From contig CAZYXN010000001.1 in NCBI GenBank assembly GCA_964651105.1, positions 179 through 64,178 on the forward strand: a stretch of 64,000 nucleotides of DNA. Direction: 5' to 3'. Made by a program: the position numbers and the translations under genes. Within the stretch, counting starts at the first letter, position 1; each line of letters starts with the position of its first letter. Positions 1 to 64,000 of this stretch are shown piece after piece. The DNA comes from an uncultured Muribaculum sp. Its GTDB lineage: Bacteria > Bacteroidota > Bacteroidia > Bacteroidales > Muribaculaceae. The notes under the pieces were generated by a model that searched no databases, was not told the origin of the DNA, and saw only the letters and a program-made list of their open reading frames with translations.

Positions 1-75
1 GTTGATCCGGAAATAGCTGAAAAGGCTCGTCGTCCTATCGAGAGAATGCTTGAAATAAGTGCTAAAATAAAGTAA
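1..75 (+). CDS. nadA: C-terminal fragment of quinolinate synthase NadA (runs off the left edge)
   Basis: Frame 1 reads VDPEIAEKARRPIERMLEISAKIK*, which matches the typical NadA C-terminus. Only 24 residues are visible; nadB is also in the window. Confidence 0.7.
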   Translation, partial: VDPEIAEKARRPIERMLEISAKIK

Positions 76-87
76 ATAATATAAATC

Positions 88-2859
88 ATGGAATACAATC
101 ATAGAGAGATAGAATCTCGCTGGCAACAATATTGGAAAGAGAATAAGATCTATAAAGCGGAAATCGATAATAACCGTCCTAAATACTATGTGCTTGACAT
201 GTTTCCTTATCCTTCGGGAGCAGGTCTTCATGTAGGTCATCCTCTCGGTTATATAGCAAGTGATATTTTTTCACGTTTTAAACGTCTGAACGGATTCAAT
301 GTGCTTCATCCTATGGGCTATGACGCTTATGGGTTGCCTGCCGAACAGTATGCTATCCAGACAGGCCAGCATCCTGAAAAGACCACAATGGAAAATGTGG
401 CCCGTTATCGCAGTCAGCTTGATAAAATAGGTTTCTGCTATGACTGGGATCGTGAGCTTAAAACTTGCGAACCTGAATATTACAAGTGGACTCAATGGGC
501 GTTTATGCAGATGTTCAACAGTTATTATAACACTGAATTACAGAAAGCGCGTCCTATAAGTGAACTTGTAAATCATTTTGAAAAATCGGGAAGCAAGGAT
601 ATTCATGCCGCCTGCGGAAAAGATCTTGATTTTACGGCTGAGCAATGGAAATCCTATAATGAGAAGGAGAAGAGTGATATCTTGATGAATTATCGCATAG
701 CTTATCTTGGAAACACGATGGTAAACTGGTGTCCGAAGCTCGGAACCGTTCTTGCCAATGATGAGGTGAGCGAGGGCGTGTCGATTCGCGGAGGATATCC
801 GGTAGAGCAAAAATTGATGTATCAGTGGTGTCTTAGGGTTTCGGCTTATGCCCAGCGTCTTCTTGACGGTCTGGAAAGAATAGACTGGACCGACTCGCTG
901 AAAGAGACACAGCGTAACTGGATAGGACGTTCTGAAGGAGCTGAGATGCGTTTCCCCATAGCCGGCAGCGATGTGGAACTTGAAATATTCACAACACGCG
1001 CGGATACTGTATTCGGCGTTACGTTTATGGTGCTTGCTCCTGAAAGCATGTATGTCGACATGATCACGACTCCTGAACAGCGTGAGGCCGTAAATGCATA
1101 TCTTGACGAAGTCAAGCACAAAACAGAACGTGAACGCATGATAGAAAAAACTGTTTCAGGAGTATTTACCGGAGCATATGCTGTCAATCCTCTTACAGGA
1201 AAAAACATACCTGTATGGGTCAGTGATTATGTGCTTGCCGGATATGGCACAGGAGCCATTATGGCTGTACCGGCTCATGACAGTCGTGACTATGCGTTTG
1301 CAAAACATTTTAATCTTCCTATTATCCCTCTTATAGAAGGATGTGACGTAAGTGAAGAAAGTTTTGATGCCAAGTCAGGCAAAATGATTAATTCTCAAAG
1401 CTCAGAACTTAATTTGAACGGCATGGAGGTAAAAGATGCCATTGCCGCTACAAAGAAGTTCATAGAAGAGAAAGGAATAGGTAAGGTAAAAGTCAATTAT
1501 CGTCTACGAGACGCTATTTTCAGTCGTCAGCGTTATTGGGGAGAACCATTCCCTGTATATTACAAGGGTGGAATTCCTTATTTGTTGAGTGAAGACAAAC
1601 TTCCGCTATTGTTGCCTGAAGTCGATAAATATCTTCCTACAGAGACAGGGGAACCTCCGCTTGGACGCGCTAAAAACTGGACAACTGATGATGGATATCA
1701 GCTTGAATTGAACACCATGCCGGGGTTTGCCGGTTCATCTGCCTACTATCTTCGTTACATGGATCCGCGTAATAACGAGGCTTTGGTATCGAAAGAAGCA
1801 AATGAATACTGGCAGGATGTCGATCTTTATATAGGTGGTACCGAACATGCCACAGGACACTTGATTTATAGTCGTTTCTGGAATAAGTTCCTTTATGATT
1901 TAGGATTGGTGGTCAAGGATGAGCCGTTCAGGAAACTTATCAATCAGGGAATGATTCAGGGCCGTTCTAATTTTGTATACAGAATTAAGGATACAAATAC
2001 ATTTGTATCCTATGGATTGAAAGATCAGTATGATGTCACACCTATTCATGTGGATGTGAATATAGTGAGCAATGATATATTGGATATAGACAAATTCCGC
2101 GCATGGCGTCCTGAATTCAAAGATGCTGAATTTATTCTTGACAATGGTAAATATGAATGCGGATATGCAGTGGAGAAAATGTCAAAATCCATGTTCAATG
2201 TAGTCAATCCGGATGATATTGTCGAACGCTATGGAGCAGACACTCTGCGTCTTTACGAGATGTTCCTCGGCCCGCTGGAACAGAGCAAGCCATGGGATAC
2301 TAACGGTATTGACGGTGTAAACCGCTTTTTAAAGCGCTTATGGGGACTTTTCTATAAAGGTGACGAATTCCTTGTCACCGATGGAGAACCAACAAAGGAA
2401 GAACTTAAATCGCTTCATAAGCTTATAAAGAAAGTGACTTGGGATATTGAGAATTTCTCATTCAATACTTCTATTGCCGCTTTTATGATATGCGTGAATG
2501 AACTTAACACTCTTAAGTGTCATAACCGTCAGATATTGTCGCAACTCATAGTATTGCTTGCTCCGTTTGCTCCTCATATAACTGAAGAATTGTGGCATGC
2601 GCTTGGAAACGATGATACTATCTTTAATGCCTCATGGCCTGTGTTTAACGAGGATTATCTTAAAGAGTCCATGGTGACTATGGCAGTGTCATTCAATGGT
2701 AAAGCCCGTTTCAATATTGAAGTGCCTGTCGATATGCCACGTGAAGAGATTGAAAAAACAGCTCTTGAAAATGAAGGAGCGGCTAAATGGCTCGATGGAA
2801 AGACTGTGAAAAAAATAATAGTAGTTCCTGGCAAAATTGTCAATGTCGTAGTAGGATAA
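88..2859 (+). CDS. leuS: Leucine--tRNA ligase
   Basis: 923 aa; [19 protein letters not shown] (HIGH motif), KMSKS, GTEHA, editing-domain motifs. Confidence 0.98.
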
Positions 2860-2887
2860 GAACAGTTTTATCGTTCTGTTATATTAT

Positions 2888-2930
2888 AAAGATAGATTCA
2901 ACTTCTTGGAAAGTTGAATCTATCTTTTAT
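2888..2930 (+). terminator. Rho-independent terminator after leuS
   Basis: Perfect 17-bp inverted repeat AAAGATAGATTCAACTT (2888-2904) / AAGTTGAATCTATCTTT (2911-2927), 6-nt loop, T-rich tail. Confidence 0.85.
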
Positions 2931-3050
2931 TATGGTCACTCTGTTACTGAAAAATGATATTTTGTAATTATGGAACGTGCTATTTAATATTTTTTAGATG
3001 TTTTATAAGTTAAAAAGCAGCAAATAGGTGACAAAATCAAATTGTTTTAT

Positions 3051-3058
3051 TATTTTTG
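3051..3058 (+). promoter_or_regulatory. Bacteroidetes -7 promoter element for the susC operon
   Basis: TATTTTTG fits TAnnTTTG and lies 76 nt upstream of the ATG at 3135. Confidence 0.55.
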
Positions 3059-3070
3059 TCAAAAAAACAA

Positions 3071-3119
3071 TAAATAATGTTGTTTTACGTAAATAATGTT
3101 ATAACAGGAATGTTACATT
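3071..3119. promoter_or_regulatory. Operator-like repeat/palindrome cluster in the susC leader
   Basis: Direct repeat TAAATAATGTT at 3071-3081 and 3090-3100; palindromes TGTTATAACA (3097-3106) and AATGT-T-ACATT (3109-3119). Confidence 0.4.
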
Positions 3120-3134
3120 GATATATAATAGCTA

Positions 3135-6100
3135 ATGGAGAAACTTACACAATTAAAGTATCTGTTTGCTTTTGTTGCTATAACAGGGCTGGTTTTGACC
3201 AACAACTATGCATCTGCAGCACAAAGTAATATAGAAATTACCCCCCCCCGATTCTAAAAATGCTGATAATCATATAGTTATAACGGGACGTGTTGTTGAT
3301 GACAGTAATGAACCATTGATGGGTGTTACTGTGCGTCAGGGGAAAAACGGTCCTATTACAGCTACAAATATTGACGGAAAATATTCAATTACTCTGTCAA
3401 ATAAAGCTTCCCAGTCACTGACATTCACTTATGTTGGTATGAAGTCCCTGACCGAACAGATTAACGGTCGGACTAATATTAATGTAACGCTTGAATTCAA
3501 TGCGGTGGCTCTTGACGATGTTGTAGTTGTAGGCACTTACGGTACAGTGCAAAAACGTGAGGATTTAGTCGGGAGTATGTATCAGGTAAATTCTGAAGAT
3601 CTCTTAAACTTGCCTCAACAACGTATAGACGCGATGCTTGATGGTTTGATACCTGGTTTGACCGTAGGGCCTAATTCAGATTCTCCCGATAGTCCGCGTA
3701 TGCGTTATAATACCCGTATAAGGGGTGAATCATCGTTAAGCGCGTCAAACGAGCCTTTGTGGGTCATTGACGGTGTTCCTATCTACACAGGCGGTCACAC
3801 AAGTATAATACCCGGCATGAACGTGTCGGTAAGTCCGCTATCATTCTTAAATCCCGATGACATTCAATCAATGACCGTGCTGAAGGATGCCAGCACCACC
3901 GCCATATATGGCGCCGATGGCTCCAACGGTGTCATACTTGTAACTACCAAGCGTGGCCAGGAGGGTAAAGTGCAAACAAGCCTGAACCTGCAGTACGGTA
4001 TAGAAAAGATCGATAAGAGCACAAAATTCAAAGTTTTGAATGCCGCTCAATATATGGAGCTTGCTAAAGAGTCTTATCTAAACGGAGGTAATGACATGCG
4101 GTATTTTCCATATACCGATAATGATATGAATAGTTACTCTACTACCGATACTGACTGGGCTGATGTGTTCTATGATACCGGCAATACTTTTCAGGTTAAT
4201 CTGTCATTAAGAGGCGGTACTGATAAGACCAAATTCTATACATCCGGTTCATATTATGACAATACCGGTACTGTTAAGGGCAACAAGCAGCAACGTTTCA
4301 GCGTACGTACCAACAATGATTTCAAGTTCTTGAACAAATTCACGGCATCCGTAGGTTTGCAGGCTTCATATAATAATAATGACATGTTCAATCCCGGACA
4401 TGACTATTATCAGGAACTGCCTATTTTCACTCCTTATAATGCCGATGGTTCCATGCGTTTGTATAACACAATAATATTAGGCAGCAATCCTGACGGCACG
4501 CCAAAGTGGGTCACAAACCGGTATCTCAACAGTGTTGCTGAACGCGAGGAGAATATAGATAATCAAAAGGCTTGGTATCTTACCGGTAACTTCCAGCTTA
4601 GTTGGGATATCATGCAGGGATTGTCTTATACCGGCCAGTTTGGTCTCGATTACCAGTCAAGACGATCGGAGGAATATAATTCACGTGCTAACTGGACAGG
4701 TATGAGTGTGTCGGAAGGCCCTTACGGATATTCTTCGCGTCAGACATTTGAAGCTGTTAACTGGACTACCATACATCGTGTTAACTTTTTACGTACATTT
4801 AATGAAAAGCATAAAGTCGAGGCCCTCTTCGGTTTCGAGGCAGGTTCACGCGATTATACCACTGTAGGCGCTACCGGTAAAGGATTTATCAATGATAATG
4901 TTCAGGATGTCACGTATGCTAATGAACGGTTGGGTTCCAATTCAAGCAACCGTGTACGAAAGATGTCATTGATAGGACAGATCAGCTACTCATTTGACCG
5001 CCGATATTATATAATAGCCAATGGGCGACGCGACGGTAATTCCGATTTCGGTAGCGATGTGCGTTGGGCTCAATTCGGTTCAGTGGGTCTGTCTTGGAAT
5101 ATCCATAATGAAAAGTGGTATCCGTGGCAGTGGATGGATGTGTGCAAACTTTCATGCTCATATGGTGTGGACGGTAACTCCCGTCTTGGTTCACAGCAAG
5201 CGCTTGGCCTTTACTCTTATGGAAGTTCTTATTCCTATGGCGGCGAAATAGGCGGCGTGCAGTCAGGAGTGGCCAACAGCAAGTTAAGTTGGGAAACCAC
5301 ATACAAAAAAAATCTGAAGCTGCGTTTGCGTTTCCTGGAACGTTTTGAAATTGAAATGGAGTATTATCATAATCAAACCAAGAATCTTCTTACCAATCTC
5401 GATACTTCCCGCACTACGGGCGACACACGAGTATATCGTAATGTAGGTGAAATATTAAACGAGGGATATGAAGTAACGATAACTACTGATAATATTCTGC
5501 CGTCGCACAATGGCGGGTTCAGCTGGACTACTACATTCAATCTTTCACATAATCAGAACAAACTTCTGAAGCTATACAATGGTATTCAGAAAAATATGGG
5601 TACCGGTACTACTACATGGAAAGAGGGATATGACACAAGCACGTGGTTTCTCGTAAGATGGGCCGGCGTAGACCCACGTAACGGCGCTCCAATGTGGTAT
5701 GACAAGAATGGCAATATCACTCACACATTCAGTTCCGCTGACCGTGTTACCTATGGAAGTCCTTCTCCTGACTTTACAGGTGGTATGACCAATACGTTCA
5801 ATTACAAAGGATTTTCTTTGCGTGTGATGCTTAATTACACTTTTGGAGGATATGCTATGTCGTCATTCGGCAGTCGCTCCAATTATGACGGCTACAATAT
5901 AAGATCCCAGAATCAGTCGGTCAATCAGCTTGACCGTTGGCAGAAACCGGGTGATTTGGCTGTCAATCCCAAGCCTATATGGGATGTATCGACTCAATCC
6001 GGTATGAATTCAACGCGTTTCCTATATCGTAAGGATTGCATACGTCTTCACAACATCGTGTTGACATATCAGATTCCTCAGAAATTTATTCAGCGCATAG

Positions 6101-6249
6101 GAATTAAAAATGCATCTGTATCATTCATTGGCGATAATCTGTATACATGGACTCCCGATCAAAAGAGTGATAAAAATTCTTACAAAACATCTATGAGCGG
6201 TTATCCTGTCACAAGGCAGTTCTCATTTTCACTGATGACCACATTTTAA
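3135..6249 (+). CDS. susC: SusC/RagA-family TonB-dependent transporter, frameshifted at a C9 tract (true start 3135; main ORF 3316-6249)
   Basis: ATG 3135 encodes the signal peptide MEKLTQLKYLFAFVAITGLVLTNNYASA, and this frame stops at 3255-3257. The adjacent frame is open from 3241 (PPPDSKNADNHIVITGRVVDDSNEPLMGVTV). It continues through a TonB-box-like LDDVVVVG, EPLWVIDGVP, LKDASTTAIYGADGSNGVILVTTKRG and a C-terminal Phe. Confidence 0.92.
3241..3249 (+). repeat. C9 homopolymer at the susC frameshift
   Basis: ATTA-CCCCCCCCC-GATTCT; C8 or C11 would join the signal peptide to the transporter body in frame. Confidence 0.9.
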
Positions 6250-6290
6250 ATAATCTGTCATAAAATATAATAAAAAAACAGACTACTGAA

Positions 6291-7697
6291 ATGAAAAAAT
6301 ATATATACATAGCATTCCTGTTGGCAGTTATGACAGGCACATATGGTTGTTCTGATTTTCTGGAGGTAATGCCGAAAGGACGAGTTACTACACCTTCATT
6401 CCTGTCGTCGCCTGAGGGTATGAAAGCGGCATTGATTGGTACATACAGTAAATTGTATGTGGTGTATGACGGCGATTTCTTGCGTTATCCCGATGTTGCC
6501 GGAAACATGCTTTCGATATTCAATGCAAATGAATCGGCCAGCATGATAAGCCAATATAACTTTACATCCAACGAAGATGAAGAACTTGGTGCTGTCGGTA
6601 AAATATGGACAGACACTTATGAGGCTATGGCTAATGCCAATAATATCATACAATATGCTCCTCAGGTCATGGCGGAATATCCGCTTCAGGCTGCTGATAT
6701 AGAACGCATAATGGGTGAGGCTTTATTTATCAGGGCTTTGTGTCATCTTGATGTGTGTCTGTGTTATGCGCAGCCTTATAATTATACCGAGGATGCAAGT
6801 CACCTTGGCGTACCGGTACTCTATAAGACTCCCGGACCTGATGATAACGAGTCACGCAAAAGTGTTTCCGAAGTCTATACACTTATATGTAATGACCTTA
6901 TCAGAGCTGAAGAACTGCTTGTTGATAAATCGCCTCGCGGACAATATTATGTTTCTCTTGATGCAGTGAGGGCCCTTCATTCTCGTGTAAGTCTTTATAT
7001 GGAAAAGTGGCAAGATGCAATCGACTATTCTGATAAGGCGCTTGCAGGCAAAACCCTTACAGGAGGAGACGATTACTACAATATGTACAGAAATCCGAAT
7101 ATAGACAGTGAAGTAATTTTCCGTTTTGACGGAACAGACAAAGGTATCAAACATCGTACATTTTATGCGGAAACAGCAGTTCCTGCCGATACGCTCATAA
7201 CTCTGTTTGATTCTCGTGACATTCGTCTTCAGGTGCTTTACGATAGGAATACGCTCTATTGCACAAAATATGAAATAGATTTGAACCGTCTCGGTCTGAA
7301 TCATGGTGACGAGCCTATAGTTGTGAGACTTTCCGAACTTTATCTCAACGCAGCCGAAGCAGCCTGTATGTTGAGTAATTATGAAGCTGCTCGAAGTTAT
7401 ATAAAGCCTATACTTGAACGTGCTGTCGATGCTGATTATGCTAACGATATTCTGACATCCACAAATGATGCTCAATTACTTGAACTTGTTAGAAAAGAAC
7501 GTGTGAAAGAATTGTGCTTCGAGGGTCATAACTTCTTTGACATCGTAAGGTGGAAAATGGATTTGGTACGTGAAAGCTCTACCACTTCAATAGTAAAACG
7601 TATCAATTATCCCAGCGACTATTTTGTGTTGCCTATATCGCGATATGAACTCAACGCTAATCTTAATATGCAACCTAATCCAACTGTAAACAAATAA
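6291..7697 (+). CDS. susD: SusD/RagB-family surface lipoprotein
   Basis: Lipobox TYGC followed by acidic SDFLE; GEALFIRALCHL, RLSELYLNAAEA and ERVKELCFEGHNFFDIVRW motifs; directly after susC. Confidence 0.93.
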   Translation: MKKYIYIAFLLAVMTGTYGCSDFLEVMPKGRVTTPSFLSSPEGMKAALIGTYSKLYVVYDGDFLRYPDVAGNMLSIFNANESASMISQYNFTSNEDEELGAVGKIWTDTYEAMANANNIIQYAPQVMAEYPLQAADIERIMGEALFIRALCHLDVCLCYAQPYNYTEDASHLGVPVLYKTPGPDDNESRKSVSEVYTLICNDLIRAEELLVDKSPRGQYYVSLDAVRALHSRVSLYMEKWQDAIDYSDKALAGKTLTGGDDYYNMYRNPNIDSEVIFRFDGTDKGIKHRTFYAETAVPADTLITLFDSRDIRLQVLYDRNTLYCTKYEIDLNRLGLNHGDEPIVVRLSELYLNAAEAACMLSNYEAARSYIKPILERAVDADYANDILTSTNDAQLLELVRKERVKELCFEGHNFFDIVRWKMDLVRESSTTSIVKRINYPSDYFVLPISRYELNANLNMQPNPTVNK

Positions 7698-7701
7698 AAT
7701 A

Positions 7702-8184
7702 ATGAAAAATAAAAAATATATTAATCATTTATTGCTGTTATCGATAATGACAGTGTGCATAGCTTTTGTTTCATGCTCGGATGATGATGAACCGTATGAC
7801 CATCCGTTCATACATATTATGGCTGATGGTGGAGCATCAAGTATTGTGGTTAATTCTGACGTTAATAACGTCAATTCCTACAATGTGTATCTCAGTTCAC
7901 GGGCCATTAACCAAAATGTTGAAGTCAACTATGAAATCATGATTGGCAACGGTCTTCAGGCCGGTCGTGACTTTGAACTTGTGACTCAGGGTAATTCGCT
8001 TACTTTTTTACCCGGTATATATGATATGCCGATAAGAATAAGGTGGAAACCTAATCCCGTTGACCCCTCTAAAAATAATACATTGACAATACGGCTCACT
8101 GGTAATAATATGGGTTTTACTCTTGGTCTTCCCGGGCCTGACGGCTTACAGCGTGAACTGGTAATAGAAAAAAAGAATCCTTAA
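7702..8184 (+). CDS. Small surface lipoprotein, probably a single beta-sandwich (DUF4843/Calx-beta-like) SusCD accessory protein
   Basis: Lipobox FVSC followed by SDDDE; beta-rich sequence; 4 nt after susD. Confidence 0.7.
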   Translation: MKNKKYINHLLLLSIMTVCIAFVSCSDDDEPYDHPFIHIMADGGASSIVVNSDVNNVNSYNVYLSSRAINQNVEVNYEIMIGNGLQAGRDFELVTQGNSLTFLPGIYDMPIRIRWKPNPVDPSKNNTLTIRLTGNNMGFTLGLPGPDGLQRELVIEKKNP

Positions 8185-8218
8185 TAGCATATATTTATAG
8201 ACTCATAAATATTAAAAA

Positions 8219-11041
8219 ATGCGTAAAAGATTATATTTCAGTATAATCGCCTTGATGGGTGTTATCGGATTACAGACCGTGGTTGCCGGAACCCCACTCA
8301 AATATGACGACAAATTAGTCACCGGAAAACTTGAAAACGGTTTGACCTACTACATTTATCCAAATGATAATCCTAAAGGTGAAGCTGTATACAGACTTTT
8401 TATAAAAGCAGGGTCAGTTTATGAAACCGAACGTCAGAAAGGTTTGGCTCATTTTTTAGAGCACATGGCTTTTAATGGCAGTAAAAATTTCCCTGCCGAC
8501 GGTATGGTAAGGTTTCTTGAAAGTAAAGGAGCGAAATTTGGAGCTGATCTTAACGCTCACACTTCATTCAACGAAACCGTATATAAATTGCAATTGCCAT
8601 CATCCGATCCTGCCATGGTCGATTCAACCATGATGATTCTTGCTGATTGGGCCGCAGGGCTATCAATCGACTCTATCGAGGTAGAAAAGGAACGCGGAGT
8701 CATAATGTCGGAATGGCTTTCTAAAAAGGATGCCAAACGCGACGGCAATAATATGCTGCTGATGGCGTTGCTCAATGATTCGCGATATTCACAGCGCATA
8801 ACCATAGGTGATACGGCAGTAATAAAAAATTGCAAACGCGATGATATAGCTGACTATTATAATAAATGGTATCATCCCTCACTCATGGCCATTGCTATTG
8901 TCGGCGATGTTGATTCCAAAGAGGTGGAACGTATCATACACAAACGTTTCAGTAATATATCAGGAGAAAAAACTCCTGACTGGAAACAATATATGATAGA
9001 CCCTTACGGGAATGACAGCGTGACAATCTTCACTGATGACCGGCTTAACAAGATTGAATTGGATATAGTGCATCTCATGCCGCTTCCTATACCTGTTGTC
9101 AATGAAGAGGATTATGAGTCATACTTGTTACGCAGTATTACCAACCGTCTTATTAAGCAAAGATTTAACGATTATTCTTTCTCTAATCCCGCTTATAAAA
9201 AAGGTTCTATAAGCCAGTCGTCTTTCCTTAATGCGACCGGTGTATTCATAGAATCGATGGAGTTGGTGCCCGGCAAGATGAAAGAAGGGCTTGAAGACTT
9301 TATATCCCATCGTAACCAGATAATGGCTTATGGCTTCACTATCAGGGAGATAGAGCGTGCCAAAAAGGAGCTTTTATCCAATATGCAACGTAGGGTAGAT
9401 GTGGGGCAATCCTCTCAGTCTATCAAAATAATGGATGAGATATATTCTGATTTTTATGTCGGCAATAAACTTGTTTCCCTGAAAGACGAGCTTGAACTTC
9501 TTAAAAAAACGTTGCCGGCCATTGATTCCATGACTATTGCGAGGTCTATTCAGGCGTTGGCTTCAGATAGACATGGCATGCGTGTACTATTGCGCGGCGG
9601 CAGTAAAGTGTATGATGAAATAAATGATGACAAGGCTCTTTTGGGACTTATATCAAGCAATTATTCCAAGGACACTCATCCGTATAGCAAAGAAATTAAT
9701 ATAGGGGGACGTATTTGTGAACTCGGAACTCCCGGCAATATCGTAAGTACAAAAGAGATTCCTGAGATTGGAGGTCTCGATATGATGCTGGATAATGGCG
9801 CCCGTGTCATATTCCGTCAATCAGATCTGGACAAGAACAAGATATCTATTACAGCACTGCGTAAAGGCGGCATGTATGCTCTCGATTCATTGGAATATTA
9901 CAGCGGTGTGTTTGCGAGGTCGGTGATTGGATTGTCAGGGGCAGGTGATATGTCACGTGACGCTCTCAATTATTATAAGGCCGGTAATTCGGCAAGCATG
10001 ATATTGCTTCCCGACAATACCCGTACCGGTATTATAGGATCGGCCTATCTTAAAGATGCTCCCATGATGTTTGATCTCATGTATGCCAAGTGGATGTATC
10101 CCCGTTTAGATATGGAGGTATTTAGTCAGACAGTGGAAAAATCCAAGGAGAGCTATCGTACAAAGCAGAAGACTCCCGGTGAAATTTTTGGAGAAGAGGT
10201 ATCCTATCTGCTTAACGGCAAAAATTATTCAAATGCCGAACTTACCGATTCCATTATAGAAAATTGTGTACGTTCCGAAGATATGATTCCTCTGCACAAG
10301 CGTTTCTTTGGTCCGGCGACAGATTATACTTTCGTCATTCTTGCCGATGCTCCTTTTGATTCAATAAAGGGATATATTACCGGCTACATTGGAGCATTGC
10401 CCAAGGGAGAAGTAAATACTAAATGGATAACCGGCCGCGAACCGATTTCTTATCGCAACAAGATTTATCACTCTCACACAGGCAATACGCCCAAAGCATC
10501 TGTCATGCTTGTATATCAACAGGATTCTTTGCTGGATAGTCAAAACATCATGGCTATCAAGTCAAAAATGCTTCAGAATGCTTTGCGTACAAAATTGCTT
10601 GGACGGCTGCGTGAAGAGATGGGAATGATATATAGCGTAGGAGTATCGTCAAGTTCGACATTATATCCCGCTCCATTGTCAAGAACCACTATCTCATTTG
10701 CATGCAAACCTGAAGATGTCGATACGCTCTTAGTCGCCACTCGCGAAGAACTAAACAATTTCTATGAGCATCCCGAGCAGTTTGAGGAAACAATACGCGA
10801 TGTGAAACTCAACCTCATCAAGGAGCACAAGCTTAATCTTCAGAAAAATGCTTTCTGGAGTTCATGGATACGAAATTCGATATTCAATGGTGAGGAAGAC
10901 TGGAACTATCTGAACAATTATGAGTCTATCGTAGAGAGTATGACAGCGACAGATATAGCCCGATTCGGCAAAGAGTTGCTTGACACTGCTTCTTATACTG
11001 AGGCTGTATTATATCCCAGTGAAGAAGTGGCGGCTAACTGA
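8219..11041 (+). CDS. M16-family (PqqL/insulinase-like) zinc metalloprotease with signal peptide
   Basis: Inverted zinc motif HFLEH, NAHTSFNETVY, EKERGVI, and second-half RLREEMGMIYSV; 940 aa; N-terminal signal peptide. Confidence 0.92.
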   Translation: MRKRLYFSIIALMGVIGLQTVVAGTPLKYDDKLVTGKLENGLTYYIYPNDNPKGEAVYRLFIKAGSVYETERQKGLAHFLEHMAFNGSKNFPADGMVRFLESKGAKFGADLNAHTSFNETVYKLQLPSSDPAMVDSTMMILADWAAGLSIDSIEVEKERGVIMSEWLSKKDAKRDGNNMLLMALLNDSRYSQRITIGDTAVIKNCKRDDIADYYNKWYHPSLMAIAIVGDVDSKEVERIIHKRFSNISGEKTPDWKQYMIDPYGNDSVTIFTDDRLNKIELDIVHLMPLPIPVVNEEDYESYLLRSITNRLIKQRFNDYSFSNPAYKKGSISQSSFLNATGVFIESMELVPGKMKEGLEDFISHRNQIMAYGFTIREIERAKKELLSNMQRRVDVGQSSQSIKIMDEIYSDFYVGNKLVSLKDELELLKKTLPAIDSMTIARSIQALASDRHGMRVLLRGGSKVYDEINDDKALLGLISSNYSKDTHPYSKEINIGGRICELGTPGNIVSTKEIPEIGGLDMMLDNGARVIFRQSDLDKNKISITALRKGGMYALDSLEYYSGVFARSVIGLSGAGDMSRDALNYYKAGNSASMILLPDNTRTGIIGSAYLKDAPMMFDLMYAKWMYPRLDMEVFSQTVEKSKESYRTKQKTPGEIFGEEVSYLLNGKNYSNAELTDSIIENCVRSEDMIPLHKRFFGPATDYTFVILADAPFDSIKGYITGYIGALPKGEVNTKWITGREPISYRNKIYHSHTGNTPKASVMLVYQQDSLLDSQNIMAIKSKMLQNALRTKLLGRLREEMGMIYSVGVSSSSTLYPAPLSRTTISFACKPEDVDTLLVATREELNNFYEHPEQFEETIRDVKLNLIKEHKLNLQKNAFWSSWIRNSIFNGEEDWNYLNNYESIVESMTATDIARFGKELLDTASYTEAVLYPSEEVAAN

Positions 11042-11105
11042 TAGACAGAAGATTGAGATTACAACAAAATTAACTTATATTTTTAACTAATTTATTTAAC
11101 AACGC

Positions 11106-12620
11106 ATGAAAAAGTTTTATTCATGGATGACCGTGGTAGCAGTCGCGCTATCATTAGGTTTTGCTTCTTGCTCTGACAGCAAGGATGAGCCGGCTCCGGA
11201 ACCGGCAGCTCCCGAATTGCTCACATTTGGTTTTACAGTGACTGATAACCCCGATGTACTTTCGGCTGACTACGTAGGAGTGATTTCTGAAATTGACAAA
11301 ACTGTCAAAATCACTATGCCGGCGTTTGCTGACAAATCATCTCTTATCGCTTATTTCACTGTAGGCGAGGAAAACAAAGTTCTTGTTAATGGAGTTACAC
11401 AACAAAGCGGCGTTACAGTCAATGATTTTAACGCTCCCGTTGACTATATTATCTCAAACTCTGACGGTTCTAAAAATGTCAAGTACACTGTCACCATCGA
11501 GAAAGCAACTAACTACGAGTGGAGTGAGGTGGCTCGTTATAACCAAATCGTTCCTCGTGGCGGCAATGCGATAATGAAAATTAATCCTGTTGACAATACC
11601 CCATATGTGGCATTTATCAATAAGACCGACAACAAGGTTATCGTGATGAAGAATGAAAACGGCACATTTAGCTATGTTGGCTCACAGGAGGGTGAAAGCG
11701 GTGTTGTTACCAGTGGACGTATGGACTTCACAATCAGCAATACAGGCACACCTTACTTTATTTATAGCGACGGTTCTATTACCGATCCGGTTAAATCGGC
11801 CGCTACTGTAATGTCGTTCAACGGCTCTTCATGGAGCAATGTTGGACAGCCCGGTATTGCCGGATTTGTGCCCAGCAAGGTTCAGATTGGCGCCATCGGT
11901 TCCCAGGTTATTGCTCCGATGATTGTCAACGTCAATAATGGCTCATTTAAGAAGAGAGAAGTATATGCCTCAATCTATTCAGGTAACTGGGCAACAAACT
12001 CTCTGACTACAGCTGGTATTAATGATGCGGGTGTAGAATGTCTTACTACGACCGATAATGCCGCTTATCTTTATACTATATCATCGACTACCAAGAAGTA
12101 TTCGGTTGCTGAATACAAGAATGGAGCATGGAGCGCTCTCAGAAGTGAATATCTGGAAGCAGGTGCGACACAAGCTCCGATTGCGATGAGTGAGGCTGCC
12201 AGCATTGTAGCAACCAATGACGGAATTGTATATCTTCTTACAGCTGACGATGCCGAAACAGGTAATGTCCAGGATATGAGATTCCGCATCCTCAAGTATA
12301 GTTCTGAAACTAAAGAATGGACACTCGTAGGTGGAACAACTATGTCTTCAATAAAAGCAGATGACTATCATATCTCTGCAAAGATTGCTGTTGCTCCTGA
12401 TGGAACTCCTTTCTTTGTCTATGCTGATTATAAGAATGATAAATTTGTCAAGGTGCAATACTTTGACAACGAAACCAAGCAATGGTCTGAACCTGTTGCT
12501 GTTTCGTCGGAAGAATCAGAAAGTGTCAATATTGGCTTCTGCGACAACGGCGAGGCTTATATTACATATGTAGGCGCTGACGACAATATTGTGTTGCTCA
12601 AGTATGCTGCCAAGAAATAA
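11106..12620 (+). CDS. Surface lipoprotein with an Ig-like stalk and a probable beta-propeller
   Basis: Lipobox FASC followed by SDSKDE; N-terminal beta-sandwich-like segment; about seven spaced aromatic motifs (YEWSEV, FSYVG, SWSNVG, NWATN, AWSAL, EWTLVG, QWSEPV) typical of propeller blades. Confidence 0.65.
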   Translation: MKKFYSWMTVVAVALSLGFASCSDSKDEPAPEPAAPELLTFGFTVTDNPDVLSADYVGVISEIDKTVKITMPAFADKSSLIAYFTVGEENKVLVNGVTQQSGVTVNDFNAPVDYIISNSDGSKNVKYTVTIEKATNYEWSEVARYNQIVPRGGNAIMKINPVDNTPYVAFINKTDNKVIVMKNENGTFSYVGSQEGESGVVTSGRMDFTISNTGTPYFIYSDGSITDPVKSAATVMSFNGSSWSNVGQPGIAGFVPSKVQIGAIGSQVIAPMIVNVNNGSFKKREVYASIYSGNWATNSLTTAGINDAGVECLTTTDNAAYLYTISSTTKKYSVAEYKNGAWSALRSEYLEAGATQAPIAMSEAASIVATNDGIVYLLTADDAETGNVQDMRFRILKYSSETKEWTLVGGTTMSSIKADDYHISAKIAVAPDGTPFFVYADYKNDKFVKVQYFDNETKQWSEPVAVSSEESESVNIGFCDNGEAYITYVGADDNIVLLKYAAKK

Positions 12621-12636
12621 AAACTGATTGATATTA

Positions 12637-12680
12637 AAGAGCGCATATGGGAATTCTTCTCACATGCGCTCTTCTTTTTA
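12637..12680 (+). terminator. Intra-operon terminator/attenuator hairpin
   Basis: AAGAGCGCAT (12637-12646) / ATGCGCTCTT (12664-12673), with further imperfect pairing inside, followed by CTTTTTA. Confidence 0.65.
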
Positions 12681-14139
12681 TTTTGTCGCTATGATTATAC
12701 CTTTATTGCTTGCCTCGGTCATAACTCTGAACGGAGCAGTACAGACCGAAAACGGTCGTGGAGTCAAGGGTATTTCCGTCTCCAATGGAGACACCATTGT
12801 AATAACCGATAAGAAAGGGCACTACTCGCTGCCGGTTATAGAGGATATGAGCGTGTTTCCGATTCTCGACGGAGGATGGAAGATGGTGTCACAATCCAAG
12901 GTCGGAAATGTCTCGTTCCCGTTTTATAGTAATGAAAATCCGTGTGGCGACAGGCTTGATTTTGTCGTTGAGCGGAAGCCGGTAGCCAAAAACTTTTCAG
13001 TTAATATAATAGGTGATGTGCAGGTGGGCGATTTGCAGGAACTTGACTATGCGGCACGCACGTTATGGCCTGAACTTATGGTTGATTCACTTGTTGGGTT
13101 CAACCTGTGGCTCGGAGATCTTGTCAATAATAATCTCACGCTATATCCACGTCTGCGGGCTATGATGGAGATGCTGCCGGCTCCATCCTGGACTATGGTA
13201 GGCAATCATGACAGGGATGTGGATTCAATACGTACACGCCAGACTATTTCGTTCGGGCGTGAATTTGGCGCTCCGACTTATGCCTTTACCGAGGGTAATG
13301 TGACATTTATTGTGCTTAACAATGTTTATGGTGACGGCGCCCGTTCATATCGCGGGCAACTTGACGATCGGCAATTGCGATTTGTGTCTAATCTTATGAA
13401 GATTCTTCCAAAGCACAGACGCATTGTAATAACCGCCCACATCCCATTGGTTCATATGTCCAATCGGGATAAACTTCTGGATATACTCCGTGGCCGTGGT
13501 GATGTGCTTGCTTTGACCGGACACATGCATGCCGTGAGTCGCAATTTCCTTTATGGTGATGATGTCACGGTTCACGAGCTGGTAGGTGGCGCTACATGCG
13601 GTTTTTGGTGGGTCGGCGAGAAAGACTGGGAGGGTATTCCATCGGCATTGATGCAATGCGGCACTCCAAAAGGTTATTTTCGTATGAATTTCACGCCTCG
13701 GGATTACGAATTTTCGTATAAAGCAACTTCTCAGGACGACACGCGTCAAGCTTCTATATGGATTGCCGGTATAGATACGATACAGTCACATATACCGGAT
13801 CTTAAAGCTTTTGAACGTGGAGAAGTGCTTGTTACTGTGTATGGAGGATGTGACAGCACGCAAGTGGTGGCTAATATAGATGGCGCTCTTGAATTGGAGG
13901 GCACTAAGGAAAAAATTATAGATCCAAATGTAGCGCGTATAAGGGAGCTTAATAGCCGAAAGATATATCCTACGCGACACAGTCGCCGTAATCCGTTCAG
14001 ACATTCGGCAAGTCCTCAGGTATGGCGGCTTAAACTTCCTGTAGAATATCTTGACGGCACTCATCGTATTGATATTGTCGCTACTGACAGGTACGGATTG
14101 CGATGTCGTTCTTCACGAGTGTTCAGTTATCCTGATTAG
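12664..14139 (+). CDS. Secreted calcineurin-like metallophosphoesterase (start 12664 or 12691)
   Basis: GDVQ, LGDLVN, GNHD, TAHIP and TGHMH metal-binding motifs; N-terminal GISVSNG..TDKKGHYSL domain; hydrophobic N-terminus. Confidence 0.88.
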   Translation: MRSSFYFVAMIIPLLLASVITLNGAVQTENGRGVKGISVSNGDTIVITDKKGHYSLPVIEDMSVFPILDGGWKMVSQSKVGNVSFPFYSNENPCGDRLDFVVERKPVAKNFSVNIIGDVQVGDLQELDYAARTLWPELMVDSLVGFNLWLGDLVNNNLTLYPRLRAMMEMLPAPSWTMVGNHDRDVDSIRTRQTISFGREFGAPTYAFTEGNVTFIVLNNVYGDGARSYRGQLDDRQLRFVSNLMKILPKHRRIVITAHIPLVHMSNRDKLLDILRGRGDVLALTGHMHAVSRNFLYGDDVTVHELVGGATCGFWWVGEKDWEGIPSALMQCGTPKGYFRMNFTPRDYEFSYKATSQDDTRQASIWIAGIDTIQSHIPDLKAFERGEVLVTVYGGCDSTQVVANIDGALELEGTKEKIIDPNVARIRELNSRKIYPTRHSRRNPFRHSASPQVWRLKLPVEYLDGTHRIDIVATDRYGLRCRSSRVFSYPD

Positions 14140-14143
14140 AATT

Positions 14144-14229
14144 ACTGCCAATAGAGATTACTTAAGAGAGTTTTATGGTCAATGAAGGTCAAATTTTTGA
14201 CTTCCATTGACCATAATTATATTGGCAGT
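14144..14229. terminator. Long nested hairpin between convergent genes (probable bidirectional terminator)
   Basis: Inner arms TTATGGTCAATG (14173-14184) / CATTGACCATAA (14205-14216), extended by GTCAAA/TTTGAC; outer arms ACTGCCAATA (14144-14153) / TATTGGCAGT (14220-14229). Confidence 0.6.
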
Positions 14230-14233
14230 TGGT

Positions 14234-15016
14234 TTACCATAAGATTTTTTTGCCTCCTTTTATATAAATCTGCCCTTTTAGTGGATTATTGACTTTTCGA
14301 CCTGTTAAATCATAGATGAGGTTATCATCCTTTTTGTCATCATAGATTGTTATAAGTCCGCTATATTTCTTCAAATCTTCGTCTGAAAAGATGCATACTC
14401 CGTCTTTCTCGCATTTAATCAACGTCGTCTCATAATAACTGCAAGTAGGAAGAGGGTAATCAATCATAGAAGCAGCGCCAAAATTGCTGATCATCCCGAC
14501 TCCTTCTATCCAATAGCCTAAAAAATTATGTCTTTCATTCTCGATAGTTATGATGCGGAAGTCTTTTCCATTGATTGATACTCGTTCATCATTTGCGACT
14601 ACCAGCATAATATCATCATAATATTCCATATAATCCGGATTCAGTATGGGTCTTGTGTCACCGGTCTTGACATTAAAATCTATTTTGGGATAAAACTTTT
14701 TTAAATATTTAAAGTAGTCATAGATAACACCGTCTTTTTCATATACGGCAAAGTAATAATCGTCACGTTCCATATTAAGAGATCTATTACGCACTTTGGC
14801 CGCTACAACATTATTTATGATAGTGTCGCCGACAACTGATAATTCATAATATTCATTTTTTTCAGGATCATCAGGATAATAATCAAAATATGTCCATGTT
14901 TTTCTTTCTTCATAAACACGAGGAATCGGTGCTGCAGTTTCTCCCATTACCGTAATACTCGTCAGCCACAAAAGAAGTAATATTACTATACGCATAAACA
15001 TTCTGATTTGCATCAA
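14234..15016 (-). CDS. Hypothetical secreted protein with a short T9SS-type C-terminal sorting domain
   Basis: Signal peptide; C-terminus IYDLTGRKVNNPLKGQIYIKGGKKILW resembles CTD motifs (YDLxGR..., GxYI...KK). Confidence 0.7.
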   Translation of the reverse strand: MMQIRMFMRIVILLLLWLTSITVMGETAAPIPRVYEERKTWTYFDYYPDDPEKNEYYELSVVGDTIINNVVAAKVRNRSLNMERDDYYFAVYEKDGVIYDYFKYLKKFYPKIDFNVKTGDTRPILNPDYMEYYDDIMLVVANDERVSINGKDFRIITIENERHNFLGYWIEGVGMISNFGAASMIDYPLPTCSYYETTLIKCEKDGVCIFSDEDLKKYSGLITIYDDKKDDNLIYDLTGRKVNNPLKGQIYIKGGKKILW

Positions 15017-15274
15017 TTATTCTTTAATCAATCGGCATGAGTCAACCAATTCATTATTGACATATAGAGAACCAAGTAAAAATAATGGTATTATTAAGGT
15101 CTTTATCATAGGATGATGATATAATTATTGCTATTTTCGCAAAAAATTGAAAATGTTTAAGAAAAACAAATAAAAATAGGGTAAATTTAAATTGTAAGAA
15201 TATTGGAATAGTTGAATGTGTTGTGATGTAACGGCAATAAACATTGAAATAATACGTTAGAATATAAAAATGTC

Positions 15275-15856
15275 ATGAAGAAAATAGTATTTGCCACTAA
15301 TAACGCTCATAAGCTTGATGAAGTGCGTGCCATTATAGGCACGGAATATTGTGTGATGGGTCTTCACGATATAGGTTGTGATGAGGATATTCCTGAAACT
15401 TCCGACACTCTTGACGGAAATGCCGAGATTAAGGCCCGTTTTGTCAAAGAAAAATACGGTTACGACTGTTTTGCCGATGATACCGGCCTTGAAGTGGAGG
15501 CTCTGAATGGCGCTCCCGGCGTGTATTCAGCCCGTTATGCCGGTCCTGGCCACAATTCAGAGGCGAATATGGCTCTTTTGCTTGAGAATATGAAGGATAA
15601 AGAGAATAGAAAGGCCCGTTTCAGAACTGTTATATGCCTTATTGAAGGCGATTCCATGAAGAAATTTGAAGGAATTGTCGATGGTGTTATTATAAGGGAG
15701 CGTAGAGGAGATAACGGCTTCGGATATGATCCGGTATTTGTTCCTGAAGGTTTTGAACGCACGTTTGCCGAGCTTACTTCTGAAGAAAAAAATGAAATAA
15801 GCCATCGCGGACTGGCAACTGCCAAGCTGATTGATTATTTTCATCACAAGAATTAG
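15275..15856 (+). CDS. rdgB: Non-canonical purine NTP pyrophosphatase (RdgB/HAM1)
   Basis: [34 protein letters not shown](V)F and ISHRG motifs. Confidence 0.96.
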
Positions 15857-15878
15857 TAAGTTGATTGATATCTTATTT

Positions 15879-18284
15879 ATGATGAAAAGAATACTGTCGA
15901 CCATCCTATCGTTTTTCATTGTGACCGTTGCTTTCTGTCAAGGTACCGGCTCTTGGAAAATATACAGTAACTATAGTGCGAATTATCCGCAAAAGGTAAT
16001 AGACACCAAGAATATAGTATATTATCTATCAGGAGGCTATGTATATGCATATGATAAAAATAGCGGTGAGACCATAGGATATAATTACGGTAATGGATTA
16101 AGCGATGTTAATGTGATTGACATTCATCGTAATTATGACCGTGACTATGTGATGCTGTTTTATCAATCAGGAAATATTGATTTGATATATGACAATGGGG
16201 ATATAGTTAATCTTGGAGATATAGTTTCAGCTTCTTCTGTTACCAATAAGTCTCTCAATGATGTGGTTTTTTCAGGAGATGACGCTTATGTGGCTACCGG
16301 ATTCGGCATAGTAAAATTCGATACATCAAATTATGTAGTGAGGGAATCGGGTATTTTCAATCGAAATGTGAATAATGTGGCTATTGCAGGAGACAAGCTT
16401 GTCATTCTAATGAATGATAATTTTTATTATTCACCTCTTGAAGGGCGGCATAACACACTTGAATCGTTTACTTCTTTGGGAGATGTCGGAAAAATCAAAG
16501 AGTTGGAAGCGATATCCGATAATAAATTTCTTTACACCAGTGATTCCGAACTTGAGGGAATCATGACTGTCGACTATCAGAATAATTCGATTGTAAAAGA
16601 CTATATATACCTTTATTTTAATCCTACAATTAACCGGCAGGGTGATAAATGGGTCATCGGGAATAATTCCAATTATGTTATCGTTGACTCGGACGGCAAC
16701 ACTTCGCGTTATGATGTGCCGGAAAATATAAAGAAAAAAGGGTATGAAGACTGTCTGCGGTATAATTCTGAAATTGCCGACGGCAGCATGTGGTTCATCA
16801 ATCCCGATGGATTAGGTCATTATGATAATTCGACAGGTAAGATTGACCAGACTGAAATACGTCCAATGAGCACATACTTCAATCTCGGTGTATGGAGTAT
16901 TGTCCCCGGCCGCTCATCTGACGACATTTATCTTATAAATCGTGCGGAAAGACATTGTGTCGAAATATATGCCAGTAGGGATTTACTTTCAATAAATAAA
17001 CTGAAAGACGGTTTTGTGACAGATATAACTCCTGATGCCGCCGATGTGGAATTTGTAAATCCTGAATCCAAAAATATTCCTAATCCCGGTTTTTCAATTG
17101 TAGAGGATCCGGAAGAAGCCGGAACCGTTTATCTGGGCACTTGGTTTGAAGGAATATACAAATTTAAGGATGGCAAGCAAGCGGCAAAATATGACTGGAG
17201 AAATATGCCGCTTGATGAGACATACAATTGTACCGCTCTTTCTTTGGATTTCGACAATGCCAATAATCTGTGGGTTTACAGTTACGATTATAGAAAAAAT
17301 ATATTTATAGGGGTTCTGCCGGCTGCAAAAAGAAAGCAGACGGGAATAACCCAAAACGACTGGATAAGCATTAAACCTGCTGATATAGGAGTGTTTTTTT
17401 CGCGTGATTCCAATATCAAGGCATTGAGACATCCTAAAAATAAAAATCTGATAGTTGTGACTTCGTCGGATGCTCCATATAAGTTTTTAGTCTATAATAC
17501 AAATGGAACCATAGACACTACTTCCGATGACACATATCACGTCTATACCGGATTCATAGACCAAGATGGCAGATCATTCGGTCCTGCACCGATATTCAGT
17601 GTCTGTGAGGATAATGACGGTGCTTTGTGGCTTGGAACTTCCGACGGAGTGATAGTGGCGCATAACCCGTCATCGATGCTTGGTGGAAATGGAACTATCG
17701 AGCGTGTAAAAGTTCCGAGAAATGATGGGACGCAGTATGCCGATTATCTTCTTGCCAATCGCGAGGTTTCGGCTATTGCTGTTGACAATGCCAATAGAAA
17801 ATGGTTTGGCACGCCCTCATCAGGATTGTATCTTGTCAGTGCTGACGGAAAAGAGGTAATTAATAATTTTACCGTTGATAACAGCGGAATGCCGGTTGAT
17901 GAGATAACGTCATTATGTTGTAACCCTGCTAATAATTCCGTCTATATAGGAACTCGATACGGGCTTGTGGAATATATTTCCGATGCATCTCCTGCAAAAG
18001 ACGATTTTTCCGAAATATACGCCTATCCTAATCCTGTGCGTCCGGAATATGCAGGACCAATTACCATCACCGGATTGATGGATGGCTCTCTTGTGAAAAT
18101 CGCCGATATATCGGGTAATGTGTTTTATCAGTGTAAAGCTACCGGAGGTATGGCTGTATGGGATGGATGTGATGCCTCAGGGAGACGTGTCAAAACTGGT
18201 GTATACCTGGTGTTTGCGTCAAGCGGAGATTCTGATGGCGGCTCTTCAAAAGGCGCTGTAGCCAAAATAATGGTGATTAATTGA
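15879..18284 (+). CDS. porZ: PorZ-like T9SS surface component (beta-propellers plus CTD)
   Basis: Signal peptide from ATG 15879; two-component-regulator-propeller-like repeats (LWLGT, KWFGT, VYIGT); C-terminal YAYPNPVRP...WDG...GVYLV CTD; YLL-type motif before the last blades. Confidence 0.8.
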   Translation: MMKRILSTILSFFIVTVAFCQGTGSWKIYSNYSANYPQKVIDTKNIVYYLSGGYVYAYDKNSGETIGYNYGNGLSDVNVIDIHRNYDRDYVMLFYQSGNIDLIYDNGDIVNLGDIVSASSVTNKSLNDVVFSGDDAYVATGFGIVKFDTSNYVVRESGIFNRNVNNVAIAGDKLVILMNDNFYYSPLEGRHNTLESFTSLGDVGKIKELEAISDNKFLYTSDSELEGIMTVDYQNNSIVKDYIYLYFNPTINRQGDKWVIGNNSNYVIVDSDGNTSRYDVPENIKKKGYEDCLRYNSEIADGSMWFINPDGLGHYDNSTGKIDQTEIRPMSTYFNLGVWSIVPGRSSDDIYLINRAERHCVEIYASRDLLSINKLKDGFVTDITPDAADVEFVNPESKNIPNPGFSIVEDPEEAGTVYLGTWFEGIYKFKDGKQAAKYDWRNMPLDETYNCTALSLDFDNANNLWVYSYDYRKNIFIGVLPAAKRKQTGITQNDWISIKPADIGVFFSRDSNIKALRHPKNKNLIVVTSSDAPYKFLVYNTNGTIDTTSDDTYHVYTGFIDQDGRSFGPAPIFSVCEDNDGALWLGTSDGVIVAHNPSSMLGGNGTIERVKVPRNDGTQYADYLLANREVSAIAVDNANRKWFGTPSSGLYLVSADGKEVINNFTVDNSGMPVDEITSLCCNPANNSVYIGTRYGLVEYISDASPAKDDFSEIYAYPNPVRPEYAGPITITGLMDGSLVKIADISGNVFYQCKATGGMAVWDGCDASGRRVKTGVYLVFASSGDSDGGSSKGAVAKIMVIN

Positions 18285-18318
18285 AAATAAAAATTGGGTA
18301 AAATCCAATCCAAACTAT

Positions 18319-18326
18319 TATATTTG
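18319..18326 (+). promoter_or_regulatory. -7 promoter element
   Basis: TATATTTG, 27 nt upstream of ATG 18354. Confidence 0.6.
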
Positions 18327-18353
18327 TCGTTATAAAGTATAATACGATAGTTT

Positions 18354-18875
18354 ATGAAACTTCAATATATAGATGAAAATGATAAATGTTACGGTATTAC
18401 CGGAATGGCTATAGGCGTGACAATTTTTGATGCCGATGAGATAATATCGGCAATATCACTTGATTCAGAATCAGGAGAAACGATAGAATTTTCTCCGGGA
18501 TACTATTTTAACGGGAATCCGAGATTGTCGGCTAAAGTTTCATGGAATCATATATTGAAGCATTTTGAGGTGTCTATGGGAATGCTTCTCGGCAATGTGT
18601 TGTGTCGCAGCCATGTGCTAAATAGTATGTCATTTGACAATGATACCCGCAAACAGCTTCTTGAGCTCATAGAAGAGGAGGGAAGAGAGACATGTATGCT
18701 TGAAGATGATGAGATAGAGAGTTTGTTCAATAGACATTATAATTATCTGAGTCAGGTGTTCAATCATATGGGAGTCCGGAGAGTGGCGCGTGATTTTGCC
18801 GAAACATTGAAACAATGCAGGCGGATGTCACGCGGAGAAATGGCTGAGAAATTGAGAGCGTTGCAGATGTATTGA
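18354..18875 (+). CDS. Hypothetical protein (possible degenerate peptidase-M41-like fold)
   Basis: Clean 173-aa ORF with its own promoter motif; the fold call is a motif-level inference only. Confidence 0.7.
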   Translation: MKLQYIDENDKCYGITGMAIGVTIFDADEIISAISLDSESGETIEFSPGYYFNGNPRLSAKVSWNHILKHFEVSMGMLLGNVLCRSHVLNSMSFDNDTRKQLLELIEEEGRETCMLEDDEIESLFNRHYNYLSQVFNHMGVRRVARDFAETLKQCRRMSRGEMAEKLRALQMY

Positions 18876-18889
18876 TCAGATAGTTCTTT

Positions 18890-19522
18890 TTATAACGCTC
18901 CTTCTTCTACAAGGATGCATACGCGTTCTATAATCGCGTCATCCTTATTTTTATCGGGCCGATAGGATGATTTAAGATTTACGCCGAAGAAGTGTCCGAA
19001 AGTCTGCCAAAAACCGGCTCTGAATGTCCCGAGGAATGCTTTTAAAATAGAATAGCTGCTTTGGTTTGTTTCGCGGTTAATCAATTTTACAAGCATTTTA
19101 CCCTGTGATTTTGTAAATCTTTTTAATTCCGGTTTATATTGCGCGAATATCTCTTTTTCCATTTGGGATAAATATTGTTCGCGTTCTTTTTGAGTGGGAA
19201 AGGTTTCGATATATTCATAAGTTTCAAGAAGAGTTTCAGCTATAAGCTTGGCATATGGCAATGTGCGTTTCACATCTCTTACCGTACGCCAATAAAATTC
19301 TTCTTGTTTTTTATTTTTGAATTTTAATGTGGGAAAGACTGTTATGTTGTTCAGTACCACCATCAGTGCGGTATCACCTTGTTCTGTTATAAAATGATAT
19401 CGTCCTTCTATAGGTTTCTGACGGGGATTGGGCGGAACAGGCACGCCGTTGGTATCCACTGTTTGCGCGAAAGCAGTGACATGAAACAATATAGATATAA
19501 TGAGTATATGGAATAATCTCAT
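18890..19522 (-). CDS. DUF4294-family protein
   Basis: Signal peptide; RDVKRTLPYAK, QGKMLVKLINRET and FWQTFGHFFGVNLK resemble this Bacteroidetes family. Confidence 0.75.
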   Translation of the reverse strand: MRLFHILIISILFHVTAFAQTVDTNGVPVPPNPRQKPIEGRYHFITEQGDTALMVVLNNITVFPTLKFKNKKQEEFYWRTVRDVKRTLPYAKLIAETLLETYEYIETFPTQKEREQYLSQMEKEIFAQYKPELKRFTKSQGKMLVKLINRETNQSSYSILKAFLGTFRAGFWQTFGHFFGVNLKSSYRPDKNKDDAIIERVCILVEEGAL

Positions 19523-19566
19523 GTCACTATAACAATGAATATAGCTGAAATATTGTGAAATAAAAG

Positions 19567-21138
19567 TTAATGGTCAGTGTGTGGATAGTCTACGGTATAG
19601 TGAAGCCCTCTGGATTCTTTTCTTTCCATCGCTTGCCTCATGATGAGGTATCCTACATTTATTATGTTTCTGAGCTCGCATATTTCACGGCTTGCTTTAG
19701 AGCATTTGAACAGACGTTCAGTCTCTTCATACAGGATGTCAAGCCGGTTCCATGCGCGTTTTAGTCTTAAATCGCTTCGCACGATACCTACATAGGCCGA
19801 CATTATTTGGCCTACTTCCTTGATACTCTGAGTAATCAATACCATTTCTTCCGGGTGGCGCGTGCCTTCGTCATTCCATTCCGGCACATCAGTGCGGAAC
19901 GCATAATGTTCCTTGGCTTCAATTGCGTGCTTGGCTGCCGCGTCAGCATAAACAACTGCTTCAATCAGTGAATTTGAAGCAAGTCGGTTGCCTCCGTGGA
20001 GTCCTGTGCAAGAACATTCTCCCACGGCATAAAGCCTTTGGATTGAGGATTCCGCATTTGTATCTACCTTTATTCCTCCGCATAAATAATGGGCTGCAGG
20101 AGCTACGGGAATATAGTCTTTAGTGATGTCGATGCCTAATGAAAGACATTTCTTATAAATATTGGGGAAATGACGTTTGGTTTCTTCCGGATTTTTATGA
20201 GTTACATCAAGAAATACATGGTCGTCACCGGTCAATTTCATTTCAGAATCGATGGCGCGGGCCACGATATCTCGCGGAGCAAGAGATAGGCGTGAATCAT
20301 ATTTTTGCATGAATTCTTCGCCTTTCAGATTGCGAAGCACAGCTCCGTAACCTCTCATTGCTTCGGTTATTAAAAAAGAGGGGCGGTCGCCGGGATGATA
20401 AAGGGCTGTGGGATGGAATTGGATGAATTCCATGTCCTTTACAGTGCCTTTAGCTCGATATACCATGGCAATACCGTCGCCGGTCGCTACAAGAGGATTG
20501 GTGGTTGTTGTATAGACAGCGCCTACACCGCCGGTTGCCATGAGTGTTATTTTGGCAAGGAAAGTGTCGACTTTTCCTGTCTTATTATCAAGCACATATG
20601 CTCCATAGCATGTTATGTCGGGAGTGCGCCGAGTGACTATTTTGCCAAGATGGTGCTGAGTGATAATCTCGATTGCAAAATGATTTTCAAAAATATCGAT
20701 GTTTGGATTTGATTTAATTGCCTTTATGAGACTGTCTTGAATTTCTGCTCCGGTATTGTCTTTGTGATGCAGAATGCGGAATTCGGAATGCCCTCCTTCG
20801 CGGTGAAGGTCAAATTTTCCATCTTCGTTTTTATCAAAATCCACACCCCAATTTATGAGTTCCTTGATTTGTTGAGGAGCTCCTTTGACCACTTTTTCTA
20901 CTGCTTCACGATTGCTCAGCCAGTCGCCGGCAATCATAGTGTCTTCGATGTGCTTGTCAAAATTATCGACTTCAAGATTTGTAACAGAAGCCACGCCGCC
21001 TTGAGCTAAATAGGTATTTGCTTCTTCAAGGGTGGTTTTACAGATTAATGCCACTTTGCCTGTGCCGGCCACTTTGAGAGCAAAACTCATTCCTGCAATT
21101 CCGGAACCTATTACCAAATAGTCATATTCGTAAGTCAT
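19567..21138 (-). CDS. nadB: L-aspartate oxidase
   Basis: Start MTYEYDYLVIGSGIAG (FAD-binding motif); AQGG, REGGHS, QFHPT, TEAMRG, HYLCGG, GLHGGNRLASNSL, ESRGLHY. Confidence 0.96.
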   Translation of the reverse strand: MTYEYDYLVIGSGIAGMSFALKVAGTGKVALICKTTLEEANTYLAQGGVASVTNLEVDNFDKHIEDTMIAGDWLSNREAVEKVVKGAPQQIKELINWGVDFDKNEDGKFDLHREGGHSEFRILHHKDNTGAEIQDSLIKAIKSNPNIDIFENHFAIEIITQHHLGKIVTRRTPDITCYGAYVLDNKTGKVDTFLAKITLMATGGVGAVYTTTTNPLVATGDGIAMVYRAKGTVKDMEFIQFHPTALYHPGDRPSFLITEAMRGYGAVLRNLKGEEFMQKYDSRLSLAPRDIVARAIDSEMKLTGDDHVFLDVTHKNPEETKRHFPNIYKKCLSLGIDITKDYIPVAPAAHYLCGGIKVDTNAESSIQRLYAVGECSCTGLHGGNRLASNSLIEAVVYADAAAKHAIEAKEHYAFRTDVPEWNDEGTRHPEEMVLITQSIKEVGQIMSAYVGIVRSDLRLKRAWNRLDILYEETERLFKCSKASREICELRNIINVGYLIMRQAMERKESRGLHYTVDYPHTDH

Positions 21139-21158
21139 AGCACTTGAATTATTGTCAC

Positions 21159-21210
21159 GCAAAGTTAATGTAAACCTTATAAGTAAACAAAAAATTCTTA
21201 CTAACTTTGC
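21159..21210. promoter_or_regulatory. Back-to-back divergent promoters for nadB and the GT2/wecB unit
   Basis: CAAAGTTA at 21160-21167 (TAACTTTG on the minus strand) and TAACTTTG at 21202-21209 (plus strand). Confidence 0.7.
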
Positions 21211-21233
21211 AGATTGAATATAAAATTGTATAA

Positions 21234-22421
21234 GTGTTTTCTGGTGCGGATATAATAACGGCATGGTGTTTTACCGGGATTGCTGCGATAATGGCGATTG
21301 CGGTCACGTTGTTTTATACATGCCGTATATTTAAAGTGTGCAAAACGGTGAAAAATCAGTCTTTGGCTGATTTGCCCGACACTTTTCCATCCGTATCGGT
21401 GATTGTATATAGCAATGGGGATGCGGAAAGTCTATCAGTTGTGCTGAACCAATTGAAGGCGCAGAATTACCCGTCTGATTATGAAGTCGTGGCGGTTAAC
21501 GATGGAAAAGATTATGAAAGTGAGATGCTCCTTATGTCGTTGGCATCACAATGGAAAAATCTTCGTCACACGTTTACTCCTAAAGCGATGAGAAACGTGT
21601 CGCGTAAGAAGCTTGCATTGACACTTGGAATGAAAGCGGCTCGATATGACGTAATAATCCATATAACTTCATCGACACGCATAAATTCGGCTGACTGGCT
21701 TAAGTTTATGGCAGCTCCGTTTAATGACAATAAAGTCGACATGGTTATTGGATATGCTTGTCCTGACTCAAAAGCTGACACTCAATACGGCAATAGACGG
21801 CGAGCACACGACATGCTGATAACTTCGGTTCATTATCTTGCCTCAGCGTTGACAGGACATACGTATAGAGGAGATGGCGACAATCTGGCATATCGCCGTG
21901 ACAAGTTCTTTGAAATTAAAGGATTCAGTAATTCGCTGAATCTCCATTACGGAGACGATGATATATTTGTATGTGATGTGGCGACGCCGGAAAATACAAT
22001 GGTGATGATAGCGTCAGACGCTCAGGTAATGAGTGAAAGCAATCATCCGGTAGAAGTATATAAAAATAAAAAATACCGTTATGATTATACCTCCCGATAT
22101 TGTAACTGTTCACAAAATTGGCTGTATGATACAGTGAGCCTCATGTTTTGGATATGGTTGCTTTCAACAATTGGCGGTATTATGACCGGATACTATGATT
22201 TGAAAGTTTTGATTGCATTAGGTGTTGCGGCGATGGTTTTGTGGATTCCCCAGATTGCCGCATGGCGAAGCGCGTCAAAGTTATTGTCGGCGCGTCGGTT
22301 TATGTTGAGTGTTCCCGGCGCATTGATGGCTCGTCCGTTCTATAATTTCATTTACCATTTACGTTCCCATCGTATCCATACCGCTCATTTCACTTGGCAG
22401 GCCATCGGCAACCAACAGTAA
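21234..22421 (+). CDS. Membrane-anchored GT2-family glycosyltransferase
   Basis: VSVIVY, VVAVNDG, RKKLALTLG and GDDDIF; N- and C-terminal TM segments; GTG start. Confidence 0.85.
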   Translation: MFSGADIITAWCFTGIAAIMAIAVTLFYTCRIFKVCKTVKNQSLADLPDTFPSVSVIVYSNGDAESLSVVLNQLKAQNYPSDYEVVAVNDGKDYESEMLLMSLASQWKNLRHTFTPKAMRNVSRKKLALTLGMKAARYDVIIHITSSTRINSADWLKFMAAPFNDNKVDMVIGYACPDSKADTQYGNRRRAHDMLITSVHYLASALTGHTYRGDGDNLAYRRDKFFEIKGFSNSLNLHYGDDDIFVCDVATPENTMVMIASDAQVMSESNHPVEVYKNKKYRYDYTSRYCNCSQNWLYDTVSLMFWIWLLSTIGGIMTGYYDLKVLIALGVAAMVLWIPQIAAWRSASKLLSARRFMLSVPGALMARPFYNFIYHLRSHRIHTAHFTWQAIGNQQ

Positions 22422-22476
22422 TTTGGAAAATAATAAAATTTTAGACATTACGTTAGATAATATAACACTGGATATC

Positions 22477-23640
22477 ATGAAAAAAAAAATAATGGTTGTA
22501 TTTGGAACTCGTCCTGAGGCGATTAAAATGGCTCCACTTGTTAAGGCGTTACAAAAGCAGGATGACAAATTTGAAACTGTTGTAACCGTAACTGGTCAAC
22601 ATCGTCAGATGCTTGATCAAGTGCTTGATATATTTGATATAGTTCCTGATTTTGATTTGAATATTATGCGTTCTGGTCAGGATCTTACTGATGTGAGCTG
22701 TAAGGTTCTACAAGGGATGAGGGACATATTTGTAAATAAATGTCGTCCTGACATGGTTCTTGTTCATGGTGATACATCGACATCTTCTTTTGCTGCCATA
22801 TCGGCATTCTATGCCAATATTCCCGTAGGTCATGTTGAAGCAGGTTTGCGTACTCATAATAAGTTTTCGCCTTGGCCTGAAGAAATGAATCGGCAACTCA
22901 CTGGCAGAATTGCTGATTTTCATTTTGCCCCAACACCGTTGAGCAGTCTTAATCTAATCAATGAAGGGATTGCCGAAGATATAATTTTTATAACTGGCAA
23001 CACTGTTATTGATGCTCTTCATATCGTAATTGATAGAATGGAGAATGATTCCAAACTCATGGCTGATATAGACAATGATATTAAGAGAACAGGGTATGAT
23101 GTAGAAAGATTGTCGGGAGGAAAAAAGATGGTGCTTATCACCGGACATAGAAGAGAGAATTTTGGTGAAGGATTCTTGTCGATATGCAAAGCGATAAAAG
23201 ATTTAGCAGAAAAATACAAAGATGTCGATTTCGTATATCCTATGCATCTTAATCCCAATGTTAGAATGCCGATACAAGCCGTATTCGAAGATTTTGACAA
23301 TGGGGAAAACGGAAATCTGTTTTTCATTGAACCGCTTGAATACCTCGCATTTGTCAGAATGATGTCAAAATCTTATATAGTGTTGACTGATAGTGGCGGC
23401 ATTCAAGAAGAGGCACCTGGACTCGGAAAACCGGTCGTGGTTATGCGCGACACGACCGAACGTCCTGAAGCAGTTGAAGCGGGAACTGTCAAGCTTGTCG
23501 GAACAGACTATGATAATATTATATCAACTGTTTCAGCTCTTCTTGATGATGCTGATATGTATAAATCAATGTCAAGGGCAATAAATCCTTATGGTGACGG
23601 CAAGGCTTCAGATCGAATAATCGAAATCTTATCCAAATAG
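22477..23640 (+). CDS. wecB: UDP-N-acetylglucosamine 2-epimerase (non-hydrolysing)
   Basis: VVFGTRPEAIKMAP, HGDT, GHVEAGLR, PEEMNR, HRREN, TDSGGIQEEAP, YGDGKAS; start taken at MKKK (22477). Confidence 0.96.
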   Translation: MKKKIMVVFGTRPEAIKMAPLVKALQKQDDKFETVVTVTGQHRQMLDQVLDIFDIVPDFDLNIMRSGQDLTDVSCKVLQGMRDIFVNKCRPDMVLVHGDTSTSSFAAISAFYANIPVGHVEAGLRTHNKFSPWPEEMNRQLTGRIADFHFAPTPLSSLNLINEGIAEDIIFITGNTVIDALHIVIDRMENDSKLMADIDNDIKRTGYDVERLSGGKKMVLITGHRRENFGEGFLSICKAIKDLAEKYKDVDFVYPMHLNPNVRMPIQAVFEDFDNGENGNLFFIEPLEYLAFVRMMSKSYIVLTDSGGIQEEAPGLGKPVVVMRDTTERPEAVEAGTVKLVGTDYDNIISTVSALLDDADMYKSMSRAINPYGDGKASDRIIEILSK

Positions 23641-23643
23641 CTC

Positions 23644-24633
23644 ATGTATTATTTTTATTTACCTGACGGAGTTTTAGATGTCACAGCATGCTATGTAAAT
23701 GTAATACGCAAGGCGCTTGAATATAGAGGTGAAGAAGTAAAGATTGTCAATAATTTGAAACAAATACCGAAATATTCAAAAGTGTTTACTGAATACGATA
23801 AATTTTGTATGGATGTTATGCTTTGGCGGAGAGCGAAAGTTGTGATAAACTGGTTTCAAGGCGTGACTCCGGAAGAGACTTATCTATTGCACAAGGGAAC
23901 TTGGTTAAGCAGATTTCGTTATGTGGCTCATAGATACATGGAAAAATTTGCGATAAAGAAAACTGCGTTTAAACTCTTTGTTTCAAAAGCCATGCTTCAA
24001 CATTATCAATCAATCTATAATTATAGAGGAGACGATTATTTTATAATGCCTTGTTTTAATACAATGTTAGGCGATGACGTTTTCACTGAGGAGCGTTATG
24101 CTGCTCCGAAGTTTGTGTATGCAGGGAGTATGAGTGCATGGCAATGCATTGAAGCTACTCTAAAATTGTTTAAAATGATAAAGCAATCGATACCGGCCTC
24201 AACACTTGATATTTATACTTCTGAGCGTTCTAAAGCGGACGCTTTGTGTAAAAAGCACGGTGTTGCGGCTAAGATAGACTGTGTGCCGTCGAGTGAGCTT
24301 GAAAATAGGCTCAAAAGCTATAAATATGGTTTTATTGTAAGAGATGATTCCATAATAAATAGGGTTGCTACCCCCACAAAAATGAGCAATTATATGGGTG
24401 CTGGCCTGATTCCCGTTTTTTCCAATACGATAAGTGCATATAAGGAAAATATTGCAGCAGATAATGCTTATGCAGTGTGTTTTAATGATAACGAGGAAGC
24501 AATAAAAAAAATTAGCTATATAGAACAGGCGGGTGTTGATTTAAATAAAATCGAAAAAATATATACGGATATTTTCAATCGTTATTGGAATGAGCAATAT
24601 TATATTGAACAACTATCAAGGGTTTTACCTTGA
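23644..24633 (+). CDS. Putative GT-B fold glycosyltransferase
   Basis: FVYAGSMSAWQ and VATPTKMSNYMGAGLIPV resemble the GT4-like C-terminal domain; glycan-locus context. Confidence 0.7.
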   Translation: MYYFYLPDGVLDVTACYVNVIRKALEYRGEEVKIVNNLKQIPKYSKVFTEYDKFCMDVMLWRRAKVVINWFQGVTPEETYLLHKGTWLSRFRYVAHRYMEKFAIKKTAFKLFVSKAMLQHYQSIYNYRGDDYFIMPCFNTMLGDDVFTEERYAAPKFVYAGSMSAWQCIEATLKLFKMIKQSIPASTLDIYTSERSKADALCKKHGVAAKIDCVPSSELENRLKSYKYGFIVRDDSIINRVATPTKMSNYMGAGLIPVFSNTISAYKENIAADNAYAVCFNDNEEAIKKISYIEQAGVDLNKIEKIYTDIFNRYWNEQYYIEQLSRVLP

Positions 24634-25677
24634 ATCTTGAATAATGTCAAGATGGGAAATTAGTTTATGTCCCATTGAAAAGCGGGAGAAATTGTTTAAA
24701 TATGATTTTCGTGCAGTTTCTGACAGTTTCCTCATGAAATCTTCATTTTCAAGTGTCGTTGCAATAATCTCAGCTGCTTTGACCGGTTCCTTCGGAATAT
24801 GCACGCCGTTCTCTCCATCGTTTACATACATTTCTGACAAAGTGCTCGGCGCTGTTATAATAACAGGCTTTGCCATCATCATGCTATTGAGAAGAACCGT
24901 ATCTCCCGAGCATAAATTACTCTCCTTTATTGAGATGATTGACATTGTGCAGTTTGCAATATAAGAATATGTCTCGTTCACTTTGATGTTTGACAGATGA
25001 ATTATATTGGATGGAAGTGAGGAGGTTGGATTCCATGTGTCGCTTATGATGACAAGTTTTCTTTTCTTCAGGCATTTTTGGTTCCATACTTTTACAAGAA
25101 AATCGAAGTCACGGTTGCTACGTCCAAGAGAAAGGACAAAGTCAGTAATATCACATTTAAGACCTAACCATTCATTATAGTTGTCAGGTATTCCGAATGG
25201 AGTGACTATGACGTCAGTTTTATCGGGGATTTTGAAAGTATTTTTCATTGCTTCGGCATAATTCTGACTCGGCACATGAATTTTGTTGATGTATCCGCTT
25301 CGAAGTACGTAATCAATATATTTTTTGTAGATTTTGCCAAGTAATCCTTTTTTTTCTTTGTAGGTGAAGTTGACTACGATTATACGCGGGAAAACTGATA
25401 CATGAAAGATTGCGCAATAAAATGCAAAGTTAATGGCATGGAATTGTTGCCATCCTATCAGAGTTGATATTGTTTTACGGTTTAAAAATACTGAGAAAGG
25501 AAATGAAAAATAGGAAAAATATCTCAAAAGGCGCTTTGTCAACGAACCGTGGTACAGATTACTCACTGCCGTCATTATTTCAAAATCACATCCGGATTCC
25601 TCAGCGCATGCCTCTTTGAAAGACATGATTTCATCGGCATCACAATCTGTAAGAATTATATGTTTTTTCTCAGGCAT
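24625..25677 (-). CDS. GT4-family glycosyltransferase (opposite strand)
   Basis: VLSLGRSNRDF, SGDTVLLNSMMMAKPVI and YVNDGENG motifs. Confidence 0.8.
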   Translation of the reverse strand: MPEKKHIILTDCDADEIMSFKEACAEESGCDFEIMTAVSNLYHGSLTKRLLRYFSYFSFPFSVFLNRKTISTLIGWQQFHAINFAFYCAIFHVSVFPRIIVVNFTYKEKKGLLGKIYKKYIDYVLRSGYINKIHVPSQNYAEAMKNTFKIPDKTDVIVTPFGIPDNYNEWLGLKCDITDFVLSLGRSNRDFDFLVKVWNQKCLKKRKLVIISDTWNPTSSLPSNIIHLSNIKVNETYSYIANCTMSIISIKESNLCSGDTVLLNSMMMAKPVIITAPSTLSEMYVNDGENGVHIPKEPVKAAEIIATTLENEDFMRKLSETARKSYLNNFSRFSMGHKLISHLDIIQDSR

Positions 25678-25879
25678 AATGACTCTATTTTTATTTTGGT
25701 TTTAAGGGATTCTAACAATATCATTATAACGATATTGTAATGCCGTTTATTGCTGTTTTCGGGCGATAACTTGTATTGCTGTAATTTTATTACGGGGAAC
25801 CTGAGCATTAAGAGAGAGTGGTTGTTAATGAATCATTTTTTCGTTCGTTGAACTCTTTTGACATACAATATAATGTAGG

Positions 25880-25887
25880 TATCTTCG
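25880..25887 (+). promoter_or_regulatory. -7-like promoter element for the wza-wzy-wzc unit
   Basis: TATCTTCG (TAnnTTCG variant), 30 nt upstream of ATG 25918. Confidence 0.5.
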
Positions 25888-25917
25888 TTATAGATAAACG
25901 GACGTAAACTCTATTTT

Positions 25918-26715
25918 ATGAAAATTTCATATTTATTCGCAATATTTATTATTCTGTTTTCTTCTTGTACGGCAAAGAAAGATTTGGCTTATTTTAGTGA
26001 TATCAAGGATTTTCAATCCGGGAAACTTATTTCATCAGATTATCAAATAAAAATAGAGCCGGAAGACGAGTTGTCTATATGGGTGTCTTCTATGGTTCCT
26101 GAAGCGACTTCTCAATTCAATATTATCGCGCCTTCAATTAGGCCTATCGCTGACACTGATGTGACATCAACGACTCGCGCATTATCTTATATTGTAGATA
26201 AGGATGGAGTTATCGATTTTCCTGGATTAGGCGCGATATATGTTCAAGGAATGACAACTAAGCAATTGAAAGATTATCTGACTAATCGCATAAGCAAGAC
26301 TGTAAAAGATCCTCAAGTGACGGTCTCTCTTAATAATTTTAAAGTAAATGTTTTAGGAGAAGTGAAAGAGGCAAAAATGATAAAAGTGACTACCGAGAAA
26401 TTCTCTGTATTTGATGCTCTTGCTGCTTGTGGTGATTTGACTGAATATGGAAAGCGGGACGGAATCATGGTTATACGTCAATTGCCAGACGGAGAAACCG
26501 TATATAATCGTTTGAATCTTCATGATAGCTCTATTACCGGCTCTCCGTTTTTTTATCTTAAACAAAACGATGTCGTTTATGTAGAACCGAATAATGTAAA
26601 GCAGGACAATTCAAAATACAATCAAAATAATGGATTCAAGTTGTCGGTTATCTCAACTATTGTCAGTGCGGTATCTGTGATTTCGTCGCTTATCATCGCT
26701 TTATCGATAAAATAG
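25918..26715 (+). CDS. wza: Polysaccharide export lipoprotein (Wza-like)
   Basis: Lipobox FSSC; Y.I.P.DELSI, YIVDKDGVIDFPGLG, VNVLGEV, DALAACGDLTEYGKR, LKQNDVVYVEPN. Confidence 0.92.
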   Translation: MKISYLFAIFIILFSSCTAKKDLAYFSDIKDFQSGKLISSDYQIKIEPEDELSIWVSSMVPEATSQFNIIAPSIRPIADTDVTSTTRALSYIVDKDGVIDFPGLGAIYVQGMTTKQLKDYLTNRISKTVKDPQVTVSLNNFKVNVLGEVKEAKMIKVTTEKFSVFDALAACGDLTEYGKRDGIMVIRQLPDGETVYNRLNLHDSSITGSPFFYLKQNDVVYVEPNNVKQDNSKYNQNNGFKLSVISTIVSAVSVISSLIIALSIK

Positions 26716-26722
26716 GATTTGT

Positions 26723-27988
26723 ATGATTAGTCTGGATCGTATTTGTTCTTGGCTTTTTATCATCAATTTCGCTCTGTTTGTGCCGAGCAGCCGACTGATT
26801 GGATTTACCGATGAACTAACCTGTTTGATTCTTATGATTTTGATAGGCATAGATTGCTTTTTTAATAGAAATTGGAAGAGATACAAACTGGTGTGGATCA
26901 TAGTCGCTGTAATGACAGTCTATGCGATATATTCTGTGGCGGCATTTAATTTCAATACAGTACGTTATATTGCTACCGATTGGATTATTCAATTAAAACC
27001 TTATGTCGCATTTGTTGCGATGCTGGTTATTGGGCCATTCTTTACTGATCAAGATAAATATATATTAAGGAAAATTGCGGTCTTCAATGTATTGGTGGCT
27101 GCAATAGTGCTATTTTCCCGATTTTTTGTTGGGAGGCTTTTGTTGGAGCCGATTTTCTTTCATGTTATGACGGCAGGAATGTGTATATACGTCTCAGCGG
27201 CCGTATATATGTTATGTTCTATAAATAAAGAAGGAGCTGTAGAAAGAAAGTCATTGATTATCTTTACCGTAATGTTTATTGCGGGTCTGATGTGTACAAG
27301 GGCGAAATATTATGGAGAATTTGTCTTGGCGATGTTCTTTATATATTTCTATAAACCAGGAATAATGAAGCATTTGGATTTTAAGCGTTTTATGTTGATT
27401 GTCCTTTTGCTTGTGTTGATTTTAATTGTCAGTTGGGAAAAAATAGAGTATTATTTTATAACTGGAAATTCTGATACGTTTGACCCTAATGTTGTGGCGA
27501 GTTATGCCAGGCCGGTGCTTTATGTGACTTCATTTTTTATACTATGCGATTATTTTCCGTTTGGATCCGGTTTGGCATCTTTTGCTACCTTTGCTTCTGC
27601 TGATAATTATTCTGGACTTTATTACGAATATGGATTGAATTATATATGGGGGCTATCTCCTTCAATGCCAGACTTTATATGTGATGCATTTTATCCGTCA
27701 CTTGCGCAATTTGGTTTTGTCGGGATTCTCTTATTTATTTATTTTTGGATATATATATATAAGTATTTGAGGGTTTTGATTCGCCTGAATTCTCAAAAAT
27801 ATAGAAATTTATTTTGTATTGGTGTAATGTTGATGTGTTTTGTTTTTATAGAAAGTATAGCATCGACCACATTCGTACAATTTTATGGCATGGTGGCAAT
27901 GATGCTTTTGGGTATGATTTGTGCAAGAGGTAAAGAAATTAAAGAGAATATTGAAAAAGAAAAAATAAATGGCAATGGAAAAATATAA
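26723..27988 (+). CDS. wzy: Wzy-like polymerase / O-antigen-ligase-like membrane protein
   Basis: About 10 hydrophobic segments; ARPVLY and FPFGSGLASF loop motif; located between wza and the chain-length regulator. Confidence 0.75.
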   Translation: MISLDRICSWLFIINFALFVPSSRLIGFTDELTCLILMILIGIDCFFNRNWKRYKLVWIIVAVMTVYAIYSVAAFNFNTVRYIATDWIIQLKPYVAFVAMLVIGPFFTDQDKYILRKIAVFNVLVAAIVLFSRFFVGRLLLEPIFFHVMTAGMCIYVSAAVYMLCSINKEGAVERKSLIIFTVMFIAGLMCTRAKYYGEFVLAMFFIYFYKPGIMKHLDFKRFMLIVLLLVLILIVSWEKIEYYFITGNSDTFDPNVVASYARPVLYVTSFFILCDYFPFGSGLASFATFASADNYSGLYYEYGLNYIWGLSPSMPDFICDAFYPSLAQFGFVGILLFIYFWIYIYKYLRVLIRLNSQKYRNLFCIGVMLMCFVFIESIASTTFVQFYGMVAMMLLGMICARGKEIKENIEKEKINGNGKI

Positions 27989-30002
27989 TAATGAGCTTGA
28001 TTTCAGAAGAATCATCCGAGAAATAAAGAGATTGTGGTGGTTATATGTGGTAGCCCTCGTCGTTCTTATGGGAGGAGGCATATTTTATTATATAAGAAGT
28101 ATGCCGCAATATACAGCAACAGGCAATCTTCTTATAGAGGACTCGTCGGAGAATACTCCGTCAGCCGGTTCAGGAGGAGTTTCGGCGATAATGCGGTCGT
28201 TTTCTATCGGAGGATTTGGCTCGTCGTCGGTTGACAACGAGTTGATGGTAATGGGATCAAACACACTTCGCCGACGTGTTATTGACAAACTTAAAATGAA
28301 CCGTACTTATATAGAGAGAGACGGTATTAAGAAAAGAATGTTGTACGATGATTCCCCGGTGTGCGTTGAAGCGTCAAAGGAGTTTTTTGACACATTGACT
28401 TCTGCGATGACAATAAGGATAAAACTCGACAAAGGGAGAGTGAATGTCAAGGTTACCCAAGGGCGTATTTTCAAAAAGATTATCGGCGAGCTGAATAATG
28501 CTCCCTTGCCATGTACGTTGTCTACCTCTTATGGCGATTTTCAATTATTGAAAGCGAATGATTATACTCCTGAAACGAAAGCGGATATAGATGTCATTGT
28601 GACCGGAAACGAGGCTGCCGCTAAAGTTCTTTCCGAGAAATTGTATATGGAGATTTCTGATGCTAAAACCGATGTTATATCGTTGACTTATAGAAGCCCT
28701 AACAGAAAACTGGCAATGGATGTGGTAAACATGGCAATGGAGGAATATAACAAAATCAGAATTGAACGCCGCCATTCCAATGCCGCCAAGGAGATTGAAT
28801 ATTTTAGATCTCGTTTGGAGGTAATCTCATCCAGTCTTGCTGATTCTGAGATTAACCTTGAAAAGTTTAAAAAAGACCATAAACTTATGGGTGTAGAGCA
28901 AGAGGCCGGTCTTCTTGTTGGTACTACTGTGGGTAAAAAAGAAGAGCTAGTGAAGCTTCAGGCTCAGATTGATTATTATAAAGAGATTCTCAAGGCCTTG
29001 AAAGATGGCAATGATGGCGATTTGCTGCCTGTTCTTGATTCATCCAAAATTGCGTCTATCGGAGCTTATAATGATGCCATTATGAAACGTAAGAATCTTG
29101 AAATGTCGGCTACTTCAGAGAATAAGGCACTGCAATTGCTTAATTCCCAAATTGATTATATGCGTCAATTAATTAAAGGCAATGTTGAGATGTTGTTGGA
29201 ACAGGGGGAACTAAATATGGCAACCTTGAAGCAATTGACCGGTACTGCCGTCAACCGAATAAGCGAACTGCCCGAACTGGAACGAGAGTATATAGCATTA
29301 TTGCGTGACCAGAAATTCCAGAATGAATTATATCTTTTCCTTTTGCAGAAAAAAGAGAGCGCGGAACTGAAATTCTATTCCAATTCGACTCTCGGTTTTG
29401 TGTTTGAGCGAGCTTATAGCGAACTAAAGCCTAAAAATAGTAAAGGTACAGTGGTGCTAATTGGAGCGATTTTGCTTTCAATGATATTGCCGTCAATTGC
29501 GGCATTTATTTGGCTGACATATCGCAATCGGGTAGAGAGTCCGATTGACATGCATTTTATAGGGCTTGAATCTTCTTCAATTTTCTATTCCGGGAAAAAG
29601 TCTCAGTTATGCGATATTAGAAAAAAATTAATAGAAAGCCCGGAAAAGAAAGTGGTATATGTTGCATCGATAGATACCGAGGCGAAATCTATATTGAATG
29701 AATTAATTGATAGTTTCAGAAATATCGGATTAAATCCGGTGGTTGAGGCTCCGATTAAGGATAATGACATTTTGTTGTCTAAAGCATTTAAGTTGAGATT
29801 GAGTGATTTATGTTCTCAGCATGACGCAGTCTTTGTAAATATTCCGGAACCCTCTCAATTAAGCCAAATTTCGTCACTTATTAATACTCCGTCATCATGG
29901 CTGTTGCTATTGATTGAGTCCGGTAAGATTGGCCGGAACAAGCTTAAGGGCTTGCTTTACGGATTGGAAAAATCCAATATTGCAACTATAATATTTAAGT
30001 AA
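27969..30002 (+). CDS. Wzc/Wzz-like chain-length regulator with a degenerate kinase domain
   Basis: Two TM segments flanking a coiled-coil periplasmic region (LYLFLLQKKE); short cytoplasmic tail without a GEGKS/T Walker A or terminal Tyr cluster. Confidence 0.85.
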   Translation: MAMEKYNNELDFRRIIREIKRLWWLYVVALVVLMGGGIFYYIRSMPQYTATGNLLIEDSSENTPSAGSGGVSAIMRSFSIGGFGSSSVDNELMVMGSNTLRRRVIDKLKMNRTYIERDGIKKRMLYDDSPVCVEASKEFFDTLTSAMTIRIKLDKGRVNVKVTQGRIFKKIIGELNNAPLPCTLSTSYGDFQLLKANDYTPETKADIDVIVTGNEAAAKVLSEKLYMEISDAKTDVISLTYRSPNRKLAMDVVNMAMEEYNKIRIERRHSNAAKEIEYFRSRLEVISSSLADSEINLEKFKKDHKLMGVEQEAGLLVGTTVGKKEELVKLQAQIDYYKEILKALKDGNDGDLLPVLDSSKIASIGAYNDAIMKRKNLEMSATSENKALQLLNSQIDYMRQLIKGNVEMLLEQGELNMATLKQLTGTAVNRISELPELEREYIALLRDQKFQNELYLFLLQKKESAELKFYSNSTLGFVFERAYSELKPKNSKGTVVLIGAILLSMILPSIAAFIWLTYRNRVESPIDMHFIGLESSSIFYSGKKSQLCDIRKKLIESPEKKVVYVASIDTEAKSILNELIDSFRNIGLNPVVEAPIKDNDILLSKAFKLRLSDLCSQHDAVFVNIPEPSQLSQISSLINTPSSWLLLLIESGKIGRNKLKGLLYGLEKSNIATIIFK

Positions 30003-30820
30003 TGATTTCGGCAGAACGACAATTAGAATTAAGAAATCAGTTTAATCCTGATGGCTCGGATGTACGTAAAGTGCAGTTGAGATTGCTTGATATGCTCTTA
30101 TATATTGATTCTGTTTGTCGGGATAATGATATTGATTATTGGCTTAGTTCCGGAACACTGATTGGGGCCGTACGTCATGGCGGATTCATTCCTTGGGATG
30201 ATGATGTGGATGTTGAGATGATGCCTGACGGGTTGAAAAAATTTATTAAAGCTGTTGAGAAAGATAGTTCCGGTAAATATGCCATTCATAATCATGCTAA
30301 CGATTCCAATTATCTTTTTGCGTTTACTAAACTTAGAGATTTGAAATCGTATATATGTGAGGATGAAGTCGTTCCACAGAAATTGCGTTATGAAGGTTGC
30401 TCGATAGATATTTTCACAATGGTGCCGAGCAATTCGCGCAGGATTCATGTATTGGCGCGCAAATGTATAGGTAAAGAGATGACGTTATGGCGTGCGATTT
30501 CCCGCAGGCCGCAATGGCAGCAGTCTATGTCAAAGATGCTTATGGATTTTCCTGTTAGGAAAATTATATTGCCTTTACTTACTGCGCTCTCTCGTCCGTT
30601 TGCCGGCAGTCAGCTCCGTCACACGCTCTCGGCTCCTTTCCATGCTCCTCGTAAAATGGAAGAAATATTTCCTCTCGGGAAAATGACATTTGAAGGGCAT
30701 GAATTTCCGATTCCGGGAAATTATGATGCATATTTGCGTCGCATATATGGTGATTACACACAGATCCCGCCGCTTGATAAAATACATGTTCATGCCAAAA
30801 AGATAGAAATCTATGAGTAG
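30002..30820 (+). CDS. licD: LicD-family phosphotransferase
   Basis: WLSSGTLIGAVRHGGFIPWDDDVD, IDIF and YLRRIYGDY motifs. Confidence 0.92.
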   Translation: MISAERQLELRNQFNPDGSDVRKVQLRLLDMLLYIDSVCRDNDIDYWLSSGTLIGAVRHGGFIPWDDDVDVEMMPDGLKKFIKAVEKDSSGKYAIHNHANDSNYLFAFTKLRDLKSYICEDEVVPQKLRYEGCSIDIFTMVPSNSRRIHVLARKCIGKEMTLWRAISRRPQWQQSMSKMLMDFPVRKIILPLLTALSRPFAGSQLRHTLSAPFHAPRKMEEIFPLGKMTFEGHEFPIPGNYDAYLRRIYGDYTQIPPLDKIHVHAKKIEIYE

Positions 30821-32237
30821 CATAAAAAAAAATTTTCTTTATAGCTGCTTTTTGACAACGGCCAACTATGTTTTTCCGCTTATAACTTTTCCTTATGTGT
30901 CGAGAGTTTTAGGCGCGACAAATTTTGGGCTATGTAATTTTATAGATGGAATAATCGATTATTTTGTCCTTTTCTCAATGATGGGAATTGGATTATTTGG
31001 AATAAGGGAAGTTGCGTCGAACAAGACTTCTGAAAAAATAAGCAATACTTTTTTTAACCTTCTTATTCTTACTTTTATAAGCACTGCTATTGCTTTTGGA
31101 ATATTGGTTTTCGCGATAATTTTTGTTCCGGAGCTGAATGCTAACAAAGAATTGATGATTATCGGTGGATGCAAACTTTTTTTTAATTTTTTACTTGTTG
31201 AATGGTTTTATAAAGGGATAGAGGATTTTAAATATATTACGATAAGGTCCATAATCGTTAGAAGTCTTTATGTCGCGGCTGTATTTATATTTGTAAAATC
31301 CTCATCTGACTATGTGATATATTATTTTTTAATAGTGTCAATGATTGTGGTTAATGCAATTATTAATATTGTGCATATTAGAAAATATGTTAGTTTGTCA
31401 GGTATAAAAATATGTTTGAGAAAGTATGTAAAACCATTTATAACGCTTGGGGTTTACCTTATATTGACATCTATGTATACGACATTTAATGTTGCGTATC
31501 TTGGTTTTGTCGGAGGAGATACTCAGGTTGGGTATTATACGACTGCAACCAAACTCTATAATGTCCTTTTGGCGGTTTATGCTGCGTTTACAGGCGTAAT
31601 GATGCCTCGGATGAGTGCATTAATCACTGAAGGAAAAATGACAGAATTCCAATCGAAAATTAAAAAGAGCATGGAGTTTTTGTTTTCGGTTTCGATTCCT
31701 TTAATAATATATGTAATTATGCAAGCTTCTCAGGTTGTATTGCTTGTTGCGGGAAAAGGATATGAAGGAGCTGTATTGCCAATGCAGATTGTTATGCCAT
31801 TGATTTTAATAATCGGATATGAACAGATTCTCGTTGTGCAAATGTTGATGCCGCTTAAATCAGATCGGATTATTTTAATAAATTCAGTTATCGGGGCATT
31901 TTTAGGCCTCACTTTAAATATATTGCTTGTTCCTGTTTTTCGTAGTGTTGGTTCTTCAATGGTATGGGTTGTATGTGAGGTTCTAATATTAATTTTATCT
32001 CAACATGCAGTTACAAAAGTTGCAGGATTTAAATTTCCATTTAAGTTGTTATTTAAAAATATAATTTGTTTTGTACCTTTGCCGATATTGATTATTGTAT
32101 CCAATATCATATTTGATAATTATATTATCCAATTATTAGTTAGTGGGGTTGTAATGATTGCCTACACAATAGTAATACATTCTTTATTTTTTAGAGATGG
32201 TGTATGTTATAAGTTTGTAAATAGTAAAATAAGATGA
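30813..32237 (+). CDS. wzx: Wzx-type polysaccharide flippase
   Basis: Many TM segments; PLITFPYVSRVLG, GIREVA, GYYTTATK and VMMPRMS. Confidence 0.92.
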   Translation: MSSIKKNFLYSCFLTTANYVFPLITFPYVSRVLGATNFGLCNFIDGIIDYFVLFSMMGIGLFGIREVASNKTSEKISNTFFNLLILTFISTAIAFGILVFAIIFVPELNANKELMIIGGCKLFFNFLLVEWFYKGIEDFKYITIRSIIVRSLYVAAVFIFVKSSSDYVIYYFLIVSMIVVNAIINIVHIRKYVSLSGIKICLRKYVKPFITLGVYLILTSMYTTFNVAYLGFVGGDTQVGYYTTATKLYNVLLAVYAAFTGVMMPRMSALITEGKMTEFQSKIKKSMEFLFSVSIPLIIYVIMQASQVVLLVAGKGYEGAVLPMQIVMPLILIIGYEQILVVQMLMPLKSDRIILINSVIGAFLGLTLNILLVPVFRSVGSSMVWVVCEVLILILSQHAVTKVAGFKFPFKLLFKNIICFVPLPILIIVSNIIFDNYIIQLLVSGVVMIAYTIVIHSLFFRDGVCYKFVNSKIR

Positions 32238-33331
32238 TGATACCTAAAATAATCGCGTTGTATTTGCCTCAGTTCCATCCGACAGCGGATAATGATAAAT
32301 GGTGGGGGAAAGGATTTACGGAATGGACAAATGTGGGAAAAGCCAAACCGTTATTTAAAGGGCATTACCAGCCTCGTGTCCCAAGAGATTTGGGTTATTA
32401 TGATTTAAGGCTTCCGGAAGTCCGGGAGTTGCAATCTCAACTGGCTAAGAGGGCGGGAGTTTATGGCTTTTGTTATTATCATTATTGGTTCGGAAATGGT
32501 AAGCGTGAGTTAGAATTGCCATTTAACGAGGTTTTAAAATCCGGGTCTCCTGACTTCCCGTTTTGTCTCTGTTGGGCAAATGAATCATGGCATTCCAAAT
32601 TTTGGAATAAAGACGGGACAATCGAAAAAAAAATATTAATTGAACAACAGTATCCGGGAGATAGTGATATTGAAGAACATTTTTATAGCCTTCTTACGGC
32701 ATTTAATGATAAACGATATATAAAAATTGATGGCAGGCCAATTTTTATGATTTATCGTGCGTTTGATTACGAAGACATATCCCGATTCATTGAGATATGG
32801 AATAATTTAGCGGTTAAAAATGGATTAAAGGGAATTTATTTTATAGCTCATTTGGCAGAAAATGTCACTAAAGAAAATAAGGACAAACTTATTGAAATGG
32901 GATTTAATGCTATAAATACTAATGGGTTATGGGAAGCTAAAAAAACGTGTCCGTCTATATGGTATAAAATAAAGCAAAAATTAAAACGTAAATTGTTAGG
33001 CATTCCTAACGTTTACGATTATGAAAGCATATGTCCTTATTTTGAACAACCCTTTGATGTGGATGAAAATGTGTTTCCGTCGATATTTCCTAATTGGGAT
33101 CACACTCCGCGAAGTGGTTCAGCCGGATATGTATTGACTGGTTCTACGCCCCAATTATTTGGGAGGCATGCGAAGTCGGTTATAGATAAGGTGAAAAGAA
33201 AACAACCCCAAAATCAAATTATATTTTTAAAATCATGGAATGAATGGGGAGAAGGTAATTATATGGAACCTGATCTAAAATATGGATACGGATATATTGA
33301 TGAACTTCATAAGGCGTTATATGATAAATAA
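32234..33331 (+). CDS. WbsX-like / GH99-like domain protein
   Basis: IALYLPQFHP, WWGKGFTEWTNV, LGYYDLR, FCYYHYWF, FCLCWANESW, SWNEWGEGNYMEPD. Confidence 0.9.
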   Translation: MMIPKIIALYLPQFHPTADNDKWWGKGFTEWTNVGKAKPLFKGHYQPRVPRDLGYYDLRLPEVRELQSQLAKRAGVYGFCYYHYWFGNGKRELELPFNEVLKSGSPDFPFCLCWANESWHSKFWNKDGTIEKKILIEQQYPGDSDIEEHFYSLLTAFNDKRYIKIDGRPIFMIYRAFDYEDISRFIEIWNNLAVKNGLKGIYFIAHLAENVTKENKDKLIEMGFNAINTNGLWEAKKTCPSIWYKIKQKLKRKLLGIPNVYDYESICPYFEQPFDVDENVFPSIFPNWDHTPRSGSAGYVLTGSTPQLFGRHAKSVIDKVKRKQPQNQIIFLKSWNEWGEGNYMEPDLKYGYGYIDELHKALYDK

Positions 33332-33337
33332 GTAATT

Positions 33338-34114
33338 ATGGTGACGATTTTATTTCATTCCACTATATTTGGCCCGATTCATAGCCGTCGGCTCGGTTCT
33401 TCTCTGGGTATCAACCTCATGCCTGATGATGGTAAAGTGTGTTCTTTTGACTGCCTTTATTGCGAGGCGGGGTATAATTCCCAGGGCCCGGGAAAATCAG
33501 GACTTCCTTCCCGGGAAAAAGTGAGACAATTGCTTGAAGAAAAGCTGCAGTCGATGGTCAAGAACGGCACGCCGCTTGACGTAATAACTTTTTCGGGCAA
33601 TGGCGAGCCGACTCTTCATCCCGATTTTGAAGGTGTGGTGGATGACACTATCATATTGCGCGATAAATATTATACTGAAGCCAAAGTGTCGGTTCTTTGT
33701 AATTCTACCCGACTTGATAATCCCGGAGTTTGTCAGGGATTAAAGAAAGTTGACAACTGTATCCTTAAACTCGATTCCGCATTGACTCCAACCATGAGGC
33801 TTATTGACCGGCCTGCCAATAAGGAGTTTACATGTGAGAGTTTGATTCCCCAATTGGCGGCTTTTGGTGACAAATGCATTATTCAGACCATGATGCTCAG
33901 AGGAATCCATGACGGGCAAGTTGTCGATAATACCGGAGAGGATGAGGTGAATGCTCTTATTGAAGCGTATAAACAGATTAAACCGTCGGAGGTGATGCTT
34001 TATTCAATTGATCGTCCTACACCGGAAAGCAATCTGAAGAAAGTGGAAAAGGACGAATTGGAACGTATTGCTGATAAAATTCGTGCTGCCGGTATTAAAG
34101 TGCAAGTAAATTGA
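33338..34114 (+). CDS. Radical SAM protein (Tyw1-like family, function unknown in bacteria)
   Basis: FGPIHSRRLGSSLGINL, CSFDCLYC (CxxxCxxC), TFSGNGEPTLHP. Confidence 0.88.
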   Translation: MVTILFHSTIFGPIHSRRLGSSLGINLMPDDGKVCSFDCLYCEAGYNSQGPGKSGLPSREKVRQLLEEKLQSMVKNGTPLDVITFSGNGEPTLHPDFEGVVDDTIILRDKYYTEAKVSVLCNSTRLDNPGVCQGLKKVDNCILKLDSALTPTMRLIDRPANKEFTCESLIPQLAAFGDKCIIQTMMLRGIHDGQVVDNTGEDEVNALIEAYKQIKPSEVMLYSIDRPTPESNLKKVEKDELERIADKIRAAGIKVQVN

Positions 34115-35022
34115 TGAAAGGAGAAACTGTGTTGCCTCGTCCTTTGGTTGAGGGCGATAAAATAGCGATAATTTCACCGGCATCCATTATTAATCCCGAT
34201 TATGTGGCGGGTGCGGTTCGTGTTCTGGAAGATTTAGGATGGAAGCCATATGTCGCACGGCATGCGTTAGGTCTTACCGGTTCATATAGCGGAACTGTGG
34301 AAGAGCGGCTTGGAGATCTTAATGAAGCGTTACGTGATTCATCGGTAAGAGCTATTTTGTGTAGTCGGGGAGGCTATGGAGCTGTGCATCTTCTTGATGG
34401 AATAGATAGCCGCTCGTTTGTGGCTGATCCGAAGTGGCTTATAGGTTTTAGTGATGTGTCGGCTCTTCACGCTTATGCCCTAAATTGTAATATAGCAAGT
34501 ATTCACGGTTCGATGTGCAAGCATCTTTCTAATTTTGGAAAAGATGATGAGTGTTCTCGTGCGTTAATTGGAATTTTGAAAGGAAAAATGCCGAATTATT
34601 CTGTCGCTTCTCATCGGTATAATCGTGAAGGAAAGGCTGTGGGCCGAATTACAGGCGGCAATCTTGCTGTAATTTCCGCGTTGATTTCAACGCCATACGA
34701 CCCTTTTGTAGGGGATGGGAATATTCTTGTTATTGAAGATATTGCCGAACCGATATACAAAGTCGAGCGGATTCTTTATCAACTGAAATATGCCGGAGTT
34801 TTTGACCGTATCGGAGGTCTTATTGTTGGACAATTTACTGAGTATAGGACCGATAGAAATTATTCATTTATGGAAGATATGATTCATGATATGGTTGCTC
34901 CGTATGATTTCCCGGTAGCATTTGATTTTCCGGTTGGTCATGTCGACAGAAATCTGCCACTTGTCATGTCAATGCCTGCGGCATTTGAAGTGGATGTGGA
35001 TAAAGTCTTTCTCTGTTATTAA
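34111..35022 (+). CDS. LD-carboxypeptidase (peptidase S66)
   Basis: RGGYG, IGFSDVSAL, GGNL, EDIAE, GHV (Ser/Glu/His triad). Confidence 0.93.
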   Translation: MMKGETVLPRPLVEGDKIAIISPASIINPDYVAGAVRVLEDLGWKPYVARHALGLTGSYSGTVEERLGDLNEALRDSSVRAILCSRGGYGAVHLLDGIDSRSFVADPKWLIGFSDVSALHAYALNCNIASIHGSMCKHLSNFGKDDECSRALIGILKGKMPNYSVASHRYNREGKAVGRITGGNLAVISALISTPYDPFVGDGNILVIEDIAEPIYKVERILYQLKYAGVFDRIGGLIVGQFTEYRTDRNYSFMEDMIHDMVAPYDFPVAFDFPVGHVDRNLPLVMSMPAAFEVDVDKVFLCY

Positions 35023-35030
35023 GAATTCCT

Positions 35031-35909
35031 CTATTTTACCGGCTCTACTGTATATCCGAGTTTTTTAAGTTGCGTTATCAGTCCGTGTTCGCCTATTAAA
35101 TGCCCCGCTCCAACGGCAATAAATATTTTTTCTGAAGGAAGTATTTCTTTCAGTTTGTTTATCCATGTGTTGTTGCGACGGTATAACAGTCGCTCGGCCG
35201 CGTCTTCTGTCATTCCGATTTCCGGATCAAACATGATTTCTTGTAACTTTTCGAGATTTCCTGTGCGATAGGCTGTCGCAAGCTCTCGTGCTTGTTTGCC
35301 TGCTTCTCCGTCAGTGCGCACTGTGTGCATCAGGTCTTCTACTTGTTTTGTGATAGGGTCGCACATGAGCATTCCAAGCTGTTCTTCAAGTATTTCAAAT
35401 CCCTTTATTTCCTTTCCGGCCTCTCGGGCTCTTTTTTGAACAATCATGTCAAGCTGCTCTTTTCCGTTAAATTCAGGAAATTCAACCATTGCTTGCAGCA
35501 TAGCGATCTGGGTATTTACCATTGCGGGTTTAAGAACATCCATCTGATGCACTTTAGCCATTCCTCCAGTATATTTTGCCAGGACATTGTTGATTGAGTC
35601 AATCTGTGTCCGATTCAGAACTTTTGTGAGCGTGCTGTCTTTTGGCGCCATTCCGAATGCCATTATTACTTGTTCTGTTGATGGAGACATCATTTCTGCC
35701 ATATCTATTTCTCCATAAACAATATCTGCCGACTGTAATGCATCATTTAACCCAATCACGCTGTCAAGAACTGATGCCGGGGCAATATGATGGGTCGCAA
35801 ATATATAGGAATCGCTTTTGGCTCCGTTGTCGGATATTTTCCACAATAACTGGGCTGGTGTTGGTAGCCATGTCAAAAAGGCAAGAAGTGATAGGATGAT
35901 AATTTTCAT
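35031..35909 (-). CDS. TraB/GumN (TIKI-like) family protein
   Basis: Signal peptide; LLWKIS, YIFATHH, RRNNTW, AVGAGHL. Confidence 0.88.
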   Translation of the reverse strand: MKIIILSLLAFLTWLPTPAQLLWKISDNGAKSDSYIFATHHIAPASVLDSVIGLNDALQSADIVYGEIDMAEMMSPSTEQVIMAFGMAPKDSTLTKVLNRTQIDSINNVLAKYTGGMAKVHQMDVLKPAMVNTQIAMLQAMVEFPEFNGKEQLDMIVQKRAREAGKEIKGFEILEEQLGMLMCDPITKQVEDLMHTVRTDGEAGKQARELATAYRTGNLEKLQEIMFDPEIGMTEDAAERLLYRRNNTWINKLKEILPSEKIFIAVGAGHLIGEHGLITQLKKLGYTVEPVK

Positions 35910-35927
35910 ATTTTTAAGCTACGTGCG

Positions 35928-35944
35928 TATATATATATATATAT
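35928..35944. repeat. (TA)8T dinucleotide microsatellite
   Basis: TATATATATATATATAT, 18 nt upstream of the TraB/GumN start codon. Confidence 0.85.
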
Positions 35945-36086
35945 TATACTATGTCGTAAATGTATTGCTAATTTTTAATCCAACAAAGAAAAATTAGAAA
36001 AATTTGCACATATAGTTTGGTTTTTATGATAACAAAAGGCTAAATTTGGATGTATATATAGAAATCGCTAATCTAATTGAAGTAAT

Positions 36087-36641
36087 ATGAAGACATCTTA
36101 TTTATTCCTCGCTGAAGGATTTGAAGAGATTGAGGCGCTTTCGACTGTCGATGTTTTGCGCCGTGCCGGAATGGAAGTTTATACAGTTTCCATAACGCCT
36201 GAAAAGCAAGTCAAAGGAGCTAACGGAATTCAGGTTATTGCTGATAAGACAATATCAGAAATTGATGCTGATGACGCTGAATGGCTGATTATACCGGGAG
36301 GCATGCCGGGAGCCACTAATTTGGCTGCATGTGGGAAGCTCAATGACATGCTTGTAAATCAATGGAATAAGCAGGGTAAAATAGCGGCAATTTGTGCTGC
36401 TCCGGCAGTTGTTTTAGCTCCGCTTGGTATTGTGAGAGGTCAGGATGCTACATGTTATCCTTCGTTTAAAGATGATTTGATTAAATATGGCGCCCAGTAT
36501 ATTGACACACGTGTTATTGAAAGTGGCAATTTGATCACGTCCAACGGGCCTTCGTCTGCATTGTTATTCGCTTTCGCGATTGTATCCAATACTCTTGGAC
36601 AGGATGTGGCATCTTCTGTCGCTTCCGGAATGCTTGTATAG
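36087..36641 (+). CDS. DJ-1/PfpI (YajL/ThiJ-like) protein
   Basis: AEGFEEIEAL, IIPGGMPGA, AAICAAP (nucleophilic Cys), ITSNGP; TAAATTTG -7 element at 36042-36049. Confidence 0.93.
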   Translation: MKTSYLFLAEGFEEIEALSTVDVLRRAGMEVYTVSITPEKQVKGANGIQVIADKTISEIDADDAEWLIIPGGMPGATNLAACGKLNDMLVNQWNKQGKIAAICAAPAVVLAPLGIVRGQDATCYPSFKDDLIKYGAQYIDTRVIESGNLITSNGPSSALLFAFAIVSNTLGQDVASSVASGMLV

Positions 36642-36652
36642 AGAAATATCAC

Positions 36653-36660
36653 TATATTTG
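36653..36660 (+). promoter_or_regulatory. -7 element 5 nt before the GT4 start codon
   Basis: TATATTTG-CATTC-GTG. Confidence 0.6.
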
Positions 36661-36665
36661 CATTC

Positions 36666-37856
36666 GTGAAAAAAAGAGTTTTAATTGTAAACAAGTTTTA
36701 TTACCGTCGTGGCGGCGACTGTGTATATGTTCTCAATCTTGAGTCATTACTTAAAAGTCGCGGCCACGATGTGGCTGTATATGCCATGGATTACCCGGAA
36801 AATCTGCCCTCCGAATGGTCAAAATATTTTGCGTCGGAAGTGGATTTCGGGAAAGATAAGATTAGAGGCGCGTCACGCGTTTTCGGTTATGGCGATATTA
36901 CCGAATCGTTTATGAGAATCCTGAATGATTTTCATCCTGATGTGGTTCATTTTAATAACATTCACTCTTATCTGTCGCCGATATTGGTAAGAGTGGCTTC
37001 GGATTTTGGAGCTCGTGTTGTGTGGACTCTGCATGACTATAAATTGATTTGTCCGTCATATTCCTGTCTTCATGATGGAAAGGTGTGTGAGGATTGTTTT
37101 GACGACTCGCTTTCGGTATTGAAGAAACGTTGTATGAAGGGCTCAATGACGGCAAGTCTTCTTGCTTACGGAGAATCTGTGAAATGGAGCAAGGATAAAC
37201 TGGCTAAGTGGACAGATGTCTTTTTGTGCCCAAGTCGGTTTATGTCGCTTAAGATGGAAGAGGGCGGTTTTTCTCCAACCAAGCTGTTTCATTTGTATAA
37301 TTTCATCTCTCCGGAAATGTTAGCATATTATTCCGAAAGAAACGTTATTACTAAGCGACAAGACTATTATTGTTATGTAGGTCGTCTTTCGAGAGAGAAA
37401 GGAATAAAGACATTGCTTAATGTGGCTTCAAGGCTTCCTTACGAACTTCGTGTAGCCGGTACCGGGCCGCTTGAGGAAAAGCTTAAAAGTGAGTTCGGTC
37501 AATGTCACAATATTAAATTTCTTGGTCATTGCAATCTTGATGAGGTTCAGGCTTTGTTTGCTAATGCCCGCTTTTCCGTCGTTCCCTCTGAATGGTATGA
37601 AAATAACCCCTTCAGTGTTATTGAATCTTTGTGTAGCGGTACGCCGTTCGTTGGAGCTGATATCGGAGGAATACCCGAATTGGCAAACAATAAGAATGGC
37701 GTAATTTTTACTCCAGGAGATTTGAAAAGTCTTCAATTCGCAATCGAGGAAGCTTGGACGCATTCGTGGGACTATACTGATATGCAGCAAGATGCCTTGT
37801 CTCGATTCTCTCCAGACCAACATTATGCGGCATTGGATAAAATATATAATGGATGA
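36666..37856 (+). CDS. GT4-family glycosyltransferase
   Basis: VNKFYYRRGG, WTLHDYKLICP, YVGRLSREKG, SEWYENNPFSVIES, ADIGGIPEL; GTG start. Confidence 0.92.
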   Translation: MKKRVLIVNKFYYRRGGDCVYVLNLESLLKSRGHDVAVYAMDYPENLPSEWSKYFASEVDFGKDKIRGASRVFGYGDITESFMRILNDFHPDVVHFNNIHSYLSPILVRVASDFGARVVWTLHDYKLICPSYSCLHDGKVCEDCFDDSLSVLKKRCMKGSMTASLLAYGESVKWSKDKLAKWTDVFLCPSRFMSLKMEEGGFSPTKLFHLYNFISPEMLAYYSERNVITKRQDYYCYVGRLSREKGIKTLLNVASRLPYELRVAGTGPLEEKLKSEFGQCHNIKFLGHCNLDEVQALFANARFSVVPSEWYENNPFSVIESLCSGTPFVGADIGGIPELANNKNGVIFTPGDLKSLQFAIEEAWTHSWDYTDMQQDALSRFSPDQHYAALDKIYNG

Positions 37857-37893
37857 CTTCCGTTATATAGATGACCATACTGTTATTTAATAT

Positions 37894-38946
37894 ATGAAAG
37901 TTCAGCAACCAACCGATGCTTCTATCATATTGACTTATCGTTGCCCAATGCAATGCCGTATGTGCAACATATGGCAATATCCTACTGATAGAAAGGAGGA
38001 GATTACAGCCAAAGACCTTAAATCGCTGCCGAAACTGAAATTTATAAATCTTACCGGTGGTGAGCCGTTTATACGGGAAGATCTTCCTGAAATTGTCGAG
38101 GAGTGTTATCGGCACGCCCCGAGGATTGTGATATCAACATCCGGGTGGTTTGAGGAACGCGTAATAAATCTCGCAAAACGTTTTCCGAATATCGGAATAC
38201 GTATTTCAATTGAAGGATTAAGCAACAAAAACGATGAATTGCGTGGCAGGCAAGGCGGATTTGATAAAGGACTGCGCACATTGCTCGCATTGAAATCTAT
38301 GGGATTGAAGGATATCGGTTTCGGTTGTACTGTATCAAACAACAATTCTTCCGATATGCTTGCGTTGTATCGTCTTTCAAAAGAATTAGGAATGGAGTTT
38401 GCGACTGCGGCATTTCATAATTCCTATTATTTCCATAAGGATGACAATGTTATCACCAATAGAGACGAGGTGATTAAAAATTTTGAGCAGCTTATCGAAT
38501 GGCAACTTAAGGAGACGCATCCTAAATCGTGGTTCCGGGCTTTTTTCAATATGGGCTTGATTAATTATATCGAAGGAGGTCGAAGAATGTTGCCGTGTGA
38601 GGCCGGTATGGCAAATTTTTTTATTGATCCATGGGGTGAAGTGTATCCATGCAACGGGCTTGAGGAAAAATTCTGGAAAGAGTCGATGGGCAATATCCAT
38701 AAAGATGACTTCATGACCATATGGAATAGTCCGCAGGCTGAAAAGGTCAGAGAAAAAGTGCGTAAATGTCCTAAAAACTGTTGGATGGTAGGAACTGCGT
38801 CGCCTGTGATGAAGAAGTATATCATACATCCTGCAAAATGGGCTTTGGCCAATAAAATGAGGGTTATGAGAGGGCTTAAGCCATGTATTGATAAGAAATG
38901 GTATGATGTTGGACAAGATCCGGAGCAAGGCTACGGAGCCAAATAA
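37894..38946 (+). CDS. Radical SAM protein with a SPASM/twitch domain
   Basis: CPMQCRMC (CxxxCxxC), NLTGGEPF, LPCEAG...IDPWGEVYPC and KCPKNCW auxiliary-cluster cysteines. Confidence 0.92.
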   Translation: MKVQQPTDASIILTYRCPMQCRMCNIWQYPTDRKEEITAKDLKSLPKLKFINLTGGEPFIREDLPEIVEECYRHAPRIVISTSGWFEERVINLAKRFPNIGIRISIEGLSNKNDELRGRQGGFDKGLRTLLALKSMGLKDIGFGCTVSNNNSSDMLALYRLSKELGMEFATAAFHNSYYFHKDDNVITNRDEVIKNFEQLIEWQLKETHPKSWFRAFFNMGLINYIEGGRRMLPCEAGMANFFIDPWGEVYPCNGLEEKFWKESMGNIHKDDFMTIWNSPQAEKVREKVRKCPKNCWMVGTASPVMKKYIIHPAKWALANKMRVMRGLKPCIDKKWYDVGQDPEQGYGAK

Positions 38947-38955
38947 TATTGTCAT

Positions 38956-40047
38956 ATGAAAATCGTGGTTATCGGTACGAGGGGAATTCCCGGCATACAG
39001 GGCGGAGTTGAGACACACTGTGAAAATCTTTATCCAAGGATTGCCGCGATGGGACATGATGTGACAGTAATCCGTCGCTCATGCTATATAAATGACAGTA
39101 ACCGCCTTACGGAATATAAAGGAGTGAAGCTTATTGATGTGTACGCGCCTCGGAGAAAAAGTCTTGAGGCGATTGTCCATACTGCTCTTGCCGTGATACG
39201 TGCGAGGCGGCTGAATCCCGATATATTGCATATTCATGCGGTCGGCCCTTCACTTATGTCTCCATTTGCGAGATTGCTTGGATTGAAGGTGGTGATGACT
39301 AATCATGGGCCGGATTATGACAGGCAGAAATGGGGTTTTCTTGCGAAGGGCATGTTACGAACCGGCGAACGTTTTGGAACGAAATGGAGCAATAGGGTGA
39401 TTGTCATATCAAATGTCATTGCCGGCATTCTTAAAGAAAACTATGGGCGTACTGATGTCAATCTCATATACAATGGAGTATTGAAGCCGGCGAAATCCAG
39501 CTCGTTGGATTTTCTTGAGAAAAAGGGAATAATTCCGGACCGATATATATTGGCTGTGGGTCGTTTTGTTAAAGAAAAAGGTTTCCATGACCTGATTGCC
39601 GCATATCTAAAATTGAAACATGAGGATATTCAGCTTGTAATTGCCGGGGATGCAGACCATAATGACCAATATTCTGATGAGCTTAAACGACAGGCGGCCG
39701 ATGCCGGAGCGATTCTGACCGGATTTGTACGTGGCGAACAATTGAATCAGGTTCTTTCCAACGCGGCTCTGTTTGTTTTGCCGTCATATCATGAGGGTTT
39801 GCCTATCGCGTTGCTGGAGGCTATGAGTTATAATCTTGATGTTCTTGTAAGTGATATTCCTGCCAATCGTTTGCCGGAATTGAGATCCGAAGACTTTTTC
39901 AAAGTCGGGAATGTGGATGATTTGGCTCGCTCGCTTGAAAAGAAATTGAATGTTACGCAACATCGGGAATATGATTTAAGTCCATATGATTGGGATGTTA
40001 TAGCCCGACAAACCGTAAAGGTATATGAATCGGTTTTGGCTCATTGA
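38956..40047 (+). CDS. GT4-family glycosyltransferase
   Basis: IGTRGIPGIQGGVETHCE, VGRFVKEKG, PSYHEGLPIALLEAM. Confidence 0.93.
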   Translation: MKIVVIGTRGIPGIQGGVETHCENLYPRIAAMGHDVTVIRRSCYINDSNRLTEYKGVKLIDVYAPRRKSLEAIVHTALAVIRARRLNPDILHIHAVGPSLMSPFARLLGLKVVMTNHGPDYDRQKWGFLAKGMLRTGERFGTKWSNRVIVISNVIAGILKENYGRTDVNLIYNGVLKPAKSSSLDFLEKKGIIPDRYILAVGRFVKEKGFHDLIAAYLKLKHEDIQLVIAGDADHNDQYSDELKRQAADAGAILTGFVRGEQLNQVLSNAALFVLPSYHEGLPIALLEAMSYNLDVLVSDIPANRLPELRSEDFFKVGNVDDLARSLEKKLNVTQHREYDLSPYDWDVIARQTVKVYESVLAH

Positions 40048-40090
40048 AAACTTTTTCTTATATTTGTTATTACAAATAGTTGAAATTTTA

Positions 40091-40558
40091 ATGAAGCACT
40101 GTTTCCTGTTAATATTTCTGTCGGTTATATTAGCGTCATGCATGACAACTAATACTGTTGATGAAGCCAAAGACTACGCTATTCAGGCTATTGACAATAA
40201 GGATTATTCTTATGCCAAGCGTGTTTGTGACGAGCTTTATTCGACATCTCGTAATGATTCTGCTCCATCCCGGGTGCAGGCGCTTTGCGATTTGTCGTTA
40301 ATGTATATGAAAATAGCCGATGCGATAGATTATGATTCCAACATAGAGTGTGCGGTTAAATGTTATCGGGAAGCTTACCGGACAGATTCGGCCCGTGCTG
40401 CGGCATATTATGACAGCATCGCCGTCGACGATATGGCGCATTGGGCTCTTATGTCGTCAATTGTGAACCGTTCGTTGCAATCTGATGAATTGCATGATAT
40501 TGATGAGGACGAAATGAAATATGTTAATGAGGCAGACAGTACCGGTATAATTCCTTGA
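40091..40558 (+). CDS. Hypothetical lipoprotein (helical, TPR-like)
   Basis: Start MKHCFLLIFLSVILASC (lipobox); TATATTTG promoter motif at 40059-40066. Confidence 0.7.
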   Translation: MKHCFLLIFLSVILASCMTTNTVDEAKDYAIQAIDNKDYSYAKRVCDELYSTSRNDSAPSRVQALCDLSLMYMKIADAIDYDSNIECAVKCYREAYRTDSARAAAYYDSIAVDDMAHWALMSSIVNRSLQSDELHDIDEDEMKYVNEADSTGIIP

Positions 40559-40562
40559 TGAT

Positions 40563-40904
40563 ATGAAGACCAATGATTTTAAGTCGGCGATGGAGGCATT
40601 TCTGAAAAATAATCCCGATATCCCTGAAGGCGAGGTTATTGAAGAAGTCCCTGTGGTGAATGTCGACAATGATTTTCGTATGGATGTTGTGTTGGAAAAG
40701 AAGGGGCGTGCCGGAAAACAAGCTACCATTATATGCGGTTTCCAAGGTTCTGATGAAGCTTTGCTTGAACTTGCGTCAACACTTAAGAGAAAACTTGCTA
40801 CCGGAGGTTCCGCCCGTGGTGGTGAAATATTGATTCAGGGAGATCGTCGCAAAGAAGTCGTTGAAATATTGAAATCTTTAGGATTTAAAGCCCGTATAAT
40901 CTGA
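40563..40904 (+). CDS. Translation initiation factor SUI1/YciH homologue
   Basis: EKKGRAGKQAT, LKRKLATGGS and ILIQGD motifs. Confidence 0.9.
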   Translation: MKTNDFKSAMEAFLKNNPDIPEGEVIEEVPVVNVDNDFRMDVVLEKKGRAGKQATIICGFQGSDEALLELASTLKRKLATGGSARGGEILIQGDRRKEVVEILKSLGFKARII

Positions 40905-40905
40905 T

Positions 40906-43900
40906 ATGCTCCAGATTCATAAGGCCTCGGCCGGTTCCGGCAAGACTTTTACATTAACGTATAATTATATAAAGTTGCTCCTTGGGGAAAAGAATCTTCA
41001 GGGTTCCTATGTCTTGTCGGGGGAACGGAACAGGCATCGCGGTATTCTCGCAATTACGTTTACCAACAAAGCGACCGATGAAATGAAGCGGCGTATTGTG
41101 GCGCAACTTGCCGCTCTTGCGGGAATAACCGATAAAAAGAGTGATTATGCCGAGCGGTTATGCTTTGATTTCGGTTGCGATGAAGAGAAATTGCGCATCC
41201 ATTCCCGTGCGGCGTTGATTTCATTGCTTGCTGATTTCACTAATTTTAATGTCAGCACGATTGATTCATTTTTTCAGATAGTGCTTCGTACTTTTGCAAG
41301 AGAGGCTGAATTGACAGGAAATTATGATGTGGAGCTTGATGATAAAAGCGCTGTGTCGATAGGTGTCAATGAATTGTTGACTGTTCTGAATCGATTGTCA
41401 CGTGCTGAACTTAGGCAAAATCCGGAAAAGAAAGCTTTGGTAAGCTGGTTGACACGTTACATGAAGATGCGTATCGAAGAAGGTAAGACATTTAATGTGT
41501 TCAATCGCGGCTCTTCGTTGAATTCTGAGATTGTGAGATTCATGCAGGATGCTTTTTCTGAAGAATATCGATTGAATGCGTCGGTAATTGATGAATATCT
41601 TTCCGATTATGAACGTATTGTGCGATTCTCATCGTCATTAGCTGATGCCAAAAAGCGCAGAAGTGAATTATTTTCAGAATATGCTCGTGCAAAATACGCA
41701 GAATTACAGGCTTCAGGCGTTTTGGAATTCATGATTGCCCATCTTAGAAATAATATAGAGCGATGGGCTCAAGGCGTTATGAAGATTACTGATTATGCCT
41801 ATGTCTGTGTTGAGAATCCAGAAAAACGATTTAAAAAGAAATACACGTCATCGCTCGAGGTGGATGCGATTATCGATGACTTGCTTGATACGGCAGTGAA
41901 ATTCTTTGGCGACATGCTTTTATATAGCCGGCTGGAGAGCGAAATTTATAAACTTGGTCTCATAGGGGCAGTGAACCGTCAGGTCAATGAATTGCAGAAT
42001 GAAAACAATGCGATATTGCTTCGTGATACGTCAGATATACTTCGCCGAATAATAAGCGAAGATGAGGCTCCGTTTATATACGAACGTCTTGGAGTAAGGC
42101 TGAATCATTTTCTTATAGATGAGTTTCAGGACACGTCGCGGCTTCAGTGGGAAAATTTGAGCGCTCTTGTGAGAGAAAGTCTGTCAATCGGAAAAGATAA
42201 TCTGATTATCGGCGATGAGAAGCAATCGATATATCGTTTTCGGAATTCGGATCCGGATCTGTTGATGAAAGATGTGCCGGAGGAATTTTTTGGAAATATA
42301 GAGTTTCATGGCAATATTTCGGAAGAAAACACCAATTGGCGAAGCGCTTGTGAGATTGTGCAGTTTAACAATACTCTATTTTCATTGATTACTTCAGCTG
42401 TCGGCCTGGATGATGTGTATTCTAATGTTGTGCAAGGCATTGCCAAGACCGGACAGCCCGGTTATGTTGTCGCTTCGTCTTATGATGAGGAAGAAGAGTC
42501 TCTTGAACGTATGGTTACAGAGATAAAGCGTCAGCTGGCATCAGGGTATAGGCAGAGTGATATCACAGTTCTTACTGCAACCAGAAATGAAGGCGCCCGT
42601 GTTGTTGATCATTTGTTGAAATGTAAGATAACTGATTCCGAGCTTGCTTCGTTGCAGGTAATGTCGGAAGATTCGCTGGTAATAGGAAAAGCTTATTCGG
42701 TGCAACTTATAGTTGTTGTGATGAAATTCATTGATTCATCCCGAGGTGTTTCTTTGGCGGAATCGGATAAATCGTCTTTAACAGTTGAAGAATTTGAAAA
42801 ACGCTTCCGTTATTATTGTGCGAAAGGATTGAGTCATGCTGATGCTATTGCATCAGCATTTGTGAATGATATCGGTATTTCTGAGATTATGTCTGATGCT
42901 GCCGATATGGAATGTCTCAGTCTGCCGTCGTTGGTGGAACGTATTATCTGCCGTTGCATATCTCATGAATTGCGGAGTTCTGAAAATGTATATCTTAGTG
43001 CGTTTCAGGATAAGGTTATAGATTTTTGTGAACGCCCTGGAGCCGATTTGCGATCTTTTATTGAGTGGTGGAATGAATCGGGATATCGTAGCACCCTTGA
43101 TGCTCCTACTGAAGTCAATGCTTTGCGGGTCATGACAATTCATAAATCCAAGGGGCTTGAGTTTCAATGTGTGCATATCCCTTTTGTCGATTGGACGTTG
43201 GGACAAGGGAAACGTCTGATATGGTTCGACCTGACAGAAGATGAAGGAAAGATGGCGTGGAATCCGTTTGATACGCGTTTTTTTGCAAAGGAGGATATTC
43301 CGCCTTTTATACCGCTTAATATATCTAAAGAACTTTCCACAACCGCATTGTCGCCGCAGTATGACGAGTGTTGCCGTAAGGAATGGGTAGATACGATGAA
43401 CCGCGCCTATGTGGCTTTCACACGAGCCGTTAGAGAATTGGTTATCGGATATAAGAAGCCGTCTTCGTCAGGAAAATCGATAACTGTCTCGGCATTGATG
43501 GAAGACGCGTTTAACCGTGCCGATTATGCATGGGTGCAGACCGTGGCTCCGCATGAGGCAACGTTAGGTGTGCTTAAGGATGCGTTTGTCGACGGGGTGT
43601 TATGTTTTGGGAAACCGACAATGCCTGTTAAAAAAAATGATGATAACGACGTGATTGCCGTTCCCGATTATTATACCTATGATAACAACCATATATGGGA
43701 TATGAGTTGTATTGAAGATATCGCAGATATGTCGCGGCCGAGACAGAAGGGAATTGTTTTGCATGGAATCATGAGCCGTATACGTGATTTGTCAGACATA
43801 CATCGCGCCGTATGCCGTGCGGTGGTCAATGGCAACCTGCCGGAAGAAGATGCTGAAGATTGTGAATCTTTTCTTACCGAAGCGATAGGTTCTGACGATG

Positions 43901-44175
43901 TTAAACCATGGTTCTCCAATGTCGTTAGAGTATTGAACGAGCGGCCTTTTATAATAATGGATAAGGATGGTTCAAAAAGATATCGTCCCGATAGAGTTGT
44001 GTGGACTGAATCGGGAACGATAGATATAATTGATTTTAAATTTGGAGAAGAGGAACCTAAAAAATATTTCTATCAGGTTAGGCGTTATATGAAGCATCTT
44101 TCCTCGATGTTTCCGGAAATGCCGGTAAATGGATATCTTTGGTATCCCTTGGAAAGCAAGATAATTCGAGTTTAA
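40906..44175 (+). CDS. UvrD/AddA-like helicase with a C-terminal PD-(D/E)XK nuclease
   Basis: [54 protein letters not shown]; nuclease motif RPDRV...IIDFKFG...QVRRY. Confidence 0.92.
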
Positions 44176-47100
44176 ATACTTCCGGTATTGCTACTTGGCG
44201 GCACGTTATCCACATCTTTGAACACTTTTGAGAGTACATTTTCTTGCAACCGCTGCATAAGTTCCCAGAAGTTGGGCACAAACAATGTTCCAATAACGGC
44301 ATTAAGCAACATGCCGAATACGACAGCGGTACCAAGTGAGACGCGGCTTTCGGCACCTGCTCCGGTTGCAAACATCATCGGCATTACTCCAAATATAAAT
44401 GCGAGAGCGGTCATCATAATAGGTCGGAACCTTATAACTCCGGCATCGAGGGCCGAGGTTGTCAGCGGAGTGCCTGACTTACGGAAATAAGTGGCGTATT
44501 CGACAATAAGGATGGCATTCTTTGCCGATAATCCGAGTAAAAGAATAAGTCCGATCTGGGTGTATATGCTTATACTTTGTCCCATTAATATGCAGCCGAG
44601 GACGGTGCCGAGGATAGCTACTGGCATTGACAATACCACAGCAATAGGATCAGTCCAGCTTTCATATTGAGCCGCAAGGACGAGGAGAGTCATTATTATC
44701 GCGAATATGAATACAACCGAAATGGTGGTGCCGGATTGGGTTTCTTGATACGCTTCGCCTGTCCATGCGTATGAATAATTGTTCCCCAATGTGCGCGTGA
44801 ATAGATTTTCCATAGCTTTTATACCGTCGCTTGAGCTTACTCCGTCGGCGAGATTGGCTGTGAGGGATGCAGCGCCATACATGTTGTAGCGAGAGGAGGT
44901 AGGTTCTCCCATTGTCGGCTCGATAGTCGTGAATGCCGAGAATGGAACCATGGCTCCGGCCGAGTTACGGACGCTGAGTTTAATCACATCCTCTATGTTT
45001 CCGCGTGCCGAGTCATCGCCCATAAGTGTCACTTGATATACTCTCCCGAAATCATTGAAGTCATTGACATAATTTCCTCCCATATATGCTGAAAGGGTTG
45101 AGAATATGTCGCTCATTTCAAGACCCTGGAGTTTTGCTTTGTTACGATCTATGTTGAGGCTGTATTGGGGGACGGTGCCCTGAAATAAAGAGGTGACGGA
45201 CTTTATTTTAGGCTCATCCTTGACTGCTTCCCTAATGCTTTCAATAGCTTTTTTTAATTCGGCGGCTCCATGATTGTTGATATCAAGCACCATCATTTCA
45301 AGTCCGGATGACATTCCAAGCCCCGGAATTGATGACGGATTGACGGAAAAGGTCACCGCTTCCTGATATTTGGCTGCGATTGTGTTGACGCTGTCGATTA
45401 GAGCAAATACGCTTTGTCCTTTTTTTGTACGTTCTTTCCATGGCTTTAAAACGACCATTAGCGTGCCCATGTTTGATGACGCTCCTCCTCCCATCATCGA
45501 GAATCCTGAAATTGCCATGACATCTGATATTTCAGGCAAACGTTTCCTCATTTCGTCTGACAGTCCGTTGACTATTTTTTCTGTGCGTTCGAGCGATGCT
45601 CCCTGAGGTAGTTGCACTGACGTGATAAAATAGCCTTGGTCTTCTTGCGGTACGTAACTTGTCGGCCACTTAATGAATGCGAAAATACCGATAAGCGCTA
45701 TCGCCAGGAATACAGTAAGTGAAATACCGGCATGATTAAGCATGTGGCTTACGCATTTCTTATAAAAATTTTCAGTTGCCGTGTAGCAGGTATTGAATAT
45801 CCGGTATACAGGGTTCTTGGTATTTTTATTACGCGGAGTGAGGAAAAGAGCGCACATCGCCGGAGTGAATGTCAATGCGTTGAATCCCGAAAACGCGGTC
45901 GATACGGCTATGGTAAGAGCGAATTGTTTATATAGCTGTCCCGTAATTCCACTAACAAATGCCGTTGGAATGAAGACCGACAGCAATACAAGCACTTCCC
46001 CGATAACAGGACCGGTCAATTCCTGCATAGCTTTTTCTGCGGCTTGCCGGCGCGACAATTTTCCGGTATCGACAAGCCGGGCACAGTCTTCAACCACGAC
46101 AATGGCATCGTCCACGACTATTGCAATCGCCAGGACAAGTCCGAACAACGTCAGCGTGTTTATTGTGAATCCCATTATTTTCATTATCGCGAACGTTGCG
46201 ATAAGCGACACCGGAATAGTGAGCATCGGTATGACTACCGCTCTCCAGTTTTGTAAGAACAAAAGAATTACGATAAGTACGATTAAAGATGTCTCGACAA
46301 AAGTGGTCAGCACTTCGTCGATTGACGCTGTAACGTAGTCCGAGGTGTCGAGAACCACTCGGTATTTTACTCCTGGAGGAAAATATTGGCTTAGGCGTTC
46401 CAGTTCCGCTCTGGCTCCTTTTGACACTTCGAGCGCGTTGGCTCCTGGAAGTTGTCTCACTCCCAGCAGTGCCGCCTGATTTCCTGATACGAGAGTGTTG
46501 GCGATATAAGATATGCTTCCAAGATCGACTTTAGCGACATCTTTCAGACGCAATATGCCATTGCCGTCACTGCGGATGATGATATTGGCAAATTCTTCGG
46601 CTTTTGAGAGCTCTCCTTGAGACACGATGGTAAACTCGAAAGCTCCTCCGGTAGGGTTAGGCGCGGCTCCGACTTCTCCGGCCGAAACTTGCATATTCTG
46701 TGATTGTATGGCGGCTCTGACATCGGCAGGTGTCACACCTCTGGCCCTCATAAGTTCAGGATCAAGCCATACACGCATACTGTAGTCGCCTCCGCCAAAT
46801 GCTTCAACACCGCCTACTCCTTTTACTCGTGACAGTGAGTTTACAAGATTAATATTTGCGTAGTTAGTAAGATATAGCGCGTCATATCTTCCCGAGCTGT
46901 CACCTTCGAGAGTGCAGAAAAGCACGTTGTTGGTCGATTCTTTATTGACAGTTATTCCCTGTTCCTTTACTGCGGTAGGTAGTGTGGTCTCGGCGGCGTT
47001 CAGTCTGTTTTGCACATTTATGGCTGCCTGGTCTATATCTGTCCCCTGCTCAAAGGTTATGGTCAGGTTATAACTGCCGTCAGATCCTGAATTTGAACTC

Positions 47101-47336
47101 ATGTAGAGCATGTCTTCCACGCCGTTTACTTGCTCTTCGATAGGAACTCCTACTGTCTGAGCCACAGTTTTTGCGTCGGCTCCTGGATAGTTGGCCATTA
47201 CGCTTATGGTTGGTGGCGTGATGTCGGGATATTGAGCTACTGGGAGAGTGTGTATTGTGATGAGGCCGGCAAAGACCATGATAATCGCCAGTACAGTGGC
47301 GAATATCGGCCGGTCTATGAAATATTTTGAAAACAT
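44172..47336 (-). CDS. RND efflux permease (HAE1/AcrB-like)
   Basis: FIDRPIFA start, [23 protein letters not shown] and RFRPIMMT proton-relay motifs. Confidence 0.96.
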
Positions 47337-47370
47337 GATCGAATGGATGTGGAAATTAAACAATACCGAG

Positions 47371-48504
47371 TTATTTGATTTCTATCGGCTTTATTGTCAT
47401 TCCGTCGCGTACTTTCAGCAACGCTGATGTGACATATCTGGAGTTCGGGCCGATACCTTCGGTGATGACACGCAAGGAGTCGTTGTATAAATCTCCGGTT
47501 TTAATCGGGGTATATACTATTTTGTCTGAGTCATTGACAACATATAAATATTTGCCGAGTTGATCAGTGCCTATTGAAGAGTCTTTGACGAGAATCGCTT
47601 TTGCGTTTTCACCGAATGGCATGTGTACATTTGTATACATGCCGTCTTTTATTTCTCCATATGGATTCTCCACATTTATTTTGATAGTGAGAGTTCCCGT
47701 GGACTTGTCGACGCTTGGGGATTGGTAGCCCAACTGTCCGGAATAGTGATGTGCAAGCGGTTCGGTGAATGATAGCGGGATGCTGTCATATAAGCGATGG
47801 CCTATGGGGGTTTTTATTTCTCCCATTATTTTTTCGTATTGTTTTTCCTCTATAGCGAAAACAATCACTACTTTGGAATCGTCATAGATGGTCGCCAGCA
47901 CATATGGGCTTCCTTCTCCGTTTATATAGTTTCCGACATCGGTTGTGCCGCTGTTAATGTGTCCGGTGTATGGCGCTCTTACCGTGCAGTATGCCAGATT
48001 GGTTCGTGCTGTATTGAGTGCGGCTTTGGCGGTTTTTATCGCGGCTTGTGCATTTTCCATGTTTGTGCGTGCCTGTATGACCTCTATTTGTGCCACCGCG
48101 TCGCTTTCAAGAGCTTTTTTCATGGCGGTATATTGATTGGAAGCGTATTGGTAGTCGCTTTCGGCTTTGCTTAAAGCGGCTTCCGCCTGATTTACAGCAT
48201 CGACATAGTTTGTTGACTCGATTGTGAAAAGCCTTTGCCCTTTTTTCACAAAATCTCCCCCCGAATAATCTTTGGTGAGCAGCGTTCCATTGACTCTGCC
48301 CACCACATTTGCCGTGTTCCATGCATATGCATATCCCGGATAGGTTTTGTATAATACGATTGAATCTACAACCGGAGTGGTTACATAGATTTCAGGCAAT
48401 TCACCTGTTGTTGTGTTGCTCTTTTTGTCTGAACATCCATTAATGCTAAAAATTAGTGATGCGGCAATAACATAGCGATATAGTCTGGAAGTAATCATAT
48501 TCAT
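47371..48504 (-). CDS. RND periplasmic adaptor (MFP) lipoprotein
   Basis: Lipobox [23 protein letters not shown] and STGTLTIK motifs. Confidence 0.93.
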
Positions 48505-48525
48505 GAGATTTTAACGGTGACTAAA

Positions 48526-49941
48526 TTAATTTAAGGCCCATCCTCCCCCAAGTGCCTCATAGAGGGCTATCAGGGCTGTAAGCGCCTTTCCTTTTGATTC
48601 GATTATAGAGTTTTGGTAGGCTAAATAATTAAGCTGTGCCGTCACGACATCTGTAAATGGGTTCAGGCCCTTTTTGTATAAATCGAGTGAGAGATCGAGC
48701 GACTGTCGGCTGTTGTCAATCACATCATTAAGTATTGATATGTTTTGAAGTGTGGCTGTGTATGATAAAATCGCATTGTCTACTTCCTCCACAGCGTTCA
48801 TTACGGTAAAATTATAATTGTCTATGCCAATTTCCATCTGTTCACGTGCTGATATTACATTCGCTCTTCTGGCGAGTCCGTCAAATACAGTCCAGCTGAG
48901 AGTCGGAGCAAGTGTATAGGTGAATGTCTGTTTTTTGAAAAGGTCGCCGACATCGTGTGAGGCTGTGCCTATTGAGGCATTGAGCGACAATGCGGGAAGA
49001 AAATCCTTTTTGGCGATGCCGAGTTGAGCCGCATATTGCGCGAGCTGAAATTCGGCTTCAACAATGTCGGGTCTGCGTCTCAACAATTGTGTCGGTACGC
49101 CGATAGGTACAATTTGCCGGTAATCCGGGAGCTGTTGCGGGGTTTTTAAACGTGAATAAATGGAATCAGGATATACGCCTGTCAGAATTGCAATAGAGTT
49201 GATAGTGGTGCGGATTGCCGATTCAAGTCCAGGAACCGATGCTTGAGTGGAATAATAGACGACTTTTGCTTGAGCCACGTCGAGCATCGACGCAAGTCCC
49301 GCTTCGTGGCGCGCCTCTGTAATTTTGACTATTTTGCCTTGTGAAGCTATGTGTTCCATTGCCACCTGATGTTCCGCCTGATACATTCGGAGTGTTATAT
49401 AGGATTTGGCGATGTTGGCGCATAAGGCTGTCATTACCGCCGCATATTCTGCCTTAGTTGCATCATATGCAGCTTTGCTCGCTTTGGCTTTAGCTGTGAT
49501 TTTACCAAAGATGTCAATCTCCCAGTTCATATTGAGGCCGAGTGAAAAATAATCGGATGTAGTCGCATCCGCTAATTCGGCGCCCATGCCTCCCGAGGAA
49601 CGTGTTTTCTGCCATCCTGCGTTAAGTCCTACGGATGGCATATACCCTGCACGCGCGCTGTTGACAGCCTGTGCGGCCATATTGATGCGATGTGCGGCTG
49701 TCAATACATTATAATTATTGGCAATGCCTTCGGCTATCAGTGAATCAAGGCATGAATCCTCAAATGTTTTCCACCAGTAATCGTCAGTAGGTATATCTTG
49801 TGAAAAATATTCCGTATACGACCAATTTTCAGGAATCTCTTTGTCAAGATATTTCCCGATTTTGTCATTGGTCGCATTCAAGCTTGACGAGCATAACAAT
49901 GATGTGGTGAAAAATATGCAACTTATAGGTATGAATCTCAT
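48526..49941 (-). CDS. Outer-membrane efflux channel (TolC/OprM-like)
   Basis: WWKTFEDSCLDSLI, NWEIDIFG, LLRRRPDIVEAE, LYEALGGGW. Confidence 0.95.
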   Translation of the reverse strand: MRFIPISCIFFTTSLLCSSSLNATNDKIGKYLDKEIPENWSYTEYFSQDIPTDDYWWKTFEDSCLDSLIAEGIANNYNVLTAAHRINMAAQAVNSARAGYMPSVGLNAGWQKTRSSGGMGAELADATTSDYFSLGLNMNWEIDIFGKITAKAKASKAAYDATKAEYAAVMTALCANIAKSYITLRMYQAEHQVAMEHIASQGKIVKITEARHEAGLASMLDVAQAKVVYYSTQASVPGLESAIRTTINSIAILTGVYPDSIYSRLKTPQQLPDYRQIVPIGVPTQLLRRRPDIVEAEFQLAQYAAQLGIAKKDFLPALSLNASIGTASHDVGDLFKKQTFTYTLAPTLSWTVFDGLARRANVISAREQMEIGIDNYNFTVMNAVEEVDNAILSYTATLQNISILNDVIDNSRQSLDLSLDLYKKGLNPFTDVVTAQLNYLAYQNSIIESKGKALTALIALYEALGGGWALN

Positions 49942-50046
49942 AAATAAAGAGCTTTTAGTTTAATTATAACCGTGCTGTTTTAAATTCGGTTTGTATTCGA
50001 TATTTTTATTTAACTAATATTAACTGGCCTCCTCATGTGATTGAGT

Positions 50047-50054
50047 TAACTTTG
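50047..50054 (+). promoter_or_regulatory. -7 element 5 nt before the acyltransferase start codon
   Basis: TAACTTTG-TAATT-ATG. Confidence 0.6.
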
Positions 50055-50059
50055 TAATT

Positions 50060-51109
50060 ATGGATAATAGCTCTCGCCATCACATTCAATCGCTTCATTC
50101 TTTGAGATTTATTTTTATATTTCTCATATTTATTTCTCATTTTTCATGGAATGACAGCGGGTATTGGGATTTTGGGGGTGATTGTGGAGTATGTTTTTTC
50201 TTCATGCTTAGTGGATTTGTACTTTCTCTTCCGGAACAATCCGTGACTAATTACAGAGATTTCGTTGTAAAACGGTTGAAAAAGATTTATCCTGCCCATC
50301 TGTTGGCTCTCCTTGTCGCATTCATCGCTATCCCGTGGGGATTCAATATCTATTCGACTGCTGCGTCCATTTTTCTTTTGCAAAGCTGGGTCCCCTCAAG
50401 AGAGATTTATTTTGGAGCTAACGGTGTGGCATGGTTTCTGAGCGATATACTAGTGTTTTATCTCGTATTCCCTTGGCTCAAAGGTTTTTTATTTGAAATC
50501 AGATGGAAGCATGTGATAATTTTTTTTGCTTTTGCTATCTCTCTCTATTTCTGCGCGCTTCTTCCATATGTGCCAGAAGAGAAAGTTAACTGGATCCTTT
50601 ATGTCTTTCCTCCTGTGAGGCTGCTCGATTTTCTTTATGGTATTCTCCTTGCGAGACTTTATAAATACATTTTGCGGTCAGGTGTTAGAGTATCATCATT
50701 ATTTGCAAGCGTGTTGGAATTTGGCTCGTTAGTTTTGTTGTGTGTCACGTTGGTCGTATATTCCCATGTGTCACAGCGGTATGCCGTTGCTTCTCTGTTT
50801 TGGATTCCTTGCGGGGCTGTGATATTGGCGTTTGCGATCGGTGATTCTTATTCGGGAATTTTGAGCCGTTTTTTAGGGACGAAGATATTATTTTGGCTTG
50901 GAGCCATATCTTTTGAGTTTTATCTGATTCATGTGTCGGTGATACAGATGGCTTCCAGGATTGTCGGAAAATATTCCATAGAATTGCCGTATGCGATAAC
51001 TTTTTCAATAGTCCTGGCTTTTTCTGTTATTGCTGCTGCCGCTTTGCACAGTATAATTTCCGGGAAAGTGGGTGTTAAATATAATAAAATTTTGAAAGAC
51101 AGGTTATGA
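50060..51109 (+). CDS. Acyltransferase-3 (OafA-like) membrane O-acyltransferase
   Basis: SLHSLRF, FFMLSGFVL, RLKKIYP, AWFLS, GAISFEFYLIH; about 10 TM segments. Confidence 0.92.
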   Translation: MDNSSRHHIQSLHSLRFIFIFLIFISHFSWNDSGYWDFGGDCGVCFFFMLSGFVLSLPEQSVTNYRDFVVKRLKKIYPAHLLALLVAFIAIPWGFNIYSTAASIFLLQSWVPSREIYFGANGVAWFLSDILVFYLVFPWLKGFLFEIRWKHVIIFFAFAISLYFCALLPYVPEEKVNWILYVFPPVRLLDFLYGILLARLYKYILRSGVRVSSLFASVLEFGSLVLLCVTLVVYSHVSQRYAVASLFWIPCGAVILAFAIGDSYSGILSRFLGTKILFWLGAISFEFYLIHVSVIQMASRIVGKYSIELPYAITFSIVLAFSVIAAAALHSIISGKVGVKYNKILKDRL

Positions 51110-52638
51110 AGCGATTTGCCGATAAATATATGTTGATGTCATGGGGTGTCATTCTCATCTTTACCGTGACATTGTTTTATCTTTCTGCCATATTCTTTTG
51201 GTCTTCCGATTCGCCTTTTTTCGCACTGAGATTTGAGATGGACGGCAGCGATTCCTATCGTAAAATGGAAGGGGTGTGGGATCTTTTTCAGTCCCAATGC
51301 ACCCATTATATGACGTGGAGCGGTCGATTTGTCTGTCAGTCGCTTGTGCAGTTTTTTTGTGCCTTTACTGAAAGGCCGGTCTTTGAGATATGCAATATGC
51401 TGGTATGGCTGGCATTTATTTTCCTGTCATTGCGTCTTGCCGGAATAAAAGTAAAGAATACGGCATCGCTGTTTATGGTTGTATGCATGTCGTTCCTTAT
51501 ATTTATAAATATCCCGTATGACCCTCCTTTCATGATAAATTATCTTTGGATGGGGACGTTGGTTATGGCATGGCTGAATATCTTCTTTTCATCTGCCAAG
51601 AAATCGGCTGTTCAGTTGGCACTCATATTTCTATTAAGCATATTGGCGGGAAATTCTCAGGAATCGTTTTCAATACCTTTGTCGGGCGCGTTGACTGTTT
51701 GGATTATAATGCGGAGATTCCGGCTTAATAAAATGGAATGGGTCGCTGTCGCAGGATTCTTTATTGGCGCTCTGACAGTTGTTGCGGCCCCAGGTAATTA
51801 TGTGCGGCTGGGGATTGTGATGGACGAGAACGGACGTATGGGCGCGGGCATTCTGCGTAACATATTTATGGCGTTGCCGCAGATTTGCATTGCGTTGTTT
51901 TTAGGGACGGTGACTTATAAACGCATCAAAGATGCCCGGATGGCGGGGATTGCGTTGTCGACTGAAACTTTGTTGCTTTTGCTTGCCGCATTGTTTTCAA
52001 TAGTATTGGCGGCTTTATTGAAATTCGAGATTCTGGCGCGAGTCATGATTCCCATGAATATATTTCTTTCGGTTACCGCTTTCAGCGGCGGATTCAAGTT
52101 GCGGCATGAACGGTCTGTTATTGTTCTCCTTTCAATCATATGTGCGGTTACCGTCATGCTTGAATATCGTACATACGTATCCAATAATGAGAAATATTCT
52201 CTCATAACAAAGCTCTATCATGAATCAGAAAGTGGCGTTGTCGTTATTCCTGACGAGATGTTTTGCAAGGATGACGGGAGAAACGGTTACTACGATTTGG
52301 GATTTGTCATACAGGAGCGTGTCGATAACCCTGATAAACCTTTTTTGAAAAGATATCCTGAATCGCTGACAAGAATTGAAATAGGCAACGACACTAATTT
52401 TGTAATGCGTATTGCGCCGCAGGCATGGCTTATCGGGCAGTCGCTGACCTGTCCGGAATCATTTGTGATAAAAAAGAGCCTTTTTCCCGGAGCAGTCGAT
52501 TTGCCTATGTCAGACAGGATTATTGATGCTTCGTCATCGAAAGAACTCGTAATTGATACAATCAATAATACTGTAATCCGGGTGTATGTGAATAACCGGT
52601 GGTATATAGAGGCGGATGTTATGTTAAAAGTAGATTAG
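51106..52638 (+). CDS. Polytopic membrane protein, DUF6056/GT-C-like
   Basis: HYMTWSGRF, NYLW, GNSQE and AAPGN motifs; many TM segments plus a soluble C-terminal tail; start overlaps the acyltransferase stop. Confidence 0.65.
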   Translation: MKRFADKYMLMSWGVILIFTVTLFYLSAIFFWSSDSPFFALRFEMDGSDSYRKMEGVWDLFQSQCTHYMTWSGRFVCQSLVQFFCAFTERPVFEICNMLVWLAFIFLSLRLAGIKVKNTASLFMVVCMSFLIFINIPYDPPFMINYLWMGTLVMAWLNIFFSSAKKSAVQLALIFLLSILAGNSQESFSIPLSGALTVWIIMRRFRLNKMEWVAVAGFFIGALTVVAAPGNYVRLGIVMDENGRMGAGILRNIFMALPQICIALFLGTVTYKRIKDARMAGIALSTETLLLLLAALFSIVLAALLKFEILARVMIPMNIFLSVTAFSGGFKLRHERSVIVLLSIICAVTVMLEYRTYVSNNEKYSLITKLYHESESGVVVIPDEMFCKDDGRNGYYDLGFVIQERVDNPDKPFLKRYPESLTRIEIGNDTNFVMRIAPQAWLIGQSLTCPESFVIKKSLFPGAVDLPMSDRIIDASSSKELVIDTINNTVIRVYVNNRWYIEADVMLKVD

Positions 52639-53165
52639 AGCATCCTGGAGAACATATGCCAAAGCGCGATGCCTGTGCTGACCGAAACGTTGAGTGAATG
52701 TTTTGTGCCGTATTGTGGTATTTCGAGACATATATCGGCTGCGTCAACTACCTCTTGTGCAACGCCGTTGACTTCATGTCCGGCAACAATCGCATATTTT
52801 TTCCCCGGCTCCGGAATGAACTTCTCGAGAGACACGCTGTCGGCCACCTGTTCAAGGACGCAGATTGTGTAGCCGTCATCCTTTAAAGCCTTTAATGCGT
52901 CGAGGGTGTTGTCGAAGTGATGCCAGTCGACAGAGTCTTCTGCTCCAAGCGCTGTTTTATGGATTTCAGGCGACGGCGGAGTGCCGGTAACTCCGCACAA
53001 CATCACTTTTTCTACTGCGAAAGCGTCGCAGGTGCGTAATATTGCGCCCACATTGCTGAGGCTTCTTACATTGTCCAATACTGCGGCAAGAGGGAGTTTA
53101 GGCGCCTTCTTGAACTCCTCGGCGCTCATGCGGTGCAAATCCCAGATAGTTTTCTTTTTGTTCAT
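52635..53165 (-). CDS. SpoU/TrmH-family RNA methyltransferase
   Basis: LDNVRSLSNVGAILRTCDAF, GHEVNGV, IPQYGTKHSLNVSVS. Confidence 0.93.
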   Translation of the reverse strand: MNKKKTIWDLHRMSAEEFKKAPKLPLAAVLDNVRSLSNVGAILRTCDAFAVEKVMLCGVTGTPPSPEIHKTALGAEDSVDWHHFDNTLDALKALKDDGYTICVLEQVADSVSLEKFIPEPGKKYAIVAGHEVNGVAQEVVDAADICLEIPQYGTKHSLNVSVSTGIALWHMFSRML

Positions 53166-53169
53166 TTTG

Positions 53170-53177
53170 CAAATTTA
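53170..53177 (-). promoter_or_regulatory. -7 element 4 nt before the SpoU start codon
   Basis: Minus strand reads TAAATTTG-CAAA-ATG. Confidence 0.6.
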
Positions 53178-53336
53178 CGCTTTTATTATGAAATAGCATT
53201 GGCAAATGAATACGTACAAACATGGCGGAAGCGTGTCCAAAGTTACAATTTGATAGCAAAAAGATGTATAACTGGGGAACAAGGATACTAAAAAGTGAGT
53301 ATCGCTTAACGTTTTGGAGTTAAAATACGTTAAAAC

Positions 53337-53346
53337 GGGGGGGGGG
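53337..53346. repeat. G10 homopolymer upstream of the TBDT operon promoter
   Basis: AAAAC-GGGGGGGGGG-TAGC, ending 26 nt before the -7 element. Confidence 0.9.
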
Positions 53347-53372
53347 TAGCATAGATTCTTGTATTATATTTC

Positions 53373-53380
53373 TACATTTG
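53373..53380 (+). promoter_or_regulatory. -7 promoter element of the TBDT/DUF4876 operon
   Basis: TACATTTG, 43 nt upstream of ATG 53424. Confidence 0.65.
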
Positions 53381-53423
53381 CAAAATAAACACAATATAAT
53401 TATCACATATTTTTATTATCACC

Positions 53424-56276
53424 ATGCGAATATCATTATTGGCTATGTTAAGAATGATGGTAGTTCTCGTTATTATGGGAGCTGTATCATCTCTGGCGGT
53501 AGAGGCCCAGGAAGCTAATACCTTCAGCATACGCGGTACTGTTTACGAGTACACGCAACCGGGAGATTCCGTGGCTTTGGGTTTTGCCACTGTGACGATA
53601 CCGGATTATGGAATCGCTACCACAACGGCAGCCGACGGACACTATTTGTTGAAAGGTGTTCCTAAAGGGAAAGCTACGATAAAAGTTTCTTATGTAGGTA
53701 AAGTGACCATTGAAAAAGTTGTGGAGGTTTCAAAGTCGATGACTTTGAATTTTTCAATGCGTGAAGAGAACTTCAAATTGAAGGAAGTTATGGTCACCGC
53801 GCAAGCTTCACAGGCAGGTGGCGCCACCTCTTCTATCATAGGGCGTAACGCGATGGACCATATGCAGGCTACGAGTCTTGACGATGTATTGTCGCTTCTT
53901 CCCGGAGAGTTGTCGACCGAGCCTAACTTGAGCGGAAATAAGGAGGTGAACATCCGTAATATCGCTTCCGGCCCTTCTGCAATGAACGCAATGGGTTCTG
54001 CGATTATCCGAGACGGCGCTCCGATTTCAAATAATGCCAACCGTTCGGTTATAAGTCCGGGATTTAATGGTACTATGGAGAATTATAACGCAGGTGGCGG
54101 AGCCACTCCTGACGGTGGTGTCGATTTGCGTTCTATCTCTACCGACAACATTGAATCGGTGGAAGTGATTCGCGGTATTCCCTCTGTAGAGCACGGCGAT
54201 CTCACTTCAGGCGCTGTGATTATTAATTCCAAAGCAGGACGTGAACCTATACGTATCACTGCCAAGGCAAATCCTAAAGTATATATGGGTTCGGCAAGCG
54301 GCGGCTTTTTGCTTAATAAAAACCGTGGCGGTCTTAATTTCAATGTGGATTATGCTCACAATACCAATAATCCTACACAATCTTACCAGACTTATCAGAG
54401 AGCTTCGGGGCGTGTTATGTATTCCAAAGAGTTCTCGCAGAAATTGCGCACCAATACTTCGTTGAACTTTATATATGGAAAAAACAATCGCGCCCTTAAT
54501 CCTGATGATGAGAGCTATCAACGCAAGTCTCGCGGTGAAGAATACGGAATAACATTGAATACCAACGGATTGTGGAGTATTGACAAGGGTATCCTCAAAT
54601 CTCTCCGTTACGTGGTGTCTGGTACATATACATCCAAACAATCTCGTTATCAGAGTATCGTTTCGTCAAATAACACTCCTTATTCAGGAACTCTTGTCGA
54701 CGGAACGGTGGTGTCCAATACACCGGGCAAACACTTGTTTGATGCCGATGGCAATGAAATTACAAACTTTGGAGGTGTTGATGCCGATAAATTCGCTTAC
54801 TGTTTGCCTGCCAATTATCTTTCATGGAATAAGATAGATTCACGAGAAGTCAATATCTTTGCCAAACTTGTCGCTACATTGTTCAAGCAGACAGGCTATA
54901 TCAACAACCGTGTTCTTCTTGGCGCTGACTTCCGTAGTGACGGAAACGTGGGACATGGTAAATCATGGGATCCGCAGGGGCCTCCCGAACGAGAAGTCAG
55001 CCGTCCTAACGGTGTTATGCGTCCTCATGAGTTCCGTGACGATCCGTTCCTAAATCAGCTTGGCGTTTTTGCTGAGGAAAATTTCATGTGGCAGATGGGG
55101 CTTCATGAGTTGCGTTTGCAGGCCGGTGTCCGTTATGATCACGCCAATCGTGTTGGCGGTATTGTATCTCCCCGTTTCAATGGTTCGTTTGAGATTCTTC
55201 CTTCAAAATTATGGATTCGCGGCGGATATGGTGTGACTGCAAAGATGCCTACGCTTCTATATCTCTATCCGGAAAAAGTTTATTTTGAGTATGTAAATCT
55301 GAATGAACTCTCTTCTACAAAAATTCCAGAAGAAGATCGTATATACATGACGACTACCAAAATACATGATGTGGATGTGTCGCATCTGAAGATTGCCACC
55401 AACCGTAAGGCAGAAATCGGTTTTGACTTGCGTCTGGGCAGATCAACCTTCAATGTTACCGGATTTTTCGAACGTCTTAAGAACGGTTATTCTTATGTGA
55501 CCAATCTGAATACTTTCGCTCCATTCGAATGGACTGAATATAAGCGTGACGCTAATATGGGATTGATTGAAAGCGCCACTAATACAGTGCTTTCCGACTG
55601 GCGTGCTCCGGGTAATGATTTGTCATTGACAACCCGTGGTGTGGAATTTGATTTCTCTCTCGGACGTATTGAAAAAATTAATACCACATTCTCGCTAAAC
55701 GGTGCATGGATTCGTTCAAAAAGTCGTAATGGCTCATATGATTTCTACGATCCGACATCGTCTATGTCCGCTGCAAGCCGTAAAGATATCGCCATTTATG
55801 CAGGAAATGCTCTTACTCGCTATGACGAGCGGTTCGCGACAACTTTGCGTGTGACCCATAACTTGCCTAAAATCGGTTTTGTTGTCACTCTGTCGGCTCA
55901 GGCCGTATGGAAAGATGCCAATTGGGGAAAATATGGCAACGATTCTATTCCTGTAGGTTACATGTCGCTTAAGGACGGACAGCCTCATTTCTTCGAGGAT
56001 GGACAGTTCAATACCGTTGAGGAATTCCGTGACTCGGAATACAGTTATATGTATCGTGCCGCCAACCATCCTCTTGAGAAGCGTGAATCGTACAATCCTT
56101 ATTTTTGCTTCAATATGAATGTGACTAAAGAGCTTGGTGACATGATGCGTGTGTCATTCTTTGCAAACAATATGTTCCGAAGCTATCCGCGTCGTGAGTC
56201 TCACCGTAATCTTGGAACTTATGTGTTGAAAAACAATCGTTTCTATTTTGGAGTGGAACTTTCTATCACCCTTTAA
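53424..56276 (+). CDS. TonB-dependent outer-membrane transporter (non-SusC type)
   Basis: Signal peptide; carboxypeptidase-regulatory-like N-domain; LKEVMVTA TonB box; ATSLDDVLSLLPG; NIESVEVIRGIPSVEHGDLTSG plug motif; barrel strands. Confidence 0.93.
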   Translation: MRISLLAMLRMMVVLVIMGAVSSLAVEAQEANTFSIRGTVYEYTQPGDSVALGFATVTIPDYGIATTTAADGHYLLKGVPKGKATIKVSYVGKVTIEKVVEVSKSMTLNFSMREENFKLKEVMVTAQASQAGGATSSIIGRNAMDHMQATSLDDVLSLLPGELSTEPNLSGNKEVNIRNIASGPSAMNAMGSAIIRDGAPISNNANRSVISPGFNGTMENYNAGGGATPDGGVDLRSISTDNIESVEVIRGIPSVEHGDLTSGAVIINSKAGREPIRITAKANPKVYMGSASGGFLLNKNRGGLNFNVDYAHNTNNPTQSYQTYQRASGRVMYSKEFSQKLRTNTSLNFIYGKNNRALNPDDESYQRKSRGEEYGITLNTNGLWSIDKGILKSLRYVVSGTYTSKQSRYQSIVSSNNTPYSGTLVDGTVVSNTPGKHLFDADGNEITNFGGVDADKFAYCLPANYLSWNKIDSREVNIFAKLVATLFKQTGYINNRVLLGADFRSDGNVGHGKSWDPQGPPEREVSRPNGVMRPHEFRDDPFLNQLGVFAEENFMWQMGLHELRLQAGVRYDHANRVGGIVSPRFNGSFEILPSKLWIRGGYGVTAKMPTLLYLYPEKVYFEYVNLNELSSTKIPEEDRIYMTTTKIHDVDVSHLKIATNRKAEIGFDLRLGRSTFNVTGFFERLKNGYSYVTNLNTFAPFEWTEYKRDANMGLIESATNTVLSDWRAPGNDLSLTTRGVEFDFSLGRIEKINTTFSLNGAWIRSKSRNGSYDFYDPTSSMSAASRKDIAIYAGNALTRYDERFATTLRVTHNLPKIGFVVTLSAQAVWKDANWGKYGNDSIPVGYMSLKDGQPHFFEDGQFNTVEEFRDSEYSYMYRAANHPLEKRESYNPYFCFNMNVTKELGDMMRVSFFANNMFRSYPRRESHRNLGTYVLKNNRFYFGVELSITL

Positions 56277-56289
56277 TTGAAAAACAGCT

Positions 56290-57546
56290 ATGAAGAAATA
56301 TCTATATACTTTTTCTGCGGTTGTCGCCATGATGTCTCTTGCGTCCTGTGACCAGTTCAAAGAGGCTAATGACGCGGCGCCGGTAGAACCGATAAAAATC
56401 TCTCTTGACCTCAACACGGCCATTGGAGGAGGCGAAGAGGTCACTTTTGGCGACGAGATGATTGTGAAGCTTGACAATTATACTGAAGGACTTCATTATG
56501 AAAAATCATTTTCAGGATCAAAAGTTGAAATAGACGGTGTTGTGCCTGGAATTTATTCTGTTAATGTTTCCGGTACAGCGACTCTTTCTGACGGAACCGA
56601 ATACATTCTTGCCGCCAGTATGATCAACAAGCCGCTTATTGAATCGCTGAATTTCCCGTTGGAGCTTAAAGGTTCAATGAAAGGAACTTTGGTGTTTTCT
56701 GAGATATATTATTGTGGTAGCAAGCCTCCGACAGGATTCTCTTGGTTCCGTGACCAGTTCTATGAGATTGCCAACAATACCGATGAGGTCCAGTATCTTG
56801 ACGGCTTGCATTTCGCTCATACCGACCGTATTAATTCAGATCACACTATGCCTATCTGGCCGGAAAGCGACGAGGGTAAATATATCTATCTTGACCGTGT
56901 ATGGAAATTCCCGGGTTCAGGTACCGACTACCCTCTTCAACCTGGTGAATCGTGTGTAGTGGCTCAGTTTGCAGCCAATCAGAAACTTGAGATTTATAAT
57001 CCCAACTCTCCGGTGGATTTGTCGACAGCCGAATTTGAATTCTGTATGAATAATCCGAATTATCCCGACCAGCCTGCTGTAAATATGGAGCATGTGTATT
57101 ACGATGGCAGTGACGCAATGCTTCTTCCACAATACTTGACTCCGGTGTTTGGTTGCGGTTATGTGCTATTCCGTATTCCCGACGGAGAGACTTGGAATCC
57201 GGCACATGATTTGACGCTTCAGACTAAAAACGCCGCTGATTCATGGTCGGATATTTTTGCCAAGCTTCCTTTGGAATATGTCATTGATGTAGTAGAGGCT
57301 ACTCCAAATGAATCATATGTGGCAGAGAAAAATATACCTGCCGTTCTTGATGCCGGTTTCGTGACAGTGGGAGGTATCTATCTTGGCCAGGGAGTGACAC
57401 GTAAACGCGACACTAAAACTGTAGCCGCCAATGGGGCAGTTCTCTATCAGGACACCAATAATTCTTCCGAAGACTTTGAGTGTAACGTAGTTCCTGTTAT
57501 TCACCGTCATTCCGGTGTTCCCTCATGGAATCCATCTCTCCAATAA
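56290..57546 (+). CDS. DUF4876-like surface lipoprotein
   Basis: Lipobox LASC followed by DQFKE; LVFSEIYYCG, DQFYEIANN, FPGSGTDYPLQPG, QDTNNSSEDF. Confidence 0.8.
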   Translation: MKKYLYTFSAVVAMMSLASCDQFKEANDAAPVEPIKISLDLNTAIGGGEEVTFGDEMIVKLDNYTEGLHYEKSFSGSKVEIDGVVPGIYSVNVSGTATLSDGTEYILAASMINKPLIESLNFPLELKGSMKGTLVFSEIYYCGSKPPTGFSWFRDQFYEIANNTDEVQYLDGLHFAHTDRINSDHTMPIWPESDEGKYIYLDRVWKFPGSGTDYPLQPGESCVVAQFAANQKLEIYNPNSPVDLSTAEFEFCMNNPNYPDQPAVNMEHVYYDGSDAMLLPQYLTPVFGCGYVLFRIPDGETWNPAHDLTLQTKNAADSWSDIFAKLPLEYVIDVVEATPNESYVAEKNIPAVLDAGFVTVGGIYLGQGVTRKRDTKTVAANGAVLYQDTNNSSEDFECNVVPVIHRHSGVPSWNPSLQ

Positions 57547-57558
57547 TTTTAAGACAGT

Positions 57559-59211
57559 ATGAAAATGAGTAAAATTTATAACATCCGCAAAATAGGAGCG
57601 ATTGCTCTTCTATCATCATTATGCGTCCCGGTGACGATTGCGCAGGAAGCGAGAGAGCATGCCAACCACAGTCATGAGGGAGAGGCGTGCTGTGCAGATT
57701 GCAATCATTCCGCCTTGTCGCCGGAGGGATATTCTTCAGCTTCTCTTGAATTGTTGAAAGAACGTCGTCTCTGGTTCCATTCGACCAATGCTGCCGGAGC
57801 GATATTTGACAACAAGCAGAATTATTCTGAAGTCAAAATCGGCTATGACCGTGAATCTGGCAACTATCACCGTCCGCAACAGGGTCAGCTGGTTATTAAT
57901 GCCGGTGTAGACTGCGAGGGCTTCATGAATCTTGGAAATGCCTTGGTATGGGGCGAATTCTCATTTAAGCAGCGCAATATAGACAAGGCCGGGTTCAATG
58001 CGTCAATATCCGATCCATATCGCGGGATGCCGTTTTTTATCGCTGACGAGCATCTTAGCGATTGGCGCAATCAGTATTATAATATGAAATTCCGTGCCTC
58101 TACACCTCTTTATTGGGGCAAAGTGGCTTTCGGTGTTGAAGGAAATTATCGTGCCGATCTTGCTGCAAAGCAGCTTGACCCGCGTGTCGACACCCGTTAT
58201 TTTGAGCTTGGGGTGAATCCGAGTGTGGCCTATTCAATTGACCGCCATAATTCTATCGGAGCCGTATTCGAATATACCGCGCTTAAGGAGGATTCTCGAA
58301 TGGAAAGTGTAAACATGTCTGACCCTCAGAATGTTTACTGGCTTAACGGTCTTGGGACGGCTATAAAGGAGATTGTGGCTTATGATCTGCCGCGTACCGA
58401 TTATCACGGTCATATCTTGGGGGGCGGTCTGCAATATAATTTCCGTAAAGGCGGTTTCAATCTGCTCGCGACTGTCGATTTTACACGCCATATCGAGAAT
58501 ATGGATAAGAATCCGCAAGTTCCCGAAAAGAAGTCGTCAGTGAGAAATGATTTGTGGAAATATTCCGTTCTGTTCCGTTATCATGGAAAAAGTTGGAGCC
58601 ATCATTTCAATTTTGAAGGAATAGAACGCAATAACCATGGTATTCAATATATCAATGAATTCAACAACAGCGAGAACAATCCTGGTTGGAAAGTGCTGGA
58701 TCACAGTGTCCGTTCCACATATAAAACTACGGCTTTCAATGTAGACTATTCACTTATCCGCAACCGTGCCGACGAATATGCATGGCGTGTTGATGCCGGA
58801 ATCTCTTACCAGTATCAACGTGACGAGTATCTTTTGCCTGATGCCCATAAATCGTATAAGAATATTTACAGTCATCTGACGGCTAAGTATAATGCTGCTC
58901 TTGGCGCCAAGTACAACCGCCGTCTTCTGATTGCCGCCAATGGAGGGTTCAATCACAATATCGATGGCAAGTATACTTACAACGCTTCTAATCCCGATTT
59001 TCCTACAGTGACTCAGCTTGAGACCGGCGAAATCCAATATTTCTCTTCCGATTTCTGGAATCTTGGCGCTTCGGTGTCATATTCACAGCAGATAAAGGAA
59101 TCGAACAGAATGAATGCTTATGCGCGCGCTGAATTCAATTATGTGAAGACCCACAGCTATGATTTCAACAATCGTCGCTACATGGCGTTTGCCATCGGTG
59201 TGACATTCTGA
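57559..59211 (+). CDS. DUF6850-like outer-membrane beta-barrel protein
   Basis: Signal peptide; amphipathic strands; NAxG, DPYRGMPF and DPR motifs; C-terminal Phe (IGVTF). Confidence 0.75.
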   Translation: MKMSKIYNIRKIGAIALLSSLCVPVTIAQEAREHANHSHEGEACCADCNHSALSPEGYSSASLELLKERRLWFHSTNAAGAIFDNKQNYSEVKIGYDRESGNYHRPQQGQLVINAGVDCEGFMNLGNALVWGEFSFKQRNIDKAGFNASISDPYRGMPFFIADEHLSDWRNQYYNMKFRASTPLYWGKVAFGVEGNYRADLAAKQLDPRVDTRYFELGVNPSVAYSIDRHNSIGAVFEYTALKEDSRMESVNMSDPQNVYWLNGLGTAIKEIVAYDLPRTDYHGHILGGGLQYNFRKGGFNLLATVDFTRHIENMDKNPQVPEKKSSVRNDLWKYSVLFRYHGKSWSHHFNFEGIERNNHGIQYINEFNNSENNPGWKVLDHSVRSTYKTTAFNVDYSLIRNRADEYAWRVDAGISYQYQRDEYLLPDAHKSYKNIYSHLTAKYNAALGAKYNRRLLIAANGGFNHNIDGKYTYNASNPDFPTVTQLETGEIQYFSSDFWNLGASVSYSQQIKESNRMNAYARAEFNYVKTHSYDFNNRRYMAFAIGVTF

Positions 59212-59260
59212 TGTCTCGACTAAGTAAAGAGTATACATAAATAACTTTAACAAAAACAAT

Positions 59261-61414
59261 ATGTGCCTTAATTCATTTCTTGGCGTAGCATTATTGATCG
59301 GTCTGTGCTCCCCGGCGGGGGTACAGACTATTGTCAAACCTGATGCCAAGATTTCCAAAACATCATTTGCTATTATAACCGATACGCCTTTGTGGGAAGA
59401 GTGTTCTGAAGAAATGAGCCGTTTTGCCGCTCAGTTACAATCGGAAGGTCTCCCCGCATTTATCGTTTATGACCGGTGGAAATCGCCGGAGCAGGTGAAA
59501 AAAGTAATTAAAAACCTTTATAAGAAGCATTCTCTTGAGGGTGTGATGCTGGTAGGGGATGTGCCTGTCGCTATGATTCGCAAGGGGCAGCACCTCACAT
59601 CGGCGTTCAAGATGGACGAAGAGAGCGATTGGATTGATTCTTCGGTTCCGTCTGATCGTTTTTACGATGATTTCGACCTTAAGTTTGACTTTATACGTCC
59701 TGATTCCGCCCGGCAGGGATTTTTTTACTACAATCTTGCGGCGGAGTCGCCACAACAGATCAGGTGTGACATCTATTCTTCACGCGTGAAGCCGATAGAC
59801 AATGGCGAACCGAGAGCCGTGCAGATAAAGAGATTCTTTAATAAGGCTGTAGCCGAACATAAAGCTGATAACCGTCTCGACCAATTTTATTCTCATACCG
59901 GCGACGGTTCATATTCCAATTCTTTGAATGCGTGGACGGCAGAAGCCGCTACGATACGTGAGCAGATGCCCGGAACATTTGATAGTCCCGCTTCTCCGGG
60001 ACGTGCCCGATTCACACGTTACAGCTTCAGTCCGTATCCAAAGCGTGACATCATCAATATGCTGAAAAATGATAAGCTTGACCTTGCCATTTTCCATGAA
60101 CACGGTATGCCGGCCCGACAGTATATATCGGGTATTCCTTCTTCAGAGGATCTTGATACACACGTTAAGTTATATCGGGAGCACCTCAGGGATCGGGCTC
60201 GTCGCATAGCCGGCGATTCCGCGAAGTATGCAGCTTTTGAGGCTGATAAAAAAGCTCTCGGGCTTGAACCGGCATGGTGGAATGACTACAATACTCCGGA
60301 GCAAGTCAAGGCTGACTCGATAACTGATGCCGACCGTGGAATTATGCCGGAAGATATAACCGCTTTCAAGCCCAATAGCCGAATGGTTATTTTCGACGCA
60401 TGTTATAACGGAGATTTCCGTGAACCGGACAATATTGCCGGCCGCTATATTTTTGCCGATGGAAAGACTGTCGCTACTTTTGCCAACAGTGTGAATGTGC
60501 TTCAGGACAAACAGGCTAACGAGCTTCTCGGCCTTCTGTGGCTTGGCGCCAGAGTAGGACAGTGGGCAAAGGAAACCAATATCCTGGAAAGTCATATAAT
60601 AGGTGACCCGACATTCCGCTTCAGTTCATCTGTACCTGGAGTCGACGCAGCCGAGATATGCCGCCGTCCTTATAATGAAGCTGATGAACGTGAGATGCTC
60701 AAATCGGAATATGCCGATTTGCGTAATCTTGCAATGCACAGATTATGGAGCAATGATGCCAAAGGGCTTTCCCCTATGTTGGCTGAAATTTTCCGCACAT
60801 CTCCGGTCGCTATGGAGCGTTACACCGCATTAAGCTTGCTTGAGAAAATCAATGATGCCGAATATCAGGCTATTCTTCCTGACGCTTTGTGTGACGCAAA
60901 TGAATTTATTCGACGCACTACCGTGAGCCGTATGGGGCATGTGGGGAAAGACAATTATGTCAAGTGTCTTGTGGATGCTTATTTTGATGACACACAGGCG
61001 ACTCGAGTAGTGTTCCAGATAGAGAATAATATCCATCATTTCGGAGAGGATGCCTTCAACAAGGCTATTGCCTCATATGATGGCGAGCGTGCCGACAAAT
61101 TACGTAAAGCATATGAGAGACGTAAGAGCGCCGATGAGGCGATTCTCAACCATGACGGAAAATACCGTAAAGTGTATATCAAGTCATTGCGAAACGGCAA
61201 TATTCATGCCACTCTTTCCGATTATCTTGCATTGCTTGAGAGTCCGGAAGAATCCGATGATATAAAGGTAGCCATGCTCGACGCTCTTGCATGGTACAAT
61301 CACTCCTACCGTCGTAATGAAATACTTGCGGTATGCGAGCGTCTGACCAAATCGTCAGGAGTATCCAAATCTGTAAAAGATCAGGCTAAACGCACTTATT
61401 TCCGTCTTAAATGA
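59261..61414 (+). CDS. Peptidase C25 (gingipain)-like domain plus HEAT repeats, paralogue 1
   Basis: Signal peptide; VMLVGDVP, SDRFYD, FHEHG (His at 60101), FDACYNG (Cys at 60401); HEAT-like C-terminal half (ALCDANEFIRRTT). Confidence 0.7.
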   Translation: MCLNSFLGVALLIGLCSPAGVQTIVKPDAKISKTSFAIITDTPLWEECSEEMSRFAAQLQSEGLPAFIVYDRWKSPEQVKKVIKNLYKKHSLEGVMLVGDVPVAMIRKGQHLTSAFKMDEESDWIDSSVPSDRFYDDFDLKFDFIRPDSARQGFFYYNLAAESPQQIRCDIYSSRVKPIDNGEPRAVQIKRFFNKAVAEHKADNRLDQFYSHTGDGSYSNSLNAWTAEAATIREQMPGTFDSPASPGRARFTRYSFSPYPKRDIINMLKNDKLDLAIFHEHGMPARQYISGIPSSEDLDTHVKLYREHLRDRARRIAGDSAKYAAFEADKKALGLEPAWWNDYNTPEQVKADSITDADRGIMPEDITAFKPNSRMVIFDACYNGDFREPDNIAGRYIFADGKTVATFANSVNVLQDKQANELLGLLWLGARVGQWAKETNILESHIIGDPTFRFSSSVPGVDAAEICRRPYNEADEREMLKSEYADLRNLAMHRLWSNDAKGLSPMLAEIFRTSPVAMERYTALSLLEKINDAEYQAILPDALCDANEFIRRTTVSRMGHVGKDNYVKCLVDAYFDDTQATRVVFQIENNIHHFGEDAFNKAIASYDGERADKLRKAYERRKSADEAILNHDGKYRKVYIKSLRNGNIHATLSDYLALLESPEESDDIKVAMLDALAWYNHSYRRNEILAVCERLTKSSGVSKSVKDQAKRTYFRLK

Positions 61415-63630
61415 GCCGAATCATGAAACAACTGTTATTTTCATTTATAATGGCTGTGACTGCGGTATTTTCCGCGTCAGCCGATATCGTGATTGACAAG
61501 CCTGTAAGCAAGGATTGTCCAACATCATTCGTTATTATTGCCGACAGCGCCACTTGTGCGGCTACCCGTCCGGCGATGCTTCGTTATAAAAACGCGCTTG
61601 AGGCCGACGGTCTCGCTACTTATATCGTAAGCGCTGATTGGAAGTCTCCGACACAGGTGCGTGAGACGCTTAAGAAGCTGTATGCGTCTGACCCGAAAAT
61701 AGAGGGTATAGTCATTGTAGGCGATGTGCCGGTAGCGATGGTCCGTAACGGTCAGCATATGACCACCGCATTCAAGATGGATGAGGACGCATTTCCTTTT
61801 ATCGATTCTTCGGTGCCATCCGACCGTTTCTATGATTGCCTCGACCTTGATTTCCGGTTTTTGAAGCAGGATGAGACCGAGAACCATCTGTTTTATTATG
61901 AACTCGCTGAGGATTGTCCGCAGCGTCTTAATCCTACCTTCTACTCAGCTCGTATACGTTATCCGAAATTACGTGGAGGAGATAAATATGAAGAGATTGC
62001 GAAGTTCCTTGATAAGGCGGCTTCGGCAAAAGCCGATATGAAGACGGATTGTGTGGATCGTGTGGTTTCGTTTAACGGCCACGGCTATAATTCCGATTGC
62101 CTTATTGCATGGATGGATGAGGAGAAAGCCTATAGAGAGCATTTTCCGGCAGCTTTCAATACATCGACCGGTTTCAAACATTGGAATTTCAGAATGGAAG
62201 AACCGATGAAGCCGGCGATATTCAAGGAGCTTGAGCGTCCAGGCATTGATTTGTTCATGTTCCATGAACATGGCGCGCCTACCACTCAGTATATAAACGG
62301 TTATGGAGAGGCTGAGAGTCAGGATGCCCGCTTGCGGTATATAAAACTTGGCATATATTCCCGCATCGAACGTGCGGTAAAGAAAGGCAATGACGAAGCA
62401 GAGGTGATCGAGGCATTTGCCAAGGAATATCAGCTTGATTCATGTTTCTTCAAGGATTTGCACAATCCTGAATTTGCCGCATCCGATTCAATTGCATATG
62501 CTGCGAAGGATATTGAGGCTAACGAGTTTCATAATCGTGTGACTATGCCGCGAATGGTTATGTTTGACGCATGCTACAACGGTTCGTTCCATGAGGATGA
62601 TTATATCGGCGGCGAATATCTCTTTAATCCGGGAACCACGCTTGTTACACAGGGTAATACGCGTAATGTGCTCCAAGACCGATGGACTATAGAGATGATA
62701 GGGCTCTTATCTCACGGAGTGCGTGCCGGACAATATAATCGTCTGGTAGCGACTCTCGAAGGACACATGATGGGCGATCCCACTGTGAGATTCGCTCCGC
62801 TGGAGCCCAACACGCTTTCAGCTGATATGACTCTTCGTAAGGCTGACCGAGCATATTGGGAGTCTTTGACAGAATCCCCGTATGCCGATGTCCGTTCGAT
62901 AGCCTTGAGAATGCTTTCGGCTATTACTCCCGAATCTGAAATGTCGCCGAAGCTGCTTGAGATTTTCCGTACATCTCCGTTTAATACCACGCGTATGGAG
63001 GCTCTTAAACTTCTTGGAAATTATTGCAATGCCGATTTCAAGGAAGCTGTGCGTCTGGGATTAAACGATCCTTATGAACGTATAGCGCGCATGAGTGCGG
63101 ACTTTGCGTCGGAAATAGGTGATACGGCTCTTCTTCCGGAAGTGATTGAAGCCTATATCGATGGCAATGAGCGGCAGCGTGTCAACTATACCTTGGGAAG
63201 CTCGCTTATTCTGTATCCCAAGGAAGACGTAATCAAGGCGGTCAATAACTACTATTCGTCGGCAAACCGTTTCAATGCCGATGAGGAAAAAGCCGAGCTT
63301 ATCGAGGGTATATCTCATTCATATGAGCGGGCAGAAAAGGATAACGAGGCAATAAGCGACACTACCCTTACGGAGAAGATACGTGTACGGAACATCCGTT
63401 TTGTCCGCAATAATCCGTTCCACTATCAGCTTGACAGGTATCTGGCTACGATTGCCGACAGCGGCAACTCCGACAAAATCCGTGTGAATATGGCTGAAGC
63501 TCTCGGATGGTTCAAATATTCTTATCGTAAAGGAGAGATTCTGGATTTCTGCGAAAAAATGATTGCTGCCGATGATGTGCCTGATGTTGTGAAAGCTGAA
63601 CTTCGTCAGACAGCCAATCGACTGAAGTGA
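61411..63630 (+). CDS. Peptidase C25 (gingipain)-like domain plus HEAT repeats, paralogue 2
   Basis: Signal peptide (likely start MKQLLF); IVIVGDVP, SDRFYD, FHEHG (His at 62269), FDACYNG (Cys at 62572); HEAT-like repeats (LGLNDPYERIAR). Confidence 0.7.
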   Translation: MSRIMKQLLFSFIMAVTAVFSASADIVIDKPVSKDCPTSFVIIADSATCAATRPAMLRYKNALEADGLATYIVSADWKSPTQVRETLKKLYASDPKIEGIVIVGDVPVAMVRNGQHMTTAFKMDEDAFPFIDSSVPSDRFYDCLDLDFRFLKQDETENHLFYYELAEDCPQRLNPTFYSARIRYPKLRGGDKYEEIAKFLDKAASAKADMKTDCVDRVVSFNGHGYNSDCLIAWMDEEKAYREHFPAAFNTSTGFKHWNFRMEEPMKPAIFKELERPGIDLFMFHEHGAPTTQYINGYGEAESQDARLRYIKLGIYSRIERAVKKGNDEAEVIEAFAKEYQLDSCFFKDLHNPEFAASDSIAYAAKDIEANEFHNRVTMPRMVMFDACYNGSFHEDDYIGGEYLFNPGTTLVTQGNTRNVLQDRWTIEMIGLLSHGVRAGQYNRLVATLEGHMMGDPTVRFAPLEPNTLSADMTLRKADRAYWESLTESPYADVRSIALRMLSAITPESEMSPKLLEIFRTSPFNTTRMEALKLLGNYCNADFKEAVRLGLNDPYERIARMSADFASEIGDTALLPEVIEAYIDGNERQRVNYTLGSSLILYPKEDVIKAVNNYYSSANRFNADEEKAELIEGISHSYERAEKDNEAISDTTLTEKIRVRNIRFVRNNPFHYQLDRYLATIADSGNSDKIRVNMAEALGWFKYSYRKGEILDFCEKMIAADDVPDVVKAELRQTANRLK

Positions 63631-63673
63631 CAATTGAACATATCGCATCTAAGGCGATGCGTTGACTTATTCG

Positions 63674-63724
63674 GGGCTGTGTCACTGCATGCATTCAGGT
63701 AATGCTGATGACACAGCCCTTTCT
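63674..63724 (+). terminator. Rho-independent terminator of the TBDT operon
   Basis: GGGCTGTGTCA (63674-63684) / TGACACAGCCC (63709-63719), inner GCATT/AATGC stem, followed by TTTCT. Confidence 0.75.
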
Positions 63725-63762
63725 ATACCCTGAAAAAGAGGGTGACTGTCGTTTTTATTTTG

Positions 63763-63770
63763 TATATTTG
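63763..63770 (+). promoter_or_regulatory. -7 promoter element for the DEAD-box helicase gene
   Basis: TATATTTG, 30 nt upstream of ATG 63801. Confidence 0.65.
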
Positions 63771-63800
63771 CTGTCGGAAACATGAGATTTTAAGGAAATT

Positions 63801-64000
63801 ATGAGATTTGACGAGCTTGACCTCAGCGATGACATACTTGACGCGCTCGACGCTATGAATTTTAATGAATGCACCCCTATTCAGGAGAAAGCTATTCCGG
63901 TAATTCTTGAAGGCAGAGACCTTATCGCTGTCGCTCAGACAGGTACGGGAAAGACCGCTGCCTATCTGCTCCCGGTTATCGATCGTCTGGTTGACGAACC
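63801..64000 (+). CDS. DEAD-box RNA helicase, N-terminal fragment (runs off the right edge; not in the ORF track)
   Basis: Manual translation MRFDELDLSDDILDALDAMNFNECTPIQEKAIPVILEGRDLIAVAQTGTGKTAAYLLP shows the Q motif and Walker A. Confidence 0.93.
   Translation, partial: MRFDELDLSDDILDALDAMNFNECTPIQEKAIPVILEGRDLIAVAQTGTGKTAAYLLPVIDRLVDE

Follow-up and report, generated by a model that had tools for sequence, protein, structure and literature searches.

Is the interrupted susC gene of this uncultured Muribaculum sp. a broken gene, or one state of a gene that is switched on and off? The window, a 64-kb stretch of an assembled contig of this mouse-gut bacterium, carries a susC whose reading frame is broken by nine consecutive cytosines (C9) between the signal peptide and the transporter body. 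The original prediction was that this run is an SSR-based ON/OFF switch of a SusCD system. We read the locus directly, compared the tract between orthologues and weighed the switch against other readings of the same break.

A C9 tract separates the SusC signal peptide from the transporter body

The body encoded beyond the tract has the features of a SusC/RagA-family transporter with a SusD partner: it scores 678.7 bits against TIGR04056 (cut-off 368.25) and 61.8 against the TIGR04057 signature (cut-off 46.2), has Pfam matches to Plug and CarbopepD_reg_2, and adjoins susD. Its nearest solved structure is a SusC homolog (PDB 8aa4_A, E = 4e-102). From the VVD motif to the stop, 985 codons are open. 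The rest of the locus proved as intact as had been claimed, with every gene from susD through the metallophosphoesterase unbroken, and the orthologous loci likewise have the 160/161-aa gene and the M16 peptidase 3' of susD. Exact-protein lookup gave no identical record for the window's SusD and, for its 160-aa protein, one contig that ends short of the susC start.

Table 1. Features of the susC locus and of the second tract, in window coordinates.
Feature	Coordinates	Strand	Description	Basis
Putative Bacteroidetes-type -7 promoter box TAttTTTG	3051..3058	+	susC operon; consensus TAnnTTTG	Sequence reading; function inferred
SusC start codon and Sec-type signal peptide	3135..3218	+	MEKLTQLKYLFAFVAITGLVLTNNYASA; ASA-A cleavage-like site	Translation
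SusC/RagA-family TonB-dependent transporter body	3235..6249	+	CarbopepD_reg, Plug, barrel; +1 frame, intact to stop	
C9 homopolymeric tract	3241..3249	+	Pro-Pro(-Pro) linker between signal peptide and CarbopepD_reg domain	Direct reading; orthologous C7-C10 tracts
Premature TAA	3255..3257	+	With C9, ends the frame opened by ATG 3135 after 40 aa	
First in-frame TTG/ATG of body frame	3316..3321	+	TTG 3316 / ATG 3319; product without signal peptide	
SusD-family lipoprotein	6291..7697	+	SusC partner; conserved downstream at orthologous loci	Pfam SusD_RagB, SusD-like_3
160-aa protein	7702-8184	+	Operon-like cluster after susD (7702..14139)	
M16 peptidase	8219-11041	+	Operon-like cluster after susD	
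504-aa protein of unknown function	11106-12620	+	Operon-like cluster	
Metallophosphoesterase	12628-14139	+	Last gene of operon-like cluster	
G10 tract	53337..53346	+	Only other long G/C run of the window; non-coding, 78-87 nt upstream of receptor ATG	
TAcaTTTG box, putative -7	53373-53380	+	26 nt downstream of G10 tract	
TonB-dependent receptor	53424-56276	+	Window's only other such gene; operon downstream of G10 (53424..59211)	Pfam
DUF4876 lipoprotein	56290-57546	+	Operon downstream of G10	Pfam
DUF6850 protein	57559-59211	+	Operon downstream of G10	Pfam

Direct reading and translation bore out the frame arithmetic on which the predicted switch was built. The frame opened by ATG 3135 begins with a signal peptide, a call made by eye from the translation, and the full-length orthologues P0001, P0006 and P0007 have the same N-terminal architecture. 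This frame reads MEKLTQLKYLFAFVAITGLVLTNNYASAAQSNIEITPPRF* and ends at the TAA soon after the nine cytosines. The body frame lies at +1 relative to ATG 3135; it is open from three codons 5' of the tract to its stop at 6249 and contains ...KLPPPDSKNADNHIVITGRVVDD..., while the third frame meets a stop at ~3276, which corresponds to a C10 state. Taking one C out (C8) or putting two in (C11) yields a continuous SusC, of 1037 aa for C8 when the edit is made in silico. In the window's lineage, C8 and C11 are ON, whereas C9 and C10 are OFF, C10 by way of the third frame. Gain or loss of repeat units thus swaps full-length and truncated SusC, the toggling that characterizes an SSR contingency locus.

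Initiation at the downstream TTG or ATG would, as foreseen, give a protein without a signal peptide, and we found that the CarbopepD_reg domain would also be shortened by 15 positions at its start. Gene callers have chosen equivalent internal starts in out-of-frame orthologues (P0003, 977 aa; P0009, 971 aa; P0011, 959 aa). Upstream of the gene, the TTTTG core of the putative -7 box is kept across an alignment of eight orthologous upstream regions.

The tract is unusual for its genome and specific to its site

The C9 tract in susC is not a chance run. The second-longest run of C in the 64 kb is 6 nt, and the 9-mer occurs three times on the two strands of the window against an expectation of 0.17 from dinucleotide-preserving shuffles of the same 64 kb (n = 100), none of which attained three. 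Codon choice does not favor such a run either: CCC is rare, making up 14% of Pro codons among the window's genes, and CCC-CCC encodes none of their 12 Pro-Pro dicodons. The tract is therefore a repeat unusually long for its genome and placed inside an ORF, as in SSR contingency loci.

Its position is specific as well. Across 214 kb of Muribaculaceae loci, G/C runs of at least 7 nt sit at the susC tract site, with three exceptions: the G10 tract of the window, a G8 that lies ahead of a SusC paralogue at the edge of its contig, and a single C7. Only two G/C runs of at least 8 nt were present in 1.07 Mb of susC loci from other Bacteroidota, neither of them at a 5' end. The window contains two TonB-dependent receptor genes, and these are the only two of its genes with a G/C tract at the 5' end.

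Tract length and reading frame vary among Muribaculaceae orthologues

We assembled an unbiased set of orthologous loci from seven GTDB species representatives, retrieved via the gene body, which with the window gives eight loci. The absence of a C run from orthologues had been named beforehand as evidence that would count against a switch; a C run is present at the site. Five of the eight loci have pure tracts, one of them ON (L002, C8) and four OFF (the window, L004 and L006, each C9, and L005, C8). The other three have interrupted tracts and are all ON (L001 CCCCTCCCC, L003 CCTCCTCCC, L007 CCCCTCTC). Further loci added OFF alleles with TC8 (L081), C7 (L082) and C10 (L083), and ON alleles with C8 (L084, L086, L087, L088, L090, L091) or the interrupted tract CCCCCCTC (L085, L089). 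A scan of metagenome contigs contributed a single close orthologue, L093, whose tract is interrupted and in frame; interrupted tracts such as CCCCTCCCC and CCCCCCTC were in frame throughout. Pure tracts span C7 to C10, and their distinct alleles comprise seven out of frame and four in frame, proportions that should not be read as population frequencies, since some of the loci were found via called proteins.

Close relatives differ in tract length while the remaining gene is intact. The nearest relative of the window (~97% nucleotide identity) has one C fewer and is ON, with only synonymous changes upstream of the tract; it was recovered from four gut metagenomes, with depths between 4 and 30 and with C8 in all four. 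Two further pairs each lie within one species and align without gaps over 1200 nt of downstream coding sequence: L004 with C9 and L082 with C7 (97.3% nucleotide identity), and L006 with C9 and L084 with C8 (97.1%). These comparisons place ON and OFF states side by side among close relatives, the polymorphism expected of an SSR contingency locus. In another species C8 was uniform over five samples, a set selected via an identical full-length protein.

Alternative explanations

An artefact of assembly or sequencing would mean that the true tract is C8 (or C11), that the gene is intact, and that C9 is a miscalled consensus homopolymer. Homopolymer length is the commonest consensus error in long-read assemblies, the C9 was read from an assembled contig, and the nearest relative does have C8. 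However, the window has nine A/T homopolymers of 8-10 nt, each inside an unbroken ORF, and no other gene is split in a window with a coding density of 96%. In four other species, short-read assemblies made independently likewise show out-of-frame tracts of C7, C8, C9 and C10 at exactly this site, and even if the C9 of the window were wrong, the conclusion about the locus would survive. We consider an artefact unlikely.

The break might also be plain pseudogenization, in which susC is being lost and the lesion fell in a homopolymer by chance, with neither reversibility nor an adaptive role. That seven of 11 distinct pure-tract alleles are out of frame would fit such decay. Yet in every out-of-frame allele the frame breaks exactly at the tract and the body ORF is wholly open. 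With 984-986 codons still open beyond the tract in each of the seven OFF alleles, these are not decayed pseudogenes; none has a further lesion, and the genes that follow susC are unbroken. Four species contain OFF alleles, and each of them has ON relatives that are ~97% identical or that have the same tract one step off, and one species has both -1 and +1 changes around its ON length (C7 and C9 around C8). A pure C tract has moreover been retained although CCC is a rare codon. Gene loss is a very improbable account of this pattern.

Equally improbable, in our judgment, is programmed or leaky recoding, by which the C9 allele would still yield full-length SusC if tRNA-Pro shifted by +1 on CCC-C or if RNA polymerase slipped on the C run, with the frame state setting the level of expression. 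CCC-C is a textbook site of +1 shifts, and transcription is prone to slip on long homopolymers. In the window a shift of exactly +1 would be needed, and in the 0 frame the tract is followed by CGA, with a stop close behind. Programmed recoding sites normally hold one fixed frame relation, whereas here the relation varies, orthologues being in frame, -1 or +1 from the ON length. The codons that follow the tract differ as well (CGA, CAA, CAT), and three species have interrupted tracts that are in frame. One out-of-frame relation with its slippery context is thus not conserved across the orthologues.

An invertible promoter or shufflon for susC was rejected because suitable flanking inverted repeats and a recombinase gene are missing: between 2700 and 3500 the only inverted repeats are the leuS terminator hairpin and weak AT-rich pairs of 12-14 nt, and the neighboring genes (leuS, susD, peptidase, phosphoesterase) include no recombinase.

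A slipped-strand contingency locus as the favored reading

We conclude that the susC tract is probably a slipped-strand contingency locus, a hypermutable SSR in the 5' coding region. This upholds the SusCD switch of the original prediction, with tracts of C7-C10 at the same site, both frame states, breaks confined to the tract and intact bodies in OFF alleles. In the mechanism that we propose, slipped-strand mispairing at replication would add a C to the tract or remove one. An allele of C8 (or C11) would fuse the signal peptide to the transporter body and be ON; with C9 or C10, translation would end 2 to 9 codons past the tract, so that no exported SusC would be made, and the window would carry the OFF allele. 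The tract appears to lie in a Pro-Pro linker that connects the signal-peptidase site with the CarbopepD_reg domain and is itself dispensable, and in-frame changes of 3 nt should therefore be tolerated.

From the sequences we infer that switching would be frequent and reversible within a population, and that OFF cells would lack the SusC transporter and possibly make less SusD through polarity. Because C8 was identical across the four metagenomes and across the five samples of the other species, a tract at C8 may switch rather slowly. Mismatch repair, which Bacteroidales possess, lowers the rate of slippage relative to Campylobacter or Helicobacter. The benefit of switching may be escape from an agent that targets or depends on SusC, such as a phage, an antibody or a toxin, or escape from the cost of expression. 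The purposes suggested at the outset, phage-receptor variation or immune evasion, are speculation.

Comparison with known phase-variable systems

The closest parallels are HmbR and HpuAB of Neisseria meningitidis, TonB-dependent haemoglobin receptors with a poly-G tract in the ORF (PMC3786947). Here, too, the ORF of a TonB-dependent transporter has a G/C homopolymer in its 5' part, a one-base change flips ON and OFF, and isolates of one species differ in tract length and show both states. Unlike the neisserial receptors, the gene belongs to another phylum, encodes a transporter of the SusC/RagA type that pairs with SusD and has an N-terminal CarbopepD_reg domain, and comes from a non-pathogenic gut commensal; its tracts are short (7-10), and whereas rates and phenotype have been measured in Neisseria, the present switch is predicted from sequence. 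More generally, homopolymeric-tract phase variation is known in Campylobacter, Helicobacter, Bordetella and Mycobacterium (PMC1891110, PMC2831843, PMC10334774). The susC locus resembles those systems in having a G/C run of at least 8 nt close to where a surface-protein gene begins, lengths that vary from strain to strain, and early stops in both of the wrong frames.

Surface variation in Bacteroidales had been characterized beforehand as mostly invertase-driven, and the papers that we found agree. SusC/SusD phase variation in Bacteroides fragilis and B. thetaiotaomicron proceeds through invertases and shufflons (Nakayama-Imaohji 2009 via PMC11868660; bioRxiv 10.1101/2025.06.24.661302; PMC13064476), and the inversions swap or disconnect the N-terminal region of susC that encodes the signal peptide and CarbopepD_reg. 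The Muribaculum locus shares with these systems the gene family, the point of action, here a break between signal peptide and CarbopepD_reg, and presumably a heterogeneous surface; it differs in that the change is a frameshift in a mononucleotide repeat. A partial literature search found no homopolymer or slipped-strand switching for SusC, Bacteroidales or Muribaculaceae. Within the literature searched, a repeat-slippage switch is thus new for the SusC family and for Muribaculaceae/Bacteroidales, where SusC/SusD variation is known only via inversions and shufflons.

Annotation turns tract-bearing genes into pseudogenes or into proteins that lack their N terminus (among the latter P0003, P0009 and P0011), and their state differs between samples. 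Metagenomic calls of gene content and pseudogenes at such loci can therefore be relied on only if the length of the tract is followed.

A second G/C tract upstream of a TonB-dependent receptor gene

The G10 tract lies outside coding sequence, ahead of the other TonB-dependent receptor gene of the window and its operon. At this site, three samples of one related strain have G10, G11 and G12, and across 401 nt all three depart from the window at an identical set of 30 single bases. This length variation within one strain is the only sign of within-population switching that we observed, and it is an indirect one. A control for homopolymer noise in three runs (X1-X3) over 22.3-32.8 kb, where the related strain is ~92% identical or absent, yielded little: the sole homopolymer covered was the T8 run at 25348, for which none of the three runs had an indel listed.

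A promoter homopolymer switch of an outer-membrane receptor operates at fetA of Neisseria, where a poly-C run lies between promoter elements. The G10 tract is similar in being non-coding, upstream of a TonB-dependent receptor gene, and variable in length between samples of one strain. In contrast to fetA, it lies upstream of the putative -7 box and not clearly between core promoter elements, and an effect on transcription is putative.

Together, the susC tract and this second tract suggest that a dominant mouse-gut family uses mononucleotide-repeat slippage to switch its outer-membrane transporters, which would matter for the availability of phage receptors, for targeting by IgA, for nutrient niche and for heterogeneity at the level of strains. 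A broader reading, which we advance tentatively and hold to be somewhat short of an even chance, is that Muribaculaceae carry a multi-locus G/C homopolymer 'phasome' aimed at TonB-dependent/SusC-like transporters, within and upstream of ORFs, which would generate combinatorial states of the surface and of nutrient uptake in place of, or beside, invertases of the Bacteroidaceae type. If true, abundant non-pathogenic gut commensals would use a strategy so far tied mostly to pathogens. A recent review queries whether multi-locus repeat-driven phase variation is restricted to pathogens (PMC11868660).

In orthologues at 98%, 72% and 64% amino acid identity, the second site has G9, G9 and G8, respectively, and the distance from tract to box is greater than the 26 nt of the window. 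Within the downstream operon, an apparently variable start of the DUF4876 gene (L156-L162; 420 versus 407 aa) proved to be a difference in gene calling, the DNA being identical.

The susC frame is broken at a poly-C tract

The frame that starts at ATG 3135 reads MEKLTQLKYLFAFVAITGLVLTNNYASAAQSNIEITPPRF and is ended by TAA at 3255-3257; judged by eye, its product begins with a Sec-type signal peptide carrying an ASA-A cleavage-like site. The frame encoding the SusC body is closed on its 5' side by TAG at 3232-3234 and is open from 3235 to 6249, reading KLPPPDSKNADNHIVITGRVVDD..., and the third frame has a stop at ~3276. Removing one C or adding two yields a continuous protein, of 1037 aa in the C8 version. 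Within the body frame, translation could first start at TTG 3316 or ATG 3319, which gives a product without the signal peptide and the beginning of the CarbopepD_reg domain. The original prediction, of a C9 tract, the early stop, a body in the next frame, repair at C8 or C11 and an internal TTG/ATG start, was correct in all these sequence statements, and the rest of the locus was rightly called intact, the genes from susD through the metallophosphoesterase being unbroken.

Features of the susC locus and of the second receptor gene
Feature	Position	Strand	Remarks
leuS			upstream of susC
Hairpin	2888-2927		directly 3' of leuS; perfect 17-bp stem, 6-nt loop
TAttTTTG box (putative)	3051-3058		matches Bacteroidetes -7 promoter consensus; core kept in orthologues
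C9 tract	3241-3249	+	read from sequence
susD	6291-7697		directly after susC in gene order; intact
G10 tract	53337-53346		window's only other G/C run of at least 7 nt
TonB-dependent receptor gene	53424-56276		window's only other one; followed by DUF4876 and DUF6850 genes

The body scored 678.7 bits against TIGR04056 (cut-off 368), carries the SusC signature TIGR04057 and matched Plug and CarbopepD_reg_2 in Pfam; among solved structures it is nearest to 8aa4_A, a 'SusC homolog' (E = 4e-102). By these matches it is a bona fide SusC/RagA transporter. The hairpin is probably the leuS terminator, in which case susC would have its own promoter. After susD come a 160-aa gene, an M16 peptidase, a 504-aa gene and a metallophosphoesterase. 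Within 7702-14139 the 160-aa protein is conserved, neither it nor the 504-aa protein has a family match, and the M16 peptidase is of insulinase type. Because these neighbours are not those of a typical glycoside-hydrolase PUL, what the system takes up may be a peptidic or phosphorylated compound and not a glycan.

Orthologous alleles are ON and OFF

We compared the tract across related loci, calling an allele ON when the signal peptide is in frame with the body and OFF when it is not. A GTDB scan returned seven loci (83-87% aa identity), which we aligned at the start; it used gene-body patterns and was thus blind to tract state. Further alleles (L081-L091) came from contigs retrieved via called proteins. 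The relatives, most of them from gut metagenomes, including mouse-gut ones, place the window in Muribaculaceae. The comparison, which had been proposed as a check, found C runs at the tract site in other Muribaculaceae in both states. One scanned locus, L003 (JAMPGZ010000029.1; 83% aa, same operon start), is a Muribaculaceae-type susC locus in a MAG labelled 'Lachnospiraceae bacterium', and its contig is probably mis-binned.

Tract and frame state of susC alleles
Allele	Source	Tract	State
Window		C9	OFF
L001	GTDB scan	CCCCTCCCC	ON
L002	GTDB scan	C8	ON
L003	GTDB scan	CCTCCTCCC	ON
L004, L006	GTDB scan	C9	OFF
L005	GTDB scan	C8	OFF; C9 would be ON
L007	GTDB scan	CCCCTCTC	ON
L081 (91% aa to window)	called proteins	TC8, total length equal to window's	OFF
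L082	called proteins	C7	OFF
L083	called proteins	C10	OFF
L084, L086, L087, L088, L090, L091	called proteins	C8	ON
L085, L089	called proteins	CCCCCCTC	ON

The window's nearest relative (~97% nt identical, in four gut metagenomes from one study) has one C fewer and is ON, with only synonymous changes upstream. Within species, L004 and L082 are 97.3% identical with 0 gaps over 1200 nt downstream, and L006 and L084 are 97.1% identical, again with 0 downstream gaps, so that the tract is the only indel difference in these pairs. L084 and L085 are 99.8% identical, a synonymous C-to-T interrupting the run in L085. At L085:1611-1618 and L089:1292-1299 the protein is that of L084:1611-1618 (DNA 99.6-99.8% identical) and the C8 is replaced; from their sequence, these alleles are a natural 'locked-ON' form.

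The body is open for 984-986 codons 3' of the tract in 7/7 OFF alleles. Across alleles the frame is broken at the tract only, and the departures from the ON length go both ways, -1 and +1; no interrupted tract is out of frame, and the OFF genes compared show no additional decay. Together these features are the mark that a contingency locus leaves when relatives are compared. Tract polymorphism and intact OFF bodies support the proposal of a repeat-based ON/OFF switch for this SusCD system.

Slipped-strand mispairing in the C run is the best-supported explanation of the frame states. The run would slip during replication, producing a heritable and in principle reversible frame change, with C8 or C11 ON and C9 or C10 OFF. 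The repeat lies in a tolerant linker just 3' of the signal-peptidase site, where 3-nt in-frame changes only add or remove one proline. On top of the observed anatomy, frame logic, close-relative polymorphism and intact OFF alleles, the model would entail some rate of switching, the ability to switch back within one clone, OFF cells that lack the transporter, a polar effect on susD and a selective agent behind the switch.

Recoding may make the OFF state leaky, either by transcriptional slippage or by a +1 shift on CCC-C, but neither the frame relation nor the following codons are conserved among orthologues. That the window's C9 is an assembly miscall is improbable, since nine A/T homopolymers of 8-10 nt in the window all lie within intact ORFs and other assemblies have OFF lengths at the same site. 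Simple decay of susC is more improbable still, given intact 985-codon bodies, recurrence of the OFF state across species and maintenance of a pure tract.

The tract is not explained by composition or protein sequence

Window G+C is 41.7%, and the second-longest C run in the 64 kb is 6. Dinucleotide-preserving shuffles predict 0.17 occurrences of the C9 9-mer; counted over both strands, 3 are observed. Only 14% of the Pro codons in window genes are CCC, and CCC-CCC encodes 0/12 other Pro-Pro dicodons. The protein does not need the Pro-Pro motif: close orthologues have TYPL, LSPN or LTPS, and the linker is missing altogether from more distant Prevotella homologues. G/C runs of at least 7 nt in 214 kb of Muribaculaceae loci fall at the susC tract site with three exceptions: the window G10, one C7, and a G8 that sits at the edge of a contig, 5' of a SusC paralogue. 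Another 132 susC-homologue loci from Bacteroidota, 1.07 Mb in all, contain only 2 runs of at least 8 nt, neither at a 5' end.

The nearest parallel is found in the meningococcal haemoglobin receptors HmbR and HpuAB, TonB-dependent and switched by poly-G tracts within the ORF (PMC3786947). Phase variation of SusC/SusD in Bacteroides is described as the work of invertases or shufflons, often swapping the signal-peptide and CarbopepD_reg N-terminus (PMC11868660; bioRxiv 10.1101/2025.06.24.661302; PMC13064476). An invertase switch for susC was rejected: the locus has neither suitable inverted repeats nor a recombinase. A full-text literature search of incomplete coverage, hence absence of evidence only, turned up nothing on phase variation in Muribaculaceae and nothing on SusC-like genes switched by homopolymers or slipped strands. 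This kind of switch is well known; as far as the literature was searched, the gene family and clade would be new for it.

A second tract precedes another receptor gene

The G10 tract lies 78-87 nt 5' of the receptor ATG and 26 nt 5' of a TAcaTTTG box. Three samples of one related strain have contigs with G10, G11 and G12 (depths 25-30), and over 401 nt all three differ from the window by an identical set of 30 single-base changes; in a fourth the contig starts directly after the G tract, at 53348. The upstream run is kept as G9, G9 and G8 in orthologues at 98%, 72% and 64% aa identity, with unalignable flanks, and is G8 in 7/7 contigs of the 64%-identity species. A hypermutable G tract before a second receptor gene makes the slippage reading of the susC tract more credible, and there is a real possibility that the latter belongs to a broader repertoire of Muribaculaceae transporter genes under repeat control.

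The G10 intergenic region is flanked by a 22-nt inverted repeat (53156-53177 / 53373-53394) whose arms are 86% complementary and lie 195 nt apart; each arm includes the palindrome TTTGCAAA as well as TAnnTTTG-like boxes that face the two divergent genes. The arrangement could be no more than a pair of promoters, or it could be an invertible-promoter-like architecture; the region has the window's orientation in contigs from three gut-metagenome runs (X1-X3) holding a related strain. Part of the window varies between strains: that strain has 969 other letters in place of 2235 nt at 22416-24652, is ~92% identical from 24652 to ~30.8 kb (~97% at susC), and has no coverage past ~30.8 kb (region ~30800-32800). 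A further contig, which encodes a SusC relative of 1002 aa at 77% identity, starts with GGGGGGGGTAG (L092:1-8), ~220 nt upstream of the gene. This start resembles the window's G10-TAG motif (53337-53349), and a length-heterogeneous tract would cause such an assembly break at a G run.

Follow-up and report, generated by a model that had tools for sequence, protein, structure and literature searches.

A conserved Bacteroidota outer-membrane operon with a TonB-dependent transporter, a DUF4876 lipoprotein, a DUF6850 barrel and divergent gingipain-family HEAT-repeat proteins

Introduction

In the Pectobacterium ferredoxin uptake system FusA/FusC, a TonB-dependent transporter (TBDT) works with a periplasmic M16 protease. 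The gingipains RgpB and Kgp, which in P. gingivalis work alongside HmuY and HmuR to acquire haem, belong together with PorU to MEROPS family C25 (PDB 4IEF, 1CVR, 4RBM, 6ZA2). RagAB and SusCD, which import peptides and glycans, combine a Bacteroidota outer-membrane TBDT with a surface lipoprotein partner, and RagAB takes up protease-generated peptides. Accessory outer-membrane barrels accompany surface lipoproteins and TBDTs in the Slam (DUF560) systems and a C25-fold enzyme, PorU, in the T9SS attachment complex PorU-PorV-PorQ-PorZ. Among non-SusC transporters, TBDT-lid pairs include BtuB-BtuG, XusA-XusB, HmuR-HmuY and BT1939-BT1938, the last with a DUF4876 lid that was modelled with an opening of ~20 angstroms (bioRxiv 10.1101/2023.03.17.533168).

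Here we describe a five-gene operon from a 64,000-nt stretch of DNA of an uncultured Muribaculum sp., referred to below as the window. As in FusA/FusC, a TBDT and secreted predicted peptidases share one iron-responsive locus, and by analogy we propose an import-then-dismantle logic; the differences are that the peptidases here would belong to clan CD (C25-like), carry fused HEAT repeats and occur as two or three paralogues, that the operon additionally encodes a surface lipoprotein lid and, in DUF6850, a second barrel, and that a FusB-type TonB and a FusD-type ABC transporter are absent. Unlike RagAB and SusCD, the TBDT is not of the SusC/RagA type, SusD/RagB is absent and the peptidases are encoded inside the operon. 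The first two genes are homologous to BT1939/BT1938 and likewise adjacent and co-oriented, whereas the earlier study covered that pair alone and left aside the DUF6850 and C25-HEAT genes, three to four in number, that follow it. The resemblance to Slam and the T9SS complex is one of architecture only: DUF6850 does not match the DUF560, PorV or PorQ families, and T9SS signals are absent. The preliminary description of this DNA knew of no functional account of the gene combination, and we too found no functional description of it in the literature, but the locus itself is known in passing from a lid-pair proposal, a listing as iron-responsive and the structure 4Q1Z.

Results and Discussion

Operon organization

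The operon occupies 53424–63630, with five genes that all lie on the + strand as read from the open reading frame coordinates of the window:

53337..53380, +, promoter region, a G10 homopolymer followed by a motif (sequence read and motif scan)
53424..56276, +, TonB-dependent transporter, non-SusC, 950 aa (Pfam, NCBIfam)
56290..57546, +, DUF4876 surface lipoprotein, 418 aa (Pfam, PDB sequence match)
57559..59211, +, DUF6850 outer-membrane beta-barrel protein, 550 aa (Pfam, NCBI naming)
59261..61414, +, C25-HEAT paralogue A, 717 aa (family profiles, AF2, motif conservation)
61411..63630, +, C25-HEAT paralogue B, 739 aa (similarity to A, HEAT_2, motif conservation)
63673..63720, +, terminator-like hairpin (dG and shuffle test)

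Successive genes are separated by 13, 12 and 49 nt and then overlap by 4 nt, exactly the co-oriented layout given in the preliminary description, and Pfam and motif reading agree with the components it named: a TBDT, a lipoprotein, a barrel with a C-terminal Phe and two secreted proteins. A Pfam scan also bore out the absence of SusD, CAZyme and ABC transporter genes. The operon contains neither an inner-membrane transporter nor a dedicated TonB, which counts against an import function.

The G10 homopolymer (53337–53346), which is 10 or 11 nt long in same-strain contigs from two samples, lies upstream of a Bacteroidetes −7 type motif (TAcaTTTG, 53373–53380), and the ATG of the TBDT follows 44 nt downstream. 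Motifs of this class are not enriched across the window (62 found vs 57.5 expected), and seven more + strand matches fall within the operon's coding sequence, so that the motif is unique only in the intergenic region; of the single promoter motif claimed earlier, its upstream position stands but its uniqueness is limited accordingly. Fur-box-like motifs upstream showed no enrichment, a point against an iron- or haem-import role. A single terminator had also been proposed, and a strong hairpin (dG −34.9 kcal/mol, z −4.42; 0 of 200 shuffles equally stable) indeed begins 43 nt beyond the stop codon of the final gene, though the U tract 3′ of it is weak. The next gene, DEAD-box helicase-like, starts at 63801 and is preceded by a separate TAtaTTTG motif at 63763.

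The TBDT consists of a signal peptide, an N-terminal CarboxypepD_reg-like domain (PF13715, CarbopepD_reg_2, E 1.2e-13), a plug (PF07715, Plug, E 5e-10) and a barrel. None of its NCBIfam matches is a SusC/RagA model, and no sequence relatives were found in the PDB. Its orthologues are 36–71% identical and form the first core gene in every case. The lipoprotein has a lipobox (LAS|C) with Asp at +2, matches PF16215 (DUF4876, E 1.3e-45) and is a close homologue of PDB 4Q1Z, a ‘putative lipoprotein’ (E 1.7e-121, residues 30–416). TBDT and DUF4876 proteins were previously proposed to be transporter-lid pairs, their proximity is kept in 81 genera, and the B. fragilis DUF4876 homologue is surface-exposed (bioRxiv 10.1101/2023.03.17.533168); we regard the DUF4876 lipoprotein as a putative partner of the TBDT, serving as its lid or binding the substrate. 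The third gene encodes a barrel with a signal peptide and a C-terminal ...GVTF (PF21012, E 4.2e-109), whose homologues are named ‘DUF6850 family outer membrane beta-barrel protein’ at NCBI. Its N-terminal His/Cys-rich insert, EHANHSHEGEACCADCNHS, is lineage-specific and missing from about 70 orthologues.

Paralogues A and B are divergent members of the C25 family

Paralogue A contains a signal peptide, a divergent Peptidase_C25-like domain at approximately residues 22–460 (nt 59324–60640) and a C-terminal HEAT-repeat domain. Its candidate dyad is formed by His281-Gly282 (nt 60101–60106) and Cys381 (nt 60401–60403), which are separated by a helical insert of ~70 aa. Paralogue B has the same architecture (His287-Gly288, nt 62269–62274; Cys388, nt 62572–62574) and shares 36% identity with A along its entire length (E 9e-136). 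Both proteins carry FHEHG and FDACYNG motifs, as expected from the clan-CD-like His/Cys motifs reported earlier for two signal-peptide proteins.

Direct Pfam scans of A and B returned HEAT_2 alone, in the C-terminal half (E 1.6e-7 for B), and PF01364 (Peptidase_C25) matched neither protein even at E ≤ 10. Family membership is instead reached through relatives. Among 66 family members, 14 match PF01364 (best E 2.4e-12) and one matches the caspase profile PF00656. Specifically, four relatives (P0259, P0261, P0258 and P0264) score 47.2, 36, 33.4 and 26.8 bits against PF01364, for which the gathering score is 23, cover up to profile positions 27–371 of 374, and reach E 1e-89 to 1e-98 with the window's N-domain profile; the relatives that pass PF01364 are shorter than A and B. 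The His, Gly and Cys do not vary in any of 220 orthologues (79 of A, 75 of B and 66 of C), consistent with selection on the candidate dyad. Together, the transitive homology and the invariant residues uphold the C25-like assignment made earlier and place A and B, by sequence homology, in the gingipain family (Peptidase_C25, clan CD) as previously unrecognised predicted cysteine peptidases.

The divergence from gingipains and PorU is considerable, with no direct Pfam, PDB or Foldseek match. In an hhalign comparison of weak significance (P 0.028, probability <2%), A aligned colinearly with RgpB, with H281/G282 on H211/G212, C381 on C244, and VGD, GR, HG, ACxNG and GDP motifs in register, so that motif order and the His-Gly and Ala-Cys positions agree. 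Profile searches against PDB sequences returned no C25 proteins, and a Foldseek search with the confident N-domain model (AF2 pLDDT 86, and 87 for full-length A) placed no gingipain among the top 50, the matches being at noise level (TM<0.25). A and B differ from gingipains and PorU further in the helical insert, in having a 250-aa HEAT domain and no propeptide, Ig-like, adhesin or T9SS C-terminal domain, and in being encoded in a TBDT operon and probably periplasmic.

These features also bear on two other readings. In one, which we consider unlikely, the operon takes up a small molecule (haem, another tetrapyrrole or a metal chelate), and the C25-HEAT proteins would not be proteases but would receive or process this molecule in the periplasm, binding a metal or cofactor through the conserved Cys/His and the invariant D132, R133, E443 and H445 and holding a tetrapyrrole in a PBS-lyase-like HEAT domain. 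HEAT_PBS matches in 10 of the 66 members, a weak NblB match, and nearby His/Cys-rich features (the DUF6850 insert and, upstream in 20 loci, a conserved membrane protein of 146 aa that is rich in Cys and His) point this way, whereas the HEAT_2 matches are generic, and homology to C25 peptidases with the exact catalytic dyad positions retained argues for an enzyme. In addition, the dyad neighbours H279 and D379 vary in paralogue B, which speaks against a fixed multi-ligand metal site.

The other reading is that the module serves envelope assembly, which we judge improbable. C25-fold proteins can be transpeptidases rather than degradative enzymes, as in PorU, which counts against proteolysis. A and B would accordingly be PorU-like (sortase-type transpeptidases or signal-processing peptidases), DUF6850 would be PorV/PorQ- or Slam-like, and the module would export, mature or anchor TBDT-serving surface proteins such as DUF4876. 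The nearest precedent for a C25-fold protein that works with outer-membrane barrels and is not degradative is PorU, which matched an RgpB query; DUF6850 and C25-HEAT genes are inseparable, the latter following the former in every operon context seen; and the DUF4876 protein must reach the surface. DUF4876-TBDT pairs with no HEAT genes annotated alongside (BT3631-33, PG1019-22) were likewise counted in favour, whereas the apparent surface exposure of other DUF4876 lipoproteins without the module was counted against. The T9SS C-terminal domain is absent, to our knowledge gut Bacteroides have no T9SS, and DUF6850 shows no Pfam similarity to PorV/FadL or Slam (DUF560). Nor is it easy to see why one maturation step would need two to three diverged paralogues, each with a large HEAT domain.

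Expression and proposed function

In RNA-seq data from three studies, single contigs (13.1, 12.8 and 12.1 kb) cover the entire orthologous operon in Bacteroides, with low or zero depth in its flanks in three of four runs, establishing for this orthologue the co-transcription of the distal genes that the preliminary description assumed. The B. thetaiotaomicron orthologue BT1933-39, already catalogued as iron-responsive, is up 3.5–7.4-fold on iron depletion, and P. gingivalis PG1019-22 (DUF4876 and TBDT) is up 20–214-fold in low iron (PMC10434189). PG1019 shares its regulation with HmuY and flavodoxin (PMC10470040, PMC12119571, PMC13096392). The induction in B. thetaiotaomicron is modest, which counts against iron or haem import, and BT1938 and BT1939 mutants had no phenotype across 519 fitness experiments (bioRxiv 10.1101/2023.03.17.533168).

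The locus is best explained as a conserved Bacteroidota outer-membrane nutrient-acquisition operon. As to its role, we tentatively favour, at somewhat under an even chance, a system that captures a protein carrying iron or haem, imports it and degrades it in the periplasm. The DUF4876 lipoprotein, on the extracellular face of the TBDT, would help to capture the ligand, probably proteinaceous, and the TBDT would carry it into the periplasm on TonB energy. There, two C25-HEAT paralogues (three in most lineages), probably acting as a hetero-oligomer, would process the ligand and free the nutrient. The DUF6850 barrel would be an obligatory outer-membrane partner of the peptidases, with anchor, export route and second channel as candidate roles. 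Regulation of the orthologues by iron and haem limitation would also suit small-molecule uptake, as would the small ligands of most non-SusC TBDTs (bioRxiv 10.1101/2023.03.17.533168).

Conservation and operon variants

The operon is widespread in gut and environmental Bacteroidota. Gene order is identical in every related locus with enough flanking contig, 111 of 111 (80 found via paralogue A and 31 via DUF6850 alone), an arrangement far beyond chance; the neighbourhood survey called for earlier thus shows the distal genes to be co-conserved with the TBDT, DUF4876 and DUF6850.

In distant variants, though not in the window, further genes join the operon. HmuY-family genes lie in or next to it at four distant loci (38–51 bits; gathering score 27), five variant loci contain a papain-like peptidase with intact Cys, His and Asn-Ser-Trp motifs (profile matches to PDB 6A0N, E 1.6e-9, and 3OIS, E 1e-3), and distant variants with this peptidase also add an HmuY-family lipoprotein. 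An M16 peptidase gene is found upstream in L115, a further likeness to FusA/FusC. These additions fit a proteolysis and haem/iron theme and are better suited to nutrition than to envelope assembly; the HmuY-family genes also favour small-molecule uptake, against which stands the recruitment of other bona fide peptidase families.

An ECF-sigma/FecR pair lies upstream in one lineage (L125/L126) and, as an indication of surface sensing, was counted for the import and proteolysis reading. It could also indicate a peptide-sensing, signalling or anti-phage system, as could the caspase-like and HEAT domains known from some defence systems and a weak PADLOC HEAT-ARM match of paralogue B (E 0.0019). 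We consider this very improbable: FecR-type control is typical of nutrient TBDTs, every component is an envelope protein with a signal peptide, the orthologues respond to nutrient limitation, and the operon is placed in the core genome across many families, outside defence islands. The gene set had no significant PADLOC match, leaving the defence alternative raised earlier unsupported.

Most related loci encode a third C25-HEAT paralogue (C), and even in the very divergent loci L112–L118 and L123–L126 two C25-HEAT genes come after DUF6850. Paralogues A and B also occur as fusion proteins (L107:3374-7807, P0121 and P0122).

Organization of the operon

The operon (53424-63630, + strand) consists of five co-oriented ORFs of even GC content, whose intergenic gaps of 13, 12 and 49 nt and final 4-nt overlap agree exactly with the preliminary description.

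Features of the operon
53373-53380, +, promoter-type motif TAcaTTTG, the sole such motif in the 258-nt upstream spacer
53424-56276, +, gene 1, TonB-dependent transporter (TBDT) with an N-terminal CarboxypepD_reg-like domain (PF13715) and a plug (PF07715)
56290-57546, +, gene 2, DUF4876 lipoprotein (PF16215) with lipobox LAS/C; matches PDB 4Q1Z at E 1.7e-121
57559-59211, +, gene 3, DUF6850 family barrel, C-terminal end GVTF
59261-61414, +, gene 4, paralogue A; signal peptide, FHEHG and FDACYNG motifs, HEAT repeats
61411-63630, +, gene 5, paralogue B; signal peptide, FHEHG and FDACYNG motifs, HEAT repeats
63673-63720, +, terminator-like hairpin, dG -34.9 kcal/mol, z -4.4

The component list also stands: the TBDT was called non-SusC, and no SusC/RagA model is among the NCBIfam matches of gene 1; the surface lipoprotein is the lipobox-bearing DUF4876 protein, homologous to the structural-genomics entry 4Q1Z ('putative lipoprotein'); and the barrel with a C-terminal Phe is the DUF6850 protein, whose homologues NCBI labels 'DUF6850 family outer membrane beta-barrel protein'. 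Consistent with the reported lack of SusD and ABC transporter, the operon has no SusD Pfam match, and Pfam and NCBIfam scans of it found no M16 protease, dedicated TonB homologue or ABC transporter. Genes 1 and 2, a TBDT with a plug followed 13 nt on by a co-oriented, lipobox-bearing DUF4876 gene, correspond to the Bacteroides thetaiotaomicron pair BT1939/BT1938.

The operon is flanked by a SpoU-family methyltransferase gene upstream on the opposite strand and, past the strong hairpin, by the start of a DEAD-box helicase-like gene. Of the proposed single promoter motif and single terminator, the hairpin and the sole intergenic motif were recovered, but 7 further + strand matches of the motif lie within the operon's coding sequence and the motif class is not enriched across the window (62 observed against 57.5 expected), so that the motif taken alone is weak evidence for an operon promoter. 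A scan with sigma-70 and terminator consensus sequences was uninformative in Bacteroidota.

Divergent C25-family domains, by transitive homology, in the HEAT-repeat proteins

Paralogues A and B share 36% identity over their full length and match HEAT_2 alone in direct Pfam and NCBIfam scans, within the C-terminal 250 residues; Peptidase_C25 (PF01364) gives nothing at E<=10 in either. PDB searches with the full protein and with profiles, among them one of the N domain (residues 22-460 of A), returned no C25 chain, yielding alphaRep/HEAT matches or nothing. AF2 modelled A with confidence, at a pLDDT of 87 over its full length and of 86 when residues 22-460 were modelled alone. When compared with the PDB by Foldseek, the full model is dominated by HEAT proteins, and the N-domain model gives PBP/LacI-like matches at TM<0.25, with gingipains and PorU absent among the best 50 listed. 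A ChlH match of the full model was treated as noise because of its low probability (0.38).

The C25 relationship appears through intermediate family members. A search of 1.84 billion representatives with the N-domain profile retrieved 719 relatives, the best 150 of which are all close members of the family. When 66 relatives were scanned singly, 14 matched PF01364 (best E 2.4e-12) and one matched the caspase family. Four PF01364-passing members looked at individually reach 26.8-47.2 bits, above the gathering score of 23, covering up to positions 27-371 of 374, and the same four hit the N-domain profile of the window's proteins at about E 1e-89 to 1e-98. Because relatives that pass PF01364 match the profile this strongly, we conclude by transitive homology that the N-terminal domains of A and B are divergent members of the C25 family, which bears out the earlier structural inference that the distal proteins are C25-like. 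The four members are without most of a ~70-residue helical insert that A and B carry between the His and the Cys.

For direct comparison with C25, the reference was a three-sequence alignment of the RgpB catalytic domain (identical in sequence to PDB 4IEF_B) with Kgp and PorU segments. In hhalign, a 105-sequence N-domain profile is colinear with this alignment over 299 columns at a weak P of 0.028, placing LEGVxxVGD, SxR, HG, DACxNGxF and GDPT on RgpB VGD, GR, H211-G212, C244 and GDPS, respectively. When the bridge proteins were compared pairwise with RgpB and PorU by phmmer, the matches were local and limited to the surroundings of the Cys.

Both A and B contain FHEHG and FDACYNG, that is, His-Gly and then Ala-Cys in the order of the C25 dyad, in keeping with the clan-CD-like His/Cys motifs noted before. 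All 220 orthologues collected (79/79 A, 75/75 B and 66/66 of a third paralogue, C) retain the putative catalytic His-Gly and Cys, while the nearby residues H279 and D379 are variable in paralogue B. An invariant dyad amid variable neighbours is the pattern expected of purifying selection on an active site, which does not by itself prove hydrolysis. Uptake of a small molecule (haem or a metal chelate), with the C25-HEAT proteins acting as non-proteolytic receivers, is a rival reading that we consider unlikely.

The order of His-Gly and Cys is common to A, B and the gingipains; A and B differ in having HEAT repeats in place of the T9SS C-terminal sorting domain, which is absent from their C-terminal 250 residues. 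This sorting domain is typical of gingipains and of PorU-dependent cargo and is a feature of the secretion route that does not define the peptidase fold. The signal peptides, the missing T9SS domain and, in some relatives, lipoboxes without acidic export signals together point to a probable periplasmic location for A and B. A PorU/PorV-like or Slam-like assembly module is a further rival reading, which we regard as improbable.

Conservation of gene order and paralogue number

In a scan of one genome per species, paralogue A has 509 relatives, the closest of which (71-73% identity) are in Duncaniella/Muribaculaceae MAGs, which places the window in an uncultured member of Muribaculaceae. Among 80 retained loci, the order TBDT, DUF4876, DUF6850, A, B is kept wherever the contig extends far enough; the loci span Muribaculaceae, Bacteroides, Phocaeicola, Prevotella, Odoribacter, Butyricimonas, Alistipes, other Rikenellaceae and Prolixibacteraceae. 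As this set was chosen through paralogue A, a metagenome search was also made with DUF6850 alone, and among relatives at least 47% identical to the query clade (a narrow alignment) the same operon was found in 31/31 loci. The distal genes are co-conserved with the TBDT, DUF4876 and DUF6850 genes in these loci, and ten very divergent family members have the same context in most cases.

Most of the 80 loci encode a third C25-HEAT paralogue, placed downstream of B or upstream of the TBDT, and the window and its nearest relatives have two. Natural C25-HEAT fusions of ~1400-1480 aa also exist (L107:3374-7807, and the proteins P0121, 1419 aa, and P0122, 1402 aa), and these fused A+B proteins suggest that paralogues A and B may work together. 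In the operon contexts seen, DUF6850 always accompanies C25-HEAT genes, while pairs of DUF4876 and TBDT occur without annotated HEAT genes beside them; this suggests that the barrel may serve the peptidases rather than the lipoprotein 'lid'.

At one locus, a tandem C25-HEAT pair has exonuclease VII genes beside it and is convergent with a TBDT-DUF4876-DUF6850-HEAT operon (L119:10001-13812 and 15029-21911). Orphan divergent C25-HEAT copies detached from the transporter occur at L121:6731-8860 and L122:409-2376.

Transcription and regulation

No public RNA runs with the window sequence were found, and two raw-read RNA runs labelled as the same species contained no reads mapping to the orthologue. 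Bacteroides xylanisolvens carries an orthologous locus (L015), for which three studies provide RNA-seq contigs (13.1, 12.8 and 12.1 kb) that extend from 5' of the TBDT to ~280 nt beyond the third paralogue, as the proposed co-transcription of the distal genes would require. Depth upstream is several-fold lower in the three contig-bearing runs, while in a fourth, deeper run the reads continue into the operon from upstream, and depth past the operon end was seen in none of the 4 runs. This is the picture expected of one polycistronic unit; the contigs are compatible with overlapping transcripts or some DNA carry-over.

An E. coli-type Fur box is not enriched upstream of the operon (mean best match 11.7 against 11.6 in shuffled sequence), a k-mer survey of upstream regions returned the promoter motif only, and their alignment gave no conserved operator. 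In Porphyromonas gingivalis, PG1019-22 (DUF4876, TBDT and hypotheticals) are up 20-214-fold in low iron, and the orthologous operon of B. thetaiotaomicron responds to iron limitation with modest induction (PMC10434189). PG1019 is moreover co-regulated with HmuY and flavodoxin (PMC10470040, PMC12119571, PMC13096392).

Operon variants

Several distant loci carry genes additional to the core, none of which (papain-like, HmuY, M16, ECF/FecR or Cys/His-rich ORF) is present in the window. In five of them (L112, L114, L116, L117/L118 and L124), a secreted papain-like protein of 450-514 aa without a Pfam match lies beside the core.

Papain-like/HmuY variants
L114:13081-14909
L116:12629-14331
L117:11514-13446
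L124:5157-7078, - strand
L112:5490-5924

These proteins carry the papain signature DQxGGSCAQAS, GSHAMTIVGYDD and VNSWG, with Cys, His and Asn-Ser-Trp intact (clan CA), and their profile matches two papain-fold proteases, 6A0N at E 1.6e-9 and 3OIS at E 1e-3. In four of the five loci the papain-like gene is followed by one for a lipoprotein-like protein of 108-131 aa, L112 being cut off. This protein passes the HmuY family threshold in three loci (38-51 bits against a gathering score of 27), and the L124 copy has a precomputed PF14064 match and matches a profile built from the other three. The short HmuY-family lipoproteins, which cover only the N-terminal half of the HmuY profile, are confined to the distant variants L114, L116, L117 and L124, and the L117 papain-like peptidase has an additional HmuY-like C-terminal segment.

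A single MAG provides the sole M16 case: at L115:191-4479, genes for an M16 peptidase of 920 aa with two M16/M16_C pairs, for a protein with a 4Fe-4S domain and for an unknown protein of 223 aa lie directly 5' of the TBDT-DUF4876-DUF6850-HEAT genes, in the same orientation. A conserved ORF for a Cys/His-rich membrane protein of ~146 aa lies ~100 nt 5' of the operon, on the same strand, in 20 loci from an environmental Bacteroidia clade.

Examples of the Cys/His-rich ORF (17 further loci)
L047:1528-1971
L079:1518-1961
L109:3077-3580

The protein has an N-terminal TM helix followed by GIGRYSCHCDHAS, CSC, HxCxCGxHL and DDCC, and a conserved IKTFQALF...QLIL tail, and it belongs to no Pfam or NCBIfam family. 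Within the window, the DUF6850 protein itself has a His/Cys-rich insert, EHANHSHEGEACCADCNHS, right after the signal peptide (residues ~32-52, nt ~57652-57710), which is absent from ~70 orthologues examined and looks like a metal-binding tail. Together, the variant extras and this insert repeatedly point to proteolysis and to haem or metal.

In a further lineage (L125/L126:2323-4045), ECF sigma and FecR-type anti-sigma genes lie directly 5' of a longer TBDT (1019 aa) in the same operon type, which suggests trans-envelope signalling control there. For the operon family at large, we consider sensing or defence very improbable; the defence alternative raised in the preliminary description found little backing, since PADLOC gives a single weak HEAT-ARM match (E 0.0019) in one protein and no defence system.

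Proposed function

Non-SusC TonB-dependent transporters of Bacteroidota are mostly orphans, and the operon is among the most widely conserved such systems, its TBDT-lid pair alone being reported in 81 genera. Recognition of C25 domains with an intact invariant dyad in 'HEAT repeat / hypothetical' genes converts a set of DUFs into a specific hypothesis that is testable genetically in B. thetaiotaomicron. We propose a plausible, if putative, functional model in which the surface lipoprotein and TBDT would capture and import a ligand, and two or three paralogous periplasmic C25-type peptidases with HEAT domains would then process it, the cargo most likely being an iron- or haem-bearing protein or large peptide. 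Such a nutrient-acquisition operon is the best-supported reading, which we hold tentatively; proteolysis, a proteinaceous cargo and the assembly of a hetero-oligomer are candidate features of it. The peptidases (papain-like, M16) and HmuY-like proteins added in variant operons favour the same hypothesis. Against this reading we count the lack of a gingipain among Foldseek's listed matches for the N-domain model, the lack of an inner-membrane transporter in the operon, B. thetaiotaomicron mutants without phenotype, modest iron induction and an unenriched Fur box.

In its working, the operon may be likened to the FusA/FusC ferredoxin system, of which it is not a member: Fus has an M16 protease, FusB and FusD, whereas the operon is without all three and its protease clan is different. 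Only the upstream M16 peptidase of the L115 variant, a single case, is reminiscent of FusC. The operon likewise differs from SusC/SusD (RagA/RagB) systems, as both the SusC-type TBDT (TIGR04056) and the SusD lipoprotein are missing, and from Hmu haem uptake, in which an HmuY-family lipoprotein lies next to the TBDT, as Pfam finds no match to this family (PF14064) in the window's operon. A more elaborate form of the nutrient-acquisition reading, which we consider somewhat doubtful, is a widespread, hitherto unrecognised piracy machine of gut and environmental Bacteroidota, Fus-like but independently invented with a different protease clan, in which the TBDT and lid would import whole iron/haem-proteins or large haem-peptides and a HEAT-clamped hetero-oligomer of clan-CD peptidases, docked to the DUF6850 barrel, would dismantle them. 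If the functional model is right, protein import coupled to breakdown in the periplasm, known from a few plant pathogens, would also operate in dominant gut commensals, and clan-CD peptidases would acquire a nutritional role in that compartment. The system would then be relevant to the resistance of commensals and oral pathogens to host nutritional immunity.

The locus is previously known in passing only. A preprint proposed DUF4876 proteins as 'lids' of TBDTs, with the BT1939/BT1938 pair modelled with a ~20-angstrom opening, the TBDT/DUF4876 pair found adjacent in those 81 genera, a B. fragilis DUF4876 homologue surface-exposed, and BT1939/BT1938 showing no fitness phenotype across 519 experiments (10.1101/2023.03.17.533168). 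Our literature search found nothing on DUF6850 or the C25-HEAT genes themselves, on BT1934-37 or on 4Q1Z, in agreement with the earlier statement that no functional description of the combination is known; neither the C25 identity of the 'HEAT repeat' genes nor how strictly they are coupled to DUF6850 appears to have been described before.

Sequence variation and neighbouring genes

A G10 homopolymer lies at 53337-53346, 27 nt 5' of the operon's -7 motif. In an apparent single variant strain (48 identical differences in 1 kb), the tract is G11 in gut-metagenome run X1 and G10 in run X3, and in run X4 the contig begins directly after it. Either slipped-strand phase variation of the operon or assembly noise at the homopolymer could account for the length difference.

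At 50060-52638 on the + strand, directly before the SpoU gene, an acyltransferase of 349 aa (Acyl_transf_3) and a membrane protein of 510 aa (DUF6056) are encoded with a 4-nt overlap, in what looks like an envelope-modification pair unrelated to the operon.

In the B. xylanisolvens XB1A record, a run of N (L015:4300-4676) and a 1-nt indel (4814) split the TBDT gene into two ORFs. The RNA-seq contigs bridge the gap by 48 nt and are without the extra base, so the XB1A TBDT gene is probably intact.

Follow-up and report, generated by a model that had tools for sequence, protein, structure and literature searches.

What do two tandem genes encoding HEAT-repeat proteins contribute to the locus in which they lie, given that both carry, ahead of their repeats, motifs that recall the gingipains of Porphyromonas? 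The genes are found near the end of the window, the 64,000-nt stretch of Muribaculum DNA that was analysed as a whole, and the initial annotation had read them as hiding an intact His-Cys dyad split by a large insertion. All coordinates given here refer to the forward (+) strand. The first gene, p1 (59261..61414; 717 aa; orthogroup A), and the second, p2 (61411..63630; 739 aa; orthogroup B), each encode a C25-type peptidase domain plus HEAT protein; the p2 start overlaps the p1 stop by 4 nt (ATGA), the two genes are translationally coupled, and their products are paralogous over the full length (36% identity, BLASTP E 9e-136). Four motifs recur in both paralogues, precisely where they had been placed before, with first nucleotides in p1 and p2, respectively, at 59552 and 61717 (VGDVP), 59651 and 61819 (SDRFYD), 60092 and 62260 (FHEHG), and 60392 and 62563 (FDACYNG). 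The dyad of p1 comprises His281 of the HG motif (60101..60103), following β-strand 275-279 and aligned with His211 of gingipain RgpB, and Cys381 in FDACYNG (60401..60403), following β-strand 375-379 and aligned with RgpB Cys244; the p2 equivalents are His287 (62269..62271) and Cys388 (62572..62574). The reported His-to-Cys spacings of 100 and 101 are confirmed, as is the reference point taken from RgpB, whose PDB sequence (4ief_B/1cvr_A) has His211 in TGHGS and Cys244 in FDVACVNGDF, 33 residues apart. Among the candidates scored, 1775 relatives of p1 were found at E <= 1e-5. His, Cys, D132, R133, R175, Q415, D416, and E443 (p1 numbering) are present in 211/211 family ORFs from 80 loci, and across 124 diverse cluster representatives the His and the Cys are each kept in 122, a degree of conservation far beyond chance.

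Judged from sequence comparison, the N-terminal 440 residues of p1 and p2 very probably form a peptidase-type domain of family C25 (clan CD) whose active site is retained. The assignment is indirect, resting on relatives with shorter His-Cys spacing and on hhalign mapping. Pfam Peptidase_C25 gave no match to p1 or p2 at E <= 1, profiles of the N-domains matched no PDB chain, and in Pfam and PDB sequence searches with p1 and p2 the HEAT tail alone was detected. In structure comparison, none of the 50 Foldseek matches listed for the N-domain model (pLDDT 94.6) is a gingipain, PorU, a caspase, or a legumain, which counts against the C25 reading. Relatives in which His and Cys are spaced by 34-58 hit the window N-domain profile with E values of 1e-84 to 1e-100, and four of them exceed the Pfam Peptidase_C25 cut-off of 23 bits, namely P0260 (47.2 bits, E 2.4e-12), P0261 (36.0), P0259 (33.4), and P0266 (26.8). 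When 95 such short variants were aligned with 16 gingipain-type C25 proteins by hhalign, 296 columns covering RgpB 1-348 were obtained at a global probability of 94.6% (E 1.5e-8) and a local probability of 66%. The window-type profile kept the same register after removal of the insertion (299 columns, global probability 52%, E 2.1e-5) and aligned over only 62 columns with the insertion left in. In p1, the C25-like catalytic domain extends from residue 24, directly after the signal peptide, to residue 462 (59330..60646), as delimited by the AF2 model and by hhalign, which covers RgpB 1-351; it was modelled with a pLDDT of 94.6 and a pTM of 0.93, with hydrophobic strands preceding both His and Cys. 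The alignment carries H211, G212, C244, N246, and G247 of RgpB onto H281, G282, C381, N383, and G384 of p1, and further D93 onto D132, R112 onto R175, N281 onto N412, and GDP340-342 onto GDP448-450. The His-Gly and Cys-x-Asn-Gly motifs thus appear, with support from this mapping, to occupy the catalytic positions, and the earlier proposal of a C25/clan-CD domain has held up. Neither Asp163 of the RgpB S1 (Arg) pocket nor the aligned Glu152 position is conserved in the p1/p2 family, so that specificity, and even peptide-bond hydrolysis, must be called putative for p1 and p2. In the alignment column of RgpB Trp284, the S1 lid of the RgpB structure, the p1 group has Ser, Gln, or Met and the p2 group has Trp. 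This difference fits differing specificities of p1 and p2, and together with the translational coupling it weakly favours the idea of the initial annotation that the two copies may differ in specificity or form a heterodimer; in that annotation the insertion would serve as a lid and the HEAT solenoid in substrate binding or auto-inhibition. As a whole, the interpretation given there is partly supported.

The wider spacing, 100-101 as against 33, is due to a helical insertion that separates the His strand from the Cys strand and comprises residues ~296-345 in p1 (60146..60295) and, as placed by alignment to p1, residues ~302-352 in p2 (62314..62466). The AF2 model confidently renders it as a helical bundle of ~50 residues, with helices spanning p1 298-316 and p1 320-332 as well as the first part of helix 346-358 (pLDDT 94-97). 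In agreement with its previous description as divergent and helical, the catalytic domain diverges most at p1 291-350: p1/p2 identity falls there to 20% versus 47-49% in the conserved core, and column entropy within the family amounts to 2.82 bits versus 1.75-2.27. The bundle is lineage-specific and missing from the relatives with a spacing of 34-58, and its absence there explains why Pfam recognises those relatives but not p1 or p2.

Further downstream, both proteins continue into a HEAT-repeat solenoid, formed by residues ~481-717 in p1 (60701..61411) and ~489-739 in p2 (62875..63627; boundaries from the p1 alignment). The Pfam HEAT_2 score is above the cut-off of 27.7 bits for p2 (31.9) and below it for p1 (22.6), and among PDB entries the tail strongly matches alphaRep HEAT proteins by profile (E 1.8e-27); in the predicted model, the p1 tail is all-helical, and Foldseek returns HEAT and armadillo proteins for it. 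At the other end, a signal peptide was assigned to p1 residues 1-23 (59261..59329), with an approximate cleavage site read from the hydrophobic N-terminus and the family consensus (...AQT.IKP). Most members lack a lipobox. Neither a C25 propeptide nor, as already recorded in the initial annotation, a T9SS C-terminal domain was found in p1 or p2 at E <= 1 in Pfam and NCBIfam. Both proteins are accordingly predicted to be exported, with a signal peptide and without propeptide or T9SS tail, and their location is probably the periplasm.

The main clue to the function of p1 and p2 is their genomic context, as they are the last two genes of a five-gene outer-membrane uptake operon. The operon is preceded by a putative Bacteroidetes -7-type promoter box, TACATTTG (53373..53380, direct reading), which fits the consensus TAnnTTTG. 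Its first gene encodes a TonB-dependent receptor of 950 aa (53424..56276; Pfam CarbopepD_reg_2 E 1.2e-13, Plug E 5e-10), the second a DUF4876 lipoprotein of 418 aa (56290..57546; Pfam DUF4876 E 1.3e-45) with the lipobox LASC followed by DQFKE, putatively a surface lid of the receptor, and the third a DUF6850 protein of 550 aa (57559..59211; Pfam DUF6850 E 4.2e-109). The latter is probably an outer-membrane β-barrel; it carries a signal peptide, and its last residue is Phe (...AIGVTF), as is common in outer-membrane barrels. The genes are closely spaced, and the operon closes with a perfect 11-bp inverted repeat (63674-63684 / 63709-63719) followed by a terminator-like hairpin with a T-rich tail (63726-63744); an unrelated DEAD-box helicase gene begins at 63802. 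The order TonB-dependent receptor, DUF4876, DUF6850, p1, p2 is kept in every locus with enough flank, the receptor being upstream of the pair in each of these and the DUF6850 gene syntenic in the 75 loci that extend far enough. A third C25-HEAT paralogue is common among the loci, and one lineage adds to the operon the genes for a papain-type (C1) peptidase and a HmuY-domain protein (haemophore family). With at least 576 matching stretches in a collection of one genome per species, the operon is conserved across hundreds of gut Bacteroidales species. The initial annotation had been silent on this operon and on its iron response in a relative.

The counterpart in Bacteroides thetaiotaomicron, BT1933-39 (HEAT repeat protein, DUF4876, TonB receptor), is induced modestly, 3.5-7.4 fold, upon iron depletion, and 20-214 fold induction was reported for PG1019-22, taken here as the receptor/DUF4876 module only (PMC10434189). 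PG1019/1020 are also induced in a haem-starved P. gingivalis hemH mutant. DUF4876 proteins, including BT1938, have been proposed as receptor lids (bioRxiv 10.1101/2023.03.17.533168), and a B. fragilis homologue is exposed on the surface. We assign a probability of about one half to the reading that best accommodates all of this, according to which p1 and p2 are exported C25-HEAT peptidases in an iron-linked uptake operon; that they process the iron-linked cargo of the transporter in the periplasm is a more tentative part of it, to which we give somewhat less than even odds. We propose that, under iron limitation, receptor and lid would bind and take up a peptide or protein linked to iron or haem, and that the non-redundant C25-HEAT paralogues (two, or three in many species) would then cut it in the periplasm, setting the metal or cofactor free. 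The solenoid might hold the cargo or a partner, and the helical insertion might limit access to the active site, standing in for the propeptide control of gingipains.

A different site of action is conceivable, with the C25-HEAT proteins working extracellularly, at the surface or on vesicles, and cleaving host or dietary proteins so as to liberate an iron or haem ligand before its uptake. The C25 members that have been characterised, gingipains and PorU, do act at the cell surface; the operon supplies an extra outer-membrane barrel, DUF6850, on which p1 and p2 may dock in the way that the barrel PorV holds PorU; and the HmuY-domain and C1 peptidase genes added in one lineage would suit such a scheme. 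We nevertheless consider it unlikely, since p1 and p2 lack the T9SS tail, since the lipobox is absent in most members and the rare ones come without an acidic export signal (11/12 lipobox-bearing short-spacing relatives have no acidic residues after the Cys, by a crude regex), and since the operon also occurs in Bacteroides and Phocaeicola, genera not known for a T9SS, with no alternative export route evident.

The C25 scaffold might also have been retained without peptide cleavage, its His/Cys cluster (H279-x-H281, C381, E443, H445, D379) binding metal, haem, or another imported ligand for periplasmic hand-over of the receptor cargo. The iron response of the operon would fit this idea, as would the loss of the RgpB S1 Asp and the H-x-H adjoining the dyad, where position 279 is His in 90/124 representatives. 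E443 and H445 are almost invariant as well, but the motif that contains them is shared with gingipains (LDTWTVFGDP). The Foldseek matches listed for the N-domain model were periplasmic-binding-protein and LacI folds, which would likewise suit a binding role, although their scores were very poor (TM 0.09-0.20). What makes a purely binding function rather improbable in our eyes is that the exact C25 catalytic signature is kept, with Gly after His and Asn-Gly after Cys, residues usually lost in pseudo-enzymes, and that the dyad is retained in three separate paralogue lineages.

Alternatively, p1 and p2 could be processing enzymes or transpeptidases with PorU-like sortase chemistry, acting on partners of their own system rather than on imported cargo, for example in the maturation or attachment of the lid lipoprotein, of the N-terminal carboxypeptidase-regulatory-like domain of the receptor, or of the DUF6850 barrel. 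The C25 domain of PorU catalyses transpeptidation and thus sets a precedent, a dedicated partner would agree with the way p1 and p2 strictly co-occur with three envelope proteins, and HEAT solenoids typically mediate interactions between proteins. Two or three paralogues with intact dyads, however, seem too many for one maturation step, and an unsystematic look at the partners revealed no conserved cleavage or sorting motif, which leaves this idea with a low probability. A general importer of peptides or proteins as nutrients, with peptidases in the periplasm and a merely indirect iron response, would agree with the small induction in B. thetaiotaomicron, with the lack of a clear phenotype of BT1938/BT1939 across 519 fitness experiments in that species, and with the fact that no Fur-type operator was identified upstream of the operon, but appears very doubtful given that in three Bacteroidota species the loci most strongly induced by iron depletion include receptor-DUF4876 modules, that haem starvation induces PG1019/1020, and that the operon of one lineage contains a HmuY-domain gene.

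The closest characterised enzymes are RgpB and Kgp of Porphyromonas gingivalis (MEROPS C25, clan CD; PDB 1CVR, 4IEF, 4RBM), with which p1 and p2 share the motif order VGD..P, SD..Y, GR, H-G, (D)AC.NG.F, N.., GDP, the aligned His-Gly and Cys, each behind a hydrophobic strand, and the Bacteroidota host background. Unlike the gingipains, p1 and p2 have no propeptide, Ig-like or haemagglutinin domains, or T9SS tail, their S1 Asp163 is unconserved, and they display family insertions such as an invariant QH.T.AFKM.E loop in addition to the wider dyad spacing, the C-terminal HEAT solenoid, and a place in a TonB-receptor operon. The T9SS sortase PorU (PDB 6ZA2), which matches RgpB at E 2.8e-8, exemplifies a C25-family role other than bulk proteolysis, exerted with an outer-membrane barrel partner; it is surface located and part of the T9SS, whereas p1 and p2 are devoid of T9SS features, and the likeness runs via RgpB and the general description. 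As a mechanistic analogy only, the Fus system of Pectobacterium (FusA/FusC) and the YddB/PqqL system of E. coli each encode a TonB-dependent importer together with a periplasmic protease that is regulated by iron and digests an iron protein once it has been imported (PMC6042079, PMC6793856). The Fus and PqqL proteases belong to the M16 metalloproteases and come from Proteobacteria, whereas p1 and p2 would by our assignment be clan CD cysteine peptidases with HEAT tails, in operons that have two or three such peptidases and also encode a lid lipoprotein and a further barrel. C25 and gingipains go unmentioned in the cited survey of protease-associated import, where Bacteroides figures only as a SusC comparison.

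By its published locus description (BT1938 DUF4876, BT1939 receptor), BT1933-BT1939 has the gene content of the window operon, and Bacteroides loci in our set (L009) contain this operon type with three paralogues. In contrast to our C25 reading of p1 and p2, their B. thetaiotaomicron counterparts are annotated as hypothetical or HEAT repeat proteins only, and we found no literature linking the B. thetaiotaomicron HEAT repeat proteins to C25. In Prevotella and other Bacteroidales, the short-insertion C25-HEAT proteins (e.g., P0260, P0325, P0366) agree with p1 and p2 in family, architecture, conserved residues, and operon slot, where they are the third paralogue in L046/L047, and differ in their shorter spacing, the missing bundle, and the lipobox present in some. 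A C25 label, which the initial annotation had not mentioned, is already attached to these short-insertion relatives in public databases: many carry PF01364 and PF13646 in precomputed annotation, and one is named 'C25 family cysteine peptidase' at NCBI.

The tandem genes p1 (59261–61414, plus strand, 717 aa) and p2 (61411–63630, same strand, 739 aa) encode proteins that are paralogous over their full length (36% identity, E 9e-136), and the p1 stop codon overlaps the p2 start codon in an ATGA at 61411–61414, which suggests translational coupling of the two. The initial annotation had proposed that these HEAT proteins hide a gingipain-like His-Cys dyad with a large insertion, and the four motifs behind this proposal, (L/I)VGDVP, SDRFYD, FHEHG and FDACYNG, were found where it had placed them in both paralogues: the His of the HG pair lies at nt 60101 (aa 281) and the Cys at nt 60401 (aa 381) in p1, and at nt 62269 (aa 287) and nt 62572 (aa 388) in p2, in agreement with the proposed spacings of 100 and 101 residues. 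Its reference values for RgpB, the Arg-gingipain of Porphyromonas gingivalis with catalytic His211 and Cys244, likewise agree with the PDB sequence (4IEF/1CVR). The segment between His and Cys, described there as the most divergent, is indeed the least conserved part of the N-domain, with 20% identity between p1 and p2 versus 47–49% in the conserved core. The presumed absence of a T9SS tail also held, as neither the Pfam nor the NCBIfam search of p1 and p2 gave one. The C25 propeptide (PF08126), Ig-like (PF03785) and T9SS C-terminal (PF18962) domains, which canonical relatives carry, had no match in either protein, so that, unlike the gingipains RgpA, RgpB and Kgp, p1 and p2 are devoid of all three; the NCBIfam search of the pair gave nothing relevant to C25. 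A loop with the pattern QH.T.AFKM.E (p1 residues 110–120, window 59588–59620), invariant or nearly so throughout the family, represents an insertion relative to the gingipains between the GD..P and SD..Y motifs and is a candidate partner- or substrate-binding element.

Direct searches left the N-domain unassigned: Peptidase_C25 (PF01364) gave no match to p1 or p2 at E ≤ 1, and a phmmer search with p1 as well as family profiles built from 7–18 sequences returned, among PDB chains, designed HEAT (alphaRep) proteins alone and nothing for the N-domain. A profile search with the N-domain, however, retrieved 743 clusters (50% identity) at E ≤ 0.001, a minority of which have a His-Cys spacing of 34–58, and these short-spacing relatives score against the window N-domain profile with E values of 1e-84 to 1e-100. 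Four exceed the Peptidase_C25 cut-off of 23 bits (47.2, 36.0, 33.4 and 26.8 bits), and searching from the short forms led to a large clade carrying precomputed PF01364 and PF13646 assignments, one member of which bears the NCBI name ‘C25 family cysteine peptidase’. For profile-profile comparison by hhalign, a C25 profile was built from 16 sequences, namely RgpB (sequence from the PDB) and 15 collected gingipain-type C25 proteins. Aligned with this profile, 95 short variants gave a global probability of 94.6% (E 1.5e-8) and a local probability of 66%, the alignment being collinear over 296 columns and spanning RgpB 1–348. When residues 296–345 were removed from the window-type profile, the register was unchanged and the global probability was 52% (E 2.1e-5, 299 columns); with the insertion included, hhalign aligned 62 columns locally and nothing globally. 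This collapse of the alignment in the presence of the insertion explains why Pfam misses p1 and p2. Against RgpB as a single sequence, the register was correct at a probability of just 12.9%. Considered together, these comparisons lend moderate support to homology of the p1/p2 N-domain with C25 through intermediate sequences, and the idea of a hidden gingipain-family dyad, a large insertion and a HEAT fusion is thus backed at the level of sequence by the short-spacing relatives. Membership in C25 as such is not new to the databases, in which short-insertion members are already labelled C25. What has so far gone uncharacterised is how the domains are combined, the form with the insertion, the presence of several paralogues and their obligatory association with a TonB operon that responds to iron.

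In the profile alignment, the catalytic positions coincide, His preceding Cys and Gly following His, with the contexts DLAIFHEHG and RMVIFDACYNG in p1. RgpB residues G77, D93, R112, H211, G212, C244, N246, G247, F249, N281 and G340-D341-P342 correspond to p1 residues G99, D132, R175, H281, G282, C381, N383, G384, F386, N412 and G448-D449-P450, respectively. Among 124 full-length cluster representatives, Asp132, Arg133, Arg175, Gly448 and Asp449 are each kept in all 124, Gly282 and Gln415 in 123, His281, Cys381, Asp416 and Glu443 in 122, Gly384 and His445 in 120 and Asn383 in 116. A separate count on 211 family ORFs from 80 genomic loci found the dyad together with D132, R133, R175, Q415, D416 and E443 retained in 211/211, a degree of sequence retention that places the C25 active-site signature under selection in every locus paralogue. 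Rare pseudo-enzyme members exist, to judge from one protein (P0267) that has lost both His and Cys. Two others of about 1400 aa (P0121, P0122) look like two C25-HEAT paralogues joined end to end and may be either genuine fusions or artefacts of read-through in gene calling.

As to specificity, the acidic S1 residue that confers Arg specificity on RgpB, Asp163, is invariant in 16/16 gingipain-type sequences; its counterpart in p1 is Leu222, in a column occupied by Leu or Met throughout the family, so that the specificity is not expected to be gingipain-like, with the proviso that the alignment is less certain in this stretch. The paralogues fall into three orthogroups (p1 slot, p2 slot and a third copy), all of which retain the dyad. 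The position aligned with RgpB Trp284 is Ser, Gln or Met in the p1 group and Trp in 82/84 members of the p2 group and 44/44 of the third, a difference that would fit non-redundant specificities of the paralogues.

Structure prediction yielded a full-length p1 model from 18 sequences (pLDDT 83.6, pTM 0.81) and an N-domain model (p1 24–462) from 63 diverse sequences (pLDDT 94.6, pTM 0.93). Hydrophobic β-strands precede His281 (275–279) and Cys381 (375–379) in the p1 model, and between them four helices are predicted (298–316, 320–332, 346–358 and 363–369). The helical character surmised for this segment was thereby borne out, and with a pLDDT of 94–97 for these helices, the insertion is predicted to be an ordered helical bundle rather than a floppy linker. 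The predicted C25 domain starts directly after the signal peptide, leaving no room for a prodomain. Foldseek matches to the full-length model were dominated by HEAT proteins, and the N-domain model searched against the PDB gave no gingipain, PorU, caspase or legumain among the best 50 of 1505 matches (E ≤ 10). A periplasmic-binding-protein/LacI fold was considered for the N-domain and discarded, the listed Foldseek matches being poor (TM 0.09–0.20, rmsd 13–22 Å).

HEAT_2 (PF13646) is the sole Pfam domain detected in p1 and p2, in their C-terminal third, scoring 31.9 bits in p2 (above the cut-off of 27.7) and 22.6 bits in p1 (below it). The family profile matched alphaRep HEAT proteins of the PDB with E 1.8e-27, the C-terminal model is all-helical, and Foldseek gave HEAT and armadillo proteins. 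Two readings of this tail were rejected. One, a di-iron enzyme of HEAT type like deoxyhypusine hydroxylase, appeared among the Foldseek matches but is at odds with the lack of conserved His-Glu pairs in the HEAT domain. For the other, a bilin-lyase-like or NblB-like tail, there was just a weak NblB match (E 0.0011, 18.6 bits versus a cut-off of 300) along with weak Foldseek matches to MpeQ.

p1 and p2 are the last of five tightly packed genes, preceded on the plus strand by a TonB-dependent receptor with carboxypeptidase-regulatory-like and plug domains (53424–56276), a DUF4876 lipoprotein (56290–57546) and a DUF6850 protein (57559–59211) ending in a C-terminal Phe, as is common in outer-membrane barrels. 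A -7-type promoter box lies upstream of the five genes and hairpins follow p2; the flanking genes, a SpoU methylase upstream and a DEAD-box helicase downstream, are unrelated to the operon. When one genome per species was scanned, at least 576 stretches matched, in Muribaculaceae, Bacteroides, Phocaeicola, Prevotella, Alistipes, Odoribacter, Butyricimonas and others, the closest among the matches listed belonging to Muribaculaceae (71% identity). The order receptor, DUF4876, DUF6850, p1-type and p2-type gene was present in all of the 80 loci with enough flank. A third paralogue is frequent downstream or upstream of this conserved order, and in Prevotella-like loci the p1 slot is occupied by a short-insertion C25-HEAT gene. 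On the downstream side of the paralogues, no gene family turned up repeatedly in the 80 loci. In one Prevotella-like genome (L081 and L082, 14199–16003), two more genes follow in the operon, one for a papain-type peptidase (Peptidase_C1) and a small one with an HmuY domain (haemophore family). A complete Bacteroidales-type operon with 70% identity to the window was also found on a contig (L004) labelled as a ‘Paenibacillus sp.’ MAG, which is probably mis-binned. Directly after its signal peptide, the DUF6850 protein of the window carries a His/Cys-rich stretch of 24 residues, QEAREHANHSHEGEACCADCNHSA (57643–57714), which may be a lineage-specific metal-binding tag. As a metal clue it was dropped, since it is missing from all of the about 75 orthologues in the fetched loci.

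The counterpart of the operon in B. thetaiotaomicron, BT1933–39, annotated as hypothetical proteins, a HEAT repeat protein, DUF4876 and a TonB receptor, is up 3.5–7.4 fold upon iron depletion, and the receptor/DUF4876 module PG1019–22 of P. gingivalis is up 20–214 fold (PMC10434189); PG1019/1020 are induced in a haem-starved hemH mutant as well (PMC13096392). DUF4876 proteins have been proposed to be lids of non-SusC TonB transporters, and 519 fitness experiments revealed no clear phenotype for BT1938/BT1939 (bioRxiv 10.1101/2023.03.17.533168). A DUF4876 homologue of B. fragilis is surface-exposed (bioRxiv 10.1101/2023.03.17.533168; PMC4319957). We found no characterisation in the literature on BT1934–37, on the combination of C25, HEAT and TonB, or on DUF6850, and no paper treating these HEAT proteins as peptidases.

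We infer that p1 and p2 are active Cys peptidases. They probably stay in the periplasm, since a signal peptide is present, a T9SS tail is not, and most members are without a lipobox, the rare lipoboxes that occur lacking an acidic export signal in our admittedly crude analysis. There they might act on the cargo that the receptor brings in when iron is limiting. Since a prodomain is lacking, access to the active site may be restricted, and the substrate held, by the ordered helical insertion and the HEAT solenoid as the most obvious candidates, which is speculation at this stage. In Fus and PqqL-YddB, the nearest precedent for such a mechanism, a TonB-dependent importer works with a periplasmic M16 protease that is under iron control and degrades the ferredoxin taken up (PMC6042079, PMC6793856), and the window operon similarly co-encodes a TonB-dependent importer and a putative protease. 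Its protease class is C25 instead of M16, so the likeness is one of analogy and not of membership, and C25 is not covered in the survey cited for this class; iron regulation, a feature of Fus and PqqL-YddB, is known for a relative's locus alone. By this analogy, the operon could do in Bacteroidales what protease-associated import systems do in Proteobacteria, a reading to which we assign a probability of about 0.25. An iron-starvation-induced TonB-dependent transporter with its DUF4876 lid would then import protein- or peptide-bound iron or haem, and two or three non-redundant periplasmic gingipain-family peptidases, possibly acting as a hetero-oligomer, would digest the cargo and free the metal, each with its helical insertion doing the gating that a propeptide would otherwise do, and holding the cargo on its HEAT solenoid.

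Other readings stay in consideration. The C25-HEAT proteins might act at the surface, before import, which we regard as unlikely, with the localization features of p1 and p2 themselves pointing to the periplasm. Similarly doubtful is that the His/Cys cluster binds a ligand or metal, as it is kept along with the remaining positions of the C25 signature. Maturation of operon partners by the C25-HEAT proteins would suit the strict operon linkage and appears improbable to us. Just as improbable is an iron-independent peptide importer.

To our knowledge, C25 is known almost solely from the secreted Porphyromonas gingipains and the T9SS sortase PorU. Here a probable C25 scaffold is encountered in another form, without propeptide or T9SS tail, with a helical bundle separating His and Cys and with HEAT repeats at the C-terminus. 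A large share of Bacteroidales, with Bacteroides, Phocaeicola, Prevotella, Alistipes and Muribaculaceae among them, have two or three copies of this form per genome, always tied to one TonB-dependent receptor operon that is iron-responsive in B. thetaiotaomicron. Probable cysteine peptidases thus emerge among genes annotated as hypothetical or HEAT repeat proteins and provide a concrete hypothesis on iron or haem acquisition by gut commensals, open to test by mutating the active site, by activity probes and by trapping substrates with Cys-to-Ala variants. If the analogy with the protease-associated import systems holds, this would be the first case of a clan CD/C25 protease demonstrably working in the periplasm, as well as a new route of iron piracy in dominant human gut genera. 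The case also illustrates that a large insertion can hide a well-known enzyme family from routine annotation.

Regarding control of the operon, the search for RNA-seq runs returned just gut metagenome DNA with partial matches, and no Fur-like operator is common to the receptor-upstream regions of 61 loci. The motif TATACCTAA / TTAGGTATA, absent from the window, occurs in 11/61 loci (L002, L015, L026, L029 and others), no more than 200 nt ahead of the receptor gene, and may be the site of some regulator. The window has a run of ten G residues at 53337–53346, at a distance of 27 nt from the -7-type box that follows it and 78 nt from the receptor start codon. The upstream regions of the closest loci (L001–L004) lack this run, which could make the operon phase-variable by slipped-strand mispairing. 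Further upstream in the window (44172–49941, minus strand) and unrelated to the C25-HEAT pair, there is an RND efflux operon encoding an AcrB-type pump, a membrane-fusion protein and an outer-membrane factor.
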